Assembly (NCBI RefSeq): GCF_964204865.1
Contig: NC_135258.1
Location: 11,036,001 to 11,100,000 of the forward strand
Reading direction: 5' to 3'
DNA length: 64,000 nt
Source of the DNA: Styela clava
Lineage: Eukaryota
Of the stretch, positions 1 to 64,000 are shown one piece after another. Positions within the stretch are counted from its first letter, which is position 1. Each line of letters starts with the position of its first letter. The notes under the pieces are model-generated. The model had not been told where the DNA came from. It worked only from the letters and a program-made list of their open reading frames with translations, and ran no database searches. The position numbers were made by a program, and so were the translations under genes.

Positions 1-1
1 C

Positions 2-271
2 CAATCACTACAGTTATTTTCTAAAGAAGTAGAAAAAAGGAATGATCATAGGAACCAATTCTTCTTTTATTGGATTAACCTGGAGAAAAAAGCCATCTCT
101 GATTTTAGAGTTGAACTAGCTCATTTGCATTACAATTTTAAACCGGGACTAAAATGTTGTGAAGATTCTTCTGCAGAAGATGAAAGTGAAATTAGTTGTC
201 ATTTTGTTTTGGTTGAAAAGCGAATGGTGGAAAAACTTCGTAAATATTTCCCTATTTTGAATAAATTGTAG
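2..271 (+). CDS. Cluster copy A: 3' part of the last exon of a GNAT-like gene (5' part outside window)
   Basis: Frame 2 reads QSLQLFSKEVEKRNDHRNQFFFYWINLEKKAISDFRVELAHLHYNFKPGLKCCEDSSAEDESEISCHFVLVEKRMVEKLRKYFPILNKL* with no stops; closely similar to ORF 6114-6524; AATAAA at 274-279. Confidence 0.85.
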   Translation, partial: QSLQLFSKEVEKRNDHRNQFFFYWINLEKKAISDFRVELAHLHYNFKPGLKCCEDSSAEDESEISCHFVLVEKRMVEKLRKYFPILNKL

Positions 272-1690
272 TCAATAAACCTTTCAACTAATTTCAATGT
301 TACAATACTTGATGTTATATATATATAGCTATTAAAAATCACTTTGCATTATTCCTTCTTCCGATCAATGCCAAGTTTGCTATTGATATATATATTCATT
401 TTTAACTATTGTCATGGCTATCGTATTACCATACTTGTTGCGAAATCTTGTGTGAAATCGAATCGAATTTTGTGCAGCAGTACGGCGTGTCAAACTGTAT
501 CACAATTTTTCGAAGTGATTAATATTTTCGCTTTTGGGCACTTTAGATTTAGAACACGAAAAAGATAATGAGGTAATAAAATAATTCATTTTACAATTCA
601 TTTTAATTGTCATGCTATTTATTTATTCAAACAATACTTTCCGAAATTTCAACTTTTTGTATTTTTTCGCATTTATACAAAATGTATACAAATTTGCTTA
701 GTCGATCATTGCAAAATATTACCCCAATCTACATATATGCCTCTTTACATCATATTCTCATATGACATAAAAAGTCCAAGTACAATCACCGATCTCTGTC
801 GTAATTCAAGGATCAGTTGCTCCCTAAATTAAGAAATTATTGAACGAATCTACTAATTCAGTCTAAAATAAACGAAAGAAGGAAATCTCAATTTTTTACA
901 GCAACTGCAGAGTTTTGAATTCTTCTGTATGGTCGTTTGCAATTTTAATACTTAAAGTGGATCAGAGGATAGTTTTGCAAAATTTTTGTTGGTGCTGTGA
1001 TTATCGGGAAAAAATAGCTATTTGCCTTAATTTCTAGACAAAAAACTTTTGAATAAGTGAAAATTCATAGCTTCAACCCAAATTTTAGAGTGAAAATTGC
1101 GCCACCACACGAGCTTTATATCAATTGATTCTTGCAAGTGCGCGTTTACGTAATGTCGTTATAATTTGCTTTTTTTGTTCTCAGATATTTTCCTTCAAAT
1201 TAATTTTTGCATTCAGTCACAAATTCAGTGACAATCTGTGCTGGTTTCAATGCGATCCCATTTTGTATTACTCTTTACCTTGAGTAAATTAGTGTAAGAA
1301 CAAAATTATTGAAATAAATTTTAAACTGCGATTTTACACAGGAAGTTGGATAATAAGATGAAGGATAGTAAACGACAGTATGCAATTTTGCGAGTTGCAG
1401 TTGAACAAGACATTTATCATCAAAAGGTGGTAATCGATATATTAAAATCATCATGTGAAATTGACTAAAAAGCGACTATTTTTTAACAAGTATAGTGGAG
1501 TCTGAAGAGTTTTGCTGATTATTGGTTAACAAGACTGACTCGTACATGTATTTCTGCGCCTGTATGCAACAAGACGAGTCTGTTAACAACTCTGGCTCTG
1601 GACCAATAGACAGCAGTTACAATACATATTTATATAGTAGACTATATATATAAATTTGAACACTTTATAGAAATATGTGGATTTTTAACA

Positions 1691-3258
1691 TCACAATTTG
1701 TTTGGAAGATGAACATATTTGCTAAGTGTTTCGACCATTTCTCTGTCGTAACAAAATGACAGCTTATTTCTCTTTTATGTTTTGCAGACGAATCATCGGA
1801 ACATTTCAATCCAGGTTTGTAATTATAATGTAGATGAGCTATCTCAAATATCTGGTCATCGAGCTTGTTCTCCGAACAATTCCAATAATTGAAGAAACGT
1901 GTATTGAAGAAAGAATTTGAAGTATTGTTCCCATATCATTTTTTCATCGATTTTGCACACACTTGCATGTATTCATTGGCATGTATTGTTTAAATATTTT
2001 GGCATGTGTAAGCTTTTATCACAACCATTCGAGAGCCATAAATCGCTTCAATCTTTAGGTCTTTTGCAGCATTTTCAATAAGTTGATGGATATTTTGTGC
2101 ACGCCATGCTCCAATTCTGATTTAACGACAACAATAAAATAGTAACCATTTTTCTCAAATTATTATGCTTGTGATATTACAGTTTATTTTACGGCAAAGT
2201 CAGAAGTCTGCATAACGCAGCTTAACGCTAGACACTTCAAACACAAGGGTGCAATAAGAAGCACGTAGGCAGGTAAAAGCAAAGATCAATTACTAGAAAA
2301 CAATTATGACATCATAATCACAAATCTAGTCCGTGTTAAAAACAACAAGCTATGACGTAAATGCACAAAAGGCACATTAAATGACTTTGTTACTTGATTG
2401 GTCCGCTTTACGCCGTTGCTCGTTTATAAATGTTATGAATGTACTTGTTACTTACAATAATTGTGCAACTTCAAATATATGGACTTATGGCAGTTAATGA
2501 CTGTTATATTGGCACCCGGAGGAGCCCAAAGGCTTACCCCTTTACACCATATTACCGAGTAAAAAATTTAAAGATAAGTAATACGTTTGTTATGTATTAC
2601 TTGATGCAGTCAGTGGTTCCCAAACTTTTTAGAATTGGGACCCACTATTTATTACTACAGCTTATGGCGACCCATCTCGTTTTCTACAATGTTATTTTTG
2701 ATAAATGAACACAAAAGACCTCTTCCGAAAAAAAAACATAGTGTTCTTCTTCAAAAGAAAAATAAATCTATATCCTGTCTAAATTTCGGGGAAACACGGT
2801 AAGAAGTGCTTACAGTGTACAAAACTGCTATGCGTAAAAAGCCACATGGTCGTTCTTTGTGTAGCAAATTTTTGTTGCTTCGATAAGATCGTAAAATAGA
2901 AACTTTCACAGATTAGAATTTAAATTGAATTTTTTCTTTTGTTTGTTTGAAGATTTACGTTTTCGAGTCGCCACCCATGCTAATAACCAGTATAGTTAAT
3001 CAAAGCTTTTTACATTTTTTGACGACCCACTAAGATTCCTTTTGTGACCCACCAGTGGGTCGCGACCCATAGTTTGGGAATCGCTGCAGTAAGTAATATA
3101 TACTGTATACTTCATTATTTTAAAATGTTGTAAGCTCTTATCTCGTGCAGGTATTTTCGATGTCTGGTAGATAACTTCTCACGATTGCTGAATTCACGAA
3201 TTCTCTTCCACAAATTTCATCCCAGTCTTCTTAATTTGTGCTACATCGACCCACATCA
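1691..3258 (-). pseudogene. Cluster copy B: pseudogene paralogous to copy D
   Basis: Last exon 1691-2116 reads IGAWRAQNIHQLIENAAKDLKIEAIYGSRMVVIKAYTCQNI* with a second stop (TGA) and a 3' frameshift. Exon 1 (~3140-3258) has deletions relative to 18012-18167. The middle exon is absent where a MITE sits. Confidence 0.85.
2611..3086. mobile_element. Non-autonomous hAT (Charlie-like) MITE containing a fragment of a Tc1/mariner-type end (~2760-2801)
   Basis: TIRs CAGTGGTTCCCAAAC / GTTTGGGAATCGCTG; internal (C)GACCCA motifs; no 8-bp TSD (only CAGT on both sides). Related ends at ~7990-8004 and ~10685-10702. Confidence 0.75.
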
Positions 3259-3634
3259 TTTATTCCGTCACTTGCAATAATACTTAACTCCTGGGTTAAT
3301 AACAGTATCAAAAATATATTAATAGTCTGCTCTAGTTTTGATACACAATGAATGAGTTGACTCATCAAAATCACTGTTGCCTTGTTGTCAATAATTGGTT
3401 TCGAAGCATTCGGACCTTGTACGTAGTTGATTACAGCTAGGTTACTATAGTACTGATGTTCATTACCGTTAGTTGGAATGGGTTAGCCTTGTTGATATGA
3501 CTCGCTGACAAAACTAGTATCGCTACCGAACGCAAATGACTTACTTGTTTATATAGGAGACAACATTCAGAGAGGATTAGAATGTTCTCGTACGTGAATA
3601 GGCTTTTATGCAACAGACGAAGAAACAATATGGG

Positions 3635-5925
3635 TAGGGTTACCATAATTTTTTGACTTCAAAGCGGGACGCCTCTTGTAACATTACAGTTTCCGATTTT
3701 ACTACATATGCCTACATATAAGCTATCCCGGCTGTCTCCATTGACTATATTGTCATCGACAGTTCATGCGCATATTCTCTGTCTAAATAAATATCGGGTT
3801 CAGTTCGAAATAATAGAAAGGAATAGACGCTAACAATACAAATGATCCGAATTTGTTGGGGATGCCAATGGGCAGAATGAAATTACTAATATGTGAAAAA
3901 ATCATTTGTAGAAATTTTTAAAAGTGTCCCCAATGGAAATGATAAAAATTTTGAGTTAGGATTTTTGAATTCTGATGTTGATAACTGTTTTAGAAATTAT
4001 TTGCTCACTGTCAATGCACTTGCAAGTATTGTTTTATTTCTTAAATCTGGTTGCTCACCTGGTCCTGATGAGATAACCAAGGAACATTTGGCATATCCTC
4101 ATCCAATTCTATCTGTGCTTTTATGTTTGGACATTACCACCTGTATGCACCATAGTTATATTCCAGCATCCTCAATTTCAAGTTCTATTCAGCCTATATT
4201 TAAGAACAAAAATGATGACATTTGTAGTGCAAGTAACTACAGGCCTGTTGCAGTAGACTCTGTCTTATCTAAGATTTTTGAAAAACACTTTTTCAATAAC
4301 ATTGGGTCTTACTTAACTGCATCTCACAACCAGTTTGATTTCAAGCCTGGTCACGGGACTGACATGTGCGTTTTTACAATAAAGCAGCTAGCTACCTATC
4401 TATCACCAGTTTTTACAGCTTTTTTGGATGCCACTAAAGCTTTTGATAAAGTTAATCATTGGACTCTATTTCGTAAATTGATCAACAGAAGAACCCCTAA
4501 AATATTTTTGTCGCTGATTGTACACATGTATCGTAATCAATCCATGTTTGTTAGATGGGGTAACAGTGTGTCAGATTCTTTCTCTGTCCATAATGGTACC
4601 AAGCAAGGCAGTATCTTAAGTCCAAATTTATATGCTGTTTTCATGGATGACCTCTCTGAATCAAGAGACCATTGGATGTGTAGCAAATAACAATATTATC
4701 AATCATATTTTTTATGCTGATGAAATGTGTTGCATTTCACCTTCATCCATAGGCCTTCAACGTTTACTTAACATATGCGAAAAAACTCTATTGAACATGA
4801 CATCTTGTACAACTCGAAAAAATCTGTTTGTATGTGTATCCAGAATAAAAAGTTTAGGCTGAATAATTTACCTGATATCAAACTCTGTAATTCTGTATTG
4901 ACATATGTTTCGTCCACTAAACATCTTGGTGTTTTCCTATCCAATGATCTTAGAGATGACCTTGACTTGAAACGTCAGTATAAATCAATTTATTTTATAG
5001 CCCATACTATTTTGAAAAAAATTGTCAACTGTTCCATTACTGTGAAAAATCTTTTATTTAGGACGTATTGTTGTAGTATTTATAACTGTCAGCTCTGGTT
5101 GTTTTTCAATAATTAAAATTATGAAAAAGTTAAAACTTAATATATATAATAATGCTTATCGCGTAATTCACTGTGTTTTTAAATGTGAGAGTCCGTCACA
5201 AAATGGTATCTGGGAACATTCCCTCTTTCGAAGCACTTCATAGAAAATATCTGTGGTTGCTCATGACGAGGTGCAATGACATCCTATTACAACCACTATT
5301 TGACTCCCAGATACTGTTTGTGACGGGCTATCTTGAATTCTACACTTCACTTTTGACTTCTAGTTTACTGTATTTAACTCTTTGTTGAGATCTACTGTGA
5401 ATCTGATTTTCGTATCAGGTATTTTATGTATTTATTGTGTTATTTTCGCTTATGTTTATTTGTTTGTGTTATTTTTATATGGACCGCAGCGGTCTGGAGT
5501 AATAAACGAATTGAATTCGATTTTTTTATGTACAGCAAAAGGAATAAAGAATAATGAAATAGTCTGCCGTTTTCAAGCATTGAGAATTTGCTTATTCGCC
5601 CAAGCATGCTTTTCTGTAGATAACACCTTTAAAAAAACGTTGTTCAATGTAACATTCACGTGAACGTCCGAAAAGGACCAATTGGAATTGATTTTACATG
5701 CGATACGTTCGCTAACATTGTTAGCGGGAAATAACGAAACAAACAAAATAACGCATTAACCTGCAGTAAGGACGCTAGCGTTGCGCTACACAGCAACAAC
5801 AGTAACGAGAATATGTTCGCGTATTATGCTGGATGGCTGAACGCAAAAGCGGGACTTTTGCCTGACTTGTCAAGACGCTAAAAAGCGGGACTGTCCCGTC
5901 TAAAGCGGGACGTATGGTAAGCCTA
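3635..5925. mobile_element. Non-autonomous hAT (Blackjack-like) DNA transposon hosting a nested LINE
   Basis: TIRs TAGGGTTACCATA / TATGGTAAGCCTA; perfect 8-bp TSD AATATGGG (3627-3634, 5926-5933); subterminal AAAGCGGGAC repeats at both ends. Confidence 0.88.
3830..5518 (+). mobile_element. 5'-truncated, frameshifted non-LTR retrotransposon (reverse transcriptase remnant)
   Basis: ORFs 3893-4690, 4632-4862, 4775-5116 and 5173-5388 carry SPGPD, NYRPVA, QFDFK, FLDATKAFDKVNH, GTKQGSILSP, FYADE and KHLGV motifs; ends AATAAACGAATTGAATT. 5' boundary approximate; clade not determined. Confidence 0.9.
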
Positions 5926-6113
5926 AATATGGGTCACGTCTACTTCTGCGTGAGTGTGGCCTTGCATTGAGCAAATTTACAGTATTTATCATTAATTATA
6001 TATATGAGCGATTATTTGAACTCGTGCTAGAGGTGAGAGAACAGATACAAGTACTCATACAATTTACCTATAATTAGACTGATATTGATTTGCAAAAGTT
6101 TACAGAATGACAA

Positions 6114-7574
6114 TCATAATTTGTTAAAAATAGGAAAATATTTGCGTAGTTTTTCAATCATTTTCTGTTCAACAAGAACAAAATGACAACTAATTCCGCT
6201 TTCATCTTTAGAAGAAGAATCCTCACAACATCTTAGGCCCGGTTTGAAATTGTAATGCAAATGAGCTAGTTCAACTCGGTAATCAGAAATGGCTTTTTTC
6301 TCCAAGCTGATCCAATAGCTAAAAAATTTATCCTCATTGCCATTCCTATTTTTTATCTCTTCGTAAAATATTTGTTGTGCTTGGCGTGTATGTTTTTTCA
6401 AAATGCCTTCGTCCCGATAAGCTTTGTGCACGGCTATGCGAGCTCCATAAATCGCTTTCATATCAAAATCTTTTGCAGCTTTATGAATAATTTGATGAAT
6501 ATTTTGTTCCCGCCATTTTTCCATTCTGAAAAGACGGGAAACATGGTTGTATTAGTTTTCTCAGTAGTACGCATAAATATTCACATACATAATTACATCA
6601 TAATTCAAGTGATCGTCTTTTTATTATTATTTGCATGTGGTGTAACTATAAGCACAGAGATACAAGTCCAGTTCAAAAAAGTATTCATATAATGGATGAT
6701 TTTTATTCGCCAAATAAGCGTTGACGACAAGTAAAAAATTTTAAACTTTGATAAAATAAAAATTGTGGGTGAAATATCGGATCTCTAAGGATTCAGAGGA
6801 TATTGAAAAAAAGAAAACAGTAGGCCTGTCTTTCTAGCGGCTTCAATTGAAATCCATTCTAGCGGCTAAATTGAAATCCATTGGTACGATACTATCGGGA
6901 AAAAAGTCATTTTATCGAACAACAACCATCTCCATATTACCAACAACCAGGATTTAGCATAAAGGTTCACAGACTACATGCCGGCAAATGCGAGTAAATG
7001 ATAAGATAATAGGCATTTTTGTGAAGATATATCTATTTATTTTGTTTAATTCAATATACCATACATGTGACGTACTAAACTACCGAGAAGCTCGACGAAA
7101 CTGACCTACATTCAATTTTCGCGAAGAATAATAGAATACACACGTGATAGCCTACTAACCTTAGTAACCGAGTGGTTCCATCTTCATCAACCTCAATCAT
7201 TTTCGTAATATCTGCTTTTCGTGGTATGAAATCATAAATAATCAACCATGCTCCAATAATTCTTGATCTGTTTTCTTGAATGCCATGGCCGTTTGTTATC
7301 TTTTCGTGCATTTTCACCGAAAGCATTACTGCACGATTATCTGAGTAACGGGCCTGCAAAAATAAGTACATTGATGATGAACGAAGTAACAATATGGGAA
7401 TTGCTATATCTTTTTTACCTCGTAAAGGTATCGAACAAATAGGGGCATCAGAAGTTTTCTTTTTTCAATGTCTGGTAAATATCTTCTTGCGATTGCTGAA
7501 TCCACAAATTCTTTTCCAAACATTTCAAGAACTTCATCCCAGTCTTTTTTACTTCGTGCAACTTCCACCCACAT
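6114..7574 (-). CDS. Cluster copy C: intact 3-exon gene, 253 aa, putative GNAT-fold N-acyltransferase; exons 7574-7419, 7353-7160, 6525-6114
   Basis: GT-AG introns of phase 0 and phase 2 join an open frame MWVEVARSKKDWDEVLEMFGKEF...IIGAWLII...IYGARIAVHKAYRDEGIL...IFNKL*. Intron positions match copy D. The gene structure is well supported; the product is inferred from motifs. Confidence 0.85.
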
Positions 7575-7770
7575 TATGCGTTGTATCGTTAGCGTGTACT
7601 TTATGCCCTTTATTAAACTTTTCAAATATGTAGGACTAAGGAATAAAAGCAAAAGGCCAACTCTTCTTTCTCATGCCTGCCTGATTTTCCTTTGAAATAC
7701 TAAATAATCTCTTATGTTCCATAAACTGCTAAGAAGATAAATAAACTGCAGATCGCAAAATTGCATCAAC

Positions 7771-7820
7771 TATAGTGCCTACCTCTATTGTTACGTAACA
7801 ATGGAGGCAGATACTACGTC
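7771..7820. repeat. Short imperfect palindrome (possible tiny foldback element)
   Basis: TAGTGCCTACCTCTATTGTTAC-GTAACAATGGAGGCAGATACTA, about 200 bp upstream of copy C. Confidence 0.5.
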
Positions 7821-10364
7821 ACAGAAAGTTAATATTATGGAAAGATATTCTGAATTTATTGATTCATTCATTTCTTGATTCATCATGATACACATCATTT
7901 ATATGAGAAACAACAAAACATTTATATTGAATACAATGTGTAAAATATTCAATCATATATTAGTTATGTAGCAAATCGCCGCAGCATACCCTTTGAGAAC
8001 CGCTGTTCCTCAGTACTGTTTTTCTGTGTACTGTTTTTCATGGTTTGTTGTATTTTATTTGGTTGTATTAAGCTAATGCAGTTGTATAATTAATATAGTT
8101 AAGCTAACTGCAATATTAGTGTCCAGGAAGCTGGCAGAAGGAACTTTATTGGTGATACCTTTCTGCGCCTAATACAGGTACGCCACACAATGAGCTATTT
8201 TAGGAAAGAAAAGAATCTTTACGGTTAGGCATTGCCATTTTTGTGAAATGCGAATCACAGACTTTTTAATATTAGATAAATAATGAATAGCTTCCTAATT
8301 GATGCGAAAGCCACGAAGGCATAACTTATAATATAATTTACTGTTAACTCCCGTGTTATTTTTCTCAATCTATCTGTCGTGATTCCATTCTAGAGCGATT
8401 TCCGTCGCCTGTTCATTAAGCTTTCATACGTAATCTCTTAAGCGTAATCTCCGATTCGGTGGTTGCTTCGCACCAACATACAGAGCATAAAATAAACTAT
8501 TTTACCCTTCCGCCAGTAAGGACCAATAATATTGGATCTTACTGCGATTCTTCATACCGAATACAACACACAAGTCTTTCGTGACAAATGAATTAAAATA
8601 TTTGAACAGTAACATATTTCTAAGACACTTTCTATAACCTATTTCTAAGACAAGGAGTTATTATACTTAGTACATCGCGCTCTGAGGGCTATGCGCATGA
8701 GCGATTTACGTGTTTACGTCTAATGAAATATAAGGCCCATCACAAAATACCCACGGTTGTTGTACTGCGCAAAAACAAAAAGACTAATTCAGTAACGACT
8801 CAAGATAATCTTATGAGAAAAAACATTAGAATATTTTGTTGAATACATTTGTTGAATATCATGACAATTGCAACATTTGCCTGTTAATGAAAGTGTGTTT
8901 TTCGGCATTTATCAGGGCCACGATTTCCATACATACGTAACTGATGCATGGTCTACAAATTTGCACCGTTTCGGTATGGCCTAAATACATACAATACCAG
9001 GCTGTCGAGTCATACGAAATAGAAAATATTCCCCTATAGTTATTATGAAACAGCAAATGTTATGGTGAATACCGGGTACCAGGTACGGGTAGATAACTTA
9101 AGAAAAATAAAAGTATATATATATACTAGATTTTTAACGACGTCTGCCATATTTATTTACTGAAAACTTGAAATCGATGGGTCCGTCAGTTGCAAGAAAA
9201 GCAATTTTTTTCTTAACAACAATGAGAATTTAAAAAAACGAGTCAATGGTCTGATTCGCGTCAAAAAACGAAAAATTATCCATTTTCACACGAATTAAGT
9301 TATTCTGATGTTTCAAGGAATAAAGTAGCTGCAAGCTGCAACATTGCCGCCCCTCAATTATAGAAGAAAAAAGAAATGAACTGCACTACGCCTATCAAGC
9401 TCTGCATAAATAACCGACGATAAAATTATTAATTACGTGTGGCCAGCCTGCTTTCGTCAATTATTAACTATGTCAGGGGTAGCCAGCCTGCTTTTGACAG
9501 CGATCGACTAAAATCTCAAAACTAGCCCGCGAGGTCATACAAAAAAACGAATGACTACTCTATATGCAGATAACTGCACACAGTGCCACACACGCATGTC
9601 GATAAGCTCGACACCGTGGGCGCATTCTTTAATTGTATTTTTATATTCCATTCAATTTGATTATGTAGTTGTACCCGAAGTAAATGTTTCGTCATTTATT
9701 TAATCTTCATACCACCCAGATCTGAGGCCTGCCTACTTATTAGTCGTGAGTGTTTTCCATTCCCCCGCAGTTTTGACCGGGTCTGGACTTCGACCACCCA
9801 CTTATACGTGTGAGAGAAAATAGTTTCCTCGTTCTCTTTATTTTGCCGGCTGGAGGCAGGGTTGCCATATTAGTTTTTTAACGCCAAATTTCACAACTTT
9901 GGCTTTATTAATGGGGGTGTTCCTTGTACGTTTGGTTAACTGGTCATTACATATTATAAAATGGTACAAAAAGTCGATTGTATACAGCGGAAAAAAAGGG
10001 TTAAAACACGTTTGACGTCAGAATTTCCGTTTGGCTTCTTTGATGTCTATTCTAGTGTCTATTATTAAAATTATATCAAATACAACATTTGGTGTGCAAC
10101 AATAGCCCGAGCATCAATTTTCGGCGAGCACGCATACGGATTCGTTGAAATCAAATACGGTAACTTCCGAGGTTCAGGAAATGGGACGAATACCAGCGTA
10201 GAATAAGCAAGTTCGAAAAGCGTTACCCTGGAGAAGTCAACAACGGCCATGTGGACCGTGTCTACATTTTCGGAGAAGAGCTACGCGATATCAGAGCGAT
10301 TGGCGGGAAATGCGAATGATGTGTCTTCATCCGGCGGAGGCAGTGAATGTTTAGTCGACCCTTA

Positions 10365-13200
10365 TAGTCCGGCAGATAAGGGGACCTTTTTGGCCCAAAT
10401 TTCAGACATAAAGTTTTTTTTATTTGTGATTATTCATCTTGGGGTCATTTCCCATCATTTCTACATGGGTGTGGAGTTTGTAGCCTTGAGCAATTTTTTT
10501 TACGGCTTGATATTTGTATTAGTGTTTTTTGTCAAACCTGTGCATCATAATGACGCACAACCTGAACCATAACCTGTTACAATACTATGTTCAGGTTGTG
10601 CGCAATCTTGGTGCACAAACTACACAAGCACCAAATTTACTAGGAAATAAAATCAATAACTTTTAGGTAATTGTTGAGCCCAATTTTGGGTCGCGACCCA
10701 TTACAGTATATGGAAATACTGTCGAAACATACGCGTAAAATAAAGAGTACTATTTCAAAATACACGTTTTTGTTGCAATTAACATTACAAGCCTGCTAAT
10801 GCAGTCGCCAGTGGTTCAAGTGGATATACACCTGGTGGAGAACAGTCAATTATTTGTTAGCGAGAATTGTTATGCAGCGGGATAATCACGACGACGCAGT
10901 GAAAGATAATGTTATCACGAGAACAAGAATGAGAAAAATTGTTACATTTTATAGTATATCCCTGGGAAAGAATGTAGTTCATTCTTATGTTCCATGCCAA
11001 TGCTTTTCAAACTACCAAAGACTCTCAACACTTTTGCTTCTTCTCTTCTATAAAAATACAATGTTATTATATATTCGCATTTCCATCTGTTTGTTCGTGC
11101 TCCCAGATAACCGATCAGCGGCCTCCAAGGAGGACGTGGTCCCTGTTTAAGAAACCTTGTCATAAACTAAAAGAGGCGACCGTGCTTCTCTTGCCTGTTG
11201 TCTTGCTGTCCCTGGAATTCAGCTACAACAAAAATTTCTCGAAAACGGATTTTTAAATTTTATGATTTTATTAATATTCTCAACAATGAATGATATACGG
11301 GTGGTAAAATGCCAAGTTATTCCAACAATATGATCATGTTTTGCAATTTACAACCAATATTTTGTATGTAACTTTGTTTGACAGAGCCCCAAGAGCTCTA
11401 ACTACAAATATCAAAAATGTGAGGCCAAAAAAGTCACACTACAACATTGCCAAATGTGCTGTATTTACGATAGAAAACAGGTTTACCAAAAAGAATTACA
11501 TGAAAAATGGTAAAATAAAGATCAATTCAGCAATATCTACTTGGTGATATGCATCTGTTGATGATTTTATGTGTTTGTTTCGGAAGTTCAATAACAGAAT
11601 TAATTGTGGTTGTTGGGGATGTTTTAAAAAAAGGTTGCATGGAAAAATGTTTTCACAAAATGTCAAGGTTTGATAGTAGTAGAGAAGTAGAAAAAATACT
11701 CCCATATTTTCTTTTTCATTTGATAACCACGCCACAGAACTTCCCCGATAAGTATACGCAGCAATTGCGAGAGGCAGATATGCCAAGATGGGATTTCATC
11801 GCATTGCAAACCAATATTAGCAATTCTTATATATATTCACGCATTCCCATCTGAACAGCGTGGAAAAGATTATACCCATCTACACACTTTAAGAACTATG
11901 TCAGATGAGCGTCATATTATCGAATATCAGCAAAAGAATAGTGCAATGGGAGAAGACATATAAGGCGGAACTTTCAGTAGTATGCAATCAAATAATCTTA
12001 TTGTAGAATATATATTTGAAAACATTTTGTCACGCCAACTGCAGTCCGAAACTTTTTGTCTCTGACTGAGCTTAGATTGGCACTCATGTAAACTGGTAAG
12101 ACTGTAAGAGGCACGCGATGGAGCAGATACTAAGAGTATCCATCCCCCAGCTGTCATTTGAGTGGGTACTGCTGTTTTTATTGCAGATGTTACTGATCTT
12201 TTTGTATTAAAGATTTACTGGCATCACCGATTTAAGGATGTTGGAAACCAACACGCAATATTACAAAATTTACTTTCAACACGCGGTTTGAATGAATGAA
12301 AAAGCTGAAACTAGTATTCTTTAGAACAGCATACAAATTCTGTGGAATGAAACCATACAAAAAGCTCGTCAAAAACCTATAGATCAATAATCAAGTGGAA
12401 TTTGATGCATGTGCGCAAAAATGCGCGCGGTACTGCGTACAACCGAAGCACGCAGGAAAATGTGTGTGATGTACTAGTATTCGAAACGTTTGACTCAACT
12501 ATGTTGGCATAACAGGTGCACATCTCGGTTTCGCATACGCATACCTTCTATCTCCACAAGGATATATTAATTTTGCCAAAGTCAATGCAGCACTGAAAGG
12601 TTGCGGTTCTTCCAAAAGAAAACACGTTGCACATCTTTAGATACCAGTGGATGGTTTTACATGGCCTTGTTCGGAGTGAAAGACGAGGTCAAGTATTCCA
12701 ATCCAATTCGACTAATAAAATATTTCCCAAGTCCCTAAGCTTAAACTAGGAAACGAAATGCGCGCGGCAACGCAAATGTAGTTTGAAGAGCGCAATAAAA
12801 AGTGACTAGATGCTGTCGATGGATCTTGGCTTGTATTAGTGAAATAAACTACCATTTATTCTACTAAAATGAATTTCTGACATTTTAAGGAGATTCAATG
12901 TTTCTATGTACGCAAAACTAAACCATGTAGTTATAAAATAATTGTTTTTAACAAAAAGGCGCTCCTGAAGTATTTGTACCAAGATGGCGCACAACCTGAA
13001 CATTGTATGTTTACCAGGTTAGGGTTCAGGATGTGCGTCATCTTGGACCGAATACTTTAAATCCACTTAAAAAAATTTGCTCAACATTATATACTCAACA
13101 CCCACCTTGGTATTCTTATATATGTCATATACATTATATCTAAACAATAAAAAAAACTTTATGTCCCAAAACAATGTTAAGGCCCGATTCTGCCGGACTA
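10365..13200. mobile_element. Degenerate DNA transposon with long imperfect TIRs, probably Academ superfamily
   Basis: Termini TAGTCCGGCAGA / TCTGCCGGACTA; 3-bp TSD TTA; inverted similarity extends ~260 bp (GACATAAAGTTTTTTTTATT, GGGTGT.GAGT, TTGAGCAA.TTTTTT, then a shared hairpin). No intact transposase. Confidence 0.7.
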
Positions 13201-13942
13201 TTACCAGCAGTGGACACGGACCATTTTGATGTCGGAAAATTTCTTTAAAGTTAAAGATATTTGGGATGGTTTCTTTGTTCATTGGGTTTTCCATTTTTTA
13301 ACTGATTGGCTGCCGAGATGAGCAGCAGGTGGTAATGGCTGACATAAATTAAATATTTCATAGAATGTTCATGAGACTGTGTGTTCCAAATTGCAGCAGA
13401 GTTTGAGAAACATCATTTTATGGGAAGGTGTGCGTATTCTTAGCGCCTTTGTGATATGCCTATAAAAGCTTTTGTAGTTTTTGAAGGGGTCCAGTAAGCA
13501 ACACATTAGACCTTGCGTGTCCACTGAAACCGGTCCAGCGATCTACAAAAGAAAGTATTACACGCTTCAGTGGTTCGCACGTAATTTCAAATTAAACCTT
13601 CCGGTCCACGTCATTGTACCACCTATCTAAGAGGTTCTGAAATGAGCTGCTCCGCTCTTGCTCAGTTGCTTCGTCGTGTTACTCGAGAAATCGCCGTTAC
13701 TCCCGTTAATCGAAGGGAAACGGGATTTATTTATTTTTTCTGGTAAGGGAGATGTTATTTCGACAAATATAAATTTAGCAAAACCATAGCATGTTCAATT
13801 CAAACCTTTTCCGCGTTCCGTGTTACTGTTGAACACGAATTTGAAATACCGGTACTGATATAAGGCCGGTGCGAGTAAGGGCATGATAGATAGAAAATTA
13901 AATCTCAATGCTTTATCGGTATAAACTATAGAAGCAGGTTAG

Positions 13943-14098
13943 TTATTACTTATCGATTTTAATCGGTAAGTATGTTGATAGGTATTTGTCTGTCTGTCTG
14001 TTAGATGCACGCGACATCTCACGAGAGCGAGATTGAATCTGCTCCAGATTTTGCATGTGCATTCATCATATCCAGGACCAGGATCCTATTGATTTTTC
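13943..14098 (+). mobile_element. Helentron-associated (HINE/DINE-1-like) element, truncated
   Basis: Terminal palindrome ACTTATCGATTTTAATCGGTAAGT and (GTCT)n; reverse-complement copy at ~17240-17434. Confidence 0.6.
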
Positions 14099-14591
14099 TC
14101 CGACCGATATTGTCGTTTTTGAGTTGATTGTTAGTTGTTGTTAAAAATTTGCCTTTTTTCTAAACTACAGGATTAATCGATTTAAAGTTTACAGTACTTA
14201 AGAAGGGTATTTTTTGTCAAATATCTTCGAATTTGGACTTGTTACAAACTTGACCATACTATTACTACTTGAAGGAGACGGACAACCTTGTTCCCTGACT
14301 AAGAAACAGAACAGTAGAGTATTTAGTTTTGTGTTTAAAATTCAAAATTGCCACGTTTGATGAGTTCGTATTTGTCGATTGAAAAATCCATCATCTGAAT
14401 ATTTGTTCTACTAGTGACAAACTCCTGTGCGCATAGTTACAGTACTTGCGACTCATAATATAATTATGATCACTAGTATCCTGATATAATGAAATGTGAC
14501 AAGATATATATGTATATATATTTATTCGCTAATTCTACTGAAAGATTTTGTGCAACCATATTTTATCTGTTCAATTTTATCAAGTTTTTTC

Positions 14592-14815
14592 TTTTAAGAA
14601 ACCATAATGGTCAATCAAAGCAGTTATTTTCATAAATCTGGAGAGTTAGAAAAAAAGGAATAGACGTTGGAACCAAATCTTTATTTATTGGATCAGCTTG
14701 GAGAAAAAAGTCATCTCTGATTTCAGAATTGAACTAGTTCATATGTATTACAATTCCAAACCGAGACTAAAATGTTGTAAATATTCTTCTGCTAAAGATG
14801 ATAGTGAAATTAGTT
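14592..14815 (+). pseudogene. Cluster copy E: decayed last-exon fragment of an A/C-type gene
   Basis: Reads ..YWISLEKKVISDFRIELVHMYYNSKPRLKCCKYSSAKDDSEIS.., homologous to 2-200, with an upstream stop and indels; truncated at both ends. Confidence 0.8.
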
Positions 14816-16333
14816 TGGTTGGCAATTTCGTGAACGTTTCAAATCAATATCAATGTTAGAACGTCTTTGACCTGCTGGAATGAATGCTTATCTTGTTACT
14901 AATGTTAAATATATATTTATTACGAATTCTTGTGTCGGATGGCGAACGCAGGTACGCAAACATGACGTACTGATTACGTATCTACACAAAATGCGAGCGC
15001 CAGGCTGACGTCCTCCAGTTGGTGCCACGTACGATCGAGACGTATTGCGCGTCAAAGTGCGTAAGATACTAATCCCATTATATCTTGAAGGCTTTTCGGT
15101 TTGACTTTAAGTTATGGACAGGAGCGTGCCAAAATTTACTGTTGCCTAGGGTGTGTTTCTGGTTATGATGCCCCTTATACGTAACTTTAAAAATAAATTA
15201 CAGATGATGTTGTACATGACAATGAATAAATCAAATGTCAAATAGGAGTAAAATGTTTGTATTATAGCGCAATGACCAGGCGACTCATCATCAACACAAG
15301 ACTATATACGTAATGTCGGGTTTAACTAAATCAAAACGCATCGAGAAATACATCGTGAATCTGCTTATGGCCCTTCCCACGACATAGGCTTCCGCCATAG
15401 TTAACATCAATCCTGATCAGAACTACAGGGCTTAGAAGAATTTTCAATCTTCTTTATATGAAATTTGAAAGTGCAAACGTAAGGAACACTATTTAATTCT
15501 CAATTTAATGCGTTCTGATAGGGGTGCCCCTGAATGGCAAAACTTACCGCGTTTGTTTATTATCGATCTGATTTCTTTGGTAATATTTGTGATAGGTGAA
15601 ACATGGGCGGGTTAGCTCTTTCGCAGCCCAGCTTCGTAGATGATAATTTTTTTATTTAATAAAAGAAAGAAGCATTGTTAAAAAATGATTTACTTTACTC
15701 ACTTGTATGAATTGTCATCGAAATTTATTGAAAAGTTTAAGTTCGGAAGTTCCAGCCTTTTTTCGATTGGCGTCATTAATATTATATGACTATACAATAT
15801 TCAGTGATTGTTACTGTTTTTTCTATTTTGTTAATTAATTTACCTAATTAGGGTGTCAAATGATACTTTGACGTCATGCGCTCCATTGCTGAATCTGTGA
15901 TAAGATGATATAATTTTCTTAACCCTATTTTCTATTTTGATTCCGGTCTATGTCCAATAAAAAAAAATTGTGATATCTTTATGATTGTTGTAGTTCTTTT
16001 ACTGGGCGTGCCCCGCTTCAAACAATACTTGACCTGTTAAAACCCTAAATTGCCTTCGATGACTTTGATAGTAACTTTAAATTTCCGATATACGGTAATT
16101 ACTCATTTCTTTATCTTATTTACATTTTATATTTAATCTCATTTGATTTCACTTATGGTACTATACTATGCCGTGATGAGCTTATATATAGCATAAACAC
16201 AAGGGCCGTAAGCCTAAGTGACCTTCATCGGTCCTGCACACCGACCTGCATAAAACGATAAACAATTACTGTTGAAATATTTATTCATTGGATTATGTTT
16301 ATAATAGTGCTGGCTTTGTTTGTGTGACAATAA

Positions 16334-16357
16334 ATCTCTCTCTCTCTCTCTCTCTCT
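16334..16357 (+). repeat. (TC)n microsatellite directly after AATAAA; possibly the tail of an old LINE
   Basis: ...GACAATAAATCTCTCTCTC... The repeat is seen directly; a LINE origin is inference. Confidence 0.6.
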
Positions 16358-16609
16358 GAGGGTCATTTACTTAGAACATATTCTTGAGAGAACATAACTT
16401 TTGTACAAATCTTTCTAGATTTCTGTAACTCCAAGATCATGCGCAAAAAAAAACTGAAATGAATTTTTTTAATTTTCATAGAAGTAATTAAGAAATTTAT
16501 GGGTTAAATTATTTTTATAGGAATGGGGAGGGGGAAACTCTGTATAATACATATTATGTAGTATAGAACAATTTGAGTACTTTATATATAAAGTATTGAT
16601 TTAATTACA

Positions 16610-18167
16610 TCACAATTTGTTTAGGAGAGAAAAATATTGCCTTAGTTTTTCAACCATTTCCAGGTCTGCCATGACGAAATGACAGCTTATTTCGATTTCA
16701 CGTTTTGCAGACGAATCTTCGGAACATTTTAGTCCAGGTTGGTAATTATAATGCAGATGAGCTATCCTATATGTTTGGCCAATGAGCTTGTTCTCCAAAC
16801 TGGTCCAATAGAGAAAGAAACTTGTATTGTTTCCATATCTTTTCTTCGTCTCTTTTGAACACAAATGCAACATTTCATCGGAATGTCTTTTTAAAATATT
16901 TTGACCTGCGTATGCTTTTACCACAACCATTCGAGAACCATATATCGCTTTCATGTTTAGGTCTTCTGCAGCATTTTCAATAACTTGATGAATATTTTTT
17001 GCACGCCATTCTTCCACTCTGATTTACCGAAAATAATAAAATGGTTACAATATACGTATATTAATAAGAATTGAGAAAGCAAATAATAGACAAATGAGAA
17101 TATCGGTCAGAGACCAAAAACTTATCGATCGAAAGTTGGGGGGATCCCCCAAAACAGCGCTATTACTCCATAGTGACACCTTGTGTCCCATCACTAATTG
17201 ATTATTAACTCGCTAATTATACGACATAATTCGCCCAAAATCAATAGGCTTCTGGTCCGAGATAAGATGAATGCACATGCAAAATCTGGAGCAAATTCAA
17301 TCTTGCTTTCGTGATATATTGCGTGCATCTAACAGACATACAGACAGACAAATACCTATCAACATACTTATCGATTAAAATCGATAAGTAACAAATACCT
17401 ATCAACATACTTACCGAGTAAAATCGATAAGTAATGAGTACAATACTTTTCAGGATTTTTGCGCGTCAGTTAAACACAGAGTCTTGAGCGCTTTTAGAAA
17501 GCGACGAAGTCCGTGCAGACCAAAAGCACGTATTATGGTTTTCATACTTAACTGTCTCGCTTTACTTCTTTGCTAAATGTTATAGTTATAAATGTACTTT
17601 TTACTTCTAATAAATCACTTCGATTTTGCAATTTCACAATATATGGACTTAATGCAGTTAGGCCTACTGTGTGGTATATTGACTCGTAGAGAAGCGCAAA
17701 AGCTTTCGCTTAATACCATGTTACCGATCCACGAAGTGAAAGTAAGCAATACGTTGTTCTGTAGTACTTACTTCATCAATAGGTCGGTTCCTTCCTTATA
17801 AACTTCGACCATCTTTGTGATATCTGCTTGACGCGGCGAAAAATCACAAATAGCTAACCATCCTGCCACGATTGATGTTTTGATTTTTTCGTTTTTTGTT
17901 TTCACCAAAAACAACATTCCTTGATCCTCCGAGTAACGAGACTATATGCAAAAAGCAAATACATTGTTAAAAACATTACAACATTCATTTTAAAATGGTA
18001 TAAGCTCTTACTTCATACAGGTATCGGAAATATAACGGCATTAAAAGTTTTCTTTTTTCAATGTCTGGAAGATATCTTCTAGCGAATGCTGAATCCACGA
18101 ATTCTCTTCCACAAATTTCGAAAAATTCCTCCCAGTCTTCTTTCCTTTGTGCTACCTCGACCCACAT
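16610..18167 (-). CDS. Cluster copy D: intact 3-exon gene, 244 aa, putative GNAT-fold N-acyltransferase; exons 18167-18012, 17941-17772, 17018-16610
   Basis: Spliced frame MWVEVAQRKEDWEEFFEICGREFVDSAFARRYLPDIEKRKLLMPLYFRYLYE|SRYSEDQGMLFLVK...IVAGWLAICDF...LLMK|VEEWRAK...IYGSRMVVVKAYAGQNIL...LLNKL*; canonical splice sites; TATA-like sequence ~50 bp upstream. Confidence 0.85.
17088..17434 (-). mobile_element. HINE/DINE-1-like element in intron 2 of copy D
   Basis: Subterminal CTTATCGAT repeats, GGGGGATCCCCC stem, (CAGA)n, and terminal palindrome ACTTATCGATTAAAATCGATAAGT duplicated in tandem (~42 bp). Confidence 0.65.
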
Positions 18168-18487
18168 TATGTATACCGTCACTTGTTGTGATATTACCTA
18201 ACTCCCAGGTTATGTATATATAAGAGTAATAAAAATACACTGTCTAGTCTGCTCGAGTTTTGATACACAATGAATGAGATGACGTATTAAAATCAGCCTT
18301 GTCAGCAATGGTTGGTTTCGAAGCATTCGGACCTTGTACGATATAGTTGATTGAGTTACTATAGTACTGATGTACCATTACCGTCAGTTTAAATAGGTTA
18401 GCCTTATTGATATGACTCCCTGACAAAACTAGTAGCGTTACCCAACGCAACTGACTTTTTCTGATTGAAGACAACAATTCTACTTGT

Positions 18488-18640
18488 CACTGGGCAATGG
18501 CCACTCGCTACGATACTCCCGTAGTGTGTGTACCAGGTCAGGGTTAGGTCATAATTTTATTCCGATTTCCCTTTTTTCAGTTCTATTACGAGTTCGGGGA
18601 CTGTCTGTGTTAGCCAAGTGAATATTCCCCCTGCCCAGTG
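18488..18640. repeat. Short interspersed element sharing the GTGTACCAGGTTAGGGTT core with the 44793 hairpin family
   Basis: CACTGGGCA...TGCCCAGTG inverted ends; core GTGTGTGTACCAGGTCAGGGTTAGG. Confidence 0.5.
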
Positions 18641-19244
18641 CCCTCGCTAATATAGATAGTAAGCATAAGATTAGAACAGTTTCTATTAACACTCCTCCCT
18701 ATAATAATCAATCTGATTTAGTCATGGAGTTGGTGACAATCTTCCTTTCCAAAAATATAAATCACACCTGTTTGTACGGTTATCCCTATGTTTTGCCATA
18801 AAAAAATCGTACAAGGAGCGTTGACTTTATGCTGGCTTACACCAAACTGCAGGACCGTTTCGCAAGCTGATGTGTTTGTTTAGTCACGGTCTCACAACAT
18901 CGAATGGATTGAGAAAGTTAATGATTTTCCTAACTGCTTTATGGCATCATTTCGTGGCAACGTTGATTGTTGAACACCATGAAATGGCATGTAGCATCGT
19001 CTTCCAACTGCAGATTTACAATTACGTTGAATATTCATAAACAACAAATGAGAGAAATTGTGTAGGTTAAAATAAAATGCAAATTGAATCGCATCCAATA
19101 CCCGCATTGTGTAATACCTATTTGACTACGTCGCAAAGCTTCTTCAATATATGCAATAATGCAACATGAACCTAATACACACTTTGGAATTTTTTATTTA
19201 ATTTGTATTTAAATACGTTTTCCGTTTTTGTAAAATAGACAAGA

Positions 19245-19645
19245 TGTGAAATTTTCGCTTTCAAGCAGTTGGATCAAAGGAGACAAAGATCAATGATGTG
19301 AAAACATATCACCCCAATTGTTCCTCCTTCTATAGTTGCTAGACATTGGATATTTTGAAGGAAAAAACGAAACAAAAAATATTTTACTGGCCAAATTATA
19401 TTCAAAAAATGCCATCATATATAATTTTGAACTTATTTTTTTTGTATTTATCAGCATTTGTATATACGAACTCGTCGAGCCACACAATTCGGCACATAAG
19501 CTCAATTAAAAGTTATATATCTCTCACATCATATTCTCACAAATTTGAGAAATCTTAAGAAATAAATCATGGGTCACCGGTGTTATATCGTCATTCTGAA
19601 GATCAGTCGCTCTTTAAATTGAGAAACTATAGAACGAATCTACGT
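19245..19645 (+). repeat. Diverged copy of non-coding segment ~520-855
   Basis: GATCAGTCGCTCTTTAAATTGAGAAACTATAGAACGAATCTAC matches 811-853, with patchy similarity upstream. Confidence 0.55.
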
Positions 19646-20192
19646 CATTTCGTCGTCATCATATCAATCTCAGCATTGTTTCTAAAATACAGGGAATACG
19701 AAATCCATTGTTTTTAATTCCATGTATCGTAGACTGGACATTGTTTTTTATAGCGTGGCGTGGTTGTCAAACATAAAAATGTTAGTAGCGAGTATGAGCC
19801 TCTGGTCACACATAAGGTGATTTATTTGAAGTGAAAGATGCTAGATGCATTCAGAACCAAATCAGAATCAAAAGTGCAAATTGGCCTGGAGAAGTAACTT
19901 TAAATCAAAATGATAGAGACTTTTACAAAATCGGACAGCGCAAATTGTAGAGAGTTTCATCTTGCAAATAGATGAGGAAATAGCGACATTCTCTTATTAA
20001 TAACGTTTCGAGCAGTTTGATTCTGGCCATGTTTATTTATTGTGTATCGCATGCAGTTTTTGCAACGTTATACCATACAAGCATATGTTACTTGATGAGT
20101 TACTTGATAATAAATGTTTGAGAATACATCGTATTCATTTTTAAAAGTGGTGATGACTGATGGGCCACAAGTTTACCTTTTTTTTAACTATG

Positions 20193-20670
20193 CCATGTTT
20201 TCCCCAAAAATAAGACCTAGCCTTCATTTTGAAAAAGATTTTAATATAAGCCATCCCCTTAAACCCCTTAAAATAGGACCTATTAACTAATCCTGTAACA
20301 TTAATACACCTTATCTGCGATGTTCAGTTGTTGAATCATCGGATACCATGTATTTGCGACCTGAGCATCAAGATTTCAATCACACTTTTTGGCGCTAAAA
20401 CAGTATTATGACGTAACAAATCCAAAGCTCGAGTGGTTAAATCTTAAAGATTGATAATCTATGTTTTGCAGTTTTGAAAACGTGTTATTTATAAGTAAAT
20501 GATATCGTATTTTATATTTTGTATATATATTTAAAAATCTCGTAATTTTCTAATTTGTAATTATTTTTTTGATAAATGAAAATATAAGACATCCCCCCAA
20601 AATGAGCCCTAGTGTTATTTTCCGGAAGAAAATTGAAATAAGACCCAGTCTTATTTCCGGGGAAACACGA
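20193..20670. mobile_element. Tc1/mariner-type (Tc2/pogo-like) MITE
   Basis: TIRs CCATGTTTTCCCCAAAAATAAGAC / GTCTTATTTCCGGGGAAACACGA followed by TA; internal ATAAGAC repeats. Confidence 0.7.
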
Positions 20671-21051
20671 TATGACCTTTATCCCGTACGTACCCTGTGA
20701 TATTCAATTTTGATTAATTGAAAATATTGCTCAAATTATGGTGAAATATTCTGTATAAATATTCAGGCCTTTCTCCTGAAATCTAAACATTTTCTCATAA
20801 TACCATATTATTGAAAATGATGAGTCAAATCAACAACAACTGTTTGTCACGACTTAGAATTCGCAAAATAGGGTAACATACTTTAAGATTTAACCACTCG
20901 AGCTTTGGATTTGTTACGTCATAATACTGTTTTGGCGTCAGAAAGTGTGATTAAAATCTTGATGCTCAGGCCGCAAATACATGGTATCCGATGATTCAAG
21001 AACTGAACATCGTAGATAAGGTGTATTAATTAATGTTACAGGATTAGTTAA
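20283..21051. repeat. Inverted repeat with ~167-bp arms (20283-20449 and 20881-21051)
   Basis: The arms are near-identical reverse complements (e.g. CAGTATTATGACGTAACAAATCCAAAGCTCGAGTGGTTAAATCTTAAAG). Confidence 0.9.
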
Positions 21052-21529
21052 ATATACATAGACTATGTAATGATCATCCGACTCTCGTCACACGGTGTTA
21101 AACCTGTCTATATATAAGATTGATGGAGCCATGTTTACTTGCAACGGGTCATCCATGAAAAGCTGGGGTAATTTTTTGCCGAAGATATCGATCTATCCTC
21201 TAAGCGTTTGAAGTGTCTTGTTTTTCCGGTCATTAGACAGACCTAGCCATGTTGCTATGAGTTCGAAACGAGGTTGGGACGAAATATTCAGGTAGATGGC
21301 GAACGTAAGTTGAGGTTTCAGGTATACATTTTGTCTTCGTTGAAAATAGCCTACCTAGAATACTCCAGAACTGATATTTGTAACTTCTTCCGTATCAGAG
21401 AAGTGTTCTAATTTATATTATACTTTATATAAACATTACATTTAATGAAAAGTTAGAAGAGGTAATAATGTCAAAAATGTACAGGCCAAGCCACTGCTGC
21501 CGAGTTGAATATTGGCGTTTTTGCTTGTA

Positions 21530-21707
21530 CTGGAGTCGAGACACAGTCTGAATTTACAATTTGTTTTAAGATTTGTAAAAATGTAGAGTCGAAGTCAAAA
21601 TGTTCATCAAAAAATTAAAACGATGAAATTTCATTTTCAAAATATGGCTCTCTAGGAGTCGGATTCGATTATTTCAAATTTAGATGAAGCTCTGACTCCA
21701 CAGCCTT
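21530..21707. mobile_element. Fragment of a GGAGTCG-repeat DNA transposon (hAT-like end)
   Basis: Repeated GGAGTCG/GAGTCG motifs ending GACTCCACAGCCT. Confidence 0.4.
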
Positions 21708-24700
21708 ACCAGTTTCTTTTTTTTTATTTAGAGTTATTCACAAAAGTTTAAAATATTTCGTTAAAAATATTGCTTGCTTAAAACGAGCAATGAGTTTTAT
21801 ACACATTACACAGTACTATGTGAGTATGACTACATTGCCACTATCATTCATCGGCGACTTTGAGATACCACTGTGATTTGGCTGAGCCTATAATAGGCTG
21901 TTGAAAAAATATATATAAGAGAGGTTTGCTGAGAGCTTAAATCACATTTTCAGACGCAAAATTTTTGGAACATAAAGCTGAAGCGTTGACTGATCACTCA
22001 CATATTAAACATATTTTGTATATATATCCATATTTTGTATTTTCACTTGCAAATTAGTATATTGTAAATAAAAGCTATCCATTCCATATGGTGCGGTAAT
22101 TGATGAATATTAAAACGAAACAAAATTAGCTCAAATTTGCGGTCAAGTTCTCTGTTTATGCGGTTTTAATATAATGAATTATTCCGCCGTTGTGTCTCCG
22201 GACCGCATCTGGGGACCAAATTAGAGGTGTCTCAATTGCATCGAGGCCTATATTATATTATGATGAGTTTTTGATGAATATTGTGGTTCAATTGGCTGAA
22301 CGTTGAGCGATATGATATATTCAGTCGCCCACACGATACACCAAATGTTGAACTAAAATGTTGGTAATTACTAAATTATATTTCATTAATTTGATGTGTG
22401 AGTGTGTTCTATTTGGTTACCAAACAGCGGCAAATGTTTTAATGACGTTACCGTTTATGTGAGGTTCAATGACACAATCTGTTAGAAACGACTGATCATT
22501 CAAAATTTGAAAAAAAATGAAATATTATCCGGAATAGAATTTTGTCTGTATATGGCCACGGAAATAACTGTATCAAAATTATGTATTTATAAAATGTCAT
22601 TCTCAAAGCTTTGACAACACGCATGGGGCCATCCTACTGGATGAAATTTTTGATTCATGTTCTCTTTGAAGCATAAATTTCCTGGAATTGCACGTAGGCT
22701 TGCAATATTTTTTATTATCATATTACCACAATCGCTAGATAAAATTATTCAATTTTTCACAAGAACGTAAAAACAAATTTCGATTGATTGATGGTGTTTT
22801 GATCGACAGTTGGGAATAGTTCACTTACCAGGATCGATAATTAGGTTACGTCTACCATGCCCCATAGAGGTACCCACCTCCTCTCAAGCTTGACATACAT
22901 GTTTCGGTGGTCCGTTATGCTTGATTCGAGGTAATTTTTCTATTTAAGGAACCGCACCATAATGCGCAGTTGATAACAGAATTAATCCAACCCCTAATAT
23001 CCATTAGCCTGATACATTGGACGAGTGACTAGCATTTTAAACAAGATTAAAATTGAAGCTTTTTGTAACAATTTTGGCGGTCATCGCTCTTTCAGGTTTG
23101 AAGATAAAATCGTAATAAATTGGGGTAAAAGTATACGATGAGCTAAAAATGAATTCGTTTCCTCCTCCAGCGTTAGAGTCATTAGTAATTTTATTTTTCA
23201 AATTCGTTCACCAAGGCTACATGGATACCAAGGTTAGAAATCGCATGACGCCGTTAGAGAGTTGCAATGCTTTCGGTGTTTATCACATTTCATTTCTACA
23301 TTTTAAATATTTATTTATTATTATTTAATTATTATCTTATACTCCGCTTTTTATACGTTTTAATTCTTTTCTAGAATCTTATTCGTGTTATACTTGCTAT
23401 TTTCGGATACTAGACATGGTTGTGTTCAAAGTCCTATATTATAGACCAGCTAAGCAAACTCGGAACATCGATCACATTTTAATTTCAACCAAAGTTCTAA
23501 TTCGACCTAGTAATGTGATATATCCAAATGGTGACAGCCGGCAAACCGTATCATGTCACTAGCAGATGATGTGAATTTTGCGTTGCTTTCGTGAATGTGT
23601 GGTTGTTCAATATTGCATGTTCCTCGTCCGGTGACCGGGCGATGATACTGTCTTCCGTGGACAACGTTTGCTTTGCAAAACTTCGACAAACCTTTTTTTC
23701 TATGATAAATATTTGCATAATTATATTACTCAAAAGTACGCTAATGAAGCATAAAATGACACAACATTAAACCACTAATTAAGGTTTTTAAATTACAATT
23801 CTACTTTATTTAACTGAATAGCGGTATCACCAGAATTTATTTTTAACTTAGGTAGCCAGGTAGTTTACCCCTATTAATATGAAACTTGCATACATTTCAG
23901 TCAATGTCTTTCTTATATGCAGTCGTATGGCATCCGGTTTGCCTTTCACAAAATGAACATCTGATCAAACATGTATGGCCGATTCCTCGACTGTGGTTGG
24001 GCCCATCGTTCATCCTTGGGTGGCATTGTATGTGATCTACTAAATTTCAACTTTGAGACGTTAAATGATTCCTTCTCTTATATTGCAGTTTGCAAAATCA
24101 CTATGAAAATCACGCAGCTGGCGTGCGTTTCAGATTGATAGCGTATTTTGATTAAAAAAGGCCAATTCTTTAGTTTTAGAGTTGGACGTTCTGAATGTGA
24201 CTCGTTTTCCATTAAATTGATGTGAGAATTTCTGAAGATGTGGTATGACTGTTCTCAACTATATTTAATTTGCATTTGCGGTGACACAACAGTTAGTCTA
24301 CTAGGATTTGTCGGTTTTAATAGATTTTTCTTCATTTAGTCATTGCCAATATTTCTTAGTAAGACGACGTTCAGAATCAACCCAATTCATCGATCACCAC
24401 AGCGATTGCGTTGCCCCCGTTAATTATAGTTAATCTTTTCATGTTTGATTTTGAGTGTCAATTGAATTGATATAGAAACATTGAAGTTTTTTCTCATTTT
24501 AATTTTTTAAATAGCTCATTTATTTGAAAGCGTATCGGGGTCATCATTTTGTAGTCAACAGTACAAATTGTCAAAAAGTACTCTCCATACTGCAGTCTAG
24601 CACTCTTGAACGTCGACTATGGAACCGTCAATAAACGTTTGTGTATGTTGTCATGTACGGCATCATGGACGAATAAGCCGGCACTTTTGGTAGCTATCAA

Positions 24701-27700
24701 TTTCGCTTTATCGGTGTGTTATTTACATGAAATTTATGTGTGCTCACTTATGGTCATTGCTTATCAATAAGAATGATCTAACTCGATTTATCTGAATAAA
24801 TTCAACACACGTTTCTTACGTTAGTCTTACACTTAAGGACTCCTAGACAAACATTACCGAGAAATTCTGTAGCAGATATCAGGCTATTTCAGAAATTATT
24901 ATTACTCTTGGAATACGACTTAAATATTCAAATGTGTAGTGCAGGCTTTAGAGTAGATGAGCTGTGAAAGTCAAGCTATGAACCAGTTCAGTAAGCCATT
25001 TTTGTTGACTTTTGTGCCTGTACTTTGGCTATTTTAGAGTACTTATCCAATTAGTATTTTTATTTATAATTTCGATCGATCGAAAATTGAGAAAAACTTC
25101 ACCACTGACTTAAAACTGATCTGTTTATGACTAGGCATAAATGAGTCTTAATCTGATCATTTCTTATACTTTTTTGGCCATTCGATTAGAATTTCATTGA
25201 GAGAACAATTATTTCCAGACCGCTGTGAAATGGGAAATTACATAAATACAGTCGCCCATACTTCGTTTCAATCAACAAACTCGATTCAATGAATCATGTC
25301 TCTGAGTATTACTGTACTATTTCTATGTGCACGTCTAAATTAACCAGTCCAACAGACCACACTTGTATACTGTCCAATATAGTCGTATGTGGTGTCTACG
25401 CTGAGAATGACGGTTCAGGTATCGTGGTTAGAGATGTCAGATAGAGTGAAGAGTGTATTTCAACTCTTATGCTACATGGGACAGACAGAGGGTACGCTAA
25501 TGTTTATCTAAATGTAAGCAACAGACTACAGATTGTACCATTCTACCTTTTTAGTGTTCTTTAGTAATCCGACAGAAAACGGGCATTTTAACAGCTTGTG
25601 TCGTCAAGTCATTCCCATGAGATGTTTGGTCATAAGAGGTCATTCTGTGCTGTCAAGAAACAACAATTTTGAGAAAATACGAAAATCAACAATATTTTGT
25701 AGTATGTATTGCATGTTGAATGACTGGTACTTTTCTAATCTTTGGTAAATTCTGTTGTGATATACTATTATATATTATGTGAAATCTCAAGTAAAACGTG
25801 AAATTGCAATAACACATACCTTATTAGAAAATGAAAACGTGACATGCATTGGGATAACAAGCTGTGACTGGTAGTAATCACAACCCACAACTATCAGTAC
25901 ACAACGCCAATTTTGCGGACTCTCCGAGGCCACAATGTTTAAATAGTGCCATCCATTCATTCATTTGACTCGAGTTTATATTCTTTGTTAATATGAGATA
26001 GAATTCACTAATCCTTGCTCCGTACCCGGATACTTGAATATAAGGGTATAGTACGAGTGTGCTTTTGTTTCGTTTTTGTATGGTACGATGACATCCTTCA
26101 CAAACACTACATATATATTGTATACTATGAATAAAGTTATTCTGTTTTCGTCATCGATGGGATTTTATCACAGAGTGGGAAACATACTTTCCTGTTCGTG
26201 TTATTTGTGATTTTGGTTTTATTTCTTTGTCTTTTTGACACGCATTGCTATATATAAAGGTCTTACTGTTGACAAGAAAAATCTTTGATGTAAATTGCCA
26301 GGTTCGACGGTTTGTCCAGCATTAGAAAAAAATCGATATTATAATTCAGTTCATCAGCTGCGATTAAAGGGAATTGTAATAACTTGGATTTGATGATCTG
26401 TTATTGAATGTAATCCTAGCTCAAAAAAATTATACCATAAGACCAGACCAGAAAAATGTTATAGGAGTTTAAATGAACTAAACCGTTTTAATTCTAAATT
26501 GTTTAAATTTCAAACAAGACCATCAAAAAAAGAAAAAAAGGTGGAAATATATAAAATAATATAAAAGAAATAAAATATTGAAATTTATAAAGACGAATAT
26601 AGACAATTTCAAATAACAGCGTTAATGTGCACATTTACTGTACTGTATTTTGTTCCTCGATTTTTTGTTCGATCATATTGAAATTTCCGGAAATAGAAAC
26701 ATCCCCTTTTCCTTTAACTCCGCTAAAAAGTTGTGTCTTTCCATATCAAATATCTCTGTAAGCTCTTACGTTGAAATATTCATGCTTTTGAATCTCAAGC
26801 AAACAACTTTCAACAGGAATACATCGGGCGATACATCATCAACGTGTAGTAACTATACATCTTCAGTAATATGCTATGGCTGAGCATGAGCTGAAAATGA
26901 GGGGGAAATAACTATGCATAGTGAGAACAAAAAAACTCGTAAGCTAGTTGAAATCTCTTTGTTTCGTGTTAGGCACGTGTTTGTAATTCAATCGGCTTAA
27001 TTGACATCGTATAGGTTTAAAGGGTGGACGCTCATTTAAAATGTTGGTTTGTATTGGAATGTGCGAGCTTTAGTTAGGTGATTCGAGAAACGCAGTCAGC
27101 TAACACGTTTTCGTAAAATAACCGCAGAATAGTATTGCAAGTGAGTCAATCTTTTTAAAGCACTGTATTGAATTTATTGTTGTGAGGCAGTGACTATCAG
27201 GGACCACAATTATTTTGTGAAACGGTGCAAGAAAACACATAAGCTAACTTAACAATTTCGTGCTATGATGGATGTAGTTCACAATAGATTGAACTTCATC
27301 TATTTTTAATATGAATTATCAGCGGTGATTATATTGCATTCAAGAAATTCACTTTTTGGAGATCACTGGTTATATGATATAAAGACCGGTGTGTAGGGCA
27401 TTTCGTTAGTAGCCCTTATAATATTCACTTCCTCAGCTATTAAGAATATAAACTTTTGTATTAGGTGGTCACATTGGAAAAATTTAAATCATTGTGTGTA
27501 TGTGTCAAAGTTTCAAAAACACAGGTGTGGTAGAATAATCCCTTATGATAGATTAAAATATTAGATTTTCTCAGCCCTTTGTTAAAACACTGTTGAAAAA
27601 ATAGGTAAAATAACTAGTTTCTATAAAACCTACTATAAGGTCTACGAAAGGGTTTAGATATATTTCTAGTGGATTTCCTACTATCTCAAGCTGCCTATAA

Positions 27701-28691
27701 ATCATATTTCCTCACTAGATTCATATGTAAAATTTGTAAATTTCACTGAAAAAAATTAATGATATTTTCTGAAGCGTTGGTCAATAACACGTACGATTAA
27801 GCGTCTAAATCAGGCTTTATTCAAGTTTTTCGCACAAAAGCTTTTTCGCGTGCTATTTACTTTGCATTGACGACAATTATAGTCATTGTATTATCAGATC
27901 ACAAACACAACGATCAAATGCCAAAACAAGGAAAAAATCGAAGAAAATATTGAATTTTGGAATGATATGCTCCTAAATATACAGAATATTCGTTAGCTCA
28001 AATCAGTAAGAGATGAATTGTATATATATATTATCAATTTATCTTCAATAGAAAGATTATCGTTTGAAGATAATTTTTACAGCAAGCTTAATTTCATATG
28101 TTTGGTATACTTACATCTATAAATTTTTTTTATTATATTTTACTTTCAAAATGAATGTAGTACGATTTCACCCTTCATACTTTAAGTAAAATAAGCTTTT
28201 AAATTACGATCAATTTTTTCTGTGTCATTGCTTCGATGTTTTGGTGTATGATAGTGGTGGTCATAAGAAAAACAACATCATTAGCTATGAAGGTGCAGCT
28301 GTAGCCAGTCTCCGAGTTGAAAACATTGAGATCTGGTCGGATCTGATTTCAGACTATAGCTCCCCAGACCTGGTTAAAAAAATCGAAACTTTGTTTAATG
28401 TCCGTCGGACATCAGCAAATCTTGCTCACAGTTCTAGGCTCTTGCTCGCAGCCATGCAGTAGCGTTTGATTGCATTCATCAACTTGGTTGCCGTATTCAT
28501 AGTAAAGTTAAAGGGATACCAGGATAGTTTATATTTTGAGGTTAACCTAAAGCTTCGGCACAATTTGAGAGTGAAACCACAAAAGTGGGATTTATTTTTC
28601 CACTTTTACCACACAAGTGTGGATTAGGGATTGACTCGCGATTTCGATATTGTAAAGAAAGAAAAGGTATCTCATATTCATCCGCTAAATG

Positions 28692-28815
28692 CAGGGCTGC
28701 CATAACGTCCTTGTTTCTAAGATTTGTCCATATTTTGAAGGTTTTTGTCTTAAAAAATATTTTGTCCTTATTTCCGAGAAACGTCCTTCTTTAGACATGT
28801 GTCCTTATTTTTGTT
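28692..28815 (+). mobile_element. hAT-like left end fragment
   Basis: CAGGGCTGCCATAACGTCC followed by repeated GTCCTTATTT motifs; matching right end not found. Confidence 0.4.
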
Positions 28816-31800
28816 TTATTTTATGGGTAGAGGTTCTTATACCAGGCACTTAGATTGGCCAATTCGAATGATTAATTTGCTAGAAATGATATTTTACAAC
28901 CTCATTGATTGCACGCGCATTCATTACGTAATAATTACAGCAAATTAATTGACACAATAACAAAACAAAAGCCTACCGGCCAAAATCAGTTCGTGTAACT
29001 TGAATCAAAATACAACATAAAAGTGAAATGGAACAGATAGTTTCTAATAATAAAGAACTGCGGAAGAAAATCCTTTCTAGTGCAAAGTAGGATTAGACAT
29101 GGGTCGCACTGGCATGAATACATTTTGTTTATTACATTTTGTTCTTTGGTATTCCATTATTACAGGATTTTGCATCTTGATCAACTTGAATATTTTGACG
29201 TGGTGATTGGTGAACGTGCTTTGTATTTATATATATTTTTTTTTTCAAATTTGTTCATTCCTGTATTAATTCAAAGAATGAAACGTGTTTGACTACATTA
29301 TGCTATGACGCAGAGAATAGGTTGAGAATAAACTTTAAAATGCTTAAACTGCAATATCTGATTAAAATGCACTTGTGTTTGAAAAATTTGGACTATTAGG
29401 GGTGTCAGCCGTAATGTTTAATTTCTGAACGCGTCCGCTTATATTGTGTATTTTTGTAGTTGTAAAATGTATGTATTCATCAACGCATATTTTGTATATT
29501 TAAAAAGTACATAATCGGGATTTATAGGTGTAGCAACGTCTAAGTAAATCATATTAATTGTGAAAAATTGAATTTTATTCCGTGAAACTTGCATGTTTTT
29601 TCACGCCGTTATCTAACGTATAACGCAATAAGTATAATTTTTCTAAAATATATCTCAATCGCGGATTTGTGTTATCATGTCCTTAAATAAATATTGAAGT
29701 TTTGGATTTACTTAATGTTTTGTAAGGCTCAACAAATTGCAAAAACCACCAGAGCTGATGCATAAAAGTTAAGCGAGTTTGTTGACAACTTCAGTTTGAG
29801 TACCGGTAACTCCGATGTTTTGATCATATTACAAGACGTAAGTAGATGATTCTAATCAAAGAAATTTCAAATATTGTTCTTAATGTGGCACTTTTTCATA
29901 TATAAGCAGCAAATGCATGTTACCTCTTAATATTATGCTGAAGCGGAAGAATGGCGTTTTGTATATATGATAACCTGTTTATCAAACTTAATCACGAAGA
30001 ATTACTTTTCTTCTTATATATATGCGCATTCCAACCACAATTATGCGCCATTAGGCAGGCTGGGTTCGCCAGGGCAAAGGCTAGTTTTTTGCGATTTTAG
30101 AAAACGATTTCGCGCAACATTCAAGTTTGCACTCACAACATATCACGCCTTGCTGAAGACGATAATTACTTGTTTGAGCAGGTGTTATATATAGAAACGA
30201 TTTTTCATTCATAAATTTATCATGTTGAATAGAAGTATTTTTCTTTTTTGTCACTTTTGATGAATCAAATATATGACCATTTGTAAAATTTTGCATACAT
30301 GTCATGATGTCGAAAAATTGTGTTCGTGTAATACTGTCGAACATGTTCCAAATAATTCTAAAGTTAACGAACCAATCGAAATCGAAAAAGTGTTTCAAAT
30401 TTTCTTCTAAAGTCAAATTGAATTTTACGCCATTTTTTAATGGCGTCAAAAATACCGAATTCAAAATCTGATCAAGCAGTGGTTCTTTTATAATCGGCTA
30501 CCATACCACACAGAAGTATAATTAAAAGCAAAACAACGAACATACTCAACTGTCTAGGCATACTTGAAAAATAAACACAGCTAACGAAATTAATCCTAAT
30601 TTCAACATCATAAATATTGACTTCTCCGTTAATTGAAAATTCCAGAAAGACGTATATTTACATGGTCAACGTTAATTAAGAAATATTACTTCGCGATATT
30701 CAGACGTCAAATGAATATTAAACAATGACAATATTGTCATCTCTATACCATTACAACGTTTGTTTCAGGTTGTTTGTACACCTAACCAGAAAATAGCAGT
30801 ACGCCACTGAAAAACTGTATATACTAGGAATTGAATTAATATAGAGAAGGTCGGAGAAAATGTTCTTACAGGCATGCATTCTATACAACTTTTGCCAACA
30901 TTATTATTCACAAGGCCGGCAACAACACTTTCTTCATTTCAAATTCATCTTAAGTTTAAGTGACTGCGCATGTGCAGTGTCTGGCTCCGAGAGAATGTCT
31001 GAAACACCTGATAAATTGCCAACACTTCTCGTCACCGCACAGACGTCAAGATCAAGGCCAAGTTGTATACACACCTGTGCAGTGCAATTTTTCATCTATT
31101 TTGAACATTGTGTACAGAAATTATTCACACAGTGTGTATATTTACTCAAACATATACAAATGTAATTAAGACTGTTAATACAACAATAGTCCGACTTGAT
31201 ATATGCTTTAATTAAACTCCAATTCGACTCATTTATCATTGCGCTTAGCTCGGATAAGGTTTTCGATTAGGGTCAGTCAGTAGGTCTATGTTTAAGGACA
31301 TATATATATATATACTTTCGAGAGATATTAATTATTAATTTTATTCGTTTATTTGACAACATGGCGGATCATATGTCCATTCATATTATTAGCTTCAAGA
31401 GTATTGTAACGTGCCAAGTAAAGTACGTGAAGTAAGTTCGATATCAATATACCTCGGAAGGTTAAGATAGCTAAAATTAGTCGTACAAGTATATACAAAT
31501 CAGGAGAAGGTGCATTTTTGCATCTGAGTTTTTTCCGAGTCTCGTATCGTAAAAACCAAAACAAACCTGTAGATTTTGTTTCAATATACTTAAATTGAAT
31601 TAGATTCTCTTACAATTTGTAGTTGCGAAGGTTGGGTATGGGTTGGCTTGAAATCAAGAAATTAAAAGTCCGGTTAAAAGAACGATTCTAAGAAATACAT
31701 TGTGTAACACAATATAATATGAGCAATATTTGATGAACTGATTTATTCTATTTCCAGCTTATTAGCAAGAAAATTTGTCTGTTTTGTGGCAGGTGTTTCA

Positions 31801-33924
31801 AAACGACAACCCTAACTTTATAAGTTCTATTTCAGTGAGTTAGTTACGACATTGCTTACATGTAGAAACAAAGTTTCTTTAAAAATTCCCAGGGGGGGAT
31901 TGTTAACGTTATTGGCCTCACTATTATTATTAATCGAAAATGATTACATATTTTTGTTTACGTTGAAATTTTATTAATGGGCCTTACTTGATCTTATGCA
32001 TTTCCGTTTATAATATTGATTGGTGATAATTCAGCCATCTCGTTTATATAGTTGATACTGTGTCGATCCCATAACAAAAATGTGTGTATTCAAGAAAAAT
32101 GGGTATTTCCTCTTGAGTTTTAGCCAAAACACATACGTTAGTTACATTCGGTATCATATAAACAAAGTATTCTGAAATGCAAGTAGTTCTTCTGCTCTTT
32201 TTTACTATTTGTAAGGCGTAGAATCTCAAATTATTTGTACTTCCGTTTTTCCGCGAAATCGGTTTGGTCACGGAATTAGCGAATTTTTTTATTAAACAGG
32301 TGTTACATAGAGTTAAGAATTATAGCATGTTTATCATTGGCCGTACATCGATGATAAAATGCTGTGCCGCAACGAAATCACAGGTAGAATACATGAAAAT
32401 TTACAATTCTTTTCATATTGTGTGCAGACAATGGAGCTCATATGGTATAAAATAGTTGATAAGTCATTGTCGATCGATCAGCCGTAAAAAATTCCTTAGC
32501 AATTATGCTGCCGATCAGAGTCGTAAATAAAATGGCTACCCCATTATAAATAAATTTGGATTATAATGTGACCTCTATTTCGGGTTGATGGGATAAATTT
32601 AAGTGCTACCGAGTTTGGTAGTGGTATGTATTCATGGTTGTCGGTCTAGCGAACCTATACTGCAAAATTCGGTATTCGTGAACACACAGTTTAGTACCAT
32701 CAGTAGCAGGACATCTGACAATTACCTTTTAATAAATTTTTTAGTAAAAGTTTAGACTTATCTTAATCCTAATGTGAGACGTCTTCTCTGAGTTTTTAGT
32801 CTTTGAAAAGGTCGAAAATTGAAAGATGGAGGAAAGTTGTCCCCTACGAGCAAGATATCTCCCAACTCGGTAATTGGTGCATCACGCCGCTGGTTACAAT
32901 CAGCTTGGTCAACTATCCACATACCCCATTTGGACTGGTGACAGAACAAGAGGCTGTGGTGTTGTATATGATGAAACCGTCTTGTCGGTGTTACACCCTC
33001 GAGATCCTATCCTACTTCGAAACAGTTTTTTGTGGAAAAGTGGTTGTTATGGAGACAGAATAGAGACAAGTGTACTACTACTCATTATTCTAATGAGAGT
33101 GTACAAAATGCGTTTATAACTCGTGCCATGTCTACTATTTGTATCAGTTCGCTTTTTGATAAAGTTCCGGAGAACTGTCAGATTACTATGTGGTATTTCG
33201 AATGTGATAGGTTGTAGGTAGGACTTTGTCTGCTAACATTTTATTTATAATTTATCTATTCAACAACCATGTGGTGAAAATGGTTAAAGCACAAATATTT
33301 TTCTTCTTCTATCCATTGGTAATATATGCATCGCATACGCCACACAATGATTTATTTATTATATTTACTTTCATCCGAATCCTTATCCTTTTATCAGGAT
33401 TTAAATCGTTCCCAAAACAACTGTTTACACCTGAATAAATTACCTTGCCCTTATTTCTTTTGGCAGATTTTTATTTTGATAAAATAAAGCTTATTTTATT
33501 TGGCGTTTCTTCGCACATTTCTACCGCTTTCAAGTATTCATTATCTGTTGATTTAGCTTTTATCAATACTTAAAAACATATAGCTAATTATTTTTTTTAT
33601 AGAAAATGACGATTACACAGGAATTCGTAAACTTGGAAATGTCAATCATGCTTGAAATATTATTCTGTCCAAAATTATTTCCCGCCACGCATGATTGAAT
33701 ATAACTCACCATATCCTGCTTCTAATATCTTTGATAAGGATCGACCCTTCCTACACGAGATGGAAAAGTTGAGTTTAATGCATTTTAAATTGAGCGTCGC
33801 AGATCTGTTGTAATACGTTCTGCGGCTTCTCAAGCCAATTATTATTGATATCCACAATGCGGTATCAGTCAGAACGATGAGACAACCGAATGTGTTTTGG
33901 GTCGGTGGGGGATTAGCATTCGTT

Positions 33925-34483
33925 TTCGAGCATAGTGGGGTACGGATGGTAATTTTAAGTTGACTGATAAAAAGTTTGTGTTTCAGATATATTTCCTAGT
34001 TAATAGCATGTTGAGGTGAACATTTTGAAGTGGTAAAATAATTACACCACAAATCGTATAGAGTTGGCAACTATAACGTCTGATCATCATCGATTATCTT
34101 GCCAGAAGATTGCCATACTTTGAGCATAGTGTGGTACAGATGGCAATTTTAGGTTTGTTGATAAAAAGTTAGTGTTTTAGATATATTTTCTAGTTAATAG
34201 CAAGTTGAGGTGAACATTCCACCGTTGTAAAATAATGACACCACAAAGTGTAGAGTTGGCAACTATAACGTCTGATCATCATCGATTATCTTGCCAGAAG
34301 ATTGCCAGACTTTGAGCATAGTATGGTACAGATGGCAATTTTAGGTTTGTTGATAAAAAGTTAGTGTTTTAGATATCTTTACTAATTTATAGCAAGTTGA
34401 GGTGAACATTCTACCGTTGTAAAATAATGACACCACAAAGTGTACAGTTGGCAACTATAACGTCTGATCATCATCGATTATCT
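33925..34483 (+). repeat. Tandem repeat of ~193-bp units, ~2.9 copies
   Basis: GAGCATAGT..GGTAC.GATGG starts at 33928, 34122 and 34314; GTTGGCAACTATAACGTCTGATCATCATCGATTATCT occurs three times. Confidence 0.92.
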
Positions 34484-37400
34484 GACAGGAAAAAATTCAA
34501 TATGAAAATACTGTTGTTTGTTGCCGAAAGTTTGAAACATTTTAATTACACTTTCTAGTAAATAAATCACATTTCAGGAAATATTGAATAATATTTAAGG
34601 CAATTTATCTGTTAATTGTATTTTGATATATTCACTTAAAGGTTATTTAAAAATCGTTTTATTTCAGTCACAGAATATGTTTATATTTTACTGTTTTTCT
34701 CAATAGTATCGGCCCAAAAATCTATAAGTTTGAGGAATATTGAACTGGAAATGTTAATTGCTGTGTGTAGGCCATTATCTGCTTTACAATTAAGATTTTA
34801 AGGCATTGACGCGCACTTTGTTTTACGTTTAAGATCGTCGACTGAATCTTTTGTGTCGGTCACGCACAGACCTAAAACGATACATACGCATCTTTGTTAG
34901 ATGCCAGATTTTAGTGAACTGATCAGATTTTAAAAACGTACAGTTAAATTAACATTCGTTCCACGAATAAAGCGTAGGCGTACAAAATTTAAAAAATGTC
35001 GTTCCAGTTGAGAAGTGATTAACTTGCCTCAACGATCGTAAAATTGCGATTTATCGTCGTTTATATCTCAACAGGCATTTGTGGTCAGAACAATTCGGTC
35101 GTGTATTGATGTTTTTGATCCTTCTTTCTTTCCTCACTACAGCCGAATTGATGACAAAGAAAATTTGTTTAAATTTTAATTCAACTATGCTGCGAACCCG
35201 ATTTTGTACTCTATTTCTCCCCCCCCCCCTACCTTCTATTTACTTTATTGAAGGGTTACTTTTTAATCTTACTCTGACGCATTGAATTGGTAATACATCT
35301 TATTTCGAGGTTAACCGTTCAATGCCAATGTGGGTTCTAACATGGTAGAAATAGTTGTGTTCCCCACGATAAAATTGGTTTCGCCTACACAACTGTATTT
35401 TGTATAATTGGCCTTGAAACTTATTTCTTCGCTTCTATTTTCTCTATAGGTAATGTATATTCAATATGAATTTTGATGCTTTTTGCCTAATGCTTTGGAG
35501 GTATTGAAATACATGACCGTTTGCGTTTTTTTTCTTGAAAATTTTTTGTACTTGTTTCAACTTGATAATTGATATTTCTTCATAATAATTTTATAGAAAA
35601 ATATACGTGTGTCCATTATTCACGAATTAATAGTAGAATTGCCTCACTTCCATACTATTTTTCTAATCAAATTGTCTGTTTCAAAAAAAAATCGTATATC
35701 AAAAATTGGATATTGTCTATCCTATATCCGAACGTCGAAATTTGAAGTCTGGACTAATGAAGTTTGTAAAGGGACTTACTTTCTAAGAACCGATATGAAT
35801 TGATAATGCATGCAGAAAATCGGCCAAAAATTGAAACCCCTGTGGTAAGCCCGAAAGCTGAAACGACGCAATACACAAAACAGCTTTAATCATGCAAATT
35901 TAACATTTCAGAATTTTAAAATTCCCAAGTTCTCATGCCCGTAATCGATTACTCAATTGATCGGAAGTGCACACTAATATGCAAATCAGAACCACAATAC
36001 GCATATGGAACCAAGAAGGAGACCTACTATCAATAATACGTATTCGAATAAATTAATATGACGTCATAGAAAAGGCCACAAAAGCATTACATATGAATTG
36101 ACTCTAAATGTATATTTCGCAGGATTTAAATGCGATTGTTTATCGCTATATTTCTTATGATACGTTATTTGTTGTAAATATTTTTTACTCCCATAATTCC
36201 CATTTTAAAATAAAAAAACGACTATGCTTATATTTATATATAAGGATTGTACGAAACAAACATTATATCTTATTTTGTTGAATTATAATAAAAAACTTAT
36301 AAAAGTGTGTTTTCATTGCTAATCCCTGTCCATTCTGACATCTCACGCAACTGGCTTCCTTTTTTAGTATTTATTATTTTTCTGATCGACGTCATGACAT
36401 TGTTACTAATAAAACCTTCAAAATATTTTTTCATTTTTTCTTCGACTCTTCGTTCAATTTTGTTTACTTTTCGGATTTCCTTTCCATATATCGTGATGGA
36501 AAAATTTAAATCTTCAACTTTTATTGTAAAATTTATACAAAAGAAACATTGAGAAAATAGTAAAATAAGGATTGGAATAATTTTTATGTAATTTTATGTT
36601 AGGTTTTTAGGCAATACTACATTACAGCTGGACCGATACCTATTTTTTCAAAATAAGTAGGTCTTCACATATTATTGACTGCTTATAAAGGCCCTTGTTC
36701 TGAGTGAATAAAAGAAAAAGTTGTATAAAAATCGTCAAATGCCGATATCATTATTCAGTGTCTGTCGGCTTAGAAGTCGAATAAGAGGTTTTAAAACTAA
36801 ATTAAAAATAAAGCATTATGACGTAACATATGACGTCATTTATCTAAACTTCGCTTTAATTTTTAAATCTCCAATCTCGATTATGACTATAACAAACTCA
36901 AACTTGTAATTCAGGATCTCTTGAAACCTTCAGCATGTATTTTAGAATTTTTGATTTATTTTAAAATGTGTCGTTGTTCTGTTTTAACGTTTTTTGCTTC
37001 TAAATTATCGGTAATATCGCTCTTCAAAATTATTTATCCGATACCGATATTATCATAATGTCTGATATTGTCGATATCAATATGGAATAGCGTTCTGAAA
37101 CAATAAATATACAAGAAATAAACCTTACTTCACGTATGATTTTAAAACAAATTGTTACGCCAATTTTGATAATAACGACACACCTATTTTTGAACTAGAA
37201 AAACAACGATTCCGACCGGAACTTGACGACTCTGACCCCGCTGAAGTAGTAATTTACCCCTGTGCGGTCTGACGTGAGGATTATCTCAAGATTTCCAGGG
37301 TTAATCTTTTGTAGACATTTACGCTGTGGTCGCTATTGTCATCTGACACAATTAGGATAAAGCAGAGCTTACGTTGGATCACGGCTTCAACACTTTTGAC

Positions 37401-40400
37401 TTTTATAATTTCACCGATTTTTTGTGACGTGAGTGCCGTCCAGTACTTGATAATTGAATTGACCATTTTAGGCCCATTACCGGTCTTGTTTTTTATCGAG
37501 TGTAGGGCATAAATGGGTTAAATTTTGAGGCCGCTTCACTCCTGTTACGAAACCTGTTATAAAGATGTTTATTGAAATCAATTACTGATAAAATACGATG
37601 AATAACAGTTTTTTTTCAAGTCAAAATTTCCGATTGTTTTCGACATTTTGACAGGCGATTCAAGGATACTGTGAGGATGGTAATTCTTGACAAAAAAATT
37701 TGAATTTTTCAGTTTAAGCTTGGTATGGTGCGGTTTTTGTGGACAACTTTTAAAGCCTATAAATCTCTCCTAAATCCGAAAATATGACATTCGTGATAAT
37801 TTGTAATATAAATCTGAGGCCTTACGTGTGGCCTTAACACGCATAAGTCGTGAGAGTATAAATTTTTTGGTACGCTGCGAGCGTTAATTTTATGGACAAA
37901 ATAGAAAGAAAAAGTCTGTAGCAAGAAAAAATGTTACTCTGATATATAGGTAGTAAGTAGATTGTTATTTTTTTGAAATATAAAATGGCGTTCTTTTTCT
38001 TCATTTCACACATATACGACATAAAATTGTCATGCCTTTTGCTATTTTCGTGTGTCTGTTGGGTAATAAAAGGCTCGAATGTTTGTCAGAATGCCAGATT
38101 GACAGAAGCCTTCCCGGATAAACTCTGGCCTATAGGTTTTGAGTTAATCCGCGTAATTTTTCAATTAATTCATCTCCATTTCCAGTACAAATACATAGGG
38201 TGTCAAGTACCAATCTTGTTAATCAGTCTTGTGTAAAGAGATTAATTTATACATTACGGTTTTTGTCATTAGGGATTCAGGTTTAGAAGGAGGGCGAGGA
38301 CTTACTTTACCGAGGTTGGATTCCGCGGTTTTGGTTGGAGTTCAGCCTGCTACAGATGAGTATTACTGACAGGATTGAATATCGAAGATGCATCATTACC
38401 TTCTGGAATTTTATATTAATAGTTTAATTTTCCTTAATTTTGACCCTGGTGTCTGTCTAACTATGTGAATCTTGGCGTCATTTATTCCTTTGGGAATATG
38501 CAAATATTATTAATTATGCTTTATAAATAATTGAGAAAATTTAAGAGTATTTTATTGTATTTTATTCAAAATGGATATTTTTTGACCAAACTTTCACAAG
38601 TTTGCTGCAATACAGGTAAAATCATTGAAATCAAGGATTAAGAAGAAGTTAAAATTCGCAAATGCGAGTTATTCTCCTTGTTTTTTGAATTGTAAACACT
38701 GCATAATTTATATAAAATATAGAAAAAGTTTTTACTTTATCTATATTGAACACAACGCAATCTCTCATTTATTTTCACCCAAATTGCTAAAAATATTACA
38801 TTTTAAAAATTCTTAGTTTTTATATAATTATATTAATATTACATATTCAGCCCAAATTTCTGAGCAAATTGAAACATTATGTCGAATTCAGAAAACGATT
38901 TTAAAAAATACGTATGCAGAAAAGTCTGCCATTTTACTATTACAGAGATCCTAATACTTTCTACAATTCTATGTTTGAGGGACAAGTTATCTAATAGGTA
39001 AATAATTAGTTCGTAACCCCTCGTTTGACCTAATATTTAGTTCATCAGTGAAACCATATTCATTTGGGATATCTATGTGTCGGTGACGAAATACATCGTC
39101 GCGAATAACGACTTATTAATATGATTGGGTCAAAGTAACAATTTAGCATCATTTACAAAACAACATCGCTGTTGGAAAAATAACTAATTGTTTCAATATT
39201 TTACAGTAATAAAATGTATGTATTTTTAAAATTCTGCCAAACTTGGTAGGGAGATAAAGCACACTTTTGTGACATTTTTATAAGCTGCCCATATTTAATT
39301 TGCATATGTCATAATAAACTTTTTTTAAATAAATTTTATATTATATTACCTATTTATATGATGTGCACTCAAAACTAGGCTCTACACAAGAATTCATTGC
39401 TGGGTAATAAGTAATATGGTTTGGAAGGGCCGGAATCTTACCGGTTCGGCGTTACCCACTCTGTTTTATACACTCTGAGTGAGGTGGTGATCATGAGATG
39501 TAAGTCGAACGCTGAAATTTATTAAACGGAGAGGAAAGCCGATAAAAATCAGTCCGTGTCACGCAAAACTCAAGTAATTCTGCATCAAGTGTGTTAAAAG
39601 TCACTCAACTTTTAATTTTACTGTGAAAAGTTACTTTACTGGTATTTTTGTTTAATCAAGTGCAGTAAATCAATGTTGTTACTACACGATATGTGAAAAA
39701 TTCACTACTCTAATTTCAATCGATTGTACAAGGTTATAAGGGCGTCGTCAGGATGGGATTACACAAATAAATTATAGCAGTACAGAAACTTGTATTAAAA
39801 TCAATAACACTGGATGACAAGTGTTTGAAAATACTATGAAAAACTACGCAAGAAATATTGAAATTTTAATATCACTTAAAAACATAAAATGTCTTGTAAC
39901 CAGAATACTCAAATCGGTTATGTCATATGAATAAGATATTGTCATATTCAATTTATAATCACTATTTACTATTGTGACTCAATTACTGTAACAACTTGTA
40001 CGTTAGCGTTGTGCGAAAATAGATTTTAGTTGTAACAAGCTTGATTGAAGTTCAATTCAAATTTGGGTTAGTTTAGTATGCTTAATTCGTAAAGTGGACC
40101 ATATATGGGCGGGGATAACATACCAAACAATTTCTTATCGTAGAAAGACCTAAAGAGAAAACCCCATTTAGGGTTCATTTCTTCTTTTATACTACTTTGC
40201 TTAAAAGGTAATCCTTAGTTACGAAACCGCAAGCACTTTGAACTGAAGTGAATTAGCATTGAACCAAATAACTCATTTGAATTTTGTTCGAGGTATAATG
40301 GAAATTTGCGGGACTTGATTTACTCTAGGGGTAGTTGGTAGGTTGGTCGTAAACAATCATTGCTTTCGTCTATTGATTTTAGCCGCGTGGAAATTTAATA

Positions 40401-43400
40401 AATTACCACGGCGAAAGTGGTTATAAAAATTTATTTCACAAATGGTGACGAAATTCTAAATTTGTTGGCAGTAATATAAATTTAAGGATCCTTTATATTT
40501 TTTTTGCGATTGTCAACAAGAACAGACAGTTGTTTTCCAACAATGGTATATAGAGAATACAACGTTTTCGGAGTTTTCAACAGAACACAAACCTAAACTA
40601 AGCATCTCTGTAGTACCGAAATCAGATAAGAAAAAATGCGAAATTTGAACTGTTTTTATTTATTTATTATACCCCAATTCTGTGCGGAAGGGAATCGGAT
40701 TTTAAAAATAGTGCGTTTATATTTTTCAGAGTCTTTTTACCTGTAAACGTAATCGGTGACGGTAGTAGATGAAAAATTAGACGATTTAAAGTCGATGGTA
40801 TTTCGATTTTAAAATAGTTCGTTTTAGAAATGAATGGAGTTTACATCTGATGCACTGATCTTTTCGTTGTCAGACAGTCGGCGAATCAATTTTTATATTA
40901 CGTAGTGACAATTCAAATAAAATAACGCCAAAACGCCATTGAACGGTAATCATTTATTTAATAGCCATAGAGAGCGTGACAGCTATTGTACCAAGATGGA
41001 TCGTATTCATCAACGAATACATATTGTTTGTCAATTGTCTTTTCAACGTTTTGTGTATTAGAGTTTGAACAAAAGAAACTGTATTATGCGTCGCTAGTTC
41101 AAAGAGCTAGAATATGACAGTCAAATGAAACTACTTATTAGTCCTATTATTCCTGGCCGCGTATGAATTGTATTTGAAACGCACAAAACAGGGGTATGCA
41201 GGTCATGCATGACATGGCAAAATTTTTTCATGAAGTATATTATACTTGATTTAGGGCCGCAATACCATGCCAATATTGGGTTAAATATAAATAAAATGTT
41301 TGGTTGCTTTATATATCGTAATTTCATTGAATACTTTTAATAATAGTAATAAACGTTTTTAATATTAGCAAAAAATACCGAAATATAAAATGTCATTTTT
41401 ATAAATTGCTAATTGATATTTGGCGTAAACTTGTGCGGATTATTTTAGTAGCAAGCGTTTTGGGATAATTTAGGTAACTTTAAAATTTTTGTGTTTCCAG
41501 TTTACTAAAAGGTTGGTTGTTTTGATGCATATACCAAATCATAAACATGCTTACAGTCAATATTGCCAGAACTCAAAACCGCCTGGATTTGAGGGTCTGA
41601 TTCTGATACAGCTCATGATGGTTTACCCTATTCAAATAATTGGATAGTCTTATCTTCCCTGTTTCCTACTTTGAATCAACTAAACAATTGAAATCGCGTC
41701 TGGTTCGTGCTTGAAGTTTTGTACATTAGTAGTTCCATTTAACAAGACTGTCGTTGCTTTCTGCGTAAGCTGAAGACAAATTCCCTCTCCCCGAGAATAA
41801 CGTAATTTGACCACGCTTATTAGCAAACTTGTTTAGTTGGTCTCAAACAACGTTAACTTTGAACGATTAAAAATAAATTATTCAGTTGCAAACTCGTTTC
41901 TTCCACACAATTCTTCAATGTGAGATTAAATTGTCTAATCAGTTTTTAAAAATCCGAATGAACGTCACTAATTTCGTCATCGTGGGCCTTATATCACTAC
42001 ATCGTAAAAAAGTAAAGTTACAAGCAAAAGCCAAAACCTTTGACCACGAAAAAACCACAAACACGTAAATGCAACTGAAAAGAGATTAAATTGGATATCT
42101 AATACCAATTACACAGTGATGACAGTAATCAATGATATATTTTTATTGCAATATGATTGTCGCGAGCGTGTATATAAAGTACGACGGTTGAAACTGAATC
42201 CATTTCAAATCTAGTTTTGTGCATAATATTAAGTAGCAAGTTTTATTCAAACAATTGACTTGGCTAACTTGTTCACCATTTATTCGAAGTTTTACTGAAG
42301 TTCATTCTAAAAATGAAATAACAGCATTATTCGTTTGACATATTTATTCTATTGCATTTATATAATGACGTATAATTGCAGTGGCATAGCAAGTTAAATA
42401 CGAAATGGCAAAAATTGGAACCAGGGTCAATTTGAACATATTGCAGAGAGGACATCACTTATGTGCAAGGAGTAGATCACTAAAACTTTTAGGTGCAATC
42501 ATACACAAAAAATGACACACAGAAAAGCAACTAAGCAATTTATGGGTTTTGTTTTTGATGTGTCACCCTGTATATTTGATATAATTAAACCCTGTCTATT
42601 TTTCTGACATCTCCCGTCATGCATCTATATCAGTTTTTTATAGCATCTTTTATATAGAACGTTAGCTGTAGCATAGAGGTCGAGCGCATGTTTTCATATT
42701 AACACAAGACACAAAACTGAATTGGCGGACCATTTAGTATATGTCATTGATAAGTTATATAGATTGAGCATATTGATCAATATCAACTCGTCAAACCATA
42801 TATCTCAAATACGCAATTTATTTTACTATTTTTCTCACTTTTGTCAGTAAATGTCGAGGTGGTGTAAAGATAAAACACGAAACCGAGTCACAACAATTTT
42901 AACGCGAGTTTTCCTAATTATACGGTCATTTTATTCAATTAGCAATAGGTCGATATTTACGAAAAACAGAAAAATACACTTTATGTTGGCTTTTAACAAC
43001 CATAAGAAGGACCGTATCATTTGATCATCAAATCAAAAATGTTGAGCAGTTCGCAACTTTCTCCTATATATATTATGTTTCACTCTATGTCTGCGGAATT
43101 AGTTTACTAAATACTCGCTGTTGTTGTGTATATGCGTTAGCACATTCATAAACTCAATTCTACAGCAAAATGATATAAAACACCGTGATGTCATTCTTCA
43201 TAAGGTATGTGTGTTGTCCCAATCATATCCACCAAAAATATTACTATTAAAAAATCTTTCTCTAATAACTTCAGTTTAGATTGTGCGAATGTTGTAAATG
43301 TATAAATATTATTGTTTTACTTCTCTATTCCCATAAATGACAAACATTTTCTTTATCTCAAAAATCTTAACGCTGGATATTTTATTATTTCCGGTTCGAA

Positions 43401-43516
43401 TTAGTAAATGTTTGTCTTTTTACCTATTCTACTATTTTTGTATTTCAATGCAGGTAATAAATTAAGTACACATTCTGTTCTACACTGTGAAACTGAGGTC
43501 ATAATATGCTTCAAAT

Positions 43517-46500
43517 ATGTTTTTAAAAGTGATTTATAATCAGATGGGCTATAGAAATACCTTTTCCTTGTTACTTTTAATCTTCATGCTGGAATTAGTA
43601 AAGCCAGGATTTTCAAATACAGTAACCCACAACTTAACTCAGGGGACAACAAATGCTAACAACCGCACCCCATCGTTCATCACAAAATCAACATCAAATG
43701 TCGTCGAGTCATTGCCGGAAACAATCTTCATCAGCTTTCGTCCAATTTCTGGGAATAACATCTCAAACAGTGTCTACAATTGCAGCGAAGAAGCCGGCCC
43801 TTCGGAGATGACTGGCGCTGCAAAAGTCATTGTGGTATTCATCTTAGTAATCGTCGTATTCGTGACAATATTCGGCAACGCATTGGTGATTTCAGCTGTC
43901 TTGGTGTTTCATGAACTTCAGACTATAACAAATATGTTCGTTGGAAGTTTAGCATGTGCTGATCTTATTATGGGTGCAGTGGTTCTTCCGTTAGGAATTC
44001 CATATGTAATCAACGGAAAATGGGGTCTTGGAATACTATTCTGTAGAATATGGGTATCAATTGATGTATTAACCGTAACAGCAAGCATAGAAACGCTTTG
44101 TGTTATAGCTCTGGATAGATATTTTGCTATAACAAAGCCGTTTACTTACACAACATACGTAACCCGAACTAGAGCCAGATTTATCATTGCGGTAATATGG
44201 ATAACTTCGGCAAGTATTGCGTTTATTCCTATCCAACTTGGTTGGTGGAAGAAAGATTCAGAGAAAGCGAATTGCTGCTACAACAACGCTGAATGTTGTG
44301 ACTTTATAACAAATGAAACGTATGCTCTTGTGTCATCAGCTATCTCGTTCTACATTCCTCTCATTATAATGGTCTTTAGCTACTCCATTGTGTTCAAAGG
44401 TATTTATTTTTTATTTTTAATAACTTTTATATTAGTCAGAGTTCTTTCTGATTGCATATCGTGCCCAATATATTACACTCTGAATGATAAGTCCAGATTC
44501 ATACATTCCTAATACCTGTCTCCAGTAAAGCAGCTGGATCTTTGCGCTGATACTTATAAATTGCAGACACTGTCCATGACTATGATATATTTATGGAACA
44601 CAACGAATCCCTGCCTGCTATACGGCGAAACCCCAACCAAGGGTTGTATAAACGGGGTTCGGGAACCCTGCTGAGTTTGACCTTAGTGCGCCTTCGTTAA
44701 AAGACACGCGTGGCGTATGGCAAGTGGGGCCCCTCGGGCTGACATTCTTTGTTATATATAATATTGTTTGCGATTATTACATAGACAAAATTGGGACCTC
44801 CTGAAGTAAGCGCACCAAGATTGCGCACAACCTGAATTCAGGTTGTGTACCAGGTTAGAGTTCAAGTTATGCGACATCTTGGTGCGCATACTTCAGGAGT
44901 ACCCAAAATTGTATTTTATATATATAATGTATTATAAAAATTGCAGACAGTTAATGCTTAATTGTACTAGAATCGATTTCACTTCATTCAATTCCTTTCA
45001 GTAGTGAACAAAGAAATTTGTTCCGTGGTTATGACGCTTATGTTTGATTAAAACATATTCAAGGTCACGGGCACGCAGTCAAAAGCCATCTCAAGTTCAA
45101 TCATTTACTTAGGTATTGAGCCGGACAAATATTGTTTATATATTATACACACTTGTCTATGAAGATTAAATCTGTCATACATTGGTCCTCAATAACTTGT
45201 CGTACAAATTGTCTTTAAGAAAAAGATACAAATGTTTTAGATTTGAAGATTTATTTTTTGTTTTTAATTTTTTTTTCTTTAGAGGCAATTCGACATGCGT
45301 CTCAAATCGATGACCAAACCGGTATATTTCGTCGAGCCTCCATGCCAGGCACGAATCGTCCACTGTGGAACAAACAACAAAGAAGAACCGTCTTCACAAT
45401 GGGATATATCATGGGAATATTCGTTGTTTGCTGGCTTCCGTTTTTTATCATGAATTTAACTCAGGTTTGCTGCACTTTCTTCTTTTTTGTCTGTTTTCGT
45501 CATTTTATACTTTTGCAATTATCACTTTTTTGCCTTTTCTCATGAACATTATTAAAAAAAAAACAATCACGTTTTCATCTCTTTATGGCATTGTATTTTG
45601 AATTCTAAATTCTATTGCAATATTTTTTACAATATTTTTGCGATGATCCGTTGTTTTGTGATTTGTTGGAAATTATTTTCGCGTTTCCTAATTTTGTAGA
45701 TAGAACTCATTTTGCATGCTTATTTCTGGCAATTACTCCCGTAATTAACAGCACTACTACTGTATATATGGGTAGGAATATATCATTATTCGTTAATACA
45801 TAAAAAAAGATGTTTTAAATAAACTTAACAATTTTTTTTTCAGGCATTTTGTCCTGACAACTGTATTCCAGTCGGGTGGTTTACAACATTCAATTGGTTG
45901 GGATACGCAAATAGCTTTTTCAATCCATTTATATACTGTCATAACAACCAATTCAGACGAGCATTTGGAAGACTCTTAACTTGTTTGCCATGTTCGGAAG
46001 GTAAAAGCACTTTTGTGTTTTTAGCTGATATTGTACATTGCGATAAAAAAAAATATCAGATATTTTGGTGTGTCATCTGAGTTCTGCCGATATTTGAACC
46101 AGTAGAACTAATAATCCTTTAGAGTTTAGACAATGTCTCGCGCATAAGACGTTACTGGTTGCTTTTCTACCTTTAGTTTTTTTTACTTTTACGTTCTTGT
46201 AAACCCTCATAACTTATGTGTTTTAGGCGTTTTCAAACTTAATTTACCTTAGTATTCAATCTTTTAGTAACACCAAACACTGCGTTACTAAAAACTAGAA
46301 AGTAGTACTTCAACTTTGCATAATGGTACTTATATTATGCGTGGAAACAAGTTTTAAAATTTATATTAACATGACATTTGACCTTCATATTAGGTAATCG
46401 GGGTGCTCTCATCAGAAAAATAAAATTAGTTGAATTTTGATGTTACTTGCGACTTTTATAACCCATACGTGGTTGAGAAGGAATTGAGAAATTGAAAGAA

Positions 46501-49235
46501 ATTAAAAAATCTGAGACTAATTTTGTATGAAATTTGCTCAAAGCAAGGTTCCTCACACTCACTTAGAAGACTCACTTTTTATTGAAGCTCGGAACCAATG
46601 CTTGGAACTCATTTTTTATCAAAATTTTTTAAATTAACATTTTGGGTCTCGAACCTCAAAAATAATTTGTTTTGAAATATGCCACCTTTGAAAAACCAAT
46701 TTACGTTGTTTTCGCCGCAAAAAAATGGGGTGATGCGTATAATGGGGTCAAAAGTCAATCCTGTGCATATGTGGCGTTGAAAAGATAAAAAGGAAAATGA
46801 TAAAAACACTGTCCCTTGTTTATACTACAGTCACAAACGACACGCTACAAAAATCGCAGGGATATATTTAATGGTATGGTGGCACAAATATGCATGAAGT
46901 GCGTCATCGTATTTTTAGTGCGAAAGTATATTACATAGAACGTATATGATGTGCAATCAGGCAAGTTTTCCGTTAAAAACGTACTTATTTGTTAAAATTC
47001 GATTCATCTAAAACTTTAGCAACATAGAAATCACGTGTATATTATTAATCATTCTTGACAGCGATGAAGTTCTGTTTCACAGACACGGTATAGTTTGAAA
47101 AATTTTCTTATTGGCTTGAACTTCTGTCCGAATTCTAGCTAGACTGTCTAATTCAGTGAAAAAAATCAAAGCATAACATATTTAATAATAAACTTGAATT
47201 TCGTTTATATATTATAATCTTTGATTCTTAGACCCACATATTACTTCTTCTTGTACTACCAATGTACACTTATTGAAGGTGAACTTAATATCCTGAAATT
47301 GCTAGTTTCCGGTGAAACTGTCATTCGTATATTCCCGAGACATAGCACTAAAGCAAAACCCATTTACCAGTGCCAAGCATAGAGTATTTTACGTCAATCA
47401 CATCAAACCAATGTTTTTCAGTATTCCCGGAGTCAAAGGTCATTGAGAAATGTCACAAAATGGTTTGCTATAAACTCATATCCTTCGTCAATTTTAAACA
47501 AAAAGTATCAACGGATTATCTCGTCAGTCATTACAATTCGCTCTCTAGTCACCGTGAAAATTCCTACGGGGCTTCTTCCTCCGACGTCTGTCATGGCTCT
47601 TGAGACAAGATGATCACCGTTTATGATAGTCTCTTTAATATTAGGATTAAACTACATGATCAATAGAATTTCACTATCAATCAATGAGTTCCACAAGTTG
47701 ACGTCCGATTTTTTATCATCATATTGACCTTTTTTTAACATAAACAGGTTTTGTTACCAAATAAACCAATTTTTATGAAATACTTAATATTTCTAATAAA
47801 TATTTTTCATAGTGTACCCCAATTGTCCATTAAAGTTGGGAGTTGCCCAATCAGGTGATCGGAAGCATCGGTCAGTAAATTCGAAACCCATAGATGACCT
47901 TTTGCAGATATGTCGTTACTGGAAAATATTTTTTCGGGTTTTTTATGCTATTTTAAGAATCAAGTAGCGTAGCTGTAACTGTCTCTCGGTTGGCAATCAT
48001 AATTTTTATTGACATTATTGGGAACTGTAGTTTGACTCATAGCATTGCACTTATATTGCATTATCTAGGTACTTGAAATACGTGATTTGAAAAAATAAAA
48101 CAAATCATGCTTTGTGAACTTCAATTCTAAGTGTTAAAATAGCTATTTATAGTAAGTTGAATAAAATGGATGACATACTCGGTCATAAGGATGCAAACCT
48201 GAAAATTGTTTACACTGGTTTTTGTGTCTTATAAAACTCGATGTGTGTATTGATATAGTTGTAATGTCAGGTATAAATCATATAATATTTTGCTGAAACT
48301 ATCACTATATTCTTGATTCGCTTTTTTTTCATCGGGTAAAACATTCACACTCAAGTTTCTCGATTTCAGGTTTTGAAAGAACAAAAAGGGCATCTCTATC
48401 TGACTCATTTCCTCGATATAAAGATACCACACGTGAAAGTACTTTGTACATGTTGACAACATTCTTTCTAAGTGGAGGGTCATCCCGAAAAAAGAGTCGA
48501 AAAAGTACAACTAGTACGTCCGGTATACTTAAAAGAGATTCTAGCATTTACAGTCGGTCCCCTACAAGATCACCGATTCGCCACCCACGATTTCGACTTG
48601 GTTCAGAAGAGATTGACGTCCATGGCTTCGAATCAGCGAATAATAACAATGAAGGCGATGCAGAGAGTGAATATAAATTATATTTAAACACAGACGAGGC
48701 TTTACATGATAGTCATGACAGCCCAACATCACCTCACAGTAGTAGAAATTCGTTTCAAAATCACACGGACGGTAAATCCGGGAATGGTGAAATATCAATT
48801 GTGCCATGCCACACGTATGAAAAAGACTGCTTGTCTGATATATCTGAAAGTGAAGCGGGAGACAGTGAATCTGCTTTGTTGTATCCTTCGCGCAGATATA
48901 GTGATTTTGGACGAAGTAACTCTTTGCAATATTGGGGAAACGACGATACAAATCACCAACCGTTTAAAAATGGGGTGGGGAGGTTAGGAAAACGGACAAG
49001 AAGGTCAAAGAGTCTTTTTCCCGCTCCTCCCCATGAAAATATAGATAACAAACCGCCAAAAACGAAAAACAATGTAGTACACGACCCATTACCTCAAATT
49101 GTCATATCGCCAGATTCTGATAAAGACTATACAGAGAACGGCGTCATAAATTCGAATATTCCTCAACATTCGACGAAAGAATCAGTAACTTCAACTGAAC
49201 AATCCGAATCCGATACAGACAAAGCGTTAGTATAA
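43517..49235 (+). CDS. ADRB: Beta-adrenergic receptor-like class A GPCR, ~695 aa; exons 43517-44399, 45283-45464, 45844-46000, 48370-49235
   Basis: TM3 WVSIDVLTVTASIETLCVIALDRY, ECL2 CYNNAECCDFITN, TM5 YALVSSAISFYIPL, TM6 CWLPFFIMN and TM7 FNWLGYANSFFNPFIY closely match vertebrate beta-adrenoceptors. Splice phases 1/0/1 are compatible. Start may be 43544; subtype not assignable. Confidence 0.93.
44793..44904. mobile_element. 112-bp foldback MITE in GPCR intron 1
   Basis: GGGACCTCCTGAAGTAAGCGCACCAAGAT...ATCTTGGTGCGCATACTTCAGGAGTACCC flanked by AAAATT on both sides; homologues at ~10540-10625 and ~12958-13058. Confidence 0.8.
47422..47603 (+). CDS. Candidate alternative terminal exon of the GPCR
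   Basis: TTTTTCAG acceptor, phase-1 compatible with the donor at 46000, open for 60 codons (VFPESK...SSSDVCHGS*). Confidence 0.35.
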
Positions 49236-52200
49236 TCCTGTTACTATTACACCAACATTTTTTTATTATTTATTGCAAAAACGACATTTTCTTTTAAGTA
49301 TTTGTATTTTTTATTATAAACAAATCTGGACAAATATTTTATTTAGAGGAGTCCAGAGAAAACTCACAATCACCAACATTCCAAAAATCGGCAGGTTATT
49401 TTGTAAAAAAAATTATTTTAACTTCGTATATCTACAATAATAGTGTAATAAAATGTCAGCCAACTGTAAAAAAAATCAGCAACTTACTTGTAAGTTAAAG
49501 TAAATACACCCAAGAGTATCAAGCTCTACATGCGAAGTCCAATCACTGAATATTTATGTTCAACCTTCTTGACTAATTATTACTATTACCGTATCATTAA
49601 AACAACCAAGTAATCCTTGTCGAATTACTGAAATTTTGAAAATTACGTTTTGTAGTCACAATATTTACCGAATGAATGTAAATAAATTTTACAACTAATC
49701 GGAAAGCGGTATAGATACCAAAAAATCGATTTCGTATTGTTATCAGACATAACGGAAATCTTAATATACGTCAAATTCATTCCTATTTACAGTTATTAAA
49801 TTATTTGCACTGCTTATTTTTGGGTGAAAACACGTATTTGTGGTACCGTGAACAAATTTATCGATCTGGGATACTCAGAAACGCCCGATTTAACAATATT
49901 CTTATAGCTTAACCAAATATACATAATCGTTAAAATATTTGACTACAAAAATCAATGAAATAGCCAATATGGGTATGTTTTTCTTCTCAAATTTTAATGA
50001 GGTGTTTCACATGTCCGAATAAGCATTTACACAAGCAGCATTTTTACACGTAGGGGTTACTGGTTTTGATCGGCATCTTTTAAAAATAGTCTATTCTAGG
50101 AAACTATAAGAAAAGACACGAGCTTATTTAAACATCTCTTGAAATACTAATCTTGATGGCTTCTGTATGGACATGTTTGAATAGCTGAATAATCGCGACT
50201 GTTATGCACATTTTTTTCAAACGCTGTCTTTGGATAACCTAAATAGAATTATATGGCCACGTTTCATGGCCCAAATATCTATGGAAACGCTTTGATGAAC
50301 TTCGTTCATTTTTTCTCACTTTATAGAAGTTCAATGCTTAAATATTACAAACATTAAAATTTATAAACAGTAATGATATTTATATGAGACAATTTTGTAA
50401 ATTCCGAAGTCGTCAGCATAGTAAACCATCATACCTTCAAATGCCATGATGAAATTTTTACATGAAGTTTTAGAATACTTTTCGTTTTTAATACAAATTA
50501 AATTTAACTGATTATTCCTGTTTTTCCCATGAAGTGAAAACAATATAAAAAAACGTATAATTGACATTAGTCCGATTTTTTTTCTGTAACTCATGTCGCA
50601 CACCTCAAACATATTGCTTATTTTTTATTATTTCTTTTTTTTTACTGATTAGTATCTTTTCATATAGCATGTCAGCTTAAATTTTGATTTTTCGTGTGTT
50701 TAAGTTATGTTAACAAATATAATACATTCATATAAATACGGTATAACCGGAAATTTACTAAATTCAAGGCAAGGTACAACTTTGCGTTATATAATACGAA
50801 TTAAATCAAACAAAAGTCTTTTTGCAAAATTTCAACTTTCGGTTGCTGCCAAAAGTTGCCAGTCAGGCAGAGGAACTAGAATTGAAGCATCATAAATTAC
50901 AAAAAATAAAATCAGGACAAATTAGTTTTTGTTATCATTTTCATAACATTACATATGTTTTGATATGCCAAATAAAAGTTAGAAGCTACCAGAAGTTAGC
51001 ATTCTAGCCACCAAGTTACCACCCTAAAAAGTACACAAAACCATAACAAGTCTATGAATAATAATGCATCAAGTTGCGATCTATATAATCGAGTTTTTTC
51101 GGGTGTTGACAATGGCAAATGGTACTTTATTTTTGAACCTAATTCTTCAAGATACATACTTGAATTACTTACACTATAAACACGTGCAAATGAGGTAGTA
51201 TCAGTCGTTGATCTTCATTTGATCTTTACTATGTCTACTAATATTTAACTGCAATAATATATTACTAATAGATGTTCCTATTTCTATTTTATATTTTTCT
51301 TAAAATTAATTTGAAAATCTACTGTATAATAATGACTTTATGTTGTTTCTGTTTTACTTTATCTTTACATTTTGTCAAACTGCACAATTTATACCGATTA
51401 TTCTTCAAACTTTTAGTTGTGAACCCGTGCAGGCATAACTTTATAAATTGAACAGTAAAAAAATTCTTTGGTTTTAAATCACAATCAACAAATTTGAAGA
51501 CATAATCCACGTGATAAGCTGCACCTTATTAATTTTGACAAGCAGATATAGAAAACATTTAAATATTTGCCTTTTTAATGTGTATGTAGCCTCTTTTTCA
51601 AAAAACCCCAGATTCGGACATTTTTTATATCATTTTTTGGAAATTAAAGTTTTTTTTTAGAATTTCATTGGCATACGTCTTAATTTAAACAATTTTGATC
51701 TTAAATTTGCAAGTATAGTTTGTGTTGAAAAATTAGTTTAAAGGTGCTTTATTACTTTTTCCGTCAAATTAAAAATTGTTTTTCAATCACTTTATTTTGA
51801 TAGTTCATTGTAACTCAGTTACAACTATTGTCAGATCTTGAGTTACGTTATATTTACCTCTTTTTGATAGCAATAAATAAAACGAAAAGACTAATCCTTC
51901 ATTTATCAAAAACTTCAATGTGGAATTGTTTGCCCAAAGGAATGCTTGATTGTGGAACACTTGAATGTGTCTGCGCTTGAATAAAAAATAAACATTGGGA
52001 AACGATAATTTGTGTTTCAAAGAGGTAAACAGCTTCCTTAGCTGTGGCTAAAATTGTGCATTGCACAATAGAATAAATCTTAGATGACAACTAAAATGTT
52101 AGGTGCATTCGCAGCTGCTTACGTTAGCGGGTTAACGCGGTATCTCAATTATTCGAGTTAATAAAATTACGGACGAAGGGGAAAATGGCGACTTCGCGAT

Positions 52201-53586
52201 ACGTGAAATTACTAATCTAATTCCAAACGAAATACAATTGAATTTCAGGAAAGTTCCAGCGATTGTGATTTCACCACGGTAACAGAAAATTGACCCTATG
52301 TTGAATAAACTTTCAGATCAATTTGCATGAGAACGGTAAAATCCAAACGACCACTTCACGTCACCACTTCATGGTCAAGTGGGCTTTTTAATAACATACA
52401 ACAGTGTAAAATTATGTAGAATTTTTGTGTATATTCACAAACTAGACGCAGAAAGATTTATAAAAGGGAACAAAGACTGCATACTTCCACTTCATGTATA
52501 ATCCAAACTTGAAAGACCAAACATAATTGACGCTAACACTGAAAAGAAGAAGATGTAGACTCAAATCAAATGTGTTCAGCCAATATTTTACATATTAAAA
52601 GAGGTACTTTTTGAGTCGTCGCTTACTGCTTTGAGCAACATGCTCGAAATATCCGGATTTTTCATTATAGAACAAAAGAAAGTACACAAACGTGTTAAAA
52701 ACCCGTTCCTTGAAAGAAAAGACACGTGCTTCTGTTACGTTATCCTCAAACGCTTGACGTCAAAAAGTCGTCCACATTGTTTATTTTGTTCCTATAGACT
52801 CAAGGAAAATTTGAACAATGATGGTGTTCAGTTAAATATTCCTCAATGGAAACGTGAAATGTTTTTGTGCGAGCTTTTTTGTCAATGTAAACTTTGTACT
52901 TGATTGATGTGTGATACAATGTGTTTATGACAGTATATTACATAGGCATATGTCGTATTTCAGAGGGGATGAATCCTTGCAAAACACTAGATAATTGCAG
53001 AAAAAAAAATTATTTTCGCGGTATTGTTTTTTCTGAATTGCCATATACTTTGTAAAAAATAACTCTTTGCATTCCAGGTAATCGCATGCTATCAACGATG
53101 AATAACACAATTGATACGGTCGCTAAGCAAATAACTTCCTATTAGGCTATATGGGTTTTCGCAGGTTTGTAGCCCAACCGAGTCTCGAAGTAAGAAGGTA
53201 TGTGCGCACATATAGACGGGCAAGTAGCATCCATCTGTAACAACTGGCGTAATGAAATCGCAAATATTAGATTTTATAATTTTATACCGGTTCAATTTCG
53301 GGTATAATAACAATATTATGTGCGTAAAAACAAGTAAAAAAGAAAGACAACGTATCCATTGGCTAGAAATATTCACAACCTAATAGTTACCACAAAAATA
53401 AAAATAAAACGGCAAATCATTTCTCCGTCTGTATGATCGGTCAGCTAAGCTTGAATATATCTAACTATGAGTTTACTTAGTTGGATATAAAGAAAACTTA
53501 ATGTCATCAACCACTTAAAGCGATGTATTTCGTTGACGTCAAATAGAACCATTTCATCGTACAACGGTCATAGTGTTTGTCTAACG

Positions 53587-55153
53587 CAGGGGTCACCAAA
53601 CTTTTCTGACCGCGGGCCGGGTATGACTCAAACTGTGTTGAAACGGGCCGGATGAATATTCTTGTCAATGCAATATAATAAATTTGGGAACAAAAGTTGG
53701 GAAATCCATTCAACAATACATCTTCTACATTTCTGAAGACTTGATTCAAATTCTATCTATATCGCAATCAGGAACATCCTAGGAAAACAAATATGAAAGA
53801 TTTCAATATCTAAACAACTATCCTGAGTTTAGCTGGTATCAAAACGTTTCTGTCGTGAATTAGGAATTTTCAAAATCCGCATTTTCGCGCCAAAAAATGT
53901 ACGCATCATGTCTGCTAAGTACCGTTATGCAGTGTTAGAAAACCGCTCATAAAAACGACTACGGACTGCTTGCTGTAGCTTAGAATTCCATGAAATTTTG
54001 ACATAATTTAGATAAAATAAACATCTATTATCTGGTATTTGATTTTTTTCATTAGCGCATAAATTTCCCAACATTCGACGCTTCCCAAAATTACGCTCCA
54101 GTTATATGTAGTGCAAATTAATGATATTGTCTATGGACACCAATAACTTTTATATATATGTACGTGTGAATTTCCTTCCTAATTTGATACTTACCAATTT
54201 TTATGAAGTTTGCACAATCAGAACATCGTTAAATAGTACTCACAATGAACCACTGTCAAACTATCATGCACAAAAACTCCAGCGTTTATTTGTGACGATC
54301 TTTCGGCGGTGTCAATGACCGTTGCCAGAATAAAATCCAGAAATAGTCTCAATATTCCATAGATGTGACGCACATCGAAATATTAGTGAATAATATGTGT
54401 TCTTTTTTCCTATTTATTACAATTCTTATCAAAAAGTAATACAATCCTTATGGAAAAAATTGGCCTGTCGGGTGGTACTAAAGTTCCGATATTTCCGTTA
54501 TTACTTGACCGTTTTTTATAAACTTGGTATTGTTTTCTATTTTCACTCAGATCTATCCACTGACGCAGTTTTTATTTATATCGGAGTTAGTGTGACTTGT
54601 GAAATTGGAGCAGTACGCGAGGGATTACAGTACTGTTAGCGCAAAATGCACATTCGATGTTTATTTTAGCACAAGAAACGTAAACAGTTTCGTCGAAAGC
54701 ACGCGCTACGAGTGTACAAGTGCATTTTTCTCAGAAAACGTTGCGTACCGGTAAAGAATTTTAGCTTATTATGTCACAGCTATTCCTAGACTAATTTTTC
54801 CTTACTACTATTAAAACTACAACTCCTAAGGACGCAAATGATGATTGACTTATTTGATTCATACTTAAATTTCCGAAACACAACCAAAAACTAACGAATA
54901 GCATTTAAAGTCGCAAAAACGAAATATTGTTTACAACCACGACTGAAAATCTATCAGGGTGAAAAAAGTGTCCGAGCGGAAGCGAAAAGACCTATTAATA
55001 CGTCACGTTTTTGCATCTTGCTGATTGGCCAATGTTACGAATTAAACAAGGAAGACGATGCACGGGAAAATCTCCCTTGGAAACATATTTAGCAATTTTT
55101 GCGTGTTATTGCGGGCCGGATCCGGCCCGCGGGCCGTAGTTTGGTGACCCCTG
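53587..55153. mobile_element. Non-autonomous hAT-Charlie DNA transposon, 1567 bp
   Basis: Perfect TIRs CAGGGGTCACCAAACT / AGTTTGGTGACCCCTG; perfect 8-bp TSD GTCTAACG; subterminal GCGGGCCG repeats; no transposase ORF seen. Confidence 0.92.
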
Positions 55154-55667
55154 GTCTAACGTATCAAAAACATGTTTGGTATTACGATTTATTCATAATA
55201 TACCTTGAAATATATCTAGGGTCACATGGGAATGACTAATCCATATCGATGTGTAATGTTGAATATTAACACTTTTCTAAAACCCAAGATAGTTACAAAA
55301 TTAGTATCAATTATATTACAACATTGTGGTAAGGATTATGCGTTTACATATGTGTGATTTCAAAATGTATGGTTCTGCGTTCAAAAATGATGCTCAAAAT
55401 TAATAATGTCAAACATTTCCCCAAATTCGTCTCAACTTTTGCTAGGACATCGCGATATCGCAAACATGCGCCGCCAGATGGTGTGAAAGTGTCATAATCT
55501 ACAAAATATTTCATCTTCTGCAGCTTCATAATTGTACTGTTTATCGGCCAGCATCACGATACCCGCCTTTTTGCATGAGCAAATCTGTACCGAAACAGAG
55601 CCATTGCAGAATTGTGTTTACTCCATTGAAATCTTCTGTTGTTAAAATGCTGTTATATTTTGAATAA

Positions 55668-55720
55668 AGTCTATAACATGTCAAGTTGATGATGTGATGA
55701 AGTCTATAACATGTCAAGTT
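55668..55720 (+). repeat. Short direct duplication
   Basis: AAGTCTATAACATGTCAAGTT occurs twice, 32 bp apart. Confidence 0.8.
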
Positions 55721-58700
55721 AACATTCACACCTTTCACCAAATACTGGAGAGACTTCGTTGAGGAAAACATATGTTAATGATGACATATAAACTGAAGTT
55801 TGAAGCGTTATTCTCTACCCTACAAGATACTTAGTTTGTTGCTAACATAACATTTCGTAAATGTATCGCGCAAAAGTTTTTATTTTGCATTCCGGGTGGT
55901 GTATGATATATTTACGTGACATTTATAACTTTTAGATAACTGTTTGATCTGTCTCGATAAATATGAAAGTGATGCATTATTAGCTGGCTTTATTAGTTCA
56001 TAGTAGAGAATAAACTAAACACAAATGAAGGTTTTTCAATTGAAAATGAGTTGAAGGGTATTTTCAAGGCTCTTGTCTATCACCTAGTGCATTTTTATTC
56101 ACAAAGAAATCCCAAATTTCTACAACTTCAGTATATTTAGAAACTACGCCTCATTGCGGTTTTTTTTTTTTTGTGGTAAAATGACAGAAACGGAAATCGA
56201 CAAAATTAAACTTCAATCGGCATATTTTATTATAATCATGAACACTCATCATGAACATGGATTATAACTGCGACCAATGCTGCCCTTATATACATTTCTA
56301 TTGCTCTATTAAAAACAATGAAGGTTATTTTTGCCCATATGTTACTCTTATATTCCAAACATGAACCTCATCAACAAAACCTCGCTTCGCCTTAGGCAAA
56401 AGATTTATTATTGCTTGTAATTGCCCCAGATTCTTTCGGCTGATCGCTTTGCAGTTGATTTAATAATTCATTCAACTTCAAACCAGTCTTTATTTTACAA
56501 TAATTTATTTAATTGTATGGACTTCCTTCGTGATCTCACGCATTATGATCAATTCACTCAATCAGTCAAATCTCGTACTTAAGATCATAAATTTGCATCC
56601 AGAGATGCATTGAGATAAACAAAAGTCTTGATGTGTTCTTGTGTTTGGGACAATTGTTGAACTTTAACCTTCAGGTGCTTCCCGTTCCAGAAAGCAAGCA
56701 TCAACGAAGGTTGGTTATCCTTACTCGGCGAATATTATTTAAATGCATACTTCTCATTTATAAGTTGTAATAATAACGATATCAAATTCATAATAGATTT
56801 TTTACAATATAAATTCACCACTTAAAACTTCCACTTAGGGCAACCAATAAAACAAATACCATGGTTTAGGGTGTAGACGATATGTTAATCGTTGGTTTAG
56901 ACCTAAGCTATACAATAACATATAATTTGTCTCGTAGACTTTCAATTAGGATTGCTGGGGTTTGAATTTTGAACTTCTCCTTTTTATTATCGATTGTTAC
57001 ATCAATATTAGGCCAAATTTAGCTTTCCCGACGCCCGACATTTATCGAGTTATTCATGTTTCAAATTATGGCAACTATCATATTGTGAAACACATATCGA
57101 TTGCAAGCTTCATTTGAATCATTAATGATTTATATGATATATATATGATACAACTATATTTTAAAAATGGGTAAATATTTTATACTGACAGTTTATCGAT
57201 ATTGCAACTCGTCAGTATTGGTGATATCAAATACTCACCAATGCCTTAATTCACAAAAATGTTTGAATAAGCTACCAAATGAATCTGTTGAAATTAAATT
57301 AGTTTAAATTAGAATAAGCGGTATCATCTGCGGTTGCTTGCTAGTCTCATACCGGTACCCTTCCCCTATTGGTTGAGTGCTCGGGATCTTGCTTTGAGCA
57401 AGCTTATATAAAGCTTGCAAGTACGTATTAACAACATATATTCATTGATTTATGTCATCAATGCAAGTATTGAGGCCACAAATCATGTTACATAAGTTAT
57501 GTTGTTATCATCCAATCTCACAAATTTATAAACAAAAAATCTGGTTTTCTGCTTAAAAAAGCAAAATATGGTAGGTGATTCTAAACCCAGTTCCACGTGT
57601 AAACTATTAAGTTCTGTTACATATTCATAGAAGTTTAAAAAATATGATACCAATAACAAGCACAAAATATCACAATCTTGTTTCTCAATTATTCTAACGT
57701 ACAGATATTTTAGTTTCCGAACATATGCTAGGTGATCGGATCCACCTAGCCTAAAAGCAAAATTGCATTTTGTAATTAGATCCATCCATTGGCAATATAG
57801 CAAAATGACTGTAAAGCTTAATTGAAATTCATAGTAATTGTTTTAAAGATTTTTTGAACACAGATGTAAAAACAACAGGATTCAAATGCACAAATGGTCC
57901 CAGGCTACGACAGGATGATGTCAATCGACAAAACTGTCCATTTGGAATGGAGAATATTAAAAAGTTATTACCGAATAACTCCTTTTAAAGGTCGAAATGG
58001 AATTTCCGGCGCTAAATATCATGACGTCATCATGGTGACCACTTAGAGAAACTCTAAGTTATGAATGAGTCGACGCAGCTCCCAAAATAAAAATACGTTC
58101 ACGCATCATGAAGAAGTCAACATGTCTTCCAGTTATGGATAAATATTACATTACAAATAACTCGTTCTCGATATAAAGCTTATTGCATTTATATAAATAT
58201 TAAATATATATATTCAAGGAATTACGGTAACATCGAAGTTGTTCGTACCGTGTGCTACGGTAAGGCAATACGTAGATGCCACAGGTAACCAAGTCAGACT
58301 GTAAGAGATTTAAAATATGTTTTCTTGCAACAAGTCGGAGTTTAACGATTAGTTTCTATCACTGATTAGATGAAGATTTTTGTTGAAGTTGGCGTGAATG
58401 TTTATTGTCGTGGTTAGTAGCATGCTTAAGCTGAAATAGTCAGAAGCAGCAACAATTTTCAGCTTTGGAAAGTTATTCAAACCTATGCCTTAATTATTCT
58501 CATTTGTTTGATTAGACTGTGTTAGGAAATTCGCACATTTAGAAAGTATTAGGTAAAATGATTGCTCAGACTGCCAAGGAGCCCAATAAAAACGATGAAA
58601 TCTGTACAGAAGTTCGTTGCTACGAACCAATGGTTATCCGAGGGTACGTAGAACATTTTGTAATTTTGAGGAAGCCTACCGGTATAACTTACTGTTCATG

Positions 58701-61700
58701 TATCTGTGCATTGCCCATACCCATGCCCATATTGGAATATGTTACATTCCTATCACTGTGAATATTATTTAAACCGAATATAATACCAAGTAAAAATAAA
58801 ACAATTCCAGTCTGATATCCACAAGACGGTTTGTACAGCTCTGTTCGCAGTACGCATAAACTAACTACACTGTCTTCAGATTGCTAGTTGCCACTCAAGC
58901 AGTCAGATTTCACAGCGTATTGGCTAAATGTAGTTGCCATATTTTCTACCAGCATATCCAAACAAATAATCGGAAATAAATAAATCAACAAAACTATATA
59001 AAGTATGCGATAATCAGAATAATTTCATTTTGAAGTAGTTCAATATAAATGAAAATCGTCAATGGTAGAAAAGAGATGACACAACCTTAAAACGATTAAA
59101 TTAATGGTCTAGTCTAGTTTCACCAATCGGACAGTAGCGTTTTACTCTCTGGGCGTTTGTCAAAAGTCCAATTTAAAACGATATAAAACGAGCCAAGAAT
59201 GCAATTACATTATAGACAAAAAAGAAATTTAAAAGCCAGGAACTTGTTTTCATCCGAGTTTGATGAACATACATCATGTTTCAGTTTCCGTTTTTCTAAT
59301 TTGATTACCACAAAGAGGGTTAGGCAGTTGGCTACTTATCGATTACCATGCGTTTGGCAGGGTTTTTAGTAGTCGAAACGATTGTTCTGGACATGCGATT
59401 TTTAGAGGGTTCTCTCAGACTTACCCTTTGTATCTTATATGTTAGATTAACCTTCATTTGAAACTCATAAGAGTAGAGAGAAATGCCACAATGCCGAGTA
59501 CGCTGTTATCCGGACAGGTAGAAAAAGAATAAAATGTAATCGCTATCTCTGGAGTTCAGTGAATTTCTAAACTCTTCGTCAAGATAACGAGACCTCTCAC
59601 TTACATTGGAATTCAATGTTTGATTCATCTTTATTTAAAACATCGTGGTGTTTGGTGTTCCATTACATTTTGAGTTCATTTTGAAGATGTTTTTTTCGTT
59701 CAACAAATTAGTGATGTAATTGAATTGTTGATGTTGTGAAATGATTTTATAATGCATGCAATGTTTTTGCATCCCAAGAACTGCAATTTTGGAAAAGATG
59801 ATTTTCGCTACCTAAGCGCTCAATATGTTAAAAGCTTCTCAATTAATTTGATATAAAAGCTAAAAATAATATTATAGATACTGGACGGCGCCGAATTCAG
59901 ACGGTAACTCCATTAATATTAATAATTAATGTTCATTGAATAAAAACAAACATGTTATCACGTAAAACCATGATTTATCGATATCAATATTTACACCATA
60001 TGTTGAATTTTATTCAGTTATGTTTTTTCTATTACCAAAGAGTCGGAACATAAACGGCTGATGATTATAAAATGCTTATAGAATTTACGTTCATTGCTTC
60101 GGAACGAGTTGGAGAATTAAGGGATAGTTAAACGTACATATGAATGGAATGCTTAGTAAATAAGGAAACGTTCTGCCCAGTGCATCGAATAAAAACTAAG
60201 TCGAATTAGTTCAGATCTAAATCTCTTTAAAAAGTTTAAAAAATATTCAGTTTGAAATATGTTGAATATTGCCATTTTGGAGTCAGTTGTTTGTTGGTGT
60301 TATAATTAGTGTCAAGCATATCAAAAAAAAAATTGAAGCATTTGTGAATGAGGCATACATGAAAGTCCATCTGGATTGTAAGTGAGTCGACCTGACTCTG
60401 GCACGCAAAATTTTGAATAGCAGACTGGATAAAAATTGGAACCATCGCTTAAATAAGACGTGTGTTTGAAGGTTGAGGATTTGGTTTCAACGTTGGGTTG
60501 CAGTGTTATAAAAACTTGTCAGCGAGATGTCGCAAGCTCCATTAAATTAAAAAAACACAAACGATTAAATTCGGCCCTACTGTAGGATATATTAAACGGG
60601 AATACAAGAATATATGCCAAACCGGGTTTAAACAACAAGTTAATATTTTCAACACTGTTTCAGAGTTAACCTTTTCATGTCGGTTCGGGAAACAAATCAG
60701 CTAAACGGGGCCGGAATCAGTCAAACGAGTTAATTATGAGTTTATATTTACAGTTAACAAGGAAATAAATGGTTGGGTTTTGTTTTTGTTATAATCCCAA
60801 CAGGATATGTATAGAAAATCGTGTAAAATCTAGATGAATTTTGCAGTTATTGTGTGTAGAATTTTATTAAATAATTTTTTCGAAATAGAATAAAACCATA
60901 ATGGTAGTTATAATTGAATAAATCATGTACGATTTTTCACTAAATAAATAGCAATGGTGTTCTAAATGTTGTACTTAAGTCTATATATTTACGCCTGTTT
61001 TGGGTCGAATTACACAAATATTAAAAGTAAACTATTGCATTGTTTGAAAACAAATTTGAAAGAAGTATATCAATACAAACCATAATGCCTGCGGAAATTA
61101 GTCAGTTACACTCATAAGGCCCTGTCTATTTTAATTCTTTGTGTTTGTTTCTTCATTCCATTGTACTGTGTGGATGTTTTCGTTAGTTTTGTTCACAAAC
61201 GATATGATATACAGATGGCTGTTTTGATATTGTCAGTAGTGACTGTGGAAAAACAGGAAATATTCTGTTTACATCCTTGTTTTCATTAATTAATCCAATT
61301 TTGTGAGGCGCGGTATTCACCGTCGCTTAATTGTTTTCCATACGGTAGTTTGCGACCGATCCAAATTTGCGTTTTGGGATATAACCTCCGCGTTTTCTGG
61401 TTCAAGTCAGATGCTGCAATTTAGTGAGTCTTGTGTGCATAAAGTTGCAGAGACCTTCCATTAAGGAAGTTATAGAACTAACAGTTTTTACCGATTTCTT
61501 TAGATTTACTCGCAGTTGCTATGTGGGAAATCCAGGCAATTATTTTTACAACAAGTTAAATGTTTCTTCAACACTTGCCAAATATTTAGTTATTCATTAG
61601 TGATTTTATTGGTAAAAAATATTAAATATTAAATGTTGTTTTAAATTATTGTATAAATACAGTTATTTGTTTTATTATTTTAAAACGATGTGCTGAACAA

Positions 61701-64000
61701 TAACGAATAATTAGCAATTTTTGCGTTGTTGGAAAATCGATATGCAGAAAAGAGCACATTAAATGAGCGATGTACCATACGTTTTTTTAGTTTATTGAAA
61801 CTCTCTGTAAATCGTATTTCAGCAGCAAAAACGCTTATTCAGTGGAAAGCAAATTAATGTTTCAAGATTATATATGCATATATATGCAAAATTTGTGGTA
61901 AGAATAATATTTTCATCATCTGTTTTACTAGAATTTCTGCTGCTTATGCGAAGAAGATATACAGATATATTTACAAAATCTTAGCTCTTGGCGATTCGTG
62001 ATTCAATTGTTCACATCACACGTATATCGCTACATATTGTTTAACAGTAAATCTAAGTTAAATATTGCAGTCACATTGTCGCAACTCGCGGTGACTAAAA
62101 TTTCTTTTTCGAAGAAAATTGGTTTATTAAACAACAAGCAGAGAAATTGCAAAAGTTAATGATGAAAAGATGTTCATATGGATATTTTTTTAATATTCTC
62201 AAAACACTTGCGCATTGCTCACCTTGGCCGAAAACTGTGTTAAATCATTTTACTATTGGATTATCGGTGATTATTGATTTTAGGCATTCGCTATTGATTA
62301 GCACATTTGCATGAGTTTGTAATTGTTAATGTCCGCTTTAATGTGAAAGACGAAGGTTTTGATAAATTACCCGTTCTAGCAGACGATTTTTTTCCATAGA
62401 TGTGATAAACTTCAGCTGGATTTCCGTTTTTATTTATTTTTTTTTTCAAGACTGTTTTGGGATGCTCCAGCTAAAGTTTGAGAATTTATCCAGTCTTGGA
62501 GAAGTTTTTCAAATATTTTTCTACGTTGGAAATTTTCCCAACGGCAGTCATTTTTTTTGTTATTTTGTGCTGTATTAGTTTTGAATATTCACGAAAGCGT
62601 GTACGAGCGTTACGTTTTGCCCCGAATATAAATGTAGCTATCCTCCATTCCTCCGAATCTATCTGAGTCATTGCATGTGTAAACAATAGGTATATGTAAT
62701 GTTGTTAGTTATATTTACCTAATTTTTTCAACTCATCAGCGTTTACTTCATTGATACAAATAAACTGGTTCGGATTGTATCCGGGAAATACCGACCCCTC
62801 GTACCTGTAAACGTACCCCTATGGCCTCGGTGTTCTTAAAGTAGGATTTGAAGCAGAAATCGCCAGCAGTGGAAATTCTTCTTTAAACTTGGTGCGTCAC
62901 GAATATGTTTCAACGTCGAAAAACTGAAACCTTGATTTGGGCCTATTGTCAAATGTTGCTTTCAGACCATGCGTATTCTGAGATTCGTTGAAATTAATTA
63001 CTTTAAAAAAGAATTTATAATAATTATTATTCACGTTTTTAAAAGTTTTATTGGAACCTGTGGTGCTTGGAAAATAGATAAGAATATTTATGGTTTGTGC
63101 GTTCTGATACTAAATTTCCGAGCCTCGTTCAACATGATTAATTTTTATTTAATATTAGATTATGTTCCCATTCCAATGACTCATAATATTATTTGTCAAA
63201 CAAATTTTACGATCAAATAATCATGTATCAAAATATTCAAATAACAATTATTGATTTTTGCATATATATCTGAGTTTATATCTGGCATAATTCCTATTTT
63301 ATTTTTGAATATACATTTTGAAAAGCACTGGATTTTATTATTGATCTGTAGAAAAAAAAATCACAAATGGTTAAAATCTTCTGACGTAGGTTCCCACGTC
63401 AATATACTAAATATTAATCATATTGTCTATTACTTTAAAAACTAATAATCGAGTCACGCATTTTTTCCAAATTTAATTTCGTTTGTAAAAACATCGACGA
63501 AAAGGACGAGGAACGAGGACGAGGATGAGAAAAATTCGTAAAAATACACTCACACTAACTATCAACTTTCCATGAGTCTTCAAGTCTTCTCTGGGTTGAA
63601 AAACAAAATATAAAATATGTTTCGTTTTTTTATATTTGTATTAATTTACCATTGTGATGGAAAATACAAAATAAGCAAAATCAACAATTTAAAAGTATAC
63701 CAACACTAATTTGGAACATAAAGGCATTTTACCAACTCGAAGTTTTTTGTATTCGAAACCTATCTCATGTATTGTTATGGCAATTTGCAAGCTAGATCGA
63801 ACTATTTTAAATCTATCTGAGCAGTCAAAACAGATGGCAAGTTGAGAATTTTTATGGTTATAAATGGCGCAAATGGATTTTCTAATGTCAAAAATCACAT
63901 CGGGATGTTTTCGTGGAACGAATTGCGTGACTAATTCAACGAGAACTGTAATTGAGTTCCGTGAATACGGCATAAATGGCAAAATATTGTATGCGAATAG

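Follow-up and report, generated by a model that had tools for sequence, protein, structure and literature searches.

A fast-evolving ascidian expansion of GNAT-type putative acyltransferases in Styela clava, with one subclade whose CoA site appears eroded

Insect-type arylalkylamine N-acyltransferases (aaNATs), represented structurally by Drosophila dopamine N-acetyltransferase (Dat/AANAT1, 5gif/3te4), Aedes aaNAT2 (4fd6) and the Tribolium enzyme (6v3t), occur as small multigene families with low identity among members, and carry as a typifying trait a set of helices between beta3 and beta4 (PMC4394704). The same survey reports such enzymes from both Ciona and Saccoglossus, and describes the urochordates as possessing neither vertebrate-type nor non-vertebrate-type AANAT, with only two insect-type genes in Ciona. 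Catalysis by Dat is described as involving a Glu47/Ser182/Ser186 triad, with Lys192, on the same helix as Ser186, contacting a phosphate of CoA (PMC7427786). The GNAT P-loop that holds the cofactor is given as Q/R-x-x-G-x-G/A, although active enzymes with an atypical loop exist, as in MtAAC(2')-Ic with G-Q-R-L-V (PMC4964394); in puromycin acetyltransferase (PAC) the loop is conserved as QxxGxG (PMC7933286).

The window considered here is a stretch of 64,000 nucleotides of Styela clava contig NC_135258.1, within which five copies (A-E) of a single family were confirmed (Table 1). As proposed in a preliminary description of this DNA, two of these are intact paralogues sharing intron positions: copies C and D each comprise three exons with like intron phases, the GT-AG introns measuring 65 nt (phase 0) and 634 nt (phase 2) in C and 70 nt (phase 0) and 753 nt (phase 2) in D, and the spliced products of 253 and 244 aa are letter-for-letter identical to P0004 (XP_039263406.2) and P0003 (XP_039262903.2) respectively, both labelled 'uncharacterized' in RefSeq. 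Copy A, the translation of which is identical to the C-terminus of the 253-aa P0002/P0005, is a coding copy truncated by the window edge, and B and E are broken copies, the former a pseudogene and the latter a decayed fragment; the one edge copy and two pseudogenes of the same description were thereby also confirmed.

Table 1. Features of the family copies and an associated insertion in the window (structural elements as predicted)
Feature	Position	Strand	Content
Copy A	2..271	+	last 89 codons and stop of exon 3; remainder beyond window edge
Copy B exon 3 remnant	1691..2116	-	two stops, 21-nt insertion, 4-nt deletion; aligned to D exon 3
MITE-like insertion	2611..3086		short terminal inverted repeats; occupies expected site of B exon 2
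Copy B exon 1 remnant	3142..3256	-	frameshifted, splice donor lost
Copy C exon 1	7574-7419	-	beta1, alpha1, alpha2
Copy C exon 2	7353-7160	-	beta2, beta3, start of helical insert
Copy C exon 3	6525-6114	-	insert end, beta4, P-loop position, alpha3, beta5, short motif-B turn, beta6, beta7
Copy D exon 1	18167-18012	-	gene model
Copy D exon 2	17941-17772	-	gene model
Copy D exon 3	17018-16610	-	gene model
Copy E	14612..14815	+	decayed 3' piece of exon 3 only; 81% identical to A

Splicing of copy C as predicted was observed, both introns (including the joint 6525-7160) being joined in 4/4 sequencing runs; the search for runs holding the sequence listed none recorded as RNA, nine rows being guessed to be so. 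With copy D, one run X9 contig spanned 16665-17018 and ended at the predicted acceptor of exon 3; copy D joints were absent from the 15 listed of 83. Since exon 3 matched from copy to copy at a tblastn E of 1e-47 and the C-D comparison gave a dN/dS of 0.25 (bootstrap 95% 0.16-0.38, 242 codons), the resemblance among the copies is not a matter of chance. The equivalent value for A versus C was 0.19, and the coding copies of the window are under purifying selection (dN/dS ~0.2-0.25).

The lineage-restricted expansion suspected from the window proved larger than could be seen there, profile searches having assembled no fewer than 12 distinct loci in S. clava and a further two unnamed proteins. 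An exhaustive search with a 3-sequence profile, from which the taxonomic limit of the family is taken, yielded 10 matches at E<=0.001 among 1.84 billion; members in other ascidians may score short of this cut-off or be missing from the library. A word-index search with profile A3 detected no members in other species, a blank that says little because it also missed the known members P0008-P0012. When single exons and whole proteins were compared with Pfam and NCBIfam, no GNAT match was recorded for any window copy, the Pfam models PF00583 and PF13508 included; paralogue P0011 alone gave matches to these two, both below cut-off (E 0.027 and 0.12). Weak matches to WipA_Phos and PG_binding also fell below cut-off and were rejected as identities. 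Searches of PDB sequences with 7 queries or profiles gave nothing significant and no aaNAT up to E 10, and the sequence similarity to Dat by which insect-type aaNATs have been collected was not found in the window proteins. Literature searches, which covered papers outside subscription, located no published description of the family, and 'acetyltransferase' and 'acyltransferase' occur 0 times in the main text of the S. clava genome paper.

Structure prediction was more informative. AlphaFold supplied with 18 family rows returned a model (pLDDT 83.2, pTM 0.82) with the order beta1-alpha1-alpha2-beta2-beta3, a helical insert at 102-136, then beta4-alpha3-beta5-beta6-beta7, in which the GNAT core (beta1-alpha1-alpha2-beta2-beta3-beta4-alpha3-beta5-alpha4-beta6) can be recognised with alpha4 shrunk to a turn; the insert is predicted to sit between strands 78-92 and 140-149, the location that typifies insect-type aaNATs. 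Foldseek comparison with the PDB gave 19 matches at E<=0.001, GNAT-fold entries throughout among the matches listed. The first was Drosophila dopamine N-acetyltransferase (E 1.6e-5, TM 0.51/0.60) and the second human BCCIP (BCCIP/Bcp1, 7kys; E 2.9e-5, TM only 0.33), a GNAT-fold protein not known to have any activity, these being accompanied by PAC (7k09; E 7.1e-5, TM 0.48/0.59), Tribolium AANAT (E 9.0e-5) and Aedes aaNAT2 (E 9.3e-4), whose TM of 0.53/0.61 was the best among the matches listed. Agreement was modest, with an rmsd of ~6 A and modest TM-scores. ESM features of a C allele placed first, at 0.96, an unannotated cluster named as an acetyltransferase, the best family-bearing matches falling 10/10 in one GNAT family or clan, and those of D scored 0.94 to PF00583 clusters of 207-247 aa. 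An earlier model built from 3 sequences (pLDDT 35) had given no Foldseek match at E<=0.001, and VIA on that model (Z <=6.1) listed 18/20 top rows titled acetyltransferases, a hint only. Given the confidence of the fuller model and the leading match to Dat, together with that to PAC, a GNAT fold of the insect-AANAT/PAC type with a helical insert, as first proposed from the sequence, is supported as a prediction.

The predicted core and the helices between beta3 and beta4 are held in common with insect-type aaNATs, which match over the full length (TM 0.50-0.53 by query for the best Dat and Aedes chains), as is the habit of forming small families of low mutual identity. By way of contrast, identity to those enzymes is only 13-17% with no match at the sequence level, and the S. 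clava family carries an additional C-terminal loop-beta7-helix with a conserved HLHY..PGL.C. PAC and the bacterial long GNATs (2qec) share the long-insert topology, but identity to PAC is 11%, no sequence homology was detected, and the window copies miss its Q-x-x-G-x-G.

The window copies also depart from the GNAT pattern at the cofactor site. The six P-loop positions read RDEGIL in C, QGQSIL in A and AGQNIL in D, the GNAT consensus being present in 0/3 and the final residue Leu in all. Distant paralogues retain the loop: in the 18-row alignment (A4) the strict form occurs in 1 row (P0011, RGKGIG) and GxG/A in 3 more (P0012, P0021 and P0024), the register between these and the window copies being confirmed by hhalign (probability 99.6), which placed no gap in the P-loop. 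LOC120338051 is among the P-loop-intact paralogues. The same paralogues keep the motif-B helix, which in the window copies is 4-7 residues shorter, is without the Gly turn and comes out in the model as a turn of 3 residues (pLDDT ~64). The motifs quoted in the preliminary description are indeed present in the sequence, but motif A departs from consensus and motif B is curtailed.

Matched by spacing only, the motif-B region corresponds to the Dat helix bearing Ser186 and Lys192, most of which is missing from the window copies: the Ser186 region is deleted in them and has Ser in P0011. On the same basis of residue spacing, the Glu47 position falls at D25-S26-A27 at the end of alpha1, with no Glu in either register, and the Ser182 position is occupied by D or E, which points away from the triad of Dat; the positions of the Asp46-Arg153 salt bridge are filled by D25 and R154 in C, the Arg site being Q in A and A in D. 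The acid that ends beta5 (C-E192) is D or E in 13/13 full-length rows, and the P-loop-less clade (support 98/96), which also takes in LOC120334263 and LOC120332707/8, has the new invariant polar residues R48 and R146. Judged from these alignments, the window subclade has what appears to be an eroded CoA site.

The reading we favour, held with middling confidence, is that the coding copies A, C and D belong to a family of ~250-aa S. clava proteins with the predicted long-insert GNAT fold of insect aaNATs, which would use acyl-CoA to acylate small amines by way of an atypical CoA loop. The acyl-CoA would lie between beta4 and beta5, gripped by the backbone amides of residues 154-159, and the amine would occupy a buried pocket beneath alpha1/alpha2 and the insert, while the beta5-terminal acid (C-E192) would take over as base from the Glu47/Ser182 pair of the insect enzymes. 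The role suggested at the outset, in amine or xenobiotic conjugation, is a putative one.

It is also conceivable, though unlikely, that the window subclade has lost catalysis and is maintained by selection in a binding role, its GNAT fold holding an amine, a pigment precursor or a partner enzyme, the chemistry being left to the P-loop-intact paralogues. The P-loop and motif-B contacts with CoA have been eroded together in A, C and D and the P-loop-less state extends across the whole supported clade, both of which fit such a role, and BCCIP offers a precedent, its GNAT fold having an altered CoA groove and no acyl-CoA having been bound in 10 trials (10.1101/2020.12.08.416925). However, the diphosphate-loop insertion of BCCIP is absent here, the alignment with the RGKGIG paralogue being gapless; the post-beta5 acid together with R48 and R146 would, on residue identity only, suit a working active site; and activity is compatible with atypical loops.

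An improbable proposal takes Ebony as its model, a protein described as having A-PCP-aaNAT-domain architecture and making beta-alanyl-dopamine and -histamine (PMC10510592). Its C-terminal domain forms amides with biogenic amines without a free acyl-CoA donor. A phosphopantetheine thioester on a carrier protein would similarly serve as the acyl donor of the subclade, and with the donor carrier-bound the CoA-pyrophosphate loop would no longer be needed. The Ebony C-terminal condensation domain (6dym) shares the aaNAT fold at a TM about equal to that of Dat (0.50/0.57, E 1.0e-3), FeeM was also matched (E 5.3e-3), and Styela is described as a producer of dopa- and dehydrodopamine-bearing peptides (PMC3039461). 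There is a small chance that A, C and D, with LOC120334263 and LOC120332707/8, represent chordate enzymes that form amides in the manner of Ebony but stand alone, having replaced free CoA by an acyl or aminoacyl donor bound to a carrier; their products would be amine conjugates of ascidians, for instance metabolites of the tunic or blood cells derived from catecholamines. Ebony, however, is fused to its adenylation and carrier domains, whereas the window proteins are complete at 244-253 aa and only 9% identical to it, a weak search of proteins of 239-2000 aa gave only two 253-aa matches in 81 candidates, and the window, in which short exons were scanned in part, showed no gene for an adenylation or carrier protein.

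A protein or peptide N-acyltransferase, acting on N-termini or lysines of, for example, haemocyte peptides, is very doubtful. Naa60 structures were matched (E 4.5e-4 and 7.3e-4) and Naa30 was the top, non-significant, PDB sequence match (E 0.15-0.6), but the TM for Naa60 (0.39-0.41) was lower than for the aaNATs, the Naa30 match was limited to the generic motif A, and the helical insert, 35 residues that separate beta3 from beta4, a feature attributed to aaNATs (PMC4394704), would likely close the groove that a peptide needs.

As for origin, the microbial source suggested initially, taken here as horizontal transfer of a PAC-like bacterial gene into ascidians with later intron gain, is improbable: the nearest ESM clusters are mostly bacterial, PAC and Corynebacterium 2qec are structurally close, and transfer of cold-shock genes is documented in S. 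clava (PMC7540406), but according to the Atlas output itself such ESM rows do not indicate transfer, clusters of arthropods and nematodes reach equal scores (0.94-0.95), insect structures rank first, sequence searches (which detect close relatives only) found no prokaryotic or viral homologue, and both Ciona and a hemichordate are reported to have aaNATs of the insect type (PMC4394704). The family has likely come down vertically from an insect-type aaNAT that tunicates already possessed, and has since diverged fast, with local birth and death of copies such as B and E.

If the predicted structure holds, the overall picture is of an insect-aaNAT/PAC-like GNAT type that has expanded in ascidians and is evolving fast. 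Small-molecule transferases commonly undergo rapid tandem expansion in animals, and this is not a new kind of system; the designation 'undescribed system' was an overstatement, RefSeq models being in existence and no partner genes for a multi-part system having been found. The value of the locus lies rather in a Styela family hidden from Pfam and NCBIfam, comprising no fewer than 12 diverged aaNAT-fold genes, which would provide host-encoded candidates for the enzymes that inactivate amines, detoxify or carry out catecholamine-based chemistry in the vertebrates' sister group. Moreover, the family places members whose CoA loop is intact next to a subclade under selection that lacks one, a natural comparison bearing on the fate of a GNAT after loss of its cofactor signature: activity kept, donor switched, or binding protein.

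Decay of the broken copies could be followed in some detail. No exons 1 and 2 of copy E were found across 7900-16500, and exon-2 tblastn gave no match to copy B. Exon 1 of B has suffered deletions of 1, 9 and 31 nt and a change of the donor from GT to AT, and homology to intron 2 of D picks up again at 2602, beside the MITE-like insertion. A structured RNA was entertained for the non-coding block conserved at 2365-2602 / 17519-17769 but dismissed, there being no Rfam match and no fold signal in D (z +1.15, +0.18; in B, z -2.36, -1.30); the block is the homologous intron 2 of B and D.

The models of C and D, built by enumerating GT/AG splice sites, share intron phases 0 and 2, and their translations are identical to the Styela clava RefSeq proteins XP_039263406.2 (LOC120339364) and XP_039262903.2 (LOC120338944) respectively, both labelled 'uncharacterized'. 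The preliminary description of a five-copy cluster proved accurate. The named cluster-mate of the 253-aa protein matching A is LOC120339956, and the region is AT-rich animal DNA (GC 31-38%).

Family copies and other features of the window
Feature	Coordinates	Strand	Description
A	2-271	plus	Edge copy; equals end of 253-aa protein
B			Pseudogene nearest D; exon 1 with three deletions, splice donor lost, stops in exon 3
C	7574-7419, 7353-7160, 6525-6114	minus	Open three-exon model, 253 aa
D	18167-18012, 17941-17772, 17018-16610	minus	Open three-exon model, 244 aa
E			Degraded 3' piece of exon 3, nearest A
MITE-like element	2611-3086		Short terminal inverted repeats; occupies B exon 2 place
Reverse transcriptase	3890-5116	plus	Non-LTR retrotransposon, decayed, between B and C; PF00078 E 2.9e-16
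160-nt repeat	13940-14096 / 17237-17397		Inverted pair, 89% identical (self-BLAST); one copy inside D intron 2
Tandem repeat, ~194 nt	33925-34483		Self-BLAST
Palindromic element	44785-44912		Self-BLAST
Inverted 187-nt pair	20283-21051		Self-BLAST
GPCR	43505-45545	plus	Rhodopsin family; PF00001 E 3.7e-43
Possible GPCR tail exon	48297-49235		Long, C-terminal

Splicing of C was borne out by contigs from all four mapped runs (three studies; RNA nature presumed), which join 6525 to 7160 and 7352 to 7418, with CT..AC ends, exactly at its two introns. For D, one contig spans 16665-17018, ending at the predicted acceptor, and no D splice joint occurs among the 15 joints listed of 83. By the Nei-Gojobori method, C and D differ with a dN/dS of 0.25 (bootstrap 0.16-0.38 over 242 codons), and C and A with one of 0.19 (bootstrap 0.09-0.38 over 89 codons); the D-A comparison was saturated. 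An unspliced 543-nt contig (run X9; one mismatch) runs at 1700-2242 across the point where intron 2 of pseudogene B meets exon 3, reflecting either residual transcription or DNA.

As a prediction, the proposed GNAT fold with its aaNAT-type helical insert has good support. AlphaFold gave a pLDDT of 35 on three rows and of 83.2 (pTM 0.82; five models all 78-83) on 18 family rows, the chain being modelled as E2-5, H9-25, H27-32, H36-55, E60-72, E78-92, H102-136, E140-149, H151-156, H158-178, E184-190, E200-207, E230-236 and H237-246. Foldseek against the PDB returned 19 matches at E<=0.001, led by Drosophila dopamine N-acetyltransferase (Dat; E 1.6e-5, TM 0.51/0.60) and, second, BCCIP (E 2.9e-5, TM 0.33), and including puromycin N-acetyltransferase (PAC; E 7.1e-5, TM 0.48/0.59), Tribolium AANAT (E 9.0e-5), Naa60 (E 4.5e-4) and Aedes aaNAT2 (E 9.3e-4), with the Ebony C-terminal domain next (E 1.0e-3, TM 0.50/0.57); a viral structure library likewise yielded GNATs (two at E<=0.001). 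By language-model features a C allele and D lay nearest GNAT clusters of ~180-250 aa, with scores of 0.94-0.96; roughly one shuffled protein in 100 attains 0.95.

Motifs A and B had been listed as matched, an assessment that overlooked departures from the P-loop consensus. The GNAT consensus Q/R-x-x-G-x-G/A (PMC4964394) is replaced by RDEGIL in C, QGQSIL in A and AGQNIL in D, and the alignment there is gapless against P-loop-bearing paralogues (hhalign probability 99.6, E 9e-25), which retain RGKGIG in LOC120338051 and GxG/A in database protein P0012, LOC120337534 and LOC120338076. A 14-row tree omitting alleles, near-duplicates and partial P0015 places LOC120334263 and LOC120332707/8 in one clade with A, C and D (support 98/96), and all six members lack the motif; their own invariants include R48, R146 and Y208/P212/G213/L214/E218. 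Because a separate four-row clade, subject to a long-branch warning, also lacks it (P0013, P0016, P0025, P0027; S. clava LOC120338237, LOC120329026, LOC120341159, LOC144428369), the tree suggests two losses within the family. The motif-B helix of A, C and D is 4-7 residues short and missing its Gly, appearing as a three-residue turn in the AlphaFold model. With Dat residues placed by spacing from PMC7427786, Ser186 and Lys192 would belong to the helix that is shortened here, and Ser182 would correspond to C-E192, a position occupied by D or E in 13/13 full-length rows; the Glu47 position would hold no Glu.

Searches of Pfam, NCBIfam and PDB sequences gave no significant matches. An exhaustive A/C/D profile search of 1.84 billion representatives gave ten at E<=0.001 (D itself, two Logan proteins, and seven further S. 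clava proteins with names, all 'uncharacterized'), with no other named species among the matches to this three-sequence profile; further searching added one S. clava locus. Since the family comprises at least 12 S. clava loci (counted at <90% identity), spread over contigs of 18.7, 20.3, 22.5 and 23.5 Mb with identity to C falling from 71% to 14% in the rows compared, the five-copy cluster represents the local end of a family that is both scattered and diverse. The microbial origin previously entertained found no backing, sequence searches yielding no microbial or viral relative; horizontal transfer into the ascidian lineage is improbable, and the family is more simply read as vertically inherited and rapidly diverged. 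PMC4394704 reports insect-type aaNATs in Ciona (two) and Saccoglossus (four), and urochordates without the vertebrate and non-vertebrate aaNAT types.

By predicted fold the window proteins resemble insect aaNAT/PAC-type GNATs, but they are not classed as insect aaNATs because they share no sequence similarity with them, depart from the P-loop consensus and have a doubtful catalytic triad. No published description was found in the literature searched, including the main text of the S. clava genome paper, and we regard the family as a real, unannotated variant of an already known GNAT type. That its members remain acyl-CoA:amine N-acyltransferases is the likeliest reading, held with about even confidence, since backbone amides could hold the CoA pyrophosphate, active GNATs with atypical P-loops exist (PMC4964394) and the conserved acid C-E192 is a candidate base. 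A non-catalytic binding role, for which BCCIP offers a precedent, is rather unlikely; Ebony-like enzymes using a carrier-bound acyl donor are more doubtful, and peptide or protein acyltransferases slightly more so. The dopa and dehydrodopamine chemistry of Styela (PMC3039461) provides context only.

Diverged copies of the reverse transcriptase occur among the mapped run contigs, in which the 160-nt pair shows high depth. The GPCR, 25 kb from the cluster and judged by eye to be presumably of aminergic or adrenergic type, was not counted as evidence on acyltransferase function.
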